Shown here one piece after another: positions 1 to 64,000 of a stretch of DNA of 64,000 nt (position 1 is the first letter of the stretch; every line of letters begins with the position of its first letter). The DNA is from Octopus vulgaris. Taxonomy: Eukaryota. The stretch is taken from positions 70,928,001-70,992,000 of the forward strand of contig OX597819.1 in the NCBI GenBank assembly GCA_951406725.2. Direction: 5' to 3'. The translations under genes and the position numbers were made by a program. The notes beneath the pieces were generated by a model. It was not told the DNA's origin. It did no database searches and saw nothing but the letters and a program-made list of their open reading frames with translations.

Positions 1-12
1 AACTGTTTCTAG

Positions 13-94
13 TTATGGCGCACCAGGTGTAGAATTTGTTGGTCAGCAAAAGAAAGATGTTTCTATTAATCAACTTTTCTTTTTACCTGAGCAG
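13..94 (+). CDS. lgl: Lgl exon 1 in window (YGAPGVEFVGQQKKDVSINQLFFLPEQ)
   Basis: ttctag acceptor, gtatgt donor; matches LLGL YGAPGVEF...FLP.Q. Confidence 0.95.
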
Positions 95-1093
95 GTATGT
101 AGTTTTTTTTCTTTGTTTATTACATAGAGAAATTCACTTCACAACCATGTACTTTTGGGTTCAGTCCGACTGCACAGTACCTTAGCAATTGTCTTCTATT
201 GTTATTCCGGGCTGACCAAAGCCTTGTGAGTAGATTGTTAAGAGACACTGTAGACGCCCGTTTTATGTGTGTGTGTGTGAGTATTTGTCTCTGTATCTTG
301 ACATTGCCAAGTAGTTGTAAATGAGCTTCACCATCATTCAAGCAGTGTTGTTTGTTTCCAATCTTCAATGGAAACATGTCTAGCCAGGGGAAAATATCTT
401 GGAAACAAGTGAGGGTTTGTGATAGGAAGAGCATCCTGATCTTCCTACTGACCCGTGGAAGTTATGATAAAGGAAGGAGTAAATCAGTGAAGATACCGAC
501 TCTTCAAGCCATGGTACATGCAGGAACCTATCTAGGAGAATGGTAACTCCTAAAGAGAAAACAATTTGATTCAGTTTAGCTGGGAGTCTTTAAGTCCTGT
601 TTGTAAAATGGTCAATGTTCAGAAGAGCATTCAACTGTGAAACCCATGCCAAAATAGATCACATAGACAGTGACAGATTAGTTCAAATCAGTTTGTATTA
701 ATCAAGCCAACAACTGAAGGCAATCTTAGCCATGATAATTCTAAAGCCATTTTAGCAGGATGTAGATGACGCTACTAATATGTCCTGTTTTTATTTAAGA
801 TGGCATGATGGGATTTGAGGGAAATTTGCCTGCTATTTTTAGCAAGTCAAGCAACCCACTTAGCAACTCCCTCTTTTCTCTGTTGCTGTATGTATATACA
901 AGAGGTGACATATGTCTTCACAAGAAAAAGAAAAATCAACTTAGAATTACCATCAGAATACATAAAATGATAATATAAAATACATATTTTAAAGATTTTC
1001 ATTTGTTAACGTATTGATGTTTCCTTTTTTATTATGTTTGAAAATAGACTTTAAAAATTAAAAAAAAAAACTGTCTTGTGAATATTTTTTCAG

Positions 1094-1206
1094 GGTCGTC
1101 TCATCACCCTTTGTAGTGACAACTCCCTACACCTTTGGGAGATTAATGAAAAGAAGGAAGGAAATGCTGTGTTGGAAGAGGTTAAAGAAATTTCCATGGA
1201 ATGCAA
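1094..1206 (+). CDS. lgl: Lgl exon 2 (GRLITLCSDNSLHLWEINEKKEGNAVLEEVKEISMEC)
   Basis: tttcag acceptor, gtgagt donor, phase 0 to 2; GRL...D.SLHLWEI WD motif. Confidence 0.95.
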
Positions 1207-1435
1207 GTGAGTTTTTTTTTTGTTTTTCTGCTAAGGTTGGTGTCCAGTGATTTCTGAAGGGGAAGTATAGTTCACAAAATGGATTTTTGATGGTAATTAT
1301 AAATAAGTTATTCATAGATGCATTAAAATAATTCAGACTTTGTTCTGCTCATTAGTAATATTGATTTTGTATTAACACCCCTCTCCCTTATGTAAATTCA
1401 AGTCATATGTAAAATTGTACTGTGTGTGTGTGTAG

Positions 1436-1765
1436 GCTAAAGCATGGCTGTGTGGTAAGAAGCTTGCTTCCCAACCATATGGTTCCGGTTTCAGTCCCAC
1501 TGCATGGCACCTTAGGCAAGTGTCTTCTACTATAGCCTCGGACTGACCTAGACCTTGTGAATGGATTTGGTAGAGGGAAACTGAAAGAAATCTGTCTTAT
1601 GTGTGTATGTGTGTGCGTTTGTCCCTGTAACTTAGCAGATTGGCAAAAGAGACCAATAGAATAAGTATTAGGCTTACAAAGAATAAATCCTGGGGTCGAT
1701 TTGTTTGACTAAGGGTGGTGCTCCAGCATGGCTGCAGTCAAATGACTGAAACAAGTAAAAGAATA
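1436..1765 (+). mobile_element. tRNA-derived SINE, head A + (TG)n + tail E (representative; about 25 full or partial head-A copies in the window)
   Basis: A box TGGCTGTGTGG, B box GGTTCAGTCC, CORE-like CCTTRGGCAAGT segment, 3' end GAAACAAGTAAAAGAATA. Similar copies near 3690, 10345 and 43515 (+), and 43010-43370 and 54290-54705 (-). Confidence 0.88.
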
Positions 1766-2489
1766 TATATATATACACACATATATATAGGCTTGGTTGT
1801 ATGGTAAGAAGTTTGTTTCCCAACCACATGGTTCAGGGTTACTTCCCTCTGCACGTCACCTTAAGCAAGTATCTTCTGCTGTAGCCCTGTGCCAACCAAA
1901 CCCTTGTGAGTGGATTTGGAAGACAGAAACTGTAAAAAGCCTGTGTGTGTGTGTGTGTACATTGAGAGAGAGAGAGAGAAAAATGGTAGGTTTTCTCAAG
2001 TAGGTTGATATAAGAATTAAGCCCCTAATTCCTCATTGGAAGGAAATAATTTATTTCATATTTGTGACTCAACTGTCATCTTCTCTAAATGTAGGAAGGG
2101 CATCCAGCCATAGAAATCTTGTAAAAGCAGACACTGGAGCTTGAAGCAGCCCTCTGGCTTGCCGGCTTCTGTTGAACTTCTAATCCATTCCTACCCAGAA
2201 AACAGACATTAAATGGTGATGATAAAAACAACTGATCAGAAGACCCCACCCCCACCAAGATATAAAATAAAACGGATCAATAAAAAGGGCCCATTATTGT
2301 CTTTGTCTGTGTTAAATTTACAGAAGGTTTGAATTAGTTTGATGTGAGGTATTTGTTGGCAATATCAATAGGGCAACGGAATGCCTGCTTAGATCGGATT
2401 GTGTTTCTGAATCTAAAAAGGTCCTTCCCCTCTCCCACCACCACCACCACTACCGCAGTTCTAATATCATTTATATTTTTCTCTTTTAG

Positions 2490-2636
2490 CAAACTGAAGA
2501 CCATTTCCACATGCTCTTTGACTCTGAATAGTGATAAGTTACTTATTGGTACAGAGGGAGGAAATATCCATATTTTGGAGGTGCAAACTTTTACACTTTT
2601 GGAACAAATCATCAGCCAAGATGTCGTCATGCAAAG
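2490..2636 (+). CDS. lgl: Lgl exon 3 (KLKTISTCSLTLNSDKLLIGTEGGNIHILEVQTFTLLEQIISQDVVMQ)
   Basis: cttttag acceptor, gtaaat donor, phase 2 to 2; GTEGG motif. Confidence 0.95.
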
Positions 2637-3867
2637 GTAAATGTGGAAATCAAATTCTTCATTTGGAACCATTTTGTTTTTTTTTTTTTGTTTTTTGTTT
2701 TTTTTCAACTTGATCAAAATATATCCAAGAACAAACGTTGATTTCTTAAAATTAAGCATTTTTCAAAATGCACCAACCAATTGTGGTCATTGCCAGCCCC
2801 TTCTGGCCCCTGTGCTGGTGGCATGTAAAAAGCACCCACTACACTCTTGGAGTGGTTGACATTAGGAAGGGCATCCAGCTGTAGAAACATTGCCAAATCA
2901 GATTGGAGCCTGGTGCAGCCCTCTGGCTTCCCAGACACCAGTCAAACTGTCCAACCCATGCCAGCATGGAAAACGGACATTGAGCGATGATGTGATGATG
3001 GTTCAATTACAACTTTCTAATGTATATGCATGGTTGTGTGCCTAAGAATTCCACTTTGCAACTACATGGTTTCAGGTTCAGCCCCTCTTTTGTACCATGG
3101 CTCAAGGCTGGCCAAAATCTGAAGCCTTGTGAGTAGATTTGGTAAACTGAAACTGAAAGAAGCCCTGTCTATCCTTGTCTTGATATCGTGTGATAATTGT
3201 AAATGAGTGTCACTGTCATATAAGCAGGGTCATTCATTTCCAATCTTCTGTGGAGCATGTCTGGCCATGTGGAAACTAATTCCTTACATGAAAATGAGTG
3301 AGAGCTGGCAATAGGAAGGACATTTGACCATAGAAAATCTGCCCCATTGATATCCATCTGGCTCATGCAAACATGAAAAAGAGGATGTTAAAATAATGAA
3401 GACGATGCTTCCTTTTCTCCACTTCTGTGGGTGTATATTTTGCATAATTGATAGAACATGCCCTTGACCTCTCAAACTGATCATGCTGACTTTGTGTGCT
3501 TGATAAATCACTTGTAGCTGTTACATTGTAGAAGTATTGGGGATTGCTGACCAATTCCATGGATATTCCTCAGTTTCATTAGAAGCTACCAAGTATTAAA
3601 CATCTATCAATACAGCTTTTTAAATATTTTGTTCATAGGTTTTATACACACACACACACACACATTTAGTACATAATAACATATATTTATAGGCTTAGGA
3701 GTGGTTGTGTGATAACTAGCTTGCTTACCAACCACATGGTTCCAGGTTCAGTCCCATTGCGTGGCACCTTGGGCAAGTGTCTTCTACTATAGCCTTGGGC
3801 TGAGCAAAGCCTTCTGAGTGGATTTGGTAAACAGAAACTTAAAGAAGCCTGTCGTATATATGTGTAT

Positions 3868-4344
3868 ATCAGAATCGAAATCGATCAATGGAAATTGCAG
3901 ATGTGTTACCAGTGCCGGTGGCATGTCGAAACTCTACTTGTGAAGACCCGTTGAGGCAAGTGAGGATCAGAATGGAAATCGATCAATGGAAATTGCAGAT
4001 GTGTTACCAGTGCCGGTGGCATGTAAGAGAACCTTCCGTTTCGCGACCGTTGCCAGCACCGCCCCGTTTCGTGTCCGTTGCCAGCCTCGCCTGGCCCTTG
4101 TGCCGGTGGCACATAAAAAGCGCCATCCGTTCGTGGCCGTTTGCCAGCTCTGTCTGGCACCTGTGCGGGTGGCACGTAAAAAGCACCCACTACACTCACG
4201 GAGTGGTTGGCGTTAGGAAGGGCATCCAGCCGTAGAAACACTGCCAGATTTGACTGGGCCTGATGAAGCCTTCTGGCTTCACAGACCCCAGTAGAACCGT
4301 CCAACCCATGCTAGCATGGAAAACGGACGCTAAACGACGATGAT
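3868..4344 (+). mobile_element. Retroposon family B with (GAT)n tail, young CpG-rich copy nested inside a SINE A/E
   Basis: Repeated TGCCGGTGGCAYRTAAAAAG subunits, AGGAAGGGCATCCAGC, CCAACCCATGCTAGCATGGAAAACGGACG then (GAT)n; splits head A (3690-3860) from tail E (4380-4555). Confidence 0.85.
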
Positions 4345-4841
4345 ATATATATATATGTATATGTGTGTGTGTGTGTGTCTGTGTTTGTCCCCACAACATC
4401 GCTTGACATCCGGTGCTGGTGTGTGTTTACGTCCCTGTAACTTAGCAGTTTAGCAAAAAGAGACTGATAAAATAAGTACTGGGGTCGATTTGCTCAACTA
4501 AAAGGTGGTGCTCCAGCATGGCTGCAGCCAAATGACTGAAACAAATAAAAAGAATATAACATAATAGAATAAGTAAAAAAAAGTTAACAAATGATTGAAA
4601 TTACCGGAATGAAAAATACTTTATTCATTTGTGACTTGAAGATAAACTGTATTCTTCATAAGAGTTAGTCCTCACACACATACACACACATATTAATGGT
4701 GTATGCACATATACCACACTCTCTCTTATGTGCACACCTGTAAGATTCATATGTGTGTTTGTGGCATTCATTTGAATCTCTCTCTCTATTGCATACTAAC
4801 TCTTACCATCCCCTTTCCACTGTGTGACAGATTGTTTACAC

Positions 4842-5122
4842 CAGTGGTTCCCCACCCCCCCCAGTTCTAAGGCCTGAATTCCTAATGCCCCTCCCCCTCC
4901 AGCACTCACCATCACAGACATAGTCCATTATTCAAAACAACAGTATTTCAGAAATAAAACTTAAACCTAATTAACCCTTTATTTTGTTTGTTTGTTTTTT
5001 TCTTTTTTTCCCATCCATTGCCCCATTTTGGTCACCCCATTATCGCCCCATCTTTCTTCAACACCCCCTGAATCTTTCCACCACCCCCATGAGGGCAGTA
5101 CCGCCCACATTAGAAACCACTG
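4842..5122. mobile_element. hAT-type MITE
   Basis: CAGTGGTT...AACCACTG termini; perfect 8-bp TSD GTTTACAC at 4834-4841 and 5123-5130. Confidence 0.9.
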
Positions 5123-5448
5123 GTTTACACCACAGGAATATACCATTAACACTCTAACATAATGGATAATACAAGGGAGTGCGGAAATGTTCCTGGCTTT
5201 GGGTAAAAGAAAATACAGGAGGATCAGTTAATTATGGTTTTAGTCAATATATTCCCCACTCAGATTCACACACTTATTGCAGTGATCCTTTAGTTTTTCT
5301 AAGCCCCCATAAAAGAACTCGGAAGGTTGGCCCTCCAACCAGTCCTTTCACAATGCCCCTGATGCCGAGAACTTTTCAACATCCCCTTGTACAATGTGTT
5401 TGCTTATTAATGTTGACTTATCAATACCTTACATCTTTTTCATTACAG

Positions 5449-5518
5449 TATGCCTGAAGTCTCGTCAAACCCAGGTGCTGTTGAGGCTATTGCTGTTCAT
5501 CCTACCAATCCTGACAAG
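5449..5518 (+). CDS. lgl: Lgl exon 4 (MPEVSSNPGAVEAIAVHPTNPDK)
   Basis: ttacag acceptor, gtacca donor, phase 2 to 0. Confidence 0.92.
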
Positions 5519-6335
5519 GTACCATTTGAGTTATTGTTTATCCCACCAGCATGTGGCTTAGTGGTTTGGGTATTCAGTTCCTAATCATGAGGGCATGAGT
5601 TCGATTCCCAGTAGTGTGTTGTGTCCTTGAACAAGACACTTTATTTCACATTATTCCAGTCTGCTCAGCTGGCAAAAATGAGTTCTCCCTGTATTTCAGA
5701 GGGCCAGCCTCGTCACATTCTTTGTCACACAGGAATCTTCCTGAGAACTATGTTGTGGGTACGTGTGTCTGTGGAATGCTTAGCCACTTGCATGTTAATG
5801 ACGTGAGCCAACTTTTCTGTTGATCAACTGAACCCTCATCACTGTAACCAAAGAAGTGCCGGTTTATCCCAACACCCTTCTCTCTCAACAAACCCCTCTC
5901 CTCAGAATTACTAGCTTTGTACCTAAATCAAAAATTATTATTTAAGTTGGCAAAATGGTTAGTGCTTTTGACAAAATGCTGAGTGGCATTTCTTGTATCC
6001 TTTTATATTTTGAGTTCAAATCCTGCCAAAGTTTTGGCATAACTCCACTAACTAACAAAACCATAAATATTATTAATTAAAGTTTTCCTTTAACCCCTTA
6101 AATTGACCAAATCAGGCCCAAATATTCTACTTGCTTTATGTTCAAACTGACCAGATCCGGGCTCTCACACTTACGGTGACATTCTAAAAGTAAACAACTG
6201 CATCTCTAAACTATGAGATAATGCATGATTAATAGAAAGCCTTGTGAATAATGATTACAATATATGGAGTAATCTGAAATCTAAGAAGTTAATTGACCGG
6301 GAATCATTTTCTTTTTTTTTTTCTTCTCTTTATAG

Positions 6336-6546
6336 TTTCTTATTGGATTCAATCGTGGTTACATAGTTCTGTGGGACAACAAAACCAACAATGCTGACCG
6401 TACTTACAATGCAAGCCAACAGCTGGAGAGTTTGGACTGGCACCGTAATGGTACAGATTTCATTACTGCGCATGCAGATGGCAGCTATCTAAAATGGAGC
6501 ACCGAGGAATCTTCGTCTCCAAAAGAGTCTTCGACAACACCTTATG
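6336..6546 (+). CDS. lgl: Lgl exon 5 (FLIGFNRGYIVLWDN...QQLESLDWHRNG...HADGSY...TTPY)
   Basis: long pyrimidine tract plus tatag, gtaagt donor, phase 0 to 1. Confidence 0.96.
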
Positions 6547-7214
6547 GTAAGTTGCGTATTTTTGAATAGGTGCACACCTGGTTGTGGGGTTAAGAAGCTT
6601 GCTCCCTAACCATGTGGTTGGGGCTCAGTCCGTCTGTGTGGCACATTGAGCAGGTGTTTTCTACTATGTCCCCTGGTCAACTAAAGCCCTATAAGTGGAG
6701 TTTGTAAATGAAACTGAAGGAAACGTGTCATTGTGTGTGTGTGTATCCTCATCATGATATTGTGATGATTGTAAATGAGCATCACCCTCATACAAGCGGC
6801 ATTGTTCATTTCCAACCTTCCATGAAAACTGTCTCAAGTTATCAGAAAATATTACATTGCTTGGAAACGGGTGAAGGTTGGTGCCACAGGAAGTGTCCTC
6901 AAGTAACACCTGTATTATAATTTGAATAGAGAAATTGTAGGGCTCCCGGATCCCTATAGTCCTGACTCACTTGGAACTCTTCAACATCTCTTGTGTTTGT
7001 GCCACAAAAAAGTGCATGCAGTGGTGTAAAGAGTGCCATCCATTCATAGAAATCCAGTCAGATAATGACATTTACAGACACCAGTCTTTGGGATCAGCGC
7101 TTGGCAACTTGCTCAAGACTGTGATGATCCATCTAACCCATGCTGACATAGAAAGCTGATATAAAAATAATGATTTTTATATCATTATTATATTTTTATA
7201 TCAAATTCAATGAC

Positions 7215-7670
7215 TGGCATCTGTGCTAGTGGAGTGCTAAGAGCACCATCCGAGTGTGATTGTTGCCAGAGCAGCTAACTGGCTTCCATGCTGGTGGCAC
7301 ATAAAAAGCACCATTTGAGCGTGATCGTTACCAGTGTCGCCTTACTGGCACTTGTGCTGGTGGCATGTGAAAAAACATTTGAGCGAGATCATTGCCAGTG
7401 CCGCTGCACTGGCTCCTGTGCAGGTGGCACGTAAAAAACACCAATTGAGCATGGCCGTTGCCAGTACCGCCTGACTGGCCTTCGTGCCGGTGGCACATAA
7501 AAGCACCCACTACACTCCTGGAGTCGTTGGCATTAGGAAGGGCATCCAGCTATAGAAACTCTGCCAGATCAGATTGGAGCCTGGTGCAGCCATCTGGTTC
7601 ACCAGTCCTCAGTCAAATCGTCCAACCCAAGCTAGCATGGAAAACAGACGTTAAACGATGATGATGACGA
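7215..7670 (+). mobile_element. Retroposon family B with tandem internal subunits
   Basis: About four GGTGGCACRTAAAAAGCACC-type subunits then the conserved 3' end. Other copies: (+) 2790-3000, 23150-23480, 25155-25485; (-) 11108-11430, 13105-13370, 26148-26400, 29200-29620, 36960-37260. Confidence 0.85.
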
Positions 7671-7693
7671 TTTTAATTTTTTTCTTCTTTCAG

Positions 7694-7745
7694 GACCATT
7701 TCCTTGTAAAGCCATCAGTAAGATTCAGTGGAAATCCTCTAAATC
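7694..7745 (+). CDS. lgl: Lgl exon 6 (GPFPCKAISKIQWKSSKS)
   Basis: tttcag acceptor, gtaagt donor, phase 1 to 2; GPFPCKAI conserved. Confidence 0.96.
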
Positions 7746-8649
7746 GTAAGTGAATTCTTTTCTTTTATCTAGATTTAAATATGTGTGTGTGTATTTATAT
7801 TTGTATATATTTGTGTTTGGTAAATGTGTGTTAGATGAATGTATATATGTGTGTTTTGTGATGCATGTGGTTGTGTGTGTATACATACAAGCGTATGTAT
7901 GTATACATGCATCTATCATACATACATACGTATGACATATGTACATACATAAGCATGCATGTATCAAAATGAGAAACAGATTTTGTTTTAATTTCCTTTG
8001 TTTCTAAACAAAAATAAAGCTAATCAATGCAGCAGTGTGTATATAGTATTTTGTGTTATAGAATTGTTAGGATAGGAGTGTATATAACCGTTAGTTGGTA
8101 ACTTTGAGAAGAAGTGTGAAATAGACCGAGGTGAAGAGTGTGTACAGCTGTCAGCTGGTTGTGATAAAGCGCTACAACTTACCTAGAGTTGACAGGGTGC
8201 TGACATGTGTGGTGAAAGGCTGATGTTGTAATCCATGTTTTGGTTCTGTTCTCATGGGTTCCTCACAAATATGCCAAACTCTCAATGGCAATTTCATCTA
8301 AATATATCAGCAACAGTAATTAGAGGGGTTTTTTTTTTAGTTTGTTGTTGTTAGTTTGTTTTGTGAAGGAGTCATATTCTTTGCCACTATTAGTTTGGAG
8401 AGAGAGAGATGGCCTCCACGAACCTGATTTGCTCTTGATCTCAAACCTTACATTATTGTGAGTACAGACGTGGCTATGTGGTAAGAAGCTTACTTTCCAA
8501 CTACGTGGTTCTGGGTTCAGTCCCACTGCATTGCACCTCGGACAAGTGTCTCAAGTGTCTTCTGCTGTAGCCTAGGACTGGCCAAAGCCTTGCAAATGGA
8601 TTTGGTAGATGGAAATTGAAAGTAGCTTGTTGTGTGTATATATGTATGT

Positions 8650-8880
8650 TTGATAAGAGGAGGACTGAGGACTTGATGGGGATGCTGGGATTGGAGGAAT
8701 CAGTGGAATGGCTGTCAAGGGCGAATGGAGTGCGGTGGTATGGGCATGTGTTGAGGAAGGATGAGGGGCATGTTCTGAAGCGGGTGCTAGAGTTTGAGGT
8801 AAATGGACTGAGAAAGCGAGGTAGACCAAGGAAAACATGGAGGAGGAGATTGGGAGGATTGGCTCGAGAAGGGAGGATGC
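8650..8880 (+). mobile_element. RTE-clade LINE ORF 3' fragment
   Basis: Translates RWYGHVLRKDEGHVLKRVLEFEVNGLRKRGRPRKTW, the typical RTE C-terminal RW.GHV.R...RGRP..W pattern. Confidence 0.88.
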
Positions 8881-9379
8881 ATAGTACTTATTCTATCAGT
8901 CTCTTTTGCCAGACCGCTAAGTTACAGGGATGTAAACACACCAACATCGGTTGTCATGCAATGGTGGTAGGGACAAACACAGACACACAAACATGATGGG
9001 CTTCTTTCAGTTTCTGACTACCAATTCTACTTACAAAGCTTTGGTCAGCCCGAGGCTATAGCAGAAGTCACTTGTCCAAGGTTTTGCGCAGTAGGACTGA
9101 ACCCAGAACCATGTGGCTGGGAAGCAAGCTTCTTACCACACAGCCACTCAATCAATTAAAAAAAAACAGAGTAAAACAAAAAAACAGAAACAAACTTGAG
9201 GACGTGCACAAGAAATGTATTAATTAGATGCTCGGTAAAGGGAGAGAGTTGTTAACATTTCAAGCATAGCTCTTCATTGGAAACAGGAAAGTCCGAAGAG
9301 AAAGACAGAAAAATGAGGAAAAAACGCCAACAGACCACATGTGGTTACATGTGTGTATATAAATGTATACATACACAAC

Positions 9380-9671
9380 CAGTGGCGGACTGGGTCTAAA
9401 AATATTGGTTGCCAGGAGACTAAGGGGGTCTGCCTGCAACTACAAGGGGGCCCAGCTGCAACTACAATGCTATCATTTAATTTTTTTTTTTTTTTTGTTA
9501 AAAGTATTCTTTTCAACTGTCTACAAACACAGCCAGGCTGAAATAATTAATGCATTCTTCCAGGAGTGAATAAAAAATTTTCAAACTTGAAGGGATGAAC
9601 CCCTTAGATACTAACATGGGCCCCCATATATGGATTCTAGTAGCACTGGCAACCTGGCCAGTCCGTCACTG
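9380..9671. mobile_element. hAT-type (Tip100-like) MITE
   Basis: 14-bp TIR CAGTGGCGGACTGG / CCAGTCCGTCACTG with 1 mismatch; perfect 8-bp TSD TACACAAC. Confidence 0.9.
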
Positions 9672-9716
9672 TACACAACCACATATAGAATATATAAAAG
9701 TCAAACAGTCAGTAGA

Positions 9717-10123
9717 TGCATGATTTTGGTTTATATTCATCTTCATCATCGATATCTTCATCATCATCATTGTCATCTTCATCATTGTCATCTTCATCAT
9801 CGTCATCTTCATCATCTTCATCATCGTCATCTTCATCATCGTCATCTTTATCATCATTGTCATCTTTATCATCATCATCGTCATCTTTGTCATTGCCACC
9901 TTCGTCTTCATCGTCATCTTTGTCTTCATCGTCTTCATCGTCATCTTTGCCTTCATCGTCTTCATCGTCATCTTTGTCTTCATCGTCTTCGTCTTCATCG
10001 TCATCTTCATCATCATCATCTTCGTCATCTTCGTCATCTTCATCATCACCATCATCACTCCCATCATCATCATCATCATCATCATCATCACCACCACCAT
10101 CATCTTCATCATCATCATCATAG
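9717..10123. repeat. Compound trinucleotide repeat (CAT/CTT/CGT)n
   Basis: About 400 bp staying in triplet register; explains the overlapping poly-S, -H, -M and -D/E ORFs. Confidence 0.95.
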
Positions 10124-10920
10124 TCATTAACTGATTTTAGTCCAATAGTTTCCTGCTGTTGTGCTCTCGGGTTTAGCATTGAGGTCATGTTATATATTTT
10201 GTTCTCTATGACAAACAGCTCGTAATGATAAAACTGCCGATGATTGGTCGAGGGGAATGAATGCAAAATGTGTGTGTTGGAAATAGACATGGCCTCACAT
10301 GATTCACCATATGGCTAGAATTTCAGTGGAAAATTTGACCGGTGTGACTTCCCAATCACATGGTTCCAGGTTCAGTCCCACTGTGTGGCACTTTGGGCAA
10401 GTGCCTTCTACTATTGTCCTTTGCTGACCAAAACCTTGGCAGTGGATTTGGCAGAGACTGTAAGAAGCCTGTTGAATATGTGTATGTGTGTCTGTATGTG
10501 CATGTGTGTGTGTGTCTATGTATTTGTATGTGTCTGTGTCTGCATGCATGTGTGCCTGCATGTGTGTGTATGTGTCTGTGTGTGTGTGTCTGTGTGTGTG
10601 TGTCTGTGTGTGTCTGTATGCATATACGTGTCCTTGTTGGTGTGTTTACGTCCCCATAACTTAGTGGTTTGGCAATAAGAGACTGACAGAATAAGTACTA
10701 GGCCTAAAAAAGTAAGTCCTGGGGTTGAGTTGTTCAACTAAAACCCTTCAAAGTGATGCACCAGCATGGCCACAGTTAAACGACTGAAACAAGTAACAGA
10801 TTAAAGGAAGTTGACCCGAGCTTGGTAAAAACTAATGTTATCCCTGTTTTTGATTATTAAATGCAAACAGAAACCTTATTCTTTTCTTTATCTTTTTCTT
10901 TTCTCTCGTTCCTCGTATAG

Positions 10921-11093
10921 TGGTCCGTTTTACATATTTTCGGGTGGCATGCCACGTGCTAGCTATGGAGATAAGCACACTGTCACCGTAATGCAGGAAG
11001 AGAACCATGTTGTTTTTGATTTCACTTCAAAAGTCATCGATTTTATCACTGTTTCCACAGCTGACGAAGAAGACAAAGAGGACGGTAGACAAG
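10921..11093 (+). CDS. lgl: Lgl exon 7 (GPFYIFSGGMPRASYGDKHTVTVMQ...FDFTSKVIDF...)
   Basis: tatag acceptor, gtaaat donor, phase 2 to 1; LLGL-domain signature. Confidence 0.97.
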
Positions 11094-11454
11094 GTAAATA
11101 TTTTTGGTCATCATCATCATCATCATTTAATGTCCATTGTCCATGCTGGTATGGGTTTGATGGTTTGACCGGGGCTGGTAAGCTGGAAGGCTGCACTAGA
11201 CTTCAGTCTGACTCAGTATGGTTTTCTACAGCCACATACCCTTCCTAATGCCAACAACTCTGAGAGTGTAATGGGTGCTTTTACGTGCCACTGGCATGGG
11301 TGCCATCTGCGTGGCACCAGTATTTTTCATGAGTGCGATTTTGCTCGGTTTAATGGGTCTTTTCAAGCAAGACATAATGCCAAAGGTCTTGGTCATTGCC
11401 TCCATGGGGCCCAACGCTCAGAAGGAGCTCACTGTTTAATTATTATGCTTATAT

Positions 11455-11826
11455 GCAGGGCATGGCTATATAGTTAAGAGTTCTACTTCCCAACCACCTG
11501 GTTTCAGGTTCAGTCCTACTGTGTGGCACCCTGGGCAAGTGTCTTTTACGATAGCCTTAGACCGACCAAAACCTTGGAAGTGTGTGTGTGTTTTTGTCCC
11601 CTTGTCTTGACATCGTGTATTAGTTGTAAATGAGTGTCACTGTCGTACAGGCAGTGTCCTTCATTTCCAGTCTTTGTTGAAAATATGTCCCGCCATGTGG
11701 AAATATCGTCTTATTGGGAAACAGGTGAGGGTTGGCAACAGGAGGGGCATCCAGCTGTAGAATCTGCTCTACAAAATTCAACTGACTCATGCATGCATGG
11801 AAACATGGATGTTAAAATGATGCTGA
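11455..11826 (+). mobile_element. SINE head A with alternative tail F ending in (GAT)n
   Basis: Same head followed by GTAAATGAGTGTCAC...GGAAACAGGTGAGGGTTGG...GCATGGAA...GATGATG; also near 140-495, 3030-3405, 17390-17750, 22015-22400 and 44530-44955. Confidence 0.8.
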
Positions 11827-11928
11827 TATAGACATATATGGCATGGCATCATTGTCTTCCATCATTTTTACATTCATTTTGTAGAATTAAGGACAAACAC
11901 AGACACAAATATATATATATGTGTGTAT

Positions 11929-11990
<62 letters not shown>

Positions 11991-12833
11991 GCACACACAA
12001 CATGCTTCTTTCAGTTTCTATCTACGAAATCTGCTCACAAGACTTTGGTTGGCCTGAGGTTATATTAGGTGACACTTGCCCATGGTTTCACACAGTGGGT
12101 CTGAACCCAGAACCATGTGGTTGGGAAGCAAGCTTCTTACTGCATAGCTACAGGAAAGGTTTTTCTTGTCTTAAACCTTGTTTGATCTTATTGTTGTTAA
12201 AAAAATTATTTAAAAAAATTTTTTTGTTTAGAGGAATATATTTCGTCAAACTTCTCAATCATATTTAATTAACCCTTTCCTTACCAACCCAGCTGAAACT
12301 GGCTCTGGCTCTGAGTACAAATGTCTTGTTTTCCTAAGTTTTGAATTAAAATCTTCCACCAAACCTTAGTCACAATTTATATTCCTAACACTAGCTGAAT
12401 GATAACTAAGTTATTTTACTAAATTCTTTGTTATATTTAAAGTAACTGAAAGAAACACAGAACATCTCAACAGAAATATGGTTAAAAAAAAGGGTTAAAA
12501 TATATAATAGAGAAACAATTCTTAACCCTTTTGATATCAACCCAACTGAAACCAGTTCTGGCTCTGTAGTACAAAGGTCTTGTTTTCATAAGTTTTGAAT
12601 TAAAATCTCCCACCAAGCCTTAGTCAGAATTTATGTTCCTAACAATAGCTGAATGATAATAACCAAGTTATTTCTTTGTTACATTTAAAGTAATTGAAAG
12701 AAACACAGAGCATCTCAAAATAAATACAGTAACGAAAGGGTTAAATTTCCTTATAGAATTGCACGAAGAATTGCTTTCATACAAAGTCTAAGATTCTGAT
12801 AGACTAGTACCCAGAAATGTTTCTCTTTTTTAG

Positions 12834-13051
12834 AATACGATGAACCGCATGCTTTGGTTGTCTTGGTTCAAGAAGAAATTGTTGTCATTGATTTGGACTC
12901 ACCCAACTGGCCTGCTTTCAAACTCCCCTATTTAAACAGTTTACACTCCTCGGCTATTACCTGTTCATACCACGTTAACAATGTACCGGAACAATTATGG
13001 CAAAAAATCATTGATGCTGGAGAGACCCAAGTCGGAAAATTTTCCCATAGG
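12834..13051 (+). CDS. lgl: Lgl exon 8 ([20 protein letters not shown]...[13 protein letters not shown]...FSHR)
   Basis: tttttag acceptor, gtaagt donor, phase 1 to 0. Confidence 0.97.
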
Positions 13052-14020
13052 GTAAGTGTGTTGGCATTTCTTCATGATAAATACTGTAAATAATTTGTTA
13101 TGCATGACATCGTCATCATCATTGTCATTTAATGTCCGCTTTCCATGCTGGCATGGGTTGGACGGTTTGACTGAGGACTGATGGGCCAGGAGGCTGCATC
13201 AGGCTCCAGTCCGGTCTGGTAAAGTCTCTACAGCTGGATGCCCTTCTTAACACCAACTATTCCAAGAGTGTAGTGGGTGCCTTTTGTGTGCCACTGGCAC
13301 GAGGACCAGCCAGGCAGTACTAACATCGACCATGCTCGAATGGTGCTTTTTATGTGCCACCGACACAGTACCACACACACACACACGTAAATGTTTGTAC
13401 AGTTTCACCCAGAAGTCATTGGCTAGTCCAGAGCTCTAGTTAAAGAAACTCAAGTTGCCACACAGATAAAGATAAAAAAAAAAAATGTTGCAGGCTTCCA
13501 GCTTGCCAGCCCCAGTCAAACCATCCAACCCATACCAGCATGGATAATGGATGTTAAATGATGTTGATGGTGATGATGATGATGTTGTTAGTGATCTAGA
13601 ATTGTTTGAATTTACTTGCCTATTATTCTCTGACTCATTTCAAGCATTAACTGTGGCCATGCTGGAGCACTGTCTGATAGGGTTTTAGGGGATGACCTCA
13701 ACTAAGTGACAGGATTTGAATCCTGGAACACTGTTGCAGACACTTTGCATGCTTGCACGCATGCTCACTCAAACACACACACACACACACACACACAAAC
13801 ATACACGTAAATGTTTGCACAGTTTCACACACAAGTCATTGGCTAGTCCAGACCTCTAGTTGCCCGATAGTGGGAGTGAACCTGAAACCTAGATGATTGT
13901 AAAATGAACTTCGTAACCACACAGCTTTGCCTGTGCAAAATACTGCATAGATATTTTTGTGTGTAATAATAATTCAGTATTAATTTCCTTATATATATTA
14001 ATATAATTTTTTTTTTAAAG

Positions 14021-14088
14021 ACCTGGCCTATTGATGGTGGCAAAACACTTGCTTCTGAAACATTAACCAGGGATTTGTTGTTGACTGG
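14021..14088 (+). CDS. lgl: Lgl exon 9 (TWPIDGGKTLASETLTRDLLLTG)
   Basis: T-run plus aaag acceptor, gtaagt donor, phase 0 to 2. Confidence 0.95.
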
Positions 14089-14193
14089 GTAAGTAAGAAT
14101 TTGTTTCTTTCCTTTTTAAGTCAGACAATATTTTTTAAATTAGAAAATTACTCTTTGTAAATCTCCTAACGTGAGATATTCAGCAACAGTACT

Positions 14194-14362
14194 TTGTAGT
14201 AAAGATTGTTTGCCAACATAATATGGCAGTCTTGGTTTAGGACTAATGTTGCTGTAATTTAGCCCCAGGAGACAGCTGGCTTTATGACACGATCTGTGTC
14301 CTTATATTTTCGAAATTAAACCAGGACTGCAGTGTTATGTTGGCAAACAATCTTTACTACAA
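14194..14362. repeat. Inverted repeat / MITE with about 46-bp arms
   Basis: TTGTAGTAAAGATTGTTTGCCAACATAA... (14194-14239) and its reverse complement (14317-14362). Confidence 0.88.
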
Positions 14363-14383
14363 TATTTTTTAAGTCACACACTT

Positions 14384-14443
<60 letters not shown>

Positions 14444-14770
14444 GTAAGATTCAGTTGAATTCGTTAGGTCGGAATAGTATACACATACACATCAATGTTA
14501 TGTAAATATCAAACTTGGTATACAAGTAGCAGCCGAATGATATTCTTGCAGTGTATGTAGACAATTAGACCCAGCTGAGTGAAGAAATCTGCTCTTGGGC
14601 TATTCAGACATGTACATTATATTAAATATAGGGTCTATAATATTTACGAAGAGTAGATTCCGAGACAGGTGAATAAATATAAATGAGTAACTGTAGAGGT
14701 ACAGATGTCAATCTAAACTGTACCTCTACAGTTAATCATATTTTATTTGCATACACACACACACACATAC

Positions 14771-14805
<35 letters not shown>

Positions 14806-14880
14806 CACACACACACCTGGGTAAGCACATAAATGCGAAACAAGGTGGAAAAAATAGTACTCGAATACCAGAGGTAGAAT

Positions 14881-15056
14881 AATACACTTTATTAAAAAGC
14901 AGCAAAAATATCACGAAAACTGTTACTCAGTTTTACATTCCCGTTCGTCTGACAGTCTTGTTTAAAATTCTAAATAAAACTGTCTGAATGGGAACGTGAA
15001 ACTCTGAGTAACAGTTTTTGTGATATTTTTGCTGCTTTTTAATAAAGTGTGTATTT
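14881..15056. repeat. Palindromic repeat carrying hammerhead-like motifs (Penelope-like remnant)
   Basis: CTTTATTAAAAAGCAGCAAAAATATCAC... mirrored by ...GTGATATTTTTGCTGCTTTTTAATAAAG. Confidence 0.85.
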
Positions 15057-15873
15057 ATTTGTATATATATATATTTTTTTATTTATTTATTTGTACACAC
15101 ACACACACACACTGCATGTAAATTATTACACTGTTTTTCTATCCAATTCCTTAACCCACTTCTTACCACATTTCTATTGCAATGCTCCACATTTGCTTCA
15201 ATTAATTTTTAAAATAATGAAAGATTTAGTCAAATAACTTTTGTTATTAATCTGGTGTTTGAAGCATAAATTAACCTGAAATTTTGATGGAAGGCTTTAA
15301 TTTAGATCCCTTTCGAATAGGAAGTTTGTTGAATAGAAGGATTGGCCTAAGCCAGGTTGGTATCAAAAGAGTTAATCGTATGATTTCATCATTTAATAGC
15401 CATTTTCTGTGCTGGCATGGGTTGGATGGTTTAACAGGATCCATGGAGCAGCAGGGCTGCACTGACCTTCAGTATTAGCTTTGGTTTTCGCTGCTGAATG
15501 TCTTTCTTGATGCCAACCACTTCACAGTGTGTTACTGGATGCTTTTTGTTTCCTGCCTCTGGTATTGATGTGGTTTCAAGACAGAAAAGGAACAATGAAA
15601 ATAGACAAAACAAAACAAAACAATCACGACTAAGTAAGGGGAGTATTTGAGAGGGGCAGGTGGGTTTATGTCAGGTGTTCATCATCATTTAATGTCTACT
15701 TTCCATGCTGGCATGGGTTGGACAGTTTGACAGGGGGCAGCTAGGCAGAAAATTGCACCAGGTTTCACTGTCTGTTTCGGCAGGGTTTTTACGACTGGAT
15801 GCCCTGTCAAACACCAACCACCCCTGCAGATTGTTGAAAGGCTAACTCATGATAGACATGCACAAGAGTTCTG

Positions 15874-16296
15874 CTGGGGCCAGATTAAGACCCATAGAGG
15901 CCCTAAGCACTTAAAATAATTTTAGGGCCCTCATGTATATGTAATTCAAAATATAAACAATAATAAACTATGAAATGAATTTTTATGCTTCAAAATGAAA
16001 CGAAACAAACAGTAAGATGGGAAATAATGTTTATTTTTGTATACTTACACTTTATTTATATTTGAAAAGTTTTCACTATTTTTTTATTGTAAAGTCTTTG
16101 ATCCGATCCTCACTATGACATACCATGGACACATTGAAATTATATTTCCAATCATATAAACCACTTTGAATATTATTTTAGTAAGTTTAAAGTGATTTCT
16201 TTTGTGCTGTAAACCATTTACTATTTCTGTGGTGTACCCACTTCCCTTGATACCCTTAGCACATGCTTATTTTGCTTAATGGTTAATCCAGCACTG
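15874..16296. mobile_element. Degenerate hAT-like MITE
   Basis: CTGGGGCCAGATTAA ... TTAATCCAGCACTG imperfect termini; no clean TSD. Confidence 0.5.
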
Positions 16297-16604
16297 TGTC
16301 TCACTGTAGTGTAGATAAACGGCTACTCCACATTTTATTATGAGTATACACAGCCCTTCAATTTTCCTAAGCCATGTTAAAGAACTCCGAAGGTTAGGCT
16401 TCTAGTGAGACTTTTAAAGCCTGGAACTTTTCAGTACTTCTTTGTGTGTGTGTATGTGTTTGTGTGTGTGTATGTGTTTGTGTGTGTATATAATTGTAAA
16501 GAGTATTGTTATGAGAAGGTGAACACTAGTTGATGGTTTGAAAGACATGGATTCTTTGTATTTAATGATAAAAAAAATTGTAATTTATATAACACATTTT
16601 TCAG

Positions 16605-16758
16605 GCATGAAGATGGCACAATTCGTTTCTGGGATGCTTCAACCACAAGTCTTACATTCCTATACAAGCTCTCTACTGCCAATATCTTCAGTGGAGAAAC
16701 TTCCCCACCAGATAATTCCGCAGGAGAGGCTGAAGAAGAATGGCCGCCTTTTAAAAAG
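16605..16758 (+). CDS. lgl: Lgl exon 10 (HEDGTIRFWDAS...LYKLSTA...EEEWPPFKK)
   Basis: tttcag acceptor, gtaatt donor, phase 2 to 0. Confidence 0.97.
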
Positions 16759-19700
16759 GTAATTTCTAAAAATAATTATTGATTTTCTAAACTGGACTGT
16801 GAAATATTCGGAACTGCCAACATTAATCCTTTTCATACCAAACTATCCTAAATTGTTCCTGGTTCTGTGATAGGATTTCTTGTTTTACCATCCTTGCATG
16901 GTTTGGCCAGGGTTTATTGAGACAGATTTTTTATGGCTGGGTGCCCTTCCAACCTCCAACCTTCGTTTCCACACATTATTGGAAATGAGCACAACCACTT
17001 TACAACTGTTATGTAATGTGAAGGGCACAGAAACACACATGTATATGTGTGTATGATTATATATGTGTGTGTGTGTGTGTGTGTCTGTACACAAACACAA
17101 ACATACACTCATATGATGGGCTTCTTTCAGTTTCCATCTACCAACTCCACTCACTAAGTTTAAGTCAACTCAGGACTATAGTACAAAACACTTGCCTACG
17201 ATGCTACACCTTGAGATTGAACCTGAAACTTTTTTGTTGGGAAGTAAACTTTGTCTCATGGTCATCCTGCACCTGATAGTTTAGTATAAGATATTTCATT
17301 AATTTTTTTTTTTCTGAGGAATTATAATTAACTGGAAAAACTGATGTTTTTAAATCTTAAATTATCATAAAATATCTTTTAATTAAACATAGGTGCAGGT
17401 GAGGCTGTGTGGGTAAGAAGCTTGCTTCCCAACCTTGTGGTCTTGGGTTCAGGCCTGCAGCGCAGCACCTTGGTCAAGAGTCTTCTACCACAGCCTCAGG
17501 CGGACACCAAAAGTTGTGAGTGGATGTGGTCAACGGAAACTGAAAGAAGCTCATATTTTATGTGCACCCTTGTGTTGACATCATGTTATGTTTGAAAAAC
17601 CTGTCTGGCGATGGGGGAAATATTATCTTACTTGGAAACAGAAGTGAGCTTTGGCGACAGGAAAGGCACTGGCTGCAAGAAAATCTGCCTCAACAAATTC
17701 AAACTGACCTATGCAAGCCTGGAAAAGTGGATATTAGATGATGAAGATGACTCCCACATCCGTTAGAGCTCATGTCACTGGTCATGCTTCTACAACATTT
17801 CGTTTTGAATCAAATTCTAGATGTTTTACTTCATTTTATTTTGCTAACTGAAGGGTTTAAATTTGAGTGTTGGTCATCATTAATTTAGCCTATGTTTTTC
17901 TTTCCTAAAGATACTTCATTTGACAATTAAAAATTAACAAGAATTAGCTGTCTGCAATAAAGCAATAATAGATTTTCAGAGAACATTTTTTTAGCTTCGT
18001 TCTGATTTGGGTGGATGGATGGGAGCCACTCCAGCTTATTGTTGCCTGGAAATTCCTCTAGATATTTTCATGTACAGAATTACCAGTGTTACGCCCTCCT
18101 CTCCAGTATAACACATTAATGAACGTTGCTGAAAAAAGTTGTCTAAATGATATTTTAATTATCAATAGCAATTAATTAGGGAGGATAGTTTGTCTAAATG
18201 AGCGTCAAACTAAAATGTCTAGTTAATGTAATTTAGGATTGGTCATGATAATGGCTCTAAATTGTTTATTGAGGCACTGAAATATATTTGACATTAATAA
18301 TTTTGGTGACAGTCTTATTGCTGTCATGTTGTTTTATTATAGCAATTTAATGAATTGATTTTCATCATGAAAGAGAACTGGTGGTCTGCTTGTAGAACAG
18401 AGTTACCAATTTCGTCACCATACTTCTGTTAAACTATATGACCTTTTTCGTTTCAATTAATGTTGAAAATATGGAAGAATTTGGTAAAAATAGTCTTGTC
18501 ATTATTAAACTGATGTTTAGCCCTTTGGTGTTCAAAATATTCTACTAAATGTAAAACTTATTTATTCTTATTGTTTTGTATTAGCCATGTATTGTCTCAT
18601 AGCTTTGAGATTTTGATGATGCCGTTGCCTATTTTTTAGATGACATTGTAGGGTAGGTGTGAGAAGCTAGACCTGGCCAGTTTGAACTCGAAGCAGAAGG
18701 CATGTTTGGGTTGGATACAGCCAGTTTAAATGCTAATGGGTTAAGGTGGTGAGCTGGTAGAATCAATACTGCACGGGGCAAAATGGTTAGCAGCATTTTG
18801 TCTGTCTTTATGTTTCAAGTTCATATGCTGCTGGGGTCAACTTAGTTTTTCATCTTTCCTGGGATCTATAAAAGAACTGGGGCGAGGGGTCAATGTAATC
18901 AACTTACCAACTTCCTTTGAAATTGCTGGCCTTGTGCCAAAATTTGAAGTCCTTATTGACTAAAGTTTGGTGGAAGATTTTAATTGAAAACTTATGAAAA
19001 CAAGACATTTGTACTCAGAGCCAGAACTGGTTTCAGCCGGGTTGGTAATGAAAGGCTTAAACTAATGTTTGGAATGTATATTAAGATCAACTTTTTAAAT
19101 GGAAGATTTTAAGGTGGATGATTTTTAAAATGGAAAGTTTGTATCATGGAACCAGGGGTGGTCTAAGGCAGGTTGGTATCTGAAGGGTTAACTCTTTCCT
19201 TAGTATCTCTGTGGAAACATATCACTTGTTTTTCAAGTAATTTTGAAAATAAAAGATTCATCAAAATAATTTTGTCACTATTAAACTGGTGTTTAGAACA
19301 CAAGTTAACATATAAGTTTGATGGAAGGTTTTAATTGTTTCAAAACAAAAACGTCTGTGTGATAAAAAAACCAGGAGCTGTCTCAACTTCATTTCAAAAG
19401 GATCAGTGACGCCACTGCACATTAGCTTGACCATGTTTCCTGCAGTAATCACTGGTGAGTCTTGTGAAAAAAAATTAGTAGATGAAAGTGTATAGAATTT
19501 TGTATTAGGAACTGATCCTGTTCTTGGATGGTAGAGTTAATTTTAACATTGGCCTTTGGGTCACTTCAGTAGAATCCACAAGTATTTGGTTCCAACAGTG
19601 ATTATGGCATAAGCGTGTTACTTAAAAGTGAAAGAGGTGGGAGAGAGACCAACTTGGTGAATTGAGTGACTTCGTCTTAAAAACTTGTTGACTAAACTGT

Positions 19701-20865
19701 AGATGCCTTAGTGGATCTCTAGGTAGGTTAAATCTGGTGAGGAGAATAGGTGAGAGACTACCATACAGAAGTAAAGCAATATGATCTCTATAAACCTGGG
19801 ACAGCTCCAACTAAAGCAGAATTCACTTAGCTACTTATTACTGATGGACCCAGACTTTCTAGAATCTTTGGCCAGTCTGTTTGATGGGAAAACTTGACCA
19901 TAAGTCAATTACGCTAATTGGTCGAGCTATATTCACATAGGCATATTAATAGCTTTTATGATGACATTTTTCCTTTGTATGGAAATATAATTTACCTAAA
20001 TTTGAACCAGATTGTCCCTCTTAAGAATCATTGACAGAGACCTGCTCCTGTAGTTACCAACATTGTACAGTTCATAAATAAAATCCATTTTCTATCTTTA
20101 CATTAACATATTAGTTTTTGTATTGAATTTAATAACAGCACTAGTATGGAAGCATGCTCTGTAACAGCACATTGCTGCATCCACCTTTTGTTGGTGATTC
20201 CCTACTGCCTTTGCAACACTTAGGTGACAACCCTCTAACCTCTGGGTCTGTTTGGGGTAGTCATTGTTGGTGAGGATTTTACGATGTTGGAATTCAAATC
20301 CTAGCTCAATCTCCTTTAGTTGCCTTTTATGGCACACATAGGAAACGTTATGTCTTCTTTGACATACCAGTCTCCATTTAGTTTTTTTAAGATCATTGTC
20401 ACCTTAGCATACTCCCAGTTAATGGCTTCCCTGTGTGTGTTTCAATATTGGTTAAGTTGCCATAAGATGTCTTTCTTTTATAATGTTGGAAGTGCTATCA
20501 TTCAGCCACTTTGACATATTTGAATGGAATCTAGTTGTGTTCAATTGTCAAACATTGATTGAACATACTTTTACTGTATTTGATGGCTCATAAGATACAT
20601 TTTCTTTTTCTACTTCAAAAAATACTTCATAAAATCATCCTGGGTCCTATATGCAAAGTTGGGCCTCCCATAAGCTTTAATGCACTAAAACCTCTTTACC
20701 TGAATATGCCCTGCTGAAATTGGGGTTATGTCTAATATGCTTCTTTGTCTTTTATGCTATCAAACATAAGTACTCGGGATCAATGTTTGCCAAATGAATA
20801 TTTTATTTTTCTTAAACTGTAATTAGAAAAATAATCCATCTGTATTTATTCAAACAATTTTTTAG

Positions 20866-21194
20866 GTTGGCAGTTTCGACCCCTACAGTGACGATCCTCG
20901 TTGGGCTATTCAGAAGATTGCTCTTTGCCCTCTTAGTGAAACCTTGATAGCAGCAGGGACCGCTGGTCAAGTCATAGTCCTGCAGATGGAACGAGAACAA
21001 CGAGAGCAAGAGGTGACCCATGTCACCATAAACATTGTCGGAGATAGTGATAACTTTGTTTGGAAGGGCCATGAAGCTTTAGCACCCCAAGAAGGAGATC
21101 TGAAATTTGCTCCTGGCTTTCAACCAACCTGTGTAATGCAGCTGTTACCCCCTGCAGCTTGTACATCTCTCGCTATTAACTCAGAATGGCAACT
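20866..21194 (+). CDS. lgl: Lgl exon 11 (VGSFDPYSDDPRWAIQKIALCP...WKGHEAL...GFQP...SEWQL)
   Basis: ttttag acceptor, gtgagt donor, phase 0 to 2. Confidence 0.97.
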
Positions 21195-23822
21195 GTGAGT
21201 CATCAAACATTATTATTATTTTTCATTTTCCTGTCAATGTTGTTTGCAATGATTGATGTTTGACCTCATTACCATTAGGGTTAATGACCTAACTTGTAGC
21301 TTCTGGTTGTAACTTCTTTAAACATAATTGTTGCTCCTGTAACCTTCTCTAACCCTATCATGTTGTGTTTCCTGTGTAGGAGTATATGATCTCTGACAGA
21401 TTCCCTGTAAAATGGTAATGAGCAACATACCTAAAAAAAAGAAAAGAAATTACTCAAAATAGACAACTGATCATGCTGCATCTTTGTAATCAAATGTGTT
21501 TATGGTTCATTGTTAATGATGTCCTCCTTAGCTGTTGTTTACTTTTGCTTGTAATTGGAAAAAAAAAAAACAACAGATTTTTGCATTGAAATAAGCACTT
21601 GATGAACCCAGCACTTTGTCTAGTAAATAAGCAAAGCCTAGACTCTTTGCATCTGAGGAAATTATTGATGATGTTTATTCTTCAGATGCAAGGTTTACCC
21701 TTACACAATGAGAGTGATGCAGACAATCAAACTGGTGAAAGAGATGAGGAAATTAGCAATTCGAGTGAACCAGTATGATAGTTCAGAAATACTATTTATT
21801 GTTATATTCCTGAAATTTTTTGTGATTCTGTCCATTAGTTTTCCTGCAATTGCTACTCTTGAGTTGTGTCTGCAACTATTTATTCTTTTACTCAGGAACC
21901 CAACTGCAGGATAAAGTTAGACACAGGGGCCCAATCTCTTGTAGTGAATTAGATTAGACCACATGGTGGAGTGGCAGCAGCGAGATTGAAATATTTCTTT
22001 TAGAATAAAGTGTAAGCATGGCCATGTAGTTAAGAAATTTACTTCCCAACTACATGGTTCAGGTCCATTGCTTAGCACCTTGGGCAAGTGTCTTATACTA
22101 TAGCTGTGTGATGGCTTTGGTAGATGGAAGCTGAAAGAAGTCTGTTTTATGTGTGTGTGTGTGTGTACCTTGTGAATGTTATTTGTTATACAAGCAATGT
22201 TGTAAGTGAATGTCACTGTTATACAAGCAATGTCATTCATTTCTAATCTTCTGTGAGAACCTGTGTGGTCAAAGATGAATATTACTTTATTTAGAAACCG
22301 ATGAGGGTTGGTGACAGGAAGGGCATCCAGCCGTAGAAAGTCTACCTCAACAAAATCTATCTGACCCATGCATGATAGACATTAAAGCAATGATGATGAT
22401 GTATGCTCCTTTTAATAATCTTTGTGTTGCTCTTTTGTTATGCTTCATCACTCTTACCCACTTGCTCTTTCAACTATGATCCAAGAAGTGAGAGATCCCA
22501 TTCAAGATTATTGACACTGCTTTTCTTCTGCAGTTTTTTTTTGAGGGGGAAGGGACTTTGTATTTAGCACAGCCTGTTCTCTCTTGTAAAATATGACAGA
22601 CATTTTAATCTTTTTCTTACTGTATTTCTCTCAAATTTCACTGCTTTCATTTTATTTAATTTCAAAAATCATAAAGAATTTGGGAAAATAACTTTACTAG
22701 GCTAGTATCTGGAAGAGAAATCAGCATGAAATTTTGGACAGTTTTTACTTAAATCATTTTAAAAAGAGGAAGTTTGTATCAAAGAACCAGAGGCACTCAT
22801 AGGTGGATTTGTATCACAAGAATTTAAAATGCTATTCAAAGGCTTCATTGTATCTAGCTTCCAGGTTATTGACTGTAATTGCTGCCTGAATGAGCAGGAC
22901 AGTTAATCTTGCATTTTTCAATTTAACCAACTTTGAAGAACACCTGCCACAGGCCTTCTGAGAATATTATTTCTCATACACTGATATTAAGAGATCTCTT
23001 GTCTGTTCAATATTATGGAAAACTGCAATTAAGCACCAACTTTATGATCATTTCAGTTGACTTTGTAAATGATGAAGAATTTGAGAAGATAACTCAAGCT
23101 GATATTTGGAAAATGAATTTTTATGAATTTTGATGGCTGATGTCAACCCTAGCCGTGACTGGCTCTTGTGCCAGTGGCATGTAAAAAGCACCATCCAGTC
23201 GTGGTCGATACCAGCCCCCTCTGGACCCTGTGCTGGTGGTACGTAAAAAGCACCATCTGATCGTGGTTGATGCTGGCCCCCTCTAGCCCCTGTGCTGATG
23301 GCATGTAAAAAGCACCCTCTACACTCTCGGAGTAGTTGGCATTAGGAAGGGCATCCGGCTGTAGAAACACTGCCAGATCAGATTGGGGCCTGGTGCAACC
23401 TCCATGCTTCCCAGTCCCCAGTTGAACTGTCCAACTCATGCCAGCATGGAAAGCAGACATTAAATGACGATGATGATGACTTGATGGAAGATTTTAATTT
23501 ATATCCCTTTAATCCTTTTGTCACTATTTTTGTTTTAATTAATTTTTGAACATAATGGATAATTTTGTGAAATGCTTTGTCATTATTAAGCTATTGTTTG
23601 GAATATAAATTAACATGAAATTTTGATTGAAGGTTTTAATTTAGATCACTTTAAAGCAGTGAATTTATATTATATAACTGGGGATGGCCTCAAGTGGGTT
23701 GGCAAAGAAAGGGTAAATGATTTGGTTACAATATTTTAAAATTATCCTTAATAAATGTTTGTCTAATTTTTCTTTCTTTCTCGTAGTATTATTATTAGTT
23801 TTTAATTTTTATTCCATTCCAG

Positions 23823-23911
23823 TGGTGCTGCTGGTACTGCTCATGGATTTGCTCTCTTCGATTATTGCCAGAAGAAAGGAGTACTCTATCGCTGCACTTT
23901 AAATCCAAATG
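23823..23911 (+). CDS. lgl: Lgl exon 12 (GAAGTAHGFALFDYCQKKGVLYRCTLNPN)
   Basis: ttccag acceptor, gtaatt donor, phase 2 to 1. Confidence 0.96.
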
Positions 23912-26476
23912 GTAATTTAATTTGAATAAAATTCCAATATTTATGTTGTATAAAACTCCTCTGATCAATGATTCTGTAACCCTTTCGTAACCATATTTCT
24001 GTTGAGATGCTTTCTGTTTCTTTCATTTAATTTTAAATATGACAAAGAATTTAGTAAAATAACTTAGTTATCATTCAGCTAGTGTTAGCAACGTAAATTG
24101 TGACTAAGGTTTGGTGGAAGATTTTAATTCAAAACTTATGAAAATAAGACATTTGCACTCAGAGCCTGAACCAGTTTCAGCTGGGCTGGTAGTGATAATC
24201 AATAATATAAAGAATAACATTTGAGTTTCTTTTTATATATACTGGGTTTATATACTTATGAAAACAAGACATTTGTACTCAGAGCCAGAGCTGGTTTCAG
24301 CCAGGTTGGTAACGAAAGGGTTAAATGTCCACTTTGCTATCTAAGCAGAAGTTTTACACAGTTGCAAAATTGTTTTTCAGTCTACTGTAACATTTATTTT
24401 CTTTCTGAGATTGCAGAAGCTAACTGCTTAATTTTGGGTTATTTTTTTACGAGACACTATATGTCCATTCAGCCAAATGTTATAAATTCGCTTGCTTATC
24501 TGACTTGTACAAGGGAAAAGAGCTTTTGCTTCAATTAATTTGAAAATAACGAAGAATTCAATGAAATAATTTTGTCATTATTAAACTGGGTGTTGAAGGA
24601 AGTGAAGCTGGCCGAATTGTTAATGCACCGGACAAAATGTTCTGAGTTCAAATTCAACCGAGGTTGAGCTGACCTTTCATCTTTTGGGGTCAATGAAAGA
24701 AGTACCAGTTGAACACTGGGGTTGATGTAATCAACTAACCCTGTCCCCCAAAATTTCAGGCCTTGAGTCTATAGTAGAAAGGACTATTAAACTGGTGTTA
24801 GTACCCAGATTAACATGGAAATTTAAGGGAACGTTTTGATCTCAACCACATTTAAACAGAAACTTGGTATCACACAACAAGGAGTGGTCTTTGGTAGTTT
24901 GGTATCAGAAGAGTGAAAGAAACTTGTTGGGATGGAATTAAAGGAAACTCTTTGGAAATGGCTGTGTGAATAAAAATTGAAATTCTTAATTGTCATTTTA
25001 GTAGTCCTTCACTTCCTATAGTCTTGGGCTAAATGGAATGGTCCCAGTTTCAAAATTAAGAAATCTAATATGAGTTCTTGAATGACTCTGGTTCTTTGGT
25101 ATTGTTTCATTTTGAAAAATTAGATATTCTCTTATCCTTGCACTGTCTGCCTGATTGACTCCCGTGCTGGTGGCACGTAAAAAGCACCACCCGTATGTGC
25201 TCGATGCCAGTTCACCCTGACTGGCTCCCGTGCTGGTGGCATGTAAAAAGCACCATCCAAACATGGTTGATGCCAGTGCCCACCAACTGGCTCCCATGCC
25301 GGTGGCACGTAAAAAGTACCCACTACAGTCTCAAAGTGGTTGGTGTTAGGAAGGGCATCCAACTGTAGAAACATTGCCGGATCAGATTGGAGCCTGGTGC
25401 AGCCACTAGCTTTCCAGACCTCAGTCAAACCATCCAACCTATGCCAGCATGGAAAACATGTTAAATGATGATGATGATGATGAATCAAAATCCTACTCAG
25501 TTTGTGTGTATATGTGACTGTGTCAAGTCACAGTGGAAAAGTCCATATTTTGTCACCAATATTACATTCTGTCTGTGGCCAGAAGAATTTATTCTCAGAT
25601 GATTAGCCCTAAGCCGATGACTTTGGATAGCTTGATCCTTTAATGTCCATGTTCCCTGCTGGTATGGTTTGGATGGTTGGACAGCATCCAACAGGTTCAA
25701 AGACAGCATTTGTGCTCCAATGGTTGCTTTGGCATGGTTTCTATAGCTGGATGCTCTTCCTAACACCCACTACTTAACGATATGTACGGGGTGACTTTTG
25801 CATGGCACCAGCACTAGTGAGGTTGCCATGTAGTTTGCAAGACTAAGATCCCCTTTGAGTGAGTGGTGCTTCAGTAGAGAAGGAGGCAGATGGTGGGTTT
25901 AAAATGTGAGAGAAGGGAATAGTTGTTGTAGAGGAGCTACATAGTTTGTCACGTTATAGAAGAGAGGGTGGTTGGGATTTGGGTTTAGAGCTGGGGAGAG
26001 AGAAAAAAAAGTAGTGTTGATGTACTGAATTCAGTTATCTGAGAAAACCTATCTCTCATACACCTGCTTCCTGTATGAGATGAGAGTAATTTCATTTGTT
26101 TAATGAGGTAGCAGAAATTGGAAATAAACTCTGACTCTATTGTACCTCATCATCGTTGTCATCATTTAATGTCCGTTGTCCATGCTGGCATGGGTTGGAC
26201 AGTATGACCGGGGCTGGCAAGCTGGAATGCTGCTCCAGACTCCAGTCTAATTTGGCATGGTTTCTACAGCTGGATGCCCTTCCTAACACCAACCACTCCG
26301 AGAGTGTAATGGGTGCTTTCACGTGACACCAGTATCTGCCACAACTGCAATTTTTACTTGGCTTAATGGGTCTTCTCAAGCACGACATGATGCCAAAGGT
26401 CTGGATTTTTACATATGTATGTATGCATGAGTAAGTATTTATATAAATAACTGTAGTATTTGTGTTTTTCTTTCAG

Positions 26477-26609
26477 ACATGACCAATGCTGTTGTGAATG
26501 ACTCTCTTCTTTCTCGTCGTATTTCTTTCAAAAAATCATTGAGAGAGTCATTCCGGCGCTTAAGAAAATCCCGTGCTAACAGACGAGAGAAAATGAAAAA
26601 AGAAAAATG
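26477..26609 (+). CDS. lgl: Lgl exon 13, polybasic/aPKC phosphorylation segment (SRRISFKKSLRESFRRLRKSRANRREKMKKEK)
   Basis: tttcag acceptor; weak TG|gtagat donor whose phase 2 matches the exon at 44102; three conserved serines. Confidence 0.93.
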
Positions 26610-29600
26610 GTAGATATTACTTCTTTTCACTTTTTTTTGATTTATCAGAATATTTATGATGCTTTTAATTTACAAGAAAAGACTTTTTTTATATATCTAT
26701 TTTGTCAAATTAACGTGCATATCTTAGAGTTTCTGATATCATCTTATAGTCTGTAGGTATATCCTATCTGTTAATATTATATTTGATTCATAAATTAGCA
26801 CTCCTACACATTACATGTACACACATACACACATCATCATCATTTAATGTTCCCTTTTCTGTGTTGGCTTCTGTTTGACATTTTGAGAAGAACAGATGAG
26901 CCAGAGGGCTGTGCCTAGATTCTACATCTTCTTTAGATTGGTTTCAATAGCTAGATGCCCATTCTAACACCAACCACTTTAACAGAGTGTACTGGGTGCT
27001 TTTTATGTGGCACCAGCACCAGTGAGGTCACCAAGCACCCACAAGACACTGAGTTGGAGGAATAAGAAACTATCATAGAAGGAAAAGGGCAGGTATTTTG
27101 CTGAGAGAATACATGGTTTGCCTACTTAGAGAGAGAGGTCCATATACAAGGGGGATATGAGAGGGAATCTGAAAGATGCTGGCATAGATTAGAATCTGGC
27201 AGGTCCAAGAACTGTGTTGTGCTCTACTGTCTTCTTTGGCATGATTGCTACAACCAAATGCTCTTCCTAAAACCATTCATTTTATAGAATATATTGGGTA
27301 CTTTTTCCCTGCACCAACACTGGTGAGGTCACCTTGTAAAAAAATAAGGTATCTTTTGACTGAGTGGGACTACAGTTAAGAAGGAGGTATCTTTATACTA
27401 AGTGTCTAGAGATTAACACATTAACTGCCACACGTGCCACTGGTGGTTCATTGCAAACTTCATGCAAACATCTTTATGCATGACTTTTAGTACAGTTTTG
27501 TAATTTGAGACGATATTTTATTCTGTGTCTTTGACATGGTTTGGAGAATATTTAAATAACATTAGTGCTAAATGTTAAAGTTTAATTATGAAATATTGTA
27601 AAAATGCAAAAATATTATATTTCCTTGTAATTGAACAGTATGCAGTGTGATCAGAAATATGTGACGTCACTACCAACGACGCTAAATATTTCCAGTAAGA
27701 AGCTGTGGCAGTTAGCATGTCCGAGTATGAATGGACTGGAACAGGTTTCTTACTGTAGAGATGATATATATAGCTTCTCACATTATACAAGGGTAGACGA
27801 GAGAAAACAGTCTGGGACAGGAAAGGGCGGTATATATGGGGGGTTGATGAGGTATTAGAGTGGGTCCTCAATGTACAATAAGTTGAGCCAAAGTGAATGG
27901 GGACAGAAGACATCCCTGCATGAAAAACAAGTTATTTCACCAATCATATTGATTGATTCACATCATTATTAGATTTTGTTTTTATTTTGTATTTTTTGTT
28001 TTATAAAGTGGAGATATTGTCTTGAGCATGTCCCTTCATTACTAAGCTTTTACTTCTAGTTGCAGCAATTAGTTTTGTATACTTTGATGTTTTTGACTCA
28101 TTTTTCTCAAATTTTGTTATGTAAGAAATTGGTTCGGATGCCCAGTTTATTATCATTTACTCAATTACCATCTTTTCACAACAATAGATCTGTTCCTTTC
28201 CCTTGTTCTCTTTTCCGCTTTGCATTCTTCAAGACAACAATGCAGGGGCCATGAAAAGCACCCAGTGTTTGGTAATCAGTCCAAATAGCATCAACACAGG
28301 GCTTGAGAGGATTTTTTAGTCTTACTGATGGCAAGTACTGGTGTCATTACTTTGCTTGGAAACAGGTGAGGGTTGATAGCAGGAAGGGCATCTGGCTGTA
28401 AAAAAAAAAAAATCTGCCTCAATAAAGTTTGTCTGACCCATAGTAGCATAGATAAGTGGAGCATTAAAACAATATTGAGAGTACCTCTTTTTTATGAAAT
28501 GGTTACTCTTCACAAGGGCGTTCAGCTTTTAAAAGCTCAATTTCTCTGCAAATGTTAAGGTTTACAGACTTCATCTGATGCCAGTATTAAAAGATGACTG
28601 CAGATGATGGTGAAAATCATCATTTTAATGTCCACTGTTTTATGCTTTCATGGATTGGATGCACTAGGTTGTGGCAGATTTTCTTTGGCTGGATGCTCTT
28701 CCTGTCACCGACTCTTTCCTGATTCCAAGCACAGTAATGTTTCCTCATAGTCAGACAGGCTTTCTCAGAATATTGGAAATGAATGACTTTTATGAAAAGC
28801 CTGCATTGTTAAGACAAAGAGACACAAACATACACACACTCACATCCTACAAACATACAGTACGTATATGATGGGCTTCTTTCAGTTTCTGTCAACTAAA
28901 TCCACTCACAAGGCTTTAGTAGAAGGGACTTGCCCATGTTGTCTGTCAAGCAGTGAGACTGATCTCAAAGCCATGTGATTGGGAAGCAAACTTCTTAACC
29001 ACAGAGCTATGCCTGGGTCTATAGCTAGCAAGAATTCATCATCATCCTTCAACATCCATCTTCCATGGTGTGAATATTAACATAATTAAAAAAAAACATA
29101 AATAACAACTAGGATAAATAACTTGGTTGTCATCATCATCTTTTAACATCCGTCTTCCGTGCTGACAGGAGCTGACAAGGCAGGTTTTCTGCGGTTGGAT
29201 CATCATCATCATCATTTAACATCTGTTGTCCATGCTGACATGGGTTGGACAGTTTGACCAAGGCTGGTAAACTAGAAGACTGCACCAGACCCCAGTCTGA
29301 TTTGGTATGGTTTCTATGTTTGGATGCCCTTCCTAATGCCAACCACTCTAAGAGTGTAATGGGTGCTTTTACGTGCCATAGGCACAGGTGCTATTTGCGT
29401 GACACCGGTATCTGCCATGACTGTGATTTTACTTGGCTTGATCTCCTTCTCAAGCACGACATAATGCCAAAGTTCTTGCTCATTGCCTCTGTGAGGCCCA
29501 ACACTCAGAAGGAGCTTTTCACGTCTCCAACATCAGCCACTTTGCCTCAGTGAGGCCCAACGCTTGAAAAGTGCTCTTTACATGCCACCAGCACGGATGC

Positions 29601-30981
29601 TAGTTACACGGCATCAGCCATGACCAAATGTGCTCGTAATATTTAATGTAATGAGCTTTCATTAAGTTAATTGAAAATAGTTATACGGCAATTAGCTTCA
29701 TGACTAATTTATATTTGAATTATTTTGGCAAGTGTGGCTAGCAACTCTGATCATATTCTAGAGTTTTATTTTTGACGTCCTCGAATAAAGCATCGACTTT
29801 ATCATACTTTCTCAAAAAATGAGAGAATCTTATGATAGATATACAAAAAGTAACGTATACATATTGGTATGAAGATAAGCATACTTAAAGGATATCAGTA
29901 ACAACTGGGATAAATGACTCGGTTATTATCATTCTTGTTTAACATCCCCTTTTCTATGCTGGCATAGGTTGGATAGGTCAACAGGATCTGATGATCCAGA
30001 GGGCAGTGCCAAGCTCCAATGTCTGCCTCGGCAGTGCTGCTGTTGCTGGATGCTCTTCCTGACTGCAACAACTTTACTGAGTGTGGACCGGGGGTGGGGG
30101 TTGTGACCCCAGCTCTGGCGAGGTCACCAAGTAATTTGCAAGACAGAGAAAAGACTCTCTTTGACTGAGAAAGGTTTTTCACAGAGGAAAAGAAGAGAAG
30201 ATGGCTTTGTGCCAAATGCTGAGAGGCTGAGATATGAAAGAGGGATGGGAACAAGTGCTTTGCTACAGAGGTGATGCATGGCTAACCCAACAAGAAAGAG
30301 AGAAGAGACGTGGTGATGAGATGTCAGGGAAACACCACCATCAGAGTACAAGAATGTGGCTAAAGAGTGAATAGGGACAAAAAAAGAAAAAAAAAAATCA
30401 TGGCTGACCAGGCAGATGATTAGTTTACAAGAATGTGAAAGGAGGGTGACAATGGTTAGAGCTGAGGACAGAAGAAAAAGTAGTAAGAATTACAGAATAG
30501 TTGTTTTAGATCTGATCGAGAAAACGTTGCTTTTTCTTTTTCTAATTCCCATCTTAGGATGTGTTCAGATTGTAATGTTTGCCAATTAATTAGTAAAAGA
30601 AAAGTATTTAATTTTTCAGAATTTGACAGTCTGAAGTTAGATGGGTTTTTTTTCTATTGTGTATCTGATATCATCATCATCATCATCATCATTTAACATC
30701 CATGTTCCATGCTGGCATGTCTGAGTGTGATTTAATTTCCTTTTTAATTTTGAAAAATTTTTTTTCTTTCTGTTGCATCTTGTCTTTATTATTATATTCA
30801 TTTTTGCTGTTGCTGTTTTTTTTTGTCTTTTTTTTCCCCCCTTTGCTCCTTTTTTTGAAAAAAAAAAGAAAAGAATATTTGACCTAAAATGGTGCTAAAG
30901 CATGTTGGGAGAACATGTGGCTTTCTGTGTTGTTGCTGCTATTGTTGTTGCAATGTTTATTATGCTAAAATATTTTTCCAG

Positions 30982-31008
30982 GGCCAGGCGAAATAAACGA
31001 ATGAATTG
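30982..31008 (+). CDS. lgl: Candidate 27-nt alternative microexon of Lgl (adds WARRNKRMN)
   Basis: tatttttccag|GGCCAGGCGAAATAAACGAATGAATTG|gtatgt; phase 2-2, no stop, not in a recognisable repeat. Confidence 0.55.
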
Positions 31009-33308
31009 GTATGTACAGTTCTCCCTCTCCCACCAAGCTTCACTAACTCAAAAACTCCCTTAATTTTTATTCTTCATTTATAATTGCTTGTCAACCCAAC
31101 CCTCCAAAAACTCAAATGCCTGTTTTATTATTTTAGTTGCATGCTGTTAATATGTCCATGTTACAACTAGATCTATATTAATGTTTAGATACCAATTAAA
31201 AAAAACACATAAAAATATTTCAAATAATTCTTTGAATGGGTTAAATCAGTCTGGAGCAGACTTCAGCTGGTGGGACTTCCTTAATGGCATGCCTAACAAA
31301 TATTTACCTTGAAATTTTTTTCAGTAGTGTGACCTACATGTTGATGTGCCATGTCTCATGTGGCCTGCTTCATGAAAAAGGTTGCCCATGCCTGGGTTAG
31401 ACCAAAGTCTATGTTTTATTACTATTATTGTTATTCTTATTGCATGCAGTTGAGAGGGTTATTTTGGTCTTCTCTGTCTTTAATGTTGAGGTCATCCAAT
31501 TTTGGTTACTTGGTTACAAATTTATCATCAAATGTTAATACATGTTATAATATCCACATGTGGCTTGAAACTTTTCTGTTGACATTATAAATACCTGGAA
31601 TTAGTCAGTTTCTTATAATTCTTAGCATTTTTTATGAGTAAAAGGCACAGGTATGGATGTTGCTTCCCAACCAGATGGTTTTGGATTCAGTCCCTGTGTG
31701 TGGTACCTTGGGCAAGTATTTTCTCCTATAGCACCAGGCCAACCAAAGCCTTGTCACACACACAATGGATTTCTTTCAGTTCCCATCTACCACATTCGCT
31801 CACAAATTTGGCTGGCCAGAGACTATAGCAAAAGGCCCTTCCCAAAGGTGCCACACAATGAGACTGTGCCCCAAACCATTGTGATTGGGAAGCAAACTTC
31901 TTAATGACACAGTTATGACTCTGTTTCATTTAATTTATTGATTAGTTACCAAAATTTCTTCTGCAAATGTCCAAAGTTTCCAGACAAAATTTAATCATTG
32001 AGTTAAGGAATTTATGAAAATATTTGAAGAATTTATTTAGTGAAGAAACTTTTTCATAATTAAGGTAGTATTTGGAACCTAAATTAACACAAAACCTTGA
32101 TGGAGGGTTTTAGTTTAGATAAGTTTAACCCTTTCATTACTGTATTTATTTTGAGATGCTCTATTTTTCTCTCAATTATTTTAGATATAACATAGAATTT
32201 AGTAAAATAATTTAGTTATCATTAGGCTAGTGTTAGGAACATATATTGTGGCTAAGGTTTGGGGAAAGATTTTAATTCAAAACTTAGGAAAACAAGACAT
32301 TTGTACTAGAGCCAGAGATGTTTCAGCCAGGTTGGTAACGAAAGAGTTAACCCTTCAGCAGTCAGATTGCTCTGTCAAAAGTATTGCTTATTTATCCACA
32401 TTGTTTTTGAATTAATCCCACTTTTTCTCATAGATCAAGGTTTCAATGATACAGTTTTTACTTTTTAGAATGACATTGTAATATAGGTGTAGTTTGAACA
32501 TTTGGCTAGTTTGAATATTTTGGCTGGATATGGCTAGTTAAACACTAAAGGGTTTAAAGAGGAAATTTGTATGAAAAAAACAGGTGGTTTCCATCAGGTT
32601 GGTATCGAAACGGTTAACCCGTTTGTTACCATATTTCTGATGAAATTCACTGTCTTTATTTGAATACATTTTGAAAATAACAAAAAATCTATTTAGTAAA
32701 ATAACTTTTGTTGTAGTTAATCACGTATTTGTTACATAAATCAATACAAAATTTTAATAGGTCTTAATTTAGATAATTTTACAACGGAAAGCTTATATCA
32801 TATAACCAGGGGTAGGTTGGTATCAAAAAGGTTATAGTTTTTTTTTCTTTTAAGTAGTTTAATTATTATCACTAATTAAGCTTTCTAAACAAGCACACCC
32901 TATTATATCCAGTGATGCAGTATTGTTTCTCTTGATGTACCTTAAATAAATTCAATTAATTGCATTTAATGTAATCCCTGTGTAGTTTGTTACTTACCAA
33001 TGGTAGTTGTAGTAGCATTAGTAGTAGTAGTAGTAGCACTAATAGTTTTGTGTTGTAGTAATATTACTTTGATTGGATGAAAGATTATCCAATTATTTCA
33101 GTGTAATAATGTGCACAACGATTCACAATTAAAAAAAAAAATTTTGTTTAATTTCATTCCTTTGAAATTTTCACAAGTCAATAACTCTTAAAAGGATTAG
33201 CTTAGCTTCGATAACGTGTGTGCCTATGTATTTTTGCATATGTAAACGAGTGCGTGCGTGTGTGTTTATGCATGTAGATGTGTGTGTGTATGTGTTTATG
33301 CATGTAGA

Positions 33309-33358
<50 letters not shown>

Positions 33359-34029
33359 TACAGGGTGTCCATAAGTTGCTTTACAATTTAATGTCTGGAA
33401 GTGTAAGATTTGTAAAGATGTTTTATGGATACCTTGTATATCTGTGTGTATGTGTGCATGCATGCATGTATGTGTATCTGTTGCTGTATTTCACGCACAT
33501 ACAGAAGATGTTCTGTATTATGTCTACAGTTTATGTCTGACCGGCATCGATTCTATTGCATGCTCCAGCCTTCCTCAGAGTTCTTGTGTTGAATTCAGTT
33601 GTATTGGACACCTGAAGAAGGTTGGCGCACACAACAGCCAAAATATCTAAAAGCAAGAATCAAGATGAGGTGAACACCAGTCAGACCAACATAAATGGTT
33701 TACATAATTATAATTTCCTCACCTCACAAATATAGAATTCTAAGATGTTCTGTAATGAGTGCAAATACTGAACAGGGTGGGGTAGACATTTTATATTCCA
33801 GCTTCACCAAACAGGAAATAGACAAAGAAGACACAGCGATAATGTTCATTTCTTACACCATTTTCCCTGTACACATTAATGCAGTCTATGGCAATGGATC
33901 AGCAACTGACTTGTGGTATTTCTATTATGAAACCTAGCACGGTTTAAGCCACAATCGTTTGTTTGTTGTATGTCTATTCTTTCATGCTGGCTTGGGTTAG
34001 ACGTTTGTGTGTGTATATGTGTATGTGAA

Positions 34030-34320
34030 AGCACGTGGCTTAGTGGTTAGGGCACTCTGCTAATGATCGGTGCCGTGTCCTTCAGCAAGACACTTTATTT
34101 CACGTAGCTCCAGTCCACTCAGCTGGCAAAAATGAGTAGTAACTGTATTTCAAAGGGCCAGCCTTGTCACACTGTGTCATGCTGAATCTCCCTGAGAACT
34201 ACAATATGGGTACACGTGTCTGTGGAGTGCTCAGCCACTTGCACGTTAATTTCATGAGCAAGCTGTTCCATTGATCGTATTAGCTGGGACTCTTGTCGTT
34301 GTAACTGACGGAGTGCTCCC
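34030..34320 (+). mobile_element. tRNA-derived SINE family D
   Basis: GTGGCTTAGTGGTTAGGG head, GTGTCCTTCAGCAAGACACTTTATTTCAC body; homologous copies at 5549-5860 and about 37830-37970. Confidence 0.8.
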
Positions 34321-34344
34321 ATCCTATTTATATATATATATATA

Positions 34345-34831
34345 TCTATATATATAAAACTGTAGTTGTGTGAGTGTCTGTCCCCTTCGATTTAGATTCC
34401 TAACTACTCCCACATTTTGCGGTGCAGTTTAACCAAATTTGGGTATCTTATAGTCGTAATTCATATCGAGCCCATCTGGCTATTAGCGCGCGTCTACGAT
34501 AACATCATTTTTTATTCCATTTTAATGCATAATTTTTCGTGTGTCGATGGTGGCGGAGTTGGCGTTCATGGTCACACCTGCACCTGTTTGCTTGTCCCCT
34601 TCTTCCCTCCCTCGTGAAGCTGTGGGGAAGGGAGTGTAAGGAAATCAACGTCGTAAAGCGTTGTCAAGGAGACCAGCGTTCTTTTAGAACAACGACTTCA
34701 TGGCTTGAAGACACCAAAACAGAAATGGCCAAGAAAGACCGAATTGGCATCTATAAGGGAAGTAACTCTCTAAAAATGCTTATATAGTTATTTCCCTTAC
34801 AAACCCGAACAACGCCGGGCGATACTGCTAG
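34345..34831 (+). mobile_element. Non-autonomous Helitron-like element
   Basis: A|TCTATATATATAAAA 5' end, 3' CTAG|T, short GC hairpin CCCG..CGGG at 34804-34819, no TSD, CpG-rich. Confidence 0.8.
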
Positions 34832-36734
34832 TATATATATATATTTGTCTCTCAGTTTATTTCTGTGTTCCCTTCTGTTGAAGAGCATAAGCTCGAAACT
34901 TAACTTTCTCACTTCCTGAGCGTTAAACTAATACATCTGTTTGTTGTTTACACACCTGTCTTTGTCTTTTGTTTTGTTTTTGTTTTTTGTAAATTCCAGC
35001 TATATATATATGTATATATGTAGATTTATGTATATAGATATATATATGTATATAGATATGTATATGTATATAGATATGTATATGTATATAGATATATATA
35101 CATATATATATACATATATACATATAGATATATATACATATATCTATATACATATATACAGTTGCCATGATAGATCGGTAACCACTACACACAGTTTTTT
35201 CTTTCTTTGTTTCTTTGTGTTCCTTTCTGTAGAAGAGTGTAGGCTTGAAACGTAAATGACTTTTTCAATTCCTGAGTGTTATACTAATACATCTGTTTGT
35301 TTTGTACACCACCTGTCTTCGTCTTTTGTTTTTTTCGTGAACTCTCCTCCTATATACATACGTATATATATATACAGATAGATATGTATATATATGTATA
35401 TATTCTTTATTTGTGAATTAAGGCGACCATTGGTTTCATGTTAAGAAGTGTAGGAAAATATACAAGTATCTTAACAATTCACAAATAAAGACATTATTTA
35501 TCCACCAATGCAGGCTTGAGCACTCATTTTATCGTTCTATATTTACATATAGGAAATGACACATTTACTGTCAGGACACTGTGTTTCTATGCATCAGCAT
35601 AATAATTGCAGTGCTTCATCAGCTTTCACATGTTTAATACAGGAGCGAACACTGTTGGATCGACAAGATAAATATAAAAAAGGATGATAATAATCTGTGG
35701 AGTTGTGCGGGGGTGGATCTTTTGTTGAAGAAATGAGAACATTGTATGTTTAGTTTTAATATTTAATTGGTGTTATGAAATGTAGCCATTTTGAGAGCCT
35801 GCACTCCATATGTAATGTTACACATTTTTGTTGTTGTTGTTGTTCTTAAGGTGGGATGCTGGCAGAATGGTTGGCATTCTGGACAAAATGCTTAGTGCCA
35901 TTTTGTCTGTCTTAGTGTTCTTTGTTCAAATTCTGCTTAGATTGACTTTGCCTTTCATCCATTTGGGGTCAATAAAATAAGTACCAATTGAGTACTAGGG
36001 TCAATGTAATTTGACTACCTTACCCTTACAAAATAGCAGGCCTTGTGCCAAAATTTGAAACCATTGTTATAACTTTGATTGTATCATGTGTTTTACCAAA
36101 TTCTTCCGAATATAACCTGTTATCGGATTTACCAGATGAACCCACACTGTGGCTAGAAACACAGTCCAAGTCCCTACTTTACCGGGACTGATTCTGGAAA
36201 AAGGGTCTGGAAATGTGCTAAAAATGCACAGACATTAGCATTAATGGTGGTGTCACAGCATAGCTACAGCTTCTTGCTGAAACTGAAAATAGAATAACTA
36301 GAAACAAACCTAATTGCCATGTTAATTGGTTATAATTGATTGGACTCTAAGAGAAATTAATCCCAATTTTAATTTCAAAAATTTGCCTTTGATGTACATA
36401 AGGCAAAAAAACTTGTTCTGTTTTGTTTTGAGTTCATTATCCTCTTGTTTATTTACATGTTATATACATACATACACCATGAATATCAGAAGGTATGAGA
36501 GGTGAATATATTTAACCACTTTTCATCCTTGGGATTACAGACAATTCACAGCCTTCAATTTGTATTATATAATGTGTAGGATGCATATTAGTGCAGACAT
36601 GTAAATATAATTTATTTTACACTGAAATTATTACTACATGAAGAAGTATATCCAAATGGCCTTAATCCCAGTGTTGACAAATGGTTATATATATGTGTGA
36701 TATATATATATATGTATATATACACTTTTTTTAC

Positions 36735-36941
36735 TACCCACAAGGGGCTAAATACAGAGAGGACAAATGGATTAAGTCGATTATATCGACCCCAGTGCGT
36801 AACTGGTACTTATTTAATTGACCCCGAAAGGATGAAAGGCAAAGTTGACCTCGGCAGAATTTGAACTCAGAACGTAACGGCAGACGAAATACGGCTACGC
36901 ATTTTGCTTGGCGTGCCAATGTTTCTGCCAGTTCACCGCCT
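36735..36941 (-). mobile_element. SINE family C (well-preserved copy)
   Basis: Reverse complement reads GGCGGTGAACTGGCAGAAAC...GAGTTCAAATTCTGCCGAGGTCAACTTTGCCTTTCATCCTTTCGGGG; (+) copies near 18745, 24605, 35850, 51243, 61435, 61922, 62200 and 62380. Confidence 0.85.
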
Positions 36942-38933
36942 TTACATATATATATATATTGGACAGCCTGACTGAGGGCTGTTGAGCCAGAAGGCTGTAT
37001 GAAGCTCCAATCCGATCTGGCAAGGTTTCTACAGCTGGATGCCCTTCCTAACACCAACCACTCCAAGAGTGTAGTGGATGCTTTTTACATGCCACCGGCA
37101 TGGGACCAGTCAGCTGGCATCGACTACACTCAAATGGTGCTTTTTATGTACCACTGGCACAGGAGCCAGTCAGGCGGCACTGTCAACAATTACACTTGAA
37201 TGGTGCTTTGGTTTTTACATGTCACTGGCACAAGTGCCATTCAGGCGGTATTGTCATCGGCCCACCTCTCGTAACCCCTGACTTTTTATATACTCCTCAT
37301 GAAATCATTTCATTGGTCGGATCTCTTGCATTTCAGCTGCTTGGTACTTTGTATTGTACTCTTCTGTACTGGATTACCCAAGTCCTCTACAGGAGCTTTC
37401 TGTGATAGCCACACAATTCTCATCATCATCATTGTTTAGTGTCCATCTTCCATGCTGACATGTGTTGGACAGGAGCTTGGCCAGCTGGGGAGCTGTCCAG
37501 ACTCTGATTGTCTATTGTGACATGGTTTCTACAGCTGGATGCCCTTGCACTTTACAGAGTGTATTGGGTACTTTTTACCGTCTCAGGACAATTACATCCC
37601 TAGGACAATTACACTCTCCTCATTGGACAGTTCCCCCTGACGACAACTACTTCCTAGGATGATTACCCCACTTGGTTAATTACCCCCTCCAATAAATTAA
37701 GAAGTTTTAAATCATCATCTGCTGTCCTTGGGGATGGGTTATTGTCCATGGAGGGGGATAAATGTTCCAGACGTGCTTTTTACATGTCACCAGCGTATAT
37801 TTACCCTGCAAATCCGTATACAACCAGGTGAAGGCGCATGGCTTAGTGGTTAGTTTTACAATCCCAAGTGCAAGATTATGGTTTCAATTCTAGGATCGGG
37901 CAGTGCATTGTGTTCTTGGGCAAAACATTTTATGTTGCACTCAGCTGAAAATGGGTTACCCTGTGATGGTCTGGCTGGGGAGAATGTTGGTCTCCTGCCC
38001 ACCTAGCCAGTGGGGTGGCATTGTCTGAAAGCTACAACAGTGCAAACAAGTGCACTGTGGTTATTGGTGTATAACAACATCCAATAGCCTGGTCCATACA
38101 GTGATGTATTTAGTCTGAAGAAATGACTGGTGTTAGTTAAAACAAATTGTAGAATCAATTCAAACACCCCTGCTGTAGTAACAGGAGAAATTTATGATTA
38201 CTTCTGGTTGTCTTATTTGTGGCTTTCTTGTTAGACGCTTGCTTCCCAGCCACTATGTGACACCTTGGGCGAGTGGTTTCCACTATAATCTCAGGCTGGC
38301 CAAAGCCTTGTAGTGGATTTTGTAGACGGAAACTGAAGGAAGCCCTTCATTTATCATCATTTAATGTCCATTTTCCATGCTAGTATGGGTTGGATGGTTT
38401 AACAGAAGCTAGCAAGGCCTGGAGCCACACCATGTTCCAGTCTGTTTTGGTATGGTTTCTACAGCTGGGTGCCCTTCCTAATGCCAACCACTTTACAGAG
38501 TGAAGTACCAGGCTTAATAAGAATAAGTATTGGAGTTGATCCATTTGACTAAAATTCTTCGAGTTGGTGCCCCAGCATGGCCACAGTCTTATGACTGAAA
38601 CAAGTAAAAGAATGAACCAATTCCAATTTACTAAGTCTGTTACTAACAGTATTGATTATGTAGATAATTAATATCCACATTGTATATCATTTGAAATCCA
38701 TTAATGTTAACATTTTAAACTTTAGCATGTTTTGCTGACGCCAACGGTAGATTTAGCAGAAGAAATAATGTTTGTTCTTATCTTTGTGAATCTACTTAAA
38801 AGCCGGTTATTGTAACGACTTATTTTAATCAGATGACTAATCAAATAATCTTTTTAATCCTTTCAGCAGTGTTGGTGTGTGTGTGTGTGTGTGTGCCAGT
38901 TCTGGATATCAGGGGCTTTATTCGATCTGTTAT

Positions 38934-38967
<34 letters not shown>

Positions 38968-39472
38968 CAACAACAGTTGTGGTAGTAGTGTCTGTCAAAA
39001 GATGAGTTTGGTTGTTGTAATCCAGTGGTTTTATGTTTGAGCCTTAGCTTTGTTAACTGTGGTGGGTTGGAGTGGTGGGGACATCTTAAATTGTTATCTA
39101 TTGTGTGTGTGTGTGTAGTAGTAGTAGTAGTAGAATAATAAAAAGAAAGTTCTTGGTACAGTATTATATATATTTGTAAAAAATGAGTAGAGATAGCCTT
39201 TTTTGGGTGGTGGTGGGGTGGATAATTTTTATCTTAATCTTAATAATGTTTACAAGTGGGATACTGTGATATGAGTTTTGAGCTTCAAGTAGCTGTTTTC
39301 ACACCATCTCTATTAATTTTTTCAAATATATATATATACATATATATATATATACCCATGCCCGTCCAACCCATGCTAGCATGGAAAGCGGACGCTAAAC
39401 GATGATGATGATGATGATGATATATATATATAATGTACATATATATATATATAATGTACATATATATATATA

Positions 39473-39667
39473 ATGTACATATATACACAAGGGCACTACA
39501 TGAGCACCTACATTGCTAAAAATAGAAGTCAAAATTACTTATGCACCATCGAATAGTCACAAATCTGCTACATTGATTTGTGACTATTCGGTGGTACAGA
39601 AGTATTTTTGACTTCTATTTTTAGCGATGTAGGTGCTCATGTAGTACCCTTGTGTATATATGTACAT
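39473..39667. repeat. Near-perfect hairpin MITE, about 93-bp arms and 9-nt loop
   Basis: Arms 39473-39565 and 39575-39667 with about 6 mismatches; TA-flanked CACAAGGG ends. Confidence 0.92.
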
Positions 39668-40056
39668 ATCTAATATTCTATGTATCTATTTTATTAATTT
39701 GCCTGTACGGCTGATAATTCGCTTGCCACTTGTGACGGTATTTAATAATACTATCCCTATATTTATTTTTATATATATATATTTAAATGTAATTAGGATA
39801 AAGTCCTTATTTAATGATTTGTCAGTGGCCAGCATACTAAAATACCATAATAGTTAATTTGTATTAAAATTATAACAGGGATGTTGAATGATTACAACAC
39901 CAGTCTGCTAGAAATAGACCATTTGGGGTCTATTTCTAGCAGACTGGTATTATAATTATTCAACACCCTTATAATTTTATATATGCATGAATGTGTACAT
40001 ATATGTGTGTGTGTGTGTATATACATATGTATATATATATATATATGTGTGTGTGT

Positions 40057-40112
<56 letters not shown>

Positions 40113-41348
40113 TGCGTGTGTTAATGATTCAAACACATGCTCTTTGTTGTTTCATTTACTAATCAATTTTTCTTTGGAGATTCATGTCAGCAGTGTCTTT
40201 TAAAGAATTTATTTGAGAATAAAGTGCAGTGTTTATCATTTTATTGAGGAATTAAAAAAATTGTGATGTCCACTCTTTCATCCAAATAATTATCAGTAGT
40301 CTCTTGTTTTCTTTTCTTCTCAATCTGATGTTTGATGGGGTCCCTCTGTCAGCTTTTCCTGATATCGTCCTCTTCTGCTTCATTAGTAGCAGCTGATGAC
40401 TAGATGTCTTAGACTAGTTTTTCTTTCTTTTGTTCCCATATTATTTGTGAAATACACTCTTTCAATTTATTATTTTTTTTTTTTAAATGAAGAATTTAGT
40501 AAATTAACTTTGTCATTATTAACCTAATGTTGAGAACATAAATCAATATGGAATTTTTTTTTATTAGGTTTTTTTTAGGTAATTTTGAAAACTTTATCAA
40601 AGAACCACAAGTTGTTTTGGACAGGTTGTTACCAAAAGGGTTAATTCTTTGATTTTATATTTCTGTTGAAATATTCTGACTTTGTGTCAAAACATTTAGA
40701 AAATAATGAAGCCTTTAGTAAAACAGCTTTGTCGATATTGCGCTAATGTCTGGAACATAGATTGACATAGAAATTTTATAGATTTTAATTTAGATTACTT
40801 TCAAACAGCACTGACTTTGTCTTTACTCTGCTGGTGTTTGGGACATGAAATTTCTATGGAAAATTTTTAATTTTGCTCTGTTTAAAACAGGAAATTTGTA
40901 TCAAAGTTACTATCAAAAGGGTTAATTAGCAGGTGATCAGTGATCAATATCATTCATTGAATGCTCGTTATCTGTTCATTGGCACAAAGTGGTGTCTAAT
41001 TCCTTCTTTTAGCAAACTATTACAATTCTTTCTCTTCTTTTGTGTATTTAGTTTTGCTATAGTTTGTTAAAATTTGCTGTGATTCTCTTTGATTCAAAGT
41101 AAGAAAAATGTTGAACCTACATATCTTGAGTCTTGTCAATGATGTATACCTGGCTGTCACATGCCTAGATGAAATCTGGCCCCTCCGATATATAGGAAAC
41201 AGTAAATCATTCATTCACTGATATTGTGGAAAGTTAGTGTAGCTGACTAAACACTCAGTATATGTAATTGAAGTGGTATTAAATGAAGATTACAAAGATG
41301 TACTTGCATAGCAAGTGACCTGATCTAAGATTGTGTGCTGAAGCAAAA

Positions 41349-41642
41349 ACGATTGTGGCATGGAAGGTGTGTATGAGCCATTTAAGAAACACAAAAAAAC
41401 CCCGTTAGATTCACTTCAGCATTTAAATTTAGTTTGTCAAAATATTTTCATCGCTTTGAAACTGCAACCGGTTCACTGACAAAATTCTGTGCTGCATCCA
41501 TGGATGGAATTTTGTCAGTGAACAGGTCATGATCACAAAGCGACAAAAATATTTTGACAAACTAAATTTAAATGCTGAAGTGAATCTAACAGTTTTTGTG
41601 TGTTCTTAAATGGCTTATAAGCACCTTCCACACTGCAATTGT
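41349..41642. repeat. Inverted repeat with about 138-bp arms, 19-nt spacer and hammerhead-like motifs
   Basis: GTTAGATTCACTTCAGCATTTAAATTTAGTTTGTCAAAATATTTT mirrored exactly in the right arm. Confidence 0.92.
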
Positions 41643-41849
41643 AAATGAAAATTGCCATCTGTCTATCTTACTTAATGTATATACACCATTGAAAGGCAAG
41701 ATGCTGTGGTTTTTGTTGGAGAGAAATTATCTTCAAAGACATGTTACCAGAACAATGTGAAGATCATCCCAGCATTGACTGATAAGAACGTCAGACACAT
41801 TTTGGCCGCCTTGTGTGTTGTGCATGAGGCAGAATGTGCTATGGTTACC

Positions 41850-42010
41850 ATTTGTGGACTTGCTTATAATGTAATCAAAGAACAACACAACACTCATGAC
41901 TTTCAAGAACATTTTTTCATGCTCAAAATATTTGAAGCATGGAATAGACCTCTAGCATGTATTGTTAGCTGTCAGGTTTCTGCATTCTTCAAAAATTCCA
42001 TACTTCCCCT
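41850..42010 (+). mobile_element. CR1/L2-group LINE 3' fragment
   Basis: HFFMLKIFEAWNRPLACIVSC...FK resembles the FF..RV...WN.LP..VV....FK C-terminus. Confidence 0.6.
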
Positions 42011-44101
42011 GATGAACCTGTACACCTGTTCCTCTTTATGACTCTTCTATGTCTTTTTGTGTTTAACCCTTTTGTTACCATATTTCTTTTGAGATGCTCT
42101 GTGTTTCTTTCAGTTAATTTTAAATACAACAAAGAATTTAGTAAAATAACTTTATCATTCAGCTAGTGTTTGGAACATAAATTGTGACTAAAGTTTGGTG
42201 GAAGATTTTAATTCAGAATTTTTGAAAGCAAGCCATTTGTAGTACAGAGCCAGAGACAGTTTTGGCTGGGTTGGTATCAAAAGGGTTAATTCTGTGGGCT
42301 GTGCATGTTGTTTTGGCTTTCATTTGCTGTCTTTCTTTACCTGACTTATAGCTCTGCTCTCTCACCTTTTCTGGCAAGCCATGTCACTCCTGAATGCTAC
42401 TCAACAACAAGCTCATTACATCATAGTAAAGATGACCAGGAACAAAGCAGATAATTTCAAAGGTCTATAAATGAATATACCAAGGGTTGTTTAATCAGAG
42501 ATGAAGGGTTCTTTAATGGCTTATCCTTTTGCAAAGCCTAGCATTTTGTAGTTTTGTTATTGTTATTTAACCCCCGGGTCAACCTTAATTGAGCAGACCT
42601 ATGATCAAAATCTTATCCAGTTGTAACCATCCATTTCTATTTTTAAATGTCTTGGACTACATTATTTGATGTGTGTTTACTTATTGAAGACAACGGTGTG
42701 TGATTCGATGGTGGTTTGGCTGCTACTTCTTAGCAGGTCGAGTTGAGGCTTTCTCATTGGCTTGCACACATTCAGTATTTAATTCAACTCTGTTGGGTAG
42801 GTGAGAGAAAAAAATTCCAGCCCTGCCCACCTCTGAATATAGTCATACAATGTTTAGAATTACAGAAGGTGTGCATTTGTATTTCTTGTGTGAAGGTTAA
42901 ACACATGATAAATGTTTGAGAAGGCAAAAAAATGGTAAATTCTTGACTTTCAGAGAAAATTCGGTAATGAGTTTGTTTGGTGTTTTGAAAAGGTTAAGAA
43001 ATATCTATTCTGTTATTTGTTTCAGTCATTTGACTGCGGTCATGCTGGAGCGTCGCCTTTAGTTTAGCAAATTGACCCCAGGACTTATTCTTTGTAAGCG
43101 TAGTACTTCTTCTACCGGTTTCTTTTGCCAAACTGCTAAGTTATGGGGATGTAAACACACCAGCATCAGTTGACAAGTGATGTTTGGGGTGGGTGGGTGT
43201 CAAACACACAAATGCCCATACACACATATATACAAAGGGCTTCCTTCAGTTTCCGTTTATCAGATCCACTTACAAGGCTATAGTCAGCCTGAGGCTATAG
43301 TAGAAGACACTTGCCTAAGGTGCCACGCAGTGGGACTGAACCCAGCAGAACCATGCTTGTTGTGAAGCAGGACCCTTTTGACACCTATTTTACTCTACTT
43401 GAGACACTCATAGCCATTAAAAAACAAAAATCCTAATATATTTTGTATAATTAAATTTTTTTAGGAATTGTATTAAAAAAAAAACAAAGAAAAGGTTAAA
43501 ATATTTTGTGTAAGTGCCGCATGGTTGTGTGGTAAGAAGCTTGCTTCCCAACTACATGGTTCTAACCCTAACGCTAACCCAGGACCCACCAAAGCCTTGT
43601 GAGTAGATTTGGTAGACATAAACTGAAAGAAGCCCGTCGTATATAAATATATATGTATATTTGTGTGTGTATTTGTCCCCCCCCATTTTGGCGTATTTAG
43701 CCCCCCACCGTAACTTAGCAGTTTGGCAAAAGAGACTGATGGAATAAGTACTAGGCTTACAAAGAATAATTCCTGGGTTCAGTTTGTTTGACTAAAAGTT
43801 GTGCTCCAGCATGGCCACAGTCAAATGAGTGAAACAAGTGAAAGAATAAAAGAAATTGTAGAAGAATAAACAATTTACTGCGCATAAATTCTAACCAGAT
43901 TGTATAAGGATCCCTTAGGGTCATGTGGACCCTAGTTGAGCACCACTGATTTATATCGTTAATGTTCATTTGCATAATCACTAAATTAAAAACACAAATC
44001 ACTTAAAGTTTAAAAGATGAAAGATGCCTGTCTTTTTTTTTTGTTGTTGTTTGTATTTGGTTTAATTTGTAATTTTTGTTTTACTAATTTTTTTGTTGTA
44101 G

Positions 44102-44295
44102 TGAGATTGAAGGTGGAGAAGCAGTCTCTACTGAAGGCACAGCGCCAGCTGAAGGTGCTTCTGCTAGTGCATCTCCTTTGTCATCATCTCCAGAACTAAA
44201 ACCAATGGAGAGGCAAGTAGAAGCCCGGAGTTTGGATGATTCCATGGCCTCCATAGTGAGATTCTTGTATTTCGCTGATACTTTTGCAATCAACA
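44102..44295 (+). CDS. lgl: Lgl exon 14 (EIEGGEAV...KPMERQVEARSLDDSMASIVRFLYFADTFAIN)
   Basis: ttgtag acceptor, gtaagt donor, phase 2 to 1; ER.VEARS.DD...VR.LYFADTF conserved. Confidence 0.96.
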
Positions 44296-44693
44296 GTAAG
44301 TAACTTCCTTATATTATTTTATTCGAATCTCCTTTGTCATAGAAAAATATTTTGGGTTGATGGAGAAGGATTGTGAACCTTCTCCAGGCCAGTCTTGAGA
44401 ACCTTGTTTCGCGTTGGTGATTCTATATTTAAGTGGTGAAGGTTTGAAGAATTTGGAATGACTTCTCATTTTGAAGAGAATCTCCTTTCTTACTCAGGTT
44501 TTAGGTAATACATTTCTCTTTTGTGAATAGGTGTGGCTCTGTGGTTAAGAAGTTTGCTTCCCAACCTTATGCTTTTGGGTTCAGTCCTACTATGTGGTAC
44601 CTTGGCCAAAGTATCTTCTACTATAGCCCTGGGCTGGCAAAAGCTTTGTGAGTGAATGTTATAGGTGGAAGCAGAAAGAAGCCTGTAATATAC

Positions 44694-44741
<48 letters not shown>

Positions 44742-46676
44742 CTGTGTATATTTGTGTCTCCATGTCTGACATTTCATGATTGATATAAATGAGTGGCATT
44801 CAAAAACATGTCTGGCCTTGGGGCAATACTGCTTTCACTTGGAAACTGTTGAGGAACAGGTGAGGGTTGGCTACAGGAAGATCATCAGGCCATAGAGAAT
44901 CTGCATCAGTAAACTCCATGTAACATATACAAGCATGGAAATTAGATGATGATGATGGGCACTATGGCAATTCCTGCCAGCAAGGACTGTGTAGTTGTGA
45001 TAGAATTGGATCCAGTCTGTAGTTGATATTTATTTTATCAACTCTTGCAGAATTTCTGTTTCAAAATTTAAAGCAACTGCCCTCTGTGCCTTGAGGGTAC
45101 GTCATGACATGCACCCACCACCATCTCTCCCACTCTAAGTCTCCTCCCTTCTCCAACTTGGGTGTCCTTCTATCTCTTCTACAGCAAAATACCTACCTCT
45201 ATCCCTCTATTATTTTTTCAATCTCTCATTAACTAGCACAAAGCCACTGCCTTGAATATGAATCCTTCCAGTCAGAAGGAATCTCTCTTGTCTTGCAAGT
45301 TATTTGGTGGCCCCCACTGGAGCTGGTGCCATGTAAAAAGCATCCAGTGCACTCTGTAAAGTGGTTGGCATTAAGAAGGTCATCCTGTCACAGAAACCAT
45401 GCTAAAACAAACAGTAGAACTCTGCATATCCCTTCGGTTTGCCAGTTCTTGTCAAACTGTCCAACCCATGCCAGCATGGAGAATGGGCATTAGATGATGA
45501 TGATAAAAAGTCTCTTTACTCTTACAAGGAACAAGATAATCTTATCATTGCTGGTGCCCTAATGAAACATACCCAGTGCACTCTGTAAAGTGGTTAGTAA
45601 ATGAGTACAATGTATGGTCTGAAGGACTCTTTAGTCTTTTTGAAGACAAGCCACCCTCTTTAGTGTTGGTGCCAGGCTAAAATGCTTGCAATGCACTTTG
45701 TGAAGTGGTTGGCAAACAAGCAGAGATAAGAGCCTTTATTTTTGTTGAAGATCTGATTATTTGTCTAGTGCTGATGTCATGATAAAATACACTCGGTACA
45801 ATCTGTAAGGTGGTTGATGATAGGAAGGGCATCCCTTTTTAGAAGCCAAGTCTAAAAGGAAATGTATGTCAAGACATGGTCTTCTGACCTGTCTGGGAGG
45901 GCAGTAACACTGATTAAGTACTGAGTCGGATTGTGACATAGTCTCCGACTCATGCCAGCATGGAAAGTGGACAAAAAATGATGCACAACGTTTAGGTGTG
46001 GCTTTGTATAGGCACAGATATGGCTGTGAAGTTTAGAAGCTTGCTTCCCAACCATCTGCTTTTGGGTTCGGTCCCACTGTACAGCACCTTTGCCAAGTGC
46101 CCAACCAAAGCCTTGTGAGTGGATTTCAAAAATGGAAATGGAAAGAAACCTATCGTGTGTGTGAGGGAGAGAGAGATGTTTGATAAAGGAAGGGAATATT
46201 TAGCCCTTGACAAATTTGCTACAAACGCCATTCAGAGTTTTCCAAAGAATATTGATGTTTTGAGTTTCATCTTTTTTGTGAATTAGCGACTTATTTACAA
46301 ATTTGAATATGTATTTAATTAAACTGTTATTGTCTAATAAGTGTTGATATATTTTTTTTAATTTTATTTTTTAATTTATTAGCTAGTTTGTAGATTTGAT
46401 TGTGAAATATACTTGTATATTAAATGTGGATATATTGACAAGAAAATTGCATGTTTTTTTGTGAAGGTTCATGGCTTAGTGGTTAGGGGATTTCACTCAC
46501 ATCAAACTACTGGTACAGCTCATAATTTGCTAGTTGAATGTACTGGCACAACATAGTGTCTGCTCAAGGACATAACGCACCACCAGGAACTGAACTTGCA
46601 ACCTAATGATTGTAAGCTGAATACACTAATCCATGTACCTCTACAGGGGTTGATGATGACGACAAAAGATGACGTT

Positions 46677-47062
46677 CATTATTTACATTTGACGGATATT
46701 TGTCCTCATCTTGTTTGTTGTTAACACAATGTTTCGGCTGATATACCCTCTAGCCTTCATCAGGTGTCTTGGGGAAATTTTAACCCTGGATTCTCATTCC
46801 TAAGGTATTTTTCGTTGGTGGTGGTGGTGGTGGCGTTCCCATGGGTATATGGCGCAATGGTTAAGAACACGGGCTACTAATCCCAAGATTCCGTGTTATT
46901 TATGAACAAAAATAATAATAATATCATCAAAAAATACCTTAGGAATGAGAATCCAGATTTGAAATTTCCCCAAGACACCTGATGAAGGCTGGAGGGTATA
47001 TCAGCCGAAACGTGTTATCAACAAACAAGATGAGGATAAATATCCATCTAATGTAAATAATG
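46677..47062. repeat. Inverted repeat with about 135-bp arms and hammerhead-like motifs
   Basis: 46677-46812 is the reverse complement of 46930-47062; spacer about 117 nt. Confidence 0.92.
46974..47016 (+). ncRNA. Decayed minimal type-I hammerhead ribozyme motif
   Basis: GACAC CTGATGA A GGCTG-loop-CAGCC GAAAC GTGTT; the cleavage triplet is missing in this copy but present (ATT) in the antisense copy at 46723-46768. Confidence 0.65.
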
Positions 47063-47149
47063 TTCATAATTCCTCATCTCTTAAATATGGAACTGTAAAT
47101 GATGACATTGACCAAAAATTAAATTTTTTCTTTTCTTTTTTTTCTGCAG

Positions 47150-47433
47150 ATACATCTCATCAACCTACACTGTGGGTAGGTACCAATGCTGGATACGTAT
47201 ATATCTACACAATAACAATACCACCAAGTGACAAACGTGCCTCTGAATCTGTTAGTTCATTCCTTGCTAAAGAAATAAAACTACGCCATAGAGCTCCTGT
47301 CATTTCTATGGCTGTTATCGACAAAAGGGCTCGTGTGCTACCAGAGCCACTTGAAGTGTTACACGAACGTGCCAAGGCTGCCGATATGAGTGGGGAACAC
47401 CAACTAGTTGTTTGTTCAGAAGAACAGTTCAAG
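47150..47433 (+). CDS. lgl: Lgl exon 15 (PTLWVGTNAG...AKEIKLRHRAPV...LPEPLEV...HQLVVCSEEQFK)
   Basis: ctgcag acceptor, gtgggt donor, phase 1 to 0. Confidence 0.97.
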
Positions 47434-47575
47434 GTGGGTGAATTCTTGGCTGAAATTTCATGCCCTTAAAACGGGTTTAAAACACATTTTGTTGGCAGAT
47501 TTCTGTTGAAATACACTGCCTTTTCTTTTGATTAATTTTGAAAATAACGAAGAATTTAGTGAAATACTACTACTG

Positions 47576-47611
<36 letters not shown>

Positions 47612-48851
47612 ATAAGCTGGAGTTTAGAACACAAATTGACATGAAAAATTTTGGTAGGTTTTTAATGTTGACCACTAAAAAACCCGAAGTTTGTATCATA
47701 GAACGAGTGAGTGGTGTTAGGCAAGTTGGTATCAAAAGAGTCGAAATTACGAACTAAAAACTACATGAGGTTATTTGGTGCGTATATTTTAGGATAGATA
47801 AATGTGTAAATTATGTTTAGATTAGCTGAATTAATCTCGCCTATTTTTCTCTGTCAATCAGCCTAGGCTGGTCTGAAAAGCTGACATGGTAAAGCCTCTC
47901 CTTTGTGTAATTGTTACATAGTATAATTGTAATAATGGCTTCTAATTTTAGTTGCAACGTTATTCCAAAAAGCACGTAATCAAATTAATTATACCAGTAG
48001 TATATTGTTGTGCTTATTTTATTGATCTCAGAAAGGTAAAAAGCTGGAGTCAAAAATGGTGACATTTGGTGCAAAAACTGCAGATTCAGCAACTACTGTT
48101 GCTGCCAGTCTTGTTACCTTCATGTGTCTCGTCACACCTTAAGGCTCAGTTTAGGGTTGTGCAGGGACAGGATGTCAAGTGCACTTTTGCTGAATGACAA
48201 GAAGCTGAATGGACATAAAGCCACTCGGACACAATTTAATGGCCATTTTAGCCTGTCAAATGGTCATATTGAGGAATAAAATGGTTATCATATATTTTAA
48301 TTTTCACATGTCTTTTTGGCATCTTGTTCATTCAGCTTTATGTCTGTTCGGCTTCTTGTCCTTCAGCAAGAGTGCTTTTGGCATCCTGTCCGTGTACCCT
48401 GATGGCTAACATAGGTTCCAATATCTCTTTGACAAATGAATGAATGGATTGCTTGTAGAAATGGTATCTAATCTCTAAAAATGCCTGTTTGGATTACTTG
48501 TAACAATGTCTCTCAAATTTGTGGAAAGCCATAATCCCAATTGTATCATTTTGAAATCAATATTCTCCAGTTGATGAATCTTGCTATTTATAAGTAACCA
48601 TTTAGAAGTTCCAGGCATTTATGGTTTTATTCATACCATTTTGGGTTTAAGTTATGCCATTTGAATTTTTATACCATTTGACATGTTATTCATATCATTT
48701 GAGGTTTTTATTCCACCAATTGTGTCCGGCTCTACATAGAATACTTTGACTGGTTTAAAATAGGAATTGATGAACTTTTTTTATTGTTTATGAAATGGTC
48801 TTTACATTTAGTACAGTTTTTTTTTTCCATTCTCTGTTTTGCCATCCACAG

Positions 48852-48957
48852 GTATTTTCCCTTCCTAATCTAAAACCAGTGTGCAAGCGCAAACTTACAG
48901 TCATAGATGGATCAATGGTTCGGAAAGTGTCTTTTGTCAACTTCAGGAGTCGTAGTG
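48852..48957 (+). CDS. lgl: Lgl exon 16 (VFSLPNLKPVCKRKLTVIDGSMVRKVSFVNFRSRS)
   Basis: ccacag acceptor, gtaagt donor, phase 0 to 1. Confidence 0.96.
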
Positions 48958-50128
48958 GTAAGTAACTTCTCAATAAAATTTCATCATCATCACTATCACC
49001 TTCCGTACTTATAGTTATTACCACTACCCCCCACCACAGTGATAAATTGAGATGTGACCTATATTATCATCATTATTACTATTACCATTACCAGCTACAG
49101 TTGCCATTGTAACTGTCTTCTTTTATCTCTCACACTGGCTGTAGAATTATAATGGAGTTGTCTGTTCTTAAGGTCCATCCTGACACTTCATCATCACTAT
49201 TTTTCTCTTTCCAGCTCCACTTTGGTCATTCTGACTATCTCTCTTTTCTATCATGTGTGAATAGACAAGTGGTTCGCATTAGGAAGGGCATCCAGCCATG
49301 GAAACCATGCCAAAACTGAAGATTACCAGCTCCAAGCTGTCCAACCCATGCCAGTATGGAAAATGGACATTAAATAATGTTGATGATATGCATCTCCTCT
49401 ACACTACTAACATGTTCTTCTCTTCCCCACTTCTGTCATAGCTTAAACCCTCCTCTTCTAACGTAAAGCTGTAGTCCCACTTACTTGAAAGAGTTTTTAG
49501 TTTTGCAGACTACACGGCGACCTTGCTAGTGCTGGTGCATTGTAAAAAGCACATTGTACACTCTGTAAAGTGGTTGGTGTCAGGAAGGGCATCCAGCCAT
49601 AGAAACCATGCCAGAGCAGGCGTAGGAGCATGATGCAATCCTCAGACCTACCACATCCTCTCAAACTATCCAGCCTATACCAGCATGGAAAACAGACATT
49701 AACCCCCTCACACCTGGGCCTCTCTGTCTAACCTGGGATCCTGAGCAACAAAAATAAAATAAATAGTTGCAGATGCACTCAAGAGTAACGATTGCAGGCA
49801 AACTTAATGGACAGAATCACAAAACAATTCAGGAGAATAACAATAATAGGCCTACCTCCTCTCAACTTCTTTATTTATTCACCCAAATCTCTATTTTACT
49901 CCTCTCAGTTTGATGGTTTGCATAACAGTAAACTCTTCATCCGAAGAATAAATATCATCAATAATTTCCTGAACTGTAACGAGTCTAAGCCTTTCTCGTT
50001 TACCAGATGAAGTGCAGGGTTCCATACACATTCATTTCATTGCAAAAAAAAAAAAATCCATTTTTTCTTTTAATTAAAAGCAAAAGTAAAAAGCAGCTGT
50101 TGTGGATACAATTAACAATGAGTCTTAA

Positions 50129-50348
50129 CCCTTTCGTTACCAACCCGGCTGAAACCGGCTTTGGCTCTGTGTACAAATGTCTTGTTTTCATGAGTTTTGA
50201 ATTAAAATCTTCCACTAAACTTTAGTCACAATTTATGTTCCCAACACTAGCTTAATGATAACTAAGTAATTTTACTAAATTCTTTGTTATAGTTAAAGTA
50301 ACTGAAAGAAACACAGAGCATCTCAAAATAAATACAGTAACGAAAGGG
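50129..50348. mobile_element. piggyBac-like MITE, 220 bp (family G1)
   Basis: TTAA|CCCTTTCGTTAC...GTAACGAAAGGG|TTAA with perfect 12-bp TIR; copies at about 12270-12497, 12522-12744, 23978-24323, 32126-32350 and 42064-42289. Confidence 0.88.
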
Positions 50349-51522
50349 TTAAACACATTAACTACAAAGCTGCAGTATGATTGGCTGTCTATTTTTAGTA
50401 TTTTACCTTTATTTTACGTGTATTGTTCATTACCATTTTAATGGGAATCTAGTTGAGATGTCATTTAGGCTATTCCCACTGTACCAAGAACATGGCATGA
50501 TAGGGTTTGTAGTCACCTGGGAACCCATATTTGGTGGCCACGCATTAGCACAGTTGTGCTGTAGCCACTTCAGCCAATTGGAGCTAGATGTTGTGCGCCA
50601 TTTTCAATTTGGTTAGCGGAAGGATGCGGGGACAACCAACTCAGAATTTTCTTCATCATGAACAGCTCCTAGTTTCTTGCATCAACTTAGCATTGTGGAC
50701 ACATTTTACAGTCCAGTTCCCTCAACGCAACTGATACCATGAATAATTCTTTCTTGTCCCATCTAACACAGACCAACTTACCACTTCTAGCTTCTCATTC
50801 ATGCCTACATAAGTTATTTCAGCTTCTCTGATTCACATACATACCTTACATACACATAAAGGCCTCAACTCCCAATACTTGTCTGCAGTTGGACACTTAT
50901 CTTTGTTACTACTTAGCAGCACTCATTGAATTAAATAAAGTTTGCTTTGTTATAAATGCACTGCCTTCTGACAATGCTTTCTACATACATCATGTTACAA
51001 CACGAACATGTTACATAAAGGAGACATTCCTTCCAACTTACATTAATGACTCATTACAGGTTAAACAGTGACGATGTTGTGGAGTTAAAAACAATAATTA
51101 CCTGTAGCATGGAAGTATTTAAATGAATTATTGAGGTAAAATCTTGAAGGGAAAATAATGCATGTATAATTCTGTTTCCATCTCCAGTTGTATTCATCTC
51201 ATGTGCAAAGTATATTTTATTATTATTATTATCTCACTTTTAAGGTGGTGAGCTGGCAGAAACATTAGCATGCCAGGCAACATTCTTAGTGGTATTTTGT
51301 CTGTCTTCATGTTCTGAGTTCAAATTCTGTCAAGGTCAACTTTGCCTTCCATCCTTTTGGGGTCAATAAATTAAGTACCTGTTACACACTGGAGGTTAAT
51401 CTAATCAACTAGCCTCCTCCCCCAACAATTTCAGGCCTTGTGCCTAGCGTACTTTTGCTGTACTGGTTTATTCTAACCTCACAGCCAAATGTTTAGCATC
51501 AGGGAGACCTGCAGCTGTCTAA

Positions 51523-51606
51523 AATTAATTGGAAGAGAAAGATAATTAATTGGAAGAGAAAGATAATTAATTGGAAGAAAAAGATAATTAATTAGAAGAG
51601 AAAGAT
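51523..51606. repeat. Minisatellite, 4 x 21 bp
   Basis: AATTAATTGGAAGAGAAAGAT four times with 2 substitutions. Confidence 0.95.
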
Positions 51607-52216
51607 AGTTCTATCTGGAATACAACCTTCAGTTATTGTCTGTTTATGTTGCAAATTTACTTTGCAAAGGTAATGAATACTCTGTGATTTCATCTTCACT
51701 TTGTCTGTGAATTTCTTGCTTTTTTAGCTATGTAAAAGAAACAGCGCCATTGGTTCTTTTTGACCATCCCTCCATTTTATCTGTCCACTATTTCTTGGAT
51801 GGTCATGGGAGGAAAATCCACACACACCTCCTCCATAAAGTCTTGTAAGAAGTACCTGCCATTACAATTTCCAGTTACATTCCCAAGCATGACCAACTGA
51901 GGTTATGGATATTATCCAACCCTCTTGATCCTGGTCTACCCTTAGGTTTCCCCCTGTGGTTGGCTTGGCTTGACTTGAAGAGTCGATCTTATGATTCTTT
52001 TCAGCAATATTCCAATCACATCAATAGTATTGGAGTTGTGATCTCTCAATGTGGAGACACAAAGACACTCTTTCATCTCTGAGCTGTGCACCCTGTTGGG
52101 TAACATTACTCCAAAGAAGTATGGCAAAATTGTAATGCCCGTAAGCACATATCCTTGATTGTAGCATGTAGTGTATAGCATGTCAGCATTATGCATTTTG
52201 TTTTCCCTTGTTTTAG

Positions 52217-52337
52217 ATGAAAATTACAGTGAATTTGATATAGCTTGCTTGACCAATCTTGGAGAATTAAGAATCTATACTCTACCAAGTCTTCGGTTAC
52301 AGCTGGCAGAAAATTCCATTAAGAAAGAGGACCTAAA
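52217..52337 (+). CDS. lgl: Lgl exon 17 (ENYSEFDIACLTNLGELRIYTLPSLRLQLAENSIKKEDL)
   Basis: ttttag acceptor, gtaagt donor, phase 1 to 2; LTNLG motif. Confidence 0.96.
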
Positions 52338-52880
52338 GTAAGTTATAGTCTTCATTTTTTATGATTTCTTTCAGTATGTGAATCAACATTAGTTCAACAA
52401 TTCCTACATTATCAGATTCAAGAAAAGCATTATTTAGTGGTCATTTACAATTTATTTAAAGGTGAATGGAGTCTGGTGTGTGTGTAAAAGAAAAGCATTA
52501 ATCTCACAGTGCACTCTTTTGCTCAACAGCTGTTTCATTAAGACAAGCATCACCAAATATATAATTACATAATTGTGTACATGATTAATTTAAATTGATT
52601 TAAAAACTGTATATACCTAAATTGTCAGTATTATTGTGTTAATCAGAAAACTGTTACTGGTTTAACTTAATCTAAATTACATCAATTGTATGACAATTAT
52701 GTAATCATACATTTGGTGGTGTGTCTGTCTTTGTGAAACTGTTGTTGAGCATAAAGTATGAAATGTAAATAAAATTCTTTTACGCTTTTTATTTTAAATA
52801 TGTTTAAGCCAGTTATGTATATAATAAAAATCTGGTATACATGATTGAGACATAGCAGTATTTAATTAAAACAGCTGCAT

Positions 52881-52921
<41 letters not shown>

Positions 52922-53254
52922 ATGTATACACGTTTGTGTATATATGTGAGTGTTGGTCTGTGTCTTCTTGTGCTGACATCATCTGACAGTTGTAAATGAG
53001 TGTCACTGTTATATAAGCAGTGTCATCCATTTCCAATATTCTGCATAAACGTCTCTGGCTATGAAGAAATATTACTTTTCTTGGAAGCAGGTGAGGTTTG
53101 GCATCAGGAAAGGCATCTGGTTGTAGAAAATCTGTCTTTATGAATTCCATCCGATCCATGAAAGCATGGAAAAGTCTATGTTAAAAACAATAACCCTGTG
53201 TTTTCCATTTTGGTTACTTACCTGTTGTCTTTTTCTTTTTTTTCTCTTTTCCAG

Positions 53255-53500
53255 TGGCATTTCATCTTTTATTTTCACAAAGAATGGTCAAGGGTTCCAT
53301 TTGATCTGTTCGTCTGAGTTTTGCCGAACATCGTTATCAAAACGTTATGTCACACAACCAAACTGCACCATAGAATTGGCAGAGGGAATGCGACCTGAAC
53401 CAGTTGCTGAGCCTGAAGCTTTGCCAGAAACAGAACAACAGCCTGCAGAACCTTCAGAACAAGTGAATGCCCCATCCACAGAGAACCCTGCTAATGAACT
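53255..53500 (+). CDS. lgl: Lgl exon 18 (GISSFIFTKNGQGFHLICSSEFCRTSLS... E/P-rich linker)
   Basis: ttccag acceptor, gtaaga donor, phase 2 to 2. Confidence 0.95.
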
Positions 53501-53622
53501 GTAAGATCTGTTTGCTGCTCAATGTTCCCCTAAAATTGTTAGTGGGAGCATGAGTGTTTATTTAAATCCACTTTTCATTAATTTAATACTATTTAAGGTT
53601 TCTATTTTTCCTTTTTTTTTAA

Positions 53623-53855
53623 CCCTTTGCCTGTCCAAAGCATTTTGACCAATTTGTCCTAAATGTCCTTGCTTGTTTTCAGACTTTTAGTTTCTCTTTG
53701 TCTCTTACATTGTGAGTAATATAAAGCTTTCTTTTTATAAGTCCCAAGTTACTCTGGTAGTCGGCAAAAATTGGGAATGTGTATCCTACATGATGCATGG
53801 ATGCCAGGAAAATATGTCATGTGTACCACATGTGATACACAAGACAGGCAAAGGG
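53623..53855. mobile_element. piggyBac-like MITE with a different internal sequence
   Basis: TTAA|CCCTTTGCCTGTC...GACAGGCAAAGGG|TTAA, 13-bp TIR. Confidence 0.85.
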
Positions 53856-54187
53856 TTAAATTAACTTAATGGATACATTAAATTTTTTACAAATATTATC
53901 AGGTTTAGAGCTTTATATCTCTAAAGAAATTAATTTTGGCTGCATGTGCTAATTTTTCATTTTCAACAAATTAAAAGAATCATAGGGGTTTTCTGTGGGT
54001 TTGCAATTCTATCAAATTGTTCTGGGATTTTATTTGGAACGGTATTTCACGTGAGTACATTCGGCCAGAAACTCCTCATTCAGAGCCAATTCTCATTTAG
54101 TGGGGTCTTTTTCTTTCATCTCTGAAGAAATATCTGTTTCTTTGGCATCCAACGTGTTGTAATTTGTCATCTCTTGTTTGCTACTAA

Positions 54188-54780
54188 CCCTTTCATGATT
54201 AGAAACCCTGAGCACTAATACTTCCATTCATAGCACTAATTGATGTGGTTTGTTTATAATGATAGTAGTAACTTGGTTTATTACCTTTAACTCGTTTCAG
54301 TCATTAGACTGCGACCATGCTGGGGCACAGCCTTGAAGGATTTTAGCCAAACGAATCAACCCCAGTAATTGTTCCTTTGAAGCCTGGTGCTTATTCTATT
54401 GGTCTCTTCTGCTGAACTGCTAAGTTCTGAGGATGTTAGCAGCACACCAGAACTAGTTGTCAAGTGGTGGTGGCAGGCAAACACAAAGATGCGCACGTGC
54501 ATACACACACGCGCACACACACACACACACACTCTCACAGGTGCAACAACCTTCTTTCAGTCTATGTGTACCAAACCCACTTACGAGGCTTTGATTGACC
54601 TGAGGCTATGGTAGAAGACACTTGCCCAAAGTACCATGGAGTGGAACTGAACCCAAAATCATGAGGTTGGGAAGCAAACGTCTTACGACACAGCCACTCT
54701 TGTGCCTATACTGTTGAATTTTTACAGCATTACTGTTCAAAATACTATTCATATTTTAAATCAGTCTGTTCATGAAAGGG
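54188..54780. mobile_element. piggyBac-like MITE interrupted by a minus-strand SINE A/E
   Basis: TAA|CCCTTTCATGA ... TCATGAAAGGG|TTAA; SINE at about 54290-54705 inside. Confidence 0.7.
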
Positions 54781-55354
54781 TTAATTTTCAGTGAATCATT
54801 CTTTCTCTCTCTCTCTGTGTTTCTGTCTCTTTGACTTGGATTTTAAATTGATGTCACATCAAATTCAGTTAAATGGTAAATTTTCAAATTTCACTCCAGT
54901 TTGTGAGATGGTGCCATGTGATATCCATTTAAATTTAACAAAAGTAAAAATGTTGAATATTTTTTTCTTTTTTTTTTCCATAGTAACTATATAAACCTGT
55001 TGTTATAACTGCATGTTTCTATTGTAAACTGTTGTTTCAATGTCACTAATAAGCCAAACTATAACCCTAACTACAACAATTAGCTTCAACTCTTTTAAAA
55101 TTACGGATGTAATTTATAATTTTATTCTTTATATAACTATTTTGTAGTTTTTAATATTGTGGAAGAAATTGCATGGTTTTTGTCATTTCATTTAGTATAG
55201 ATTTTGTCCAGTTCTCATTACTCTGTAGGTATTATATATATATATATATATTCTATTATGTTTGTATGTGAAGCTTTGTTCCTTTCTCTGTATGGGGATA
55301 TTACATCTTAAAGATTGCCTGGTATTCCCTTCTCTCCTTTTGGTGTTGTCATTA

Positions 55355-55397
<43 letters not shown>

Positions 55398-56257
55398 CCT
55401 TTCTCTGCACTTGACCATAAAGATTAAGGGAACTATGCTTCTTAACAAATCAATCACTAATGCTTCTAGAACTTTTCCAACTATTTCCTATCCTCTTAAA
55501 GAGTATTACAGGAGCTTGTCCACTCCCCATTCCTCTTTTTTTCTTTATCGTAATTTAATGGCATCTGAAGAATACATAAATGATGAATTACAATAATTGA
55601 AGTTTATCTTCTCCACCCAAATAGTTTCTGTTTTGTAGAGGAGGCAGGTGCTGGTCTGAAGGACAGGACCCAGTATATCTCTGGTATCATTGAAAGAGGA
55701 GAAAGTAAATAGTGTAATATTTTTCAGCAATCAAGGTCATACTGTAAGATAGGAAAACGAGACCTTCTGAAATCCAAAAGTTCCATAAATTTTGTGAAAT
55801 TGCCATTAATATTTGCTTAATTTTTGAACAAGGTGATGGAAGTGGTTTTCATACTGTACAGTAAAAAAGAATTTAAAATCCTCATTCTCTGGCTTGTTTT
55901 TACCAACACAGTTAAGAACTGGCTGAAGAATTTCCTTCATTTTGATGTTAAATTCCTTGAAATAGAATTCCTGTTCAGTGTATTTTCATGCACTACTTTA
56001 TAGTAATTAGCTGTTAATCCTTCATTAAAGTGTCTGAAATATTGAAGGCATAAAAGTGAAACTTAAATTATTGTAAAAAGAAAAAAAATGATAAAAGGAG
56101 AAAAAGTACAGTGTTTGATTAATTTCATTGGTTGATTAGGTGGCTTAATTTAATATAAAGTGACAAATTTAAAGACTTACAATTATAGCACTGCCTAAGG
56201 GCCATCAATTCATTGGGTTATTGGGTCTCGATGCCTCTCTATCGCCATGTTTTCCAG

Positions 56258-56419
56258 CAGAGAGGGAGAAGCAGAAGGACCGGAAGGCACCGGGACAAAT
56301 AATGATGTGGCTGAAAATATCGAGGGATTGATTGAGGAAACCCAACACAATGATTCACGGGCTGACACCACCACCACCACCACTGGTGATATCTCTCAAG
56401 ATAGTATCATAGATGTAGC
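56258..56419 (+). CDS. lgl: Lgl exon 19 (REGEAEGPEG...RADTTTTTTGDISQDSIIDV)
   Basis: CAGCAG tandem acceptor, gtaagt donor, phase 2 to 2; resembles the LLGL1 tail ADTTLDTTGDVT as I recall it. Confidence 0.85.
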
Positions 56420-59400
56420 GTAAGTATTTTGTTAGCCATGGCCAATGCTTGGCTGAAAAAGCAGCATGCAGCATTTTCTTCTCAGTTCTTTTACTGCTCA
56501 CAAATAGCATTGGTTCTAATCTATCTTAGCTTGAATAATTACTCAACTTACTGGCTGTCAGTTAAATGCATTTAATTAACCTCTCTCTGTTTTCAGCTGT
56601 TTTTCCAGTTCTGCTTTTACTCACTTTATCTACTAATTCAATATCACACATTTGTTTATGACAAAAGAAAAAGACAGTAGGAATTTTACTAGTTTAAAAT
56701 GATTCTTCAAATACATGATTTGTTTTCCACCCCTGCTAGTTGAGCCTTATTTATCAATCGGAAATCTATTCATTTATTTATTTTTGTATCTAATATTCAC
56801 CTGCACACTTTCTTTTATGCACTCCAGTTTCACCCTATTTTCATAGTTTTACTGCGTTTCATTTGGAATTACAACAATATACCTTCCGGTAGATTCAATC
56901 TTATCAACACAATTGACCTGGATGATTCCTAAACAATGTTTTATAAAATCATTAAGACCTAAGTAACTCACCTGTTCTACTTTTTGTAATAAAAAATATA
57001 TATTCAAATTAGGATTGTAGACAGAAAATCTAGTTATGTTGTTCTGAGAGTGTTCTTTTAGGATTAATTAAAGTTCTGTTTTAGGGGCTATAAGGCTCAT
57101 ATCTCATCCTTTTTTCATCATTGTCATCATCATTAAACATCTGTGTTCCATGTTGGTGTGGGTTGGATGTTTTGACAGGATCCTTTGTCCCTCGCCAACA
57201 CAAGACTATTGTTCTCTAGTATCTGCTTTGGCATAATTTCTATGGGTAGACGCTCTTCCTGTTGCCGACTAGTTTACACTGTGTTCTGGGTGTGTTTTTC
57301 ATGTCACCAACAAGTAAGGTCACCATGCACCTTGGAAAACCCCAAACTCTTTGAGGATTGCTTTACAGAAGGAAACAAGAGGTAAAAGTATGAAAGAAGT
57401 AGGGGCCAGAGCAGAAATGGTTTCTTGATGTAGAGGAGTTACATGGCTACTCAGATTTTAGGAAAGCGGGTTGGAATGGTCAGGTGTAACTGAAAAGAGA
57501 AAAAAATAACAGAGATGAGTTATCAGGGTGGATCTCCACTGTTTGATATTTTCCCACCAGTTGTAGCCATGTTATAGTTTTCTCATTTGAGCTCTATGCT
57601 AGATCCCTCTGAAGCCCATTTTTTCTCTCTCGAAATCTCTCTCATTCCTGCATGCTGACATTACATAAACAACAGAGCATGTCATTGCCTTGTTTCTTAA
57701 CCTCTATATTCAGTGCCAATCTCTTGTTATTGCAATTTCTACCCGAGCTTCCCTCATACAGTCTATCCTTTATTTGTAGTGACAATCCCTCTGTTGGTGA
57801 CAGAGCTAACGCCTCCCTTATCTCTTTGCAACCTCCATGCTTACTCTGGTTGATGTGCTTTTACACAGTTCCCCCTCATTGCTAATTAAGTTACCTAGGT
57901 AACAAAGCTATCTACTACATTTATCAAGCTTTTGGGATAATTACAGGAATTCATTTCTTCTTTGATGCTCTCACTGCTAATTGTACTTGTACATTTATTA
58001 AATAATGCAATCTTATGCCAGTCTGCTTGATATTCAACTGCTGTGTAGTTTAGAAGTTTGCTCCATTGTTTGCTTCAGGCTTCACTGTTACTCTTAGTTG
58101 GTATATTTTAACAAAATAATCTACACATACATTCAAACTAATACTTTGTTATAGTCTCCTAAAACATTAAATACTTAAATACATATATATATTAAATACA
58201 TATATATATATATATACATACACATTGGTTCTCGTCTCCATTTTGGATTCAAATACCAATGTCAGGTTTGATAATTGTTAAGATTCCAGTTAACGTGAAA
58301 CCATCAGTAGCCTTGTTTCCCCACTAATATACATGTAATTTTACGTCTGCTCCTCCATGGAAATAGATGGGAGTTCTTCAGGTAGTATTGTTATATGACT
58401 TGAGGTCAACCCTTTTAGCTGCCTTTTACAGCATGCAAATTTACAGTGGGCATGTTCTAAAAACCAAGATGCATTTGTGTGTGTGTTGTGAGTTTCTGTT
58501 TCTCCAGTTTTCTTTCTCCATTCTTTTCTCTCCATCTCTATCTTGTCTCTCAGAAAAAGAGTGAATATTGAAAGTGCTAGATATTTCCCTTTTTTTCCCA
58601 TCTTCTGAGCGTCAAACTAATTCCAACTCTGTGTTAATTTTTTACCTGGACTTTGTGTTGTATTTTACTTCTTTGCTATAGATGTATATAGCGTGCGCGC
58701 ATTTGTGTGTATATACAAATACAGATGTTTAGGTGTATGTGTGTTGTGATGAAAAGAAGGGAAAATAATTCTATACCTGAAATACAGTACTGTATAATTT
58801 GGTCAATCAGAACGCTGGCATCGGAGCTTTTCATTCACCAGGCATTATATTTCATGCATCGGATTCTTCAACTTACTCTTCTAGATAGATAGATAGATAG
58901 ATAGAGAAATGTCATCAGGCAAGATGGTGAGTGGGATATTGTGTTCTAATTGGTCAGGACAACTTTTTATGTTGGTGTAATGTTAGCCATCTGGGGTATA
59001 GTCTGAGTTAAGGAAGGTAACTATGATTAAAATCATCATTTAACATTTGTTTTCCCAGCTGGTATGCATGTGATGGTTTGACTGGATCTAGCAAGTCAAA
59101 AAACTGCACCAAACAACTCTGCTTTAGCATGGTTTCCATGACTGGATATTTTTATTAATGCCAACCACTTTATTGAGTGTACTGGCTGGTTTTTGTTTTT
59201 CCTCTCCTCACCTGAGGTCTGATGTAGTATTGAAGAAGGTGGCTTTATGCCAGGTGATGAGAGGTTAAAGTGTGATAGAGGGGCAATAATAACAGGTATT
59301 TTGCTGTAGGGAAATATATGATTATCATATATTGAAAAGGAAATGGTGGTGAAGATGGCATTATGCTGAAATTTAATTACGCTATGAAAATATGGTTGAT

Positions 59401-60839
59401 GGGAGATAAATGAAGCTTTTCATAATTAATTAGGCTAATTGTTTGTTAATCCTTCATTGTTCCTATCTCTGTATTTGTATGTATGATTATAAAAGTGTAT
59501 TTAGTTTATCGGCTACAGACAAGTGTTCTCTATATAGAATACACTTCGAAGTGCTCAAGAGATTTGAACTTGAGCCGGTAGAGGAGTAAATGTAAGGACA
59601 AGCTAGTTAGGCAAGTCGATTTATGCAGAATATTAAATACATTTAATATAAAAAAATGTACATAGGATGAAAAATTATCTGACTTATACAGAACATAAAT
59701 AATATGGGTTGAGTTTTACGAATCCAACAGCTGTTTCCGAGGGCTTGGTTGTCCAGAATAATGATAGTTACTTGAATCCATTATCAAATAACACCGCCTC
59801 TGTCTTCAGGGGAGAATTTTACATTTTGAGGTGTTGACAGGATGGAGTTTTTAAGATGTAAAGGTGTTTTTGAATGAGGTGAAATGAGACAGGGATGCAA
59901 TAAATGAATGAATAACTTAAAATAATAAAATGACATCTTCTACATGTTTCAATCGCTAGACTGTGGCCATGCTGGGGCACTTCCTTGAAGAACTTTTAAT
60001 CATATAAATCGACCCCAGTATATATATTTGACAACCTGATGCTTACTTTGTTGATCCCTTTTACCAAATTGCTAACTTACAGGAACATAAACACAGCATG
60101 TGGTTGGAAAGCAAACTTCTTACCACACACCCACACCCGTGCCTTTGATAAATTAATTCTAACAATTTATATTTCCTTCGTTTATAGCTAGCAACAAATA
60201 ACTCTCAGTTCTTATATTATACTAATGAGTCTTGCCTTCTGTTAGCTTTTTAACGATCATCCCTAGCTGAAGTAGTTAACATAACAATTGGTAAAATGTA
60301 ATGTCCTTGACTGTGGGTTTTCAGTTAACCTGATTTATTGTATTTCTGGTAAAGGGAGTATCTGTAGCTTGTTGCAGAACAAACATAACAAGGGACTACT
60401 GTTCAAAAAGTACCTTGATGACATCCTTATCAACAAAGTATCTTCTGCTCATACCCACAAGCTGTGTTTCCTCAGTTTTTGTTTACCAAATTTATCTGAC
60501 ATGGTATTGTGAACTGAGGCTAAGGTAGAAGATACTTGTTCAAAGTTCTGTGCCATAGGATGGAACTTATATCCACAAAACCATTTTTGCACTCTTAAGC
60601 ACATAGCCATTCTTTGACTATATCCTAATTTAGTTATATACTGAGGGAAACCATAATGTGTATGTGTGTTGGGCATTTTAAATCTTGTTTAAAAGTAATT
60701 TTTGAGTCTTATGGTTGTATTTGTGTGCATGAATTTATCATTGTCATCACTTAATATCCATGATGATGATGATGAAGAGGAGGAGGATGAAATAATGTCC
60801 GTGTATGCATGTGCACTGACTCTTCTGCTCTATATATGT

Positions 60840-61230
60840 CAGACTTAGACATTGTCCAGGGCCCTTAGGATCGATGTGAACTCCTTTGGTGTTCGGCCAC
60901 TCTGCAGAATTATGGGTTACCACCAGTTGGATTTCATATCCAACAAATGACTCAGAAACTGAGATGTGTTGTGTTGCTTGTAGGACTTGGGGTCACCAAA
61001 TCAGAGTGTTTGGCCATGTTACTCAATTTTCTGTGTCAGACCCTGCTAACCATTTTCTTATCATTGAGGATCCGGCTGGGTTGGCGGTTTGTGTTGGTCG
61101 ACCACATGGTCATGGCAGATGAGGTATCTCGCCAAGAAAGGACCCCGCTTGACAGGTTGCCCAGGAGGACCTGGGAATATATTGACAAATGGTGAATACA
61201 GCAAGGCACTGCAATAGCATCATGGCCCCA
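60840..61230 (-). mobile_element. Probable decayed LINE fragment
   Basis: GC-richer island with broken ORFs and no splice fit to Lgl; family not identified. Confidence 0.35.
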
Positions 61231-63398
61231 CACCTTTTTCTTAGATAAAATATTTTGTAAATGATTCCAGTGAATGTTCAGTTTTAAACTCTTTTTCAAA
61301 CCTTTAGTCTGAGCCAGTAAAACTATTAATGAAAGATTTGGATCTCCCCACCACTGTTAAATCATCTTTCCTAAACATTTAAGGTTTCAAGTTTACATAA
61401 GAAACCATCATTATTATTATTATTATTATTGTTAAGGCAGTGGCAAGTTGGTAGGAATGCTAGCATACTGCACAGAATGCTTTGTGACAGTTCATCCATC
61501 TTCATGCTGTGAGTCCAAATTCTATCAAGGCTGACTTAGCCTTTCATCCATTCAGGGTCAATAAAATAATTACCAGTTGTGTACTGGGGTTGATCTAATT
61601 GACTTACCCCCCCCCACTCCAAAATTGCTGGCCTTGTGCTAAAATTTGAAATTATTATTCTGGTTTCTGTACCGGTTTTTACATAAAAAGCACCATCTGA
61701 TTGTGATCGATGCCAGCTCCTCTGGCTCCTGTGCTTCCCCACTACTTCTGCTCGTGATCAGAGATGCACATATCGTCAGCCACTAAGGGGCATGGTCAAC
61801 TGGTTATGGTCAGACAACTGACAAGCAAATCTGTGGTATTGAGCAGAATATTTGCTGTAGCCCATCTTTTATAACATTATGATTATTATTATGATTATTA
61901 TTATTATTATCATTATTGCAGTTAAGGTGAGCTGGCAGAGTTGTTAGCACGTTGGGCAAAATGCTTAGTGGTATTTCATCTGCTGCTACCTTCTGTGTTC
62001 AAATTCCACCGAGGTCCAACTTTGCCTTTTATCCTTTCGGGCAGTCGGTAAATTATGTACCAGTGAAACACTGGGGTTGATGTAATCGACCAGTCCCCCC
62101 CCCCCCCCGCCTAAATTTCAGGCCTTATGCCTACAGTAGAAAGGATTATTATTATTATTATTATTATTATTGTGGCTGTCAAGGTGACAAGCTGACAGTT
62201 AAGGTTGCGAGCTGGCAGATTGCTTAGCAATTTTTCTCCCGACTCTTTACATTCCAAGTTCAAATCATGCCATGGCCAACTTTGACATTTATCTCCCTGG
62301 GATCAGTAAAATAAATAGCAGTCTAGTACTGAGATATAAAGGACAGAATCGGTTGAAAACGATATAAAGGACAGAATCGGTTGAGCAACAGAAAATGCTT
62401 TGCAACAATTCTCTTTACATTTTGAGTTCAATCCTGCCAAGGTCAACTTTGCATTCTATCCTCCTGGGGTCATTAAGATAGGTAACAGTCAAGTACTGGG
62501 AGTTAATACAGTCAACTAGCCCCCTCCCCCATCACTCCACCAATTTCAGGCCTTGTGCCTATAAATAGAAAGAATTGTTATTGTTATATTTCCTTTACCC
62601 AAACTTTGCATGTTTTTTGCTTGTTTTATGTTGTTCGTTTTAATTTTTGCTCGTTATGCTCGTTATGCCTGTTCACTGTTGTTATTTTTTTTTCACCTTT
62701 GAAACATAATTACATTTGTTTTCTCCCATTTTATTCAGCTGTTTTGATTTTTTTTTTTTTTTTGTATTTTGCCCATGCAACTGTTGACCCGTTAGCGTTC
62801 AGAATATTCTGTCAAATGTAATGCTTATTTATAATAATCCACATTGTTTTGAATTAATCACACATTATCTTGTAGCTTCAAGATTGCAATGGTGTGTTTG
62901 TATATTTTTTTAGAATGACATTGTAGGGTAGGTGTGAGAGTTTTGATCTGGTCAGTCTTAACATAAAGCAGGTAAAACATTTCGGCTTGGATATGGCTGG
63001 ATTAAAAGCTACAGGGTTTAAAATAAAATAAAAAACTCAAGCCCTGCCATATAGTAATGAAAGATTAATGTAAATTAGGATTAAAATATAAAATTTCGTG
63101 TTTCAAAAACAATTTCTTTGTTCTTTTGTGTCACTACTGCTTTCAGGAAATATTTAAAGAAATTTAATGAGAATATTTAACTGATTTGATAAAAGACAAT
63201 AAAATTTCAGTGAAATTGTGTTGATACAGTTGGAATATTTAATATGAAATATGTATTTCCTGAATACTAAATAATATTTGGCTGGGAATTAGTGTGTTTT
63301 AGCCTTAAATTACCTATGCTCTTCCAGATTCAGTTTGTTATTAATCCAAGATCCTTAATGCTCAAAATTGTTTCAGGTATTTATTGATCCTTTTAGAT

Positions 63399-63550
63399 CA
63401 GTGGTTCCCAAACTTTTCACAACCAAGGACCTTTTTTTATTTAAATGAGTTTTCCCATGGACCCCAGGATATCGAAAGGTCTGTCTGCTTAACATGTTCA
63501 CTCACAGACTCCCAGTAGTACGTTTGTGGACCGCAGGTTGTGAACCAGTG
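63399..63550. mobile_element. hAT/Charlie-like MITE
   Basis: CAGTGGTTCCCAAACTT ... AGGTTGTGAACCAGTG; degenerate TSD. Confidence 0.65.
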
Positions 63551-64000
63551 CCTTAGGTTGTGGCTTAAACATCCCAAGGATCAATATTGACCACTTTACG
63601 AACCCATTTTAATTGACATTCCAACTGTACACAGGATTATGTTTCAGTTAGCCATAGCTTTCACCTGAATCTTAGGCAACCTTCCTGCATTGATATGCTT
63701 CTGGTATTTTCTTTTGCAGACAGATTGTCATTTTGTGCATATACCGTATATTGAATTGCGTTTTCAAATTCCTTGGTGCTTAACTGTTTTTGTTACCATA
63801 TTTCTGTTGGAATACATTTCCTTTGTTCTAATTAATTTTGAAAATAACGAAGAATTTAGTAAAATAAATAATAATTATTACTAAGTTGCTGCTTGGACCA
63901 TAAATTAGCATGAAATGTAATTGGAAAGTTGGTATCAAAAGGGTTAACATGGTGTGCCCATGTGGTAAGAAGTTTGCTTCTCAGCCACATGGTTCCTGTT

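Follow-up and report, generated by a model that had tools for sequence, protein, structure and literature searches.

An alternatively spliced 27-nt microexon adds basic residues to the regulatory loop of octopus Lgl

Epithelial polarity and asymmetric division share a core switch, the aPKC-driven release of Lgl from the membrane, which works by cancelling positive charge in a single loop of the protein. The octopus lgl locus raises the question of whether a short stretch inside a long intron is a genuine exon that changes this loop and, if so, where the exon is used and to what effect. We analyzed a 64,000-nt stretch of the genome (70928001-70992000; hereafter the window), and all coordinates given below are positions in the window on the forward strand. 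The part of lgl that it holds (14..56419, + strand) comprises 20 coding exons, which encode residues 62 to ~1053 of the protein P0121, and both ends of the gene lie beyond it. Exon 20866-21194 showed 100% identity with an Octopus vulgaris Lgl protein, and P0121 aligned to human LLGL2 across 16-978 with an E-value of 2.8e-288, which makes it a clear Lgl orthologue; it has the double WD40 propeller, the LLGL domain (PF08366) and the polybasic 10-11 loop that are the hallmarks of the family. Elsewhere in the gene, a second cassette exon (56258-56419; 162 nt, 54 codons) encodes an acidic tail and is skipped in P0123, P0129 and P0131; its acceptor is a tandem CAGCAG, from which forms one residue apart arise (P0121 versus P0128). 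A 500-nt low-complexity array of CAT/CTT triplets in an intron (9615-10136), open in several frames, is probably a simple repeat.

The exon in question is a phase-2 cassette microexon of 27 nt (30982..31008, + strand), located in a phase-2 intron of 17,492 nt (26610-44101). Its acceptor AG lies at 30980-30981 and its donor reads GTATGT (31009..31014, + strand), its length falls within the 3-27 nt of microexons, and it keeps the reading frame. It is flanked by a constitutive upstream exon (26477..26609, + strand), whose last bases are TG (phase 2), and by a constitutive downstream exon (44102..44295, + strand). Upon inclusion, KKEKCEIE is replaced by KKEKWARRNKRMNCEIE, without a stop and with a gain of four basic residues. 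The nine added residues (674-682 of P0121) have a net charge of +4 and contain no Ser or Thr. An earlier note on this DNA had proposed this microexon from the letters of the sequence, and the position, splice sites, neighboring exon ends (26609 and 44102), intron phase and peptide change that it gave were all borne out, the last by translation. Inside the microexon, a further AG (30986-30987) with a slightly higher matrix score could give a 21-nt in-frame variant, which was not seen in the contig of run X6, described below, or in any listed protein. The same intron also holds short high-copy repeats (26892-27055, 28860-29023 and 29188-29515) that are abundant in transcript contigs and are likely of the SINE type.

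Sequence alone was not decisive as to whether this exon is real. Open stretches of 3-51 nt that run from AG to GT and keep the frame numbered 499 in the same intron; when scored with a splice-site matrix derived from the 18 acceptors and 18 donors of lgl itself, the microexon came 11th among them, and a sequence-only filter for pseudo-microexons missed 30982-31008. What singles the exon out is therefore its support in transcripts and annotation rather than this ranking. The Octopus Lgl protein cluster has 17 members, 15 of which are among those listed; the nine microexon residues are found in 6 of these 15 and are absent from the other 9. The annotation of each of three species, O. vulgaris, O. 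sinensis and O. bimaculoides, includes both isoforms, and the peptide is the same in every one. For O. sinensis, the models with the exon are XP_029637339, 340, 342, 343 and 344 and the model without it is XP_029637341; the corresponding pair for O. bimaculoides is XP_014785852.2 and XP_052824579.1, and CAI9724365 and CAI9724363 carry the exon in O. vulgaris. The exon is thus not hidden, being already present in RefSeq and GenBank models, all of them automatic.

Transcript contigs were examined for 7 of the 24 runs listed (19 holders), from 7 studies. The runs carry no tissue label and, although they are not recorded as RNA, their contigs are spliced and therefore represent transcripts. The contig of run X6 leads from the upstream exon through the whole microexon into the start of the downstream exon, spliced directly; the joins 26609-30982 and 31008-44102, which the earlier note had suggested looking for, are both present in it. 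Direct skipping, from the upstream exon straight to the downstream exon, was found in contigs of X9, X15 and X16. The X9 gene contig stops 29 nt into the downstream exon (44102-44130), as would be expected if another path, for instance unspliced intron or a variant, branched off there. Three further calls were inferred from sequencing depth in the bin 30992-31155, where inclusion predicts the contig depth multiplied by 17/164. X1 was called as including (1.34, with 1.35 expected), in line with the same check on X6 (3.52, with 3.51 expected), and its piece ends at 26608, as does that of X6; X2 and X7 were called as skipping, with a depth of 0 where 13.85 and 3.99 were expected under inclusion. 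Over the seven runs, inclusion was thus called in two and skipping in five, and both forms were seen among the runs under organism label A. In the four runs with a directly displayed junction (X6, X9, X15 and X16), each has a single gene contig across it, which fits an either-or pattern, possibly overstated since contigs drop minor forms; such data give neither inclusion level nor tissue. Taken with the annotated isoform pairs, these contigs show that the microexon is a real, alternatively spliced exon of octopus lgl.

How far the exon extends beyond Octopus was addressed by comparing Lgl proteins across molluscs. Of four proteins in one cluster, two (P0005/P0135) read KKEKSETAE at the junction and two (P0136/P0137) read KKEKRAKKNKDVIGETAE, a nine-residue insert at the same junction in which the split Ser codon becomes Arg and Gly, as expected of a phase-2 exon. 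In a tree of 21 proteins, these four and two more form a clade (100/100) that is sister to Octopus plus Argonauta and is likely decapodiform. The octopod and decapodiform lineages split roughly 270 million years ago. When ARRNKRMN is set against AKKNKDVI, the BLOSUM62 score is 15, a value attained by 0.06% of 33,275 open intronic 8-mers, with 3 of the 8 residues identical between octopus and sister clade. A basic core is common to both, and the sister-clade insert has a charge of only +3 and contains Asp. Judging from these alignments, the sister-clade insert is very probably homologous to the octopus microexon, and its distribution suggests a coleoid origin, although annotation misses microexons. 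Argonauta (one protein) and P0003/P0004 have the skipped form only, which is not evidence that the insert is absent, and no further insert-bearing cephalopod form was found among 6 and 13 matches, the two cephalopod-like ones of the 13 being single downstream-exon frames. Among 40 listed proteins from a further six clusters of molluscs (chiton, three gastropod genera plus Littorina, and Mytilus, for which 15 of 28 members were listed; six short site-less fragments were excluded), there was no within-cluster length variation at the junction. The gain of a Trp, to which attention had been drawn at the outset, does occur in the octopus form; it falls in the junction codon, which encodes Arg in the sister clade, and is unlikely to be the conserved function. 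A role for this Trp as a conserved membrane anchor was rejected on the same grounds, and also because, on an ideal helix, W674 points away from F647/L651/F655/L658.

We consider it probable that the microexon is regulated by tissue or developmental stage. The reading that we prefer, to which we assign a probability of roughly 0.4, is that its inclusion is probably restricted to certain tissues, most likely neurons under the control of Srrm234 in its eMIC form, and is predicted to strengthen the electrostatic binding of Lgl to the plasma membrane. Because its splice sites are weak, skipping would be the default state, and inclusion would be switched on by a tissue factor that acts on the UGC region upstream. 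We hold inclusion to be slightly likelier in neural than in other tissue. Alternative splicing in O. vulgaris is reported to be highest in neural tissues (excerpts of PMC9699675).

The splicing signals agree with such control in part. The acceptor of the microexon scored 2.0, compared with -1.3 to 16.9 for the 18 others, and its donor scored 5.4, below most of the gene's donors (0.1 to 11.7); both are weak by this measure, which is rough, as the matrix was derived from only 18 sites of lgl itself, with the other sites scored leave-one-out. The weak 3' splice-site region (30912..30981, + strand) is a UG-rich, 68-nt AG-free zone that has TGC at -48, -45, -33 and -19, three of these being YGCY; downstream of the donor lie an ACTAAC (31042..31047, + strand; 34 nt past it), a candidate QKI/STAR site, and a TGCATG (31138..31143, + strand; 130 nt past it), a candidate Rbfox site. 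YGCY is the site of MBNL, and UG-rich sequence that of CELF. All motif positions that had been reported earlier hold; in window coordinates, the four TGC are at 30934, 30937, 30949 and 30963, the ACTAAC at 31042 and the TGCATG at 31138. To judge how unusual these features are, we used post-hoc frequencies from the introns of lgl. AG-free zones of at least 68 nt are also found at 4 of the 18 other acceptors, and a TGC within -25 to -6 at 2 of 18, with 24% of 22-nt intron windows holding a TGC; at least four TGC per 58 nt occur in 1.2% of intron windows. In flies, eMIC exons combine weak splice sites, a long AG-free zone and an acceptor-proximal UGC with UCUC tracts, CUAAY branch points and short introns (excerpts of PMC8797185). 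The first three of these fit the octopus exon, with the AG-free zone and the UGC being features that other sites of the gene also have, and the last three do not: neither a UCUC tract nor a CUAAY branch point is present in the 98 nt upstream, and the flanking introns are long (4.4 and 13.1 kb), with an upstream donor of middling strength. UCUC and CUAAY are enriched in eMIC exons rather than absolute, and UGC itself, found in 74-79% of human eMIC targets, is not strictly required (excerpts of bioRxiv 10.1101/2024.09.17.613571). The genome encodes an SRRM_C/eMIC-family match (PF15230, 32.6 bits against a cut-off of 27) at G000:C25:37317492-37317626, an exon of octopus Srrm234, and the regulator is therefore available.

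The same motifs also lend themselves to a different reading, in which the exon is equally real but belongs to a muscle or other non-neural program, with QKI/How acting at ACUAAC, Rbfox at UGCAUG, and the upstream UGC serving as MBNL or CELF sites. Indeed, ACTAAC is the rarest motif of the set (0.7% of intron windows within 50 nt; none of the 18 other donors within 150 nt), and four of the five upstream TGC are YGCY, a density of at least four per 98 nt that is reached in 2.4% of windows. In human muscle exons, the foremost motifs are Fox and acuaac sites on the downstream side, where CELF motifs are a mark as well (excerpts of PMC1950531), and the absence of UCUC and upstream CUAAY points the same way. 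The size of the exon, its weak sites and the UGC at -19 would, however, suit an eMIC target, and motif maps from vertebrates need not apply in octopus. TGCATG is near chance frequency, being found within 150 nt in 9.7% of intron windows and at 3 of 18 other donors, and was discarded as evidence by itself. We regard the muscle reading as somewhat unlikely. The earlier note had taken the motif set to indicate a tissue-specific, possibly neural isoform; UGC, ACUAAC and UGCAUG are all there, but the latter two make up a muscle signature just as well, so that the motifs do not decide between nerve and muscle, because ACUAAC and Fox sites also lead human muscle exons and the upstream TGC are mostly YGCY.

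Returning to the preferred reading, its second part concerns what the insert does to the protein. The upstream exon encodes the polybasic motif with serines 642, 646, 650, 654 and 661, and the downstream exon encodes an acidic linker and ERQV, aligned with QRKI, the sequence through which human LLGL2 binds the Par6 PDZ. Within the 10-11 loop the insert has a middle position: it comes 13-21 residues past the last candidate aPKC serine (S661) and ahead of ERQV, the counterpart of the Par6-binding motif. Earlier it had been taken to extend the Lgl polybasic region; the basic stretch beside the aPKC sites does become longer, but the insert falls outside the core polybasic motif, all of which is retained in the skipped form. 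The net charge of the loop changes from +8 in the skipped to +12 in the included form, and from +9 to +12 in the sister clade. AlphaFold2 models placed, at moderate confidence, a helix at 647-681 when the exon is present and at 647-674 when it is absent, a difference of seven residues or about two turns (pLDDT block means of 58-75 and 55-63, respectively), and the same secondary structure of the propellers in both. Lgl binds PI4P/PIP2 via Lys and Arg of the loop, its targeting depends on their number, and phosphorylation cancels the charge (excerpts of PMC4621827). The insert would thus lengthen the basic helix and add charged residues that aPKC cannot phosphorylate, and this would raise the amount of phosphorylation that it takes to free Lgl from PI4P/PIP2 membranes. 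That stronger membrane binding is the main effect of the insert has perhaps an even chance. Independently of the exon, Octopus and Argonauta Lgl have SRRISF, which is genome-encoded (within 26477-26609 of the window), where most other listed invertebrates have SRRKS; the first aPKC-type serine is thereby left with one less basic residue next to it.

A regulated exon might also act mainly in ways other than lipid binding, by making the tether between aPKC and Par6 longer or stiffer, or by supplying a basic signal for docking or for import into the nucleus. When human Lgl2 is in complex with aPKC and Par6, its loop runs from kinase to PDZ, which bind the two ends, and residues 655-695, to which the insert aligns, are disordered (excerpts of PMC12216845); the isolated mouse loop is also nuclear (excerpts of PMC4621827). 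The linker, however, was between 53 and 79 residues long in the 12 proteins measured, so its exact length is unlikely to matter, and the conserved part of the insert is its basic core; we find this reading quite unlikely. Least probable of all is that the exon is a nearly neutral, tolerated variant in a disordered loop, with differences between runs that stem from individuals, stages or assembly: the loop is variable across animals, the splice sites are weak, the peptide is only 3/8 identical between clades and contigs are unable to give inclusion levels, but place, length and phase are the same in two cephalopod clades, the peptide is identical in three Octopus species, and in some runs the form with the microexon is the principal one among the contigs.

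For now, the exon counts among the numerous lineage-specific microexons; gene models already include it, and a well-studied regulatory motif lies next to it. Through a cassette exon that supplied non-phosphorylatable charge, splicing would offer a second way of setting the Lgl switch. In the data examined, the exon appears confined to coleoid cephalopods, and it may therefore belong to their neural or muscle splicing program. Taken as a whole, a coleoid neural splicing switch, in which a phosphorylation-proof extension of the basic helix would help Lgl in neurons to resist removal from the cortex by aPKC, and splicing would thus set a threshold for the Par/Lgl polarity switch, is an unlikely, tentative proposition. 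The two isoforms nevertheless constitute a natural pair of variants for testing the effect of charge outside the core motif on release. In the literature on octopus microexons, Lgl/LLGL2 splicing and cephalopod Lgl, we found no description of the exon, its tissue or its function, and the literature on the Lgl polybasic domain and LLGL2 splicing yielded no case of a cassette exon controlling the charge of the loop. One supplementary file of PMC8797185 and the text part of the supplement of PMC9699675 hold nothing on the exon. A comparative preprint (bioRxiv 10.64898/2026.09.05.749416) does not mention Lgl/LLGL in the available main text, and O. bimaculoides exon data in its supplements may bear on tissue.

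Set beside known systems, the exon and peptide are exactly those of the public Octopus Lgl isoforms, which exist as automatic models. With the neural microexons controlled by eMIC proteins in flies and mammals (SRRM3/4, Srrm234), it shares its 27-nt length, preservation of the frame and weak sites, and it also has a fairly long AG-free zone and a UGC near the acceptor, as do some other sites of the gene; it differs in having neither a UCUC tract nor an upstream CUAAY, and in its long flanking introns. The ACUAAC and Fox sites of vertebrate muscle cassette exons (excerpts of PMC1950531) have possible counterparts downstream of the octopus exon, in single copies only, the ACUAAC being uncommon and the UGCAUG near background. 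The octopus protein resembles Drosophila Lgl and human LLGL1/2 in its 10-11 loop (PDB 9ejk, 6n8p, 8r3y), with a conserved, phosphorylatable basic motif. Whereas the known regulation of the Lgl loop is through phosphorylation and phosphoinositide level (excerpts of PMC4621827 and PMC12216845), in octopus a cassette exon alters the charge of the loop.
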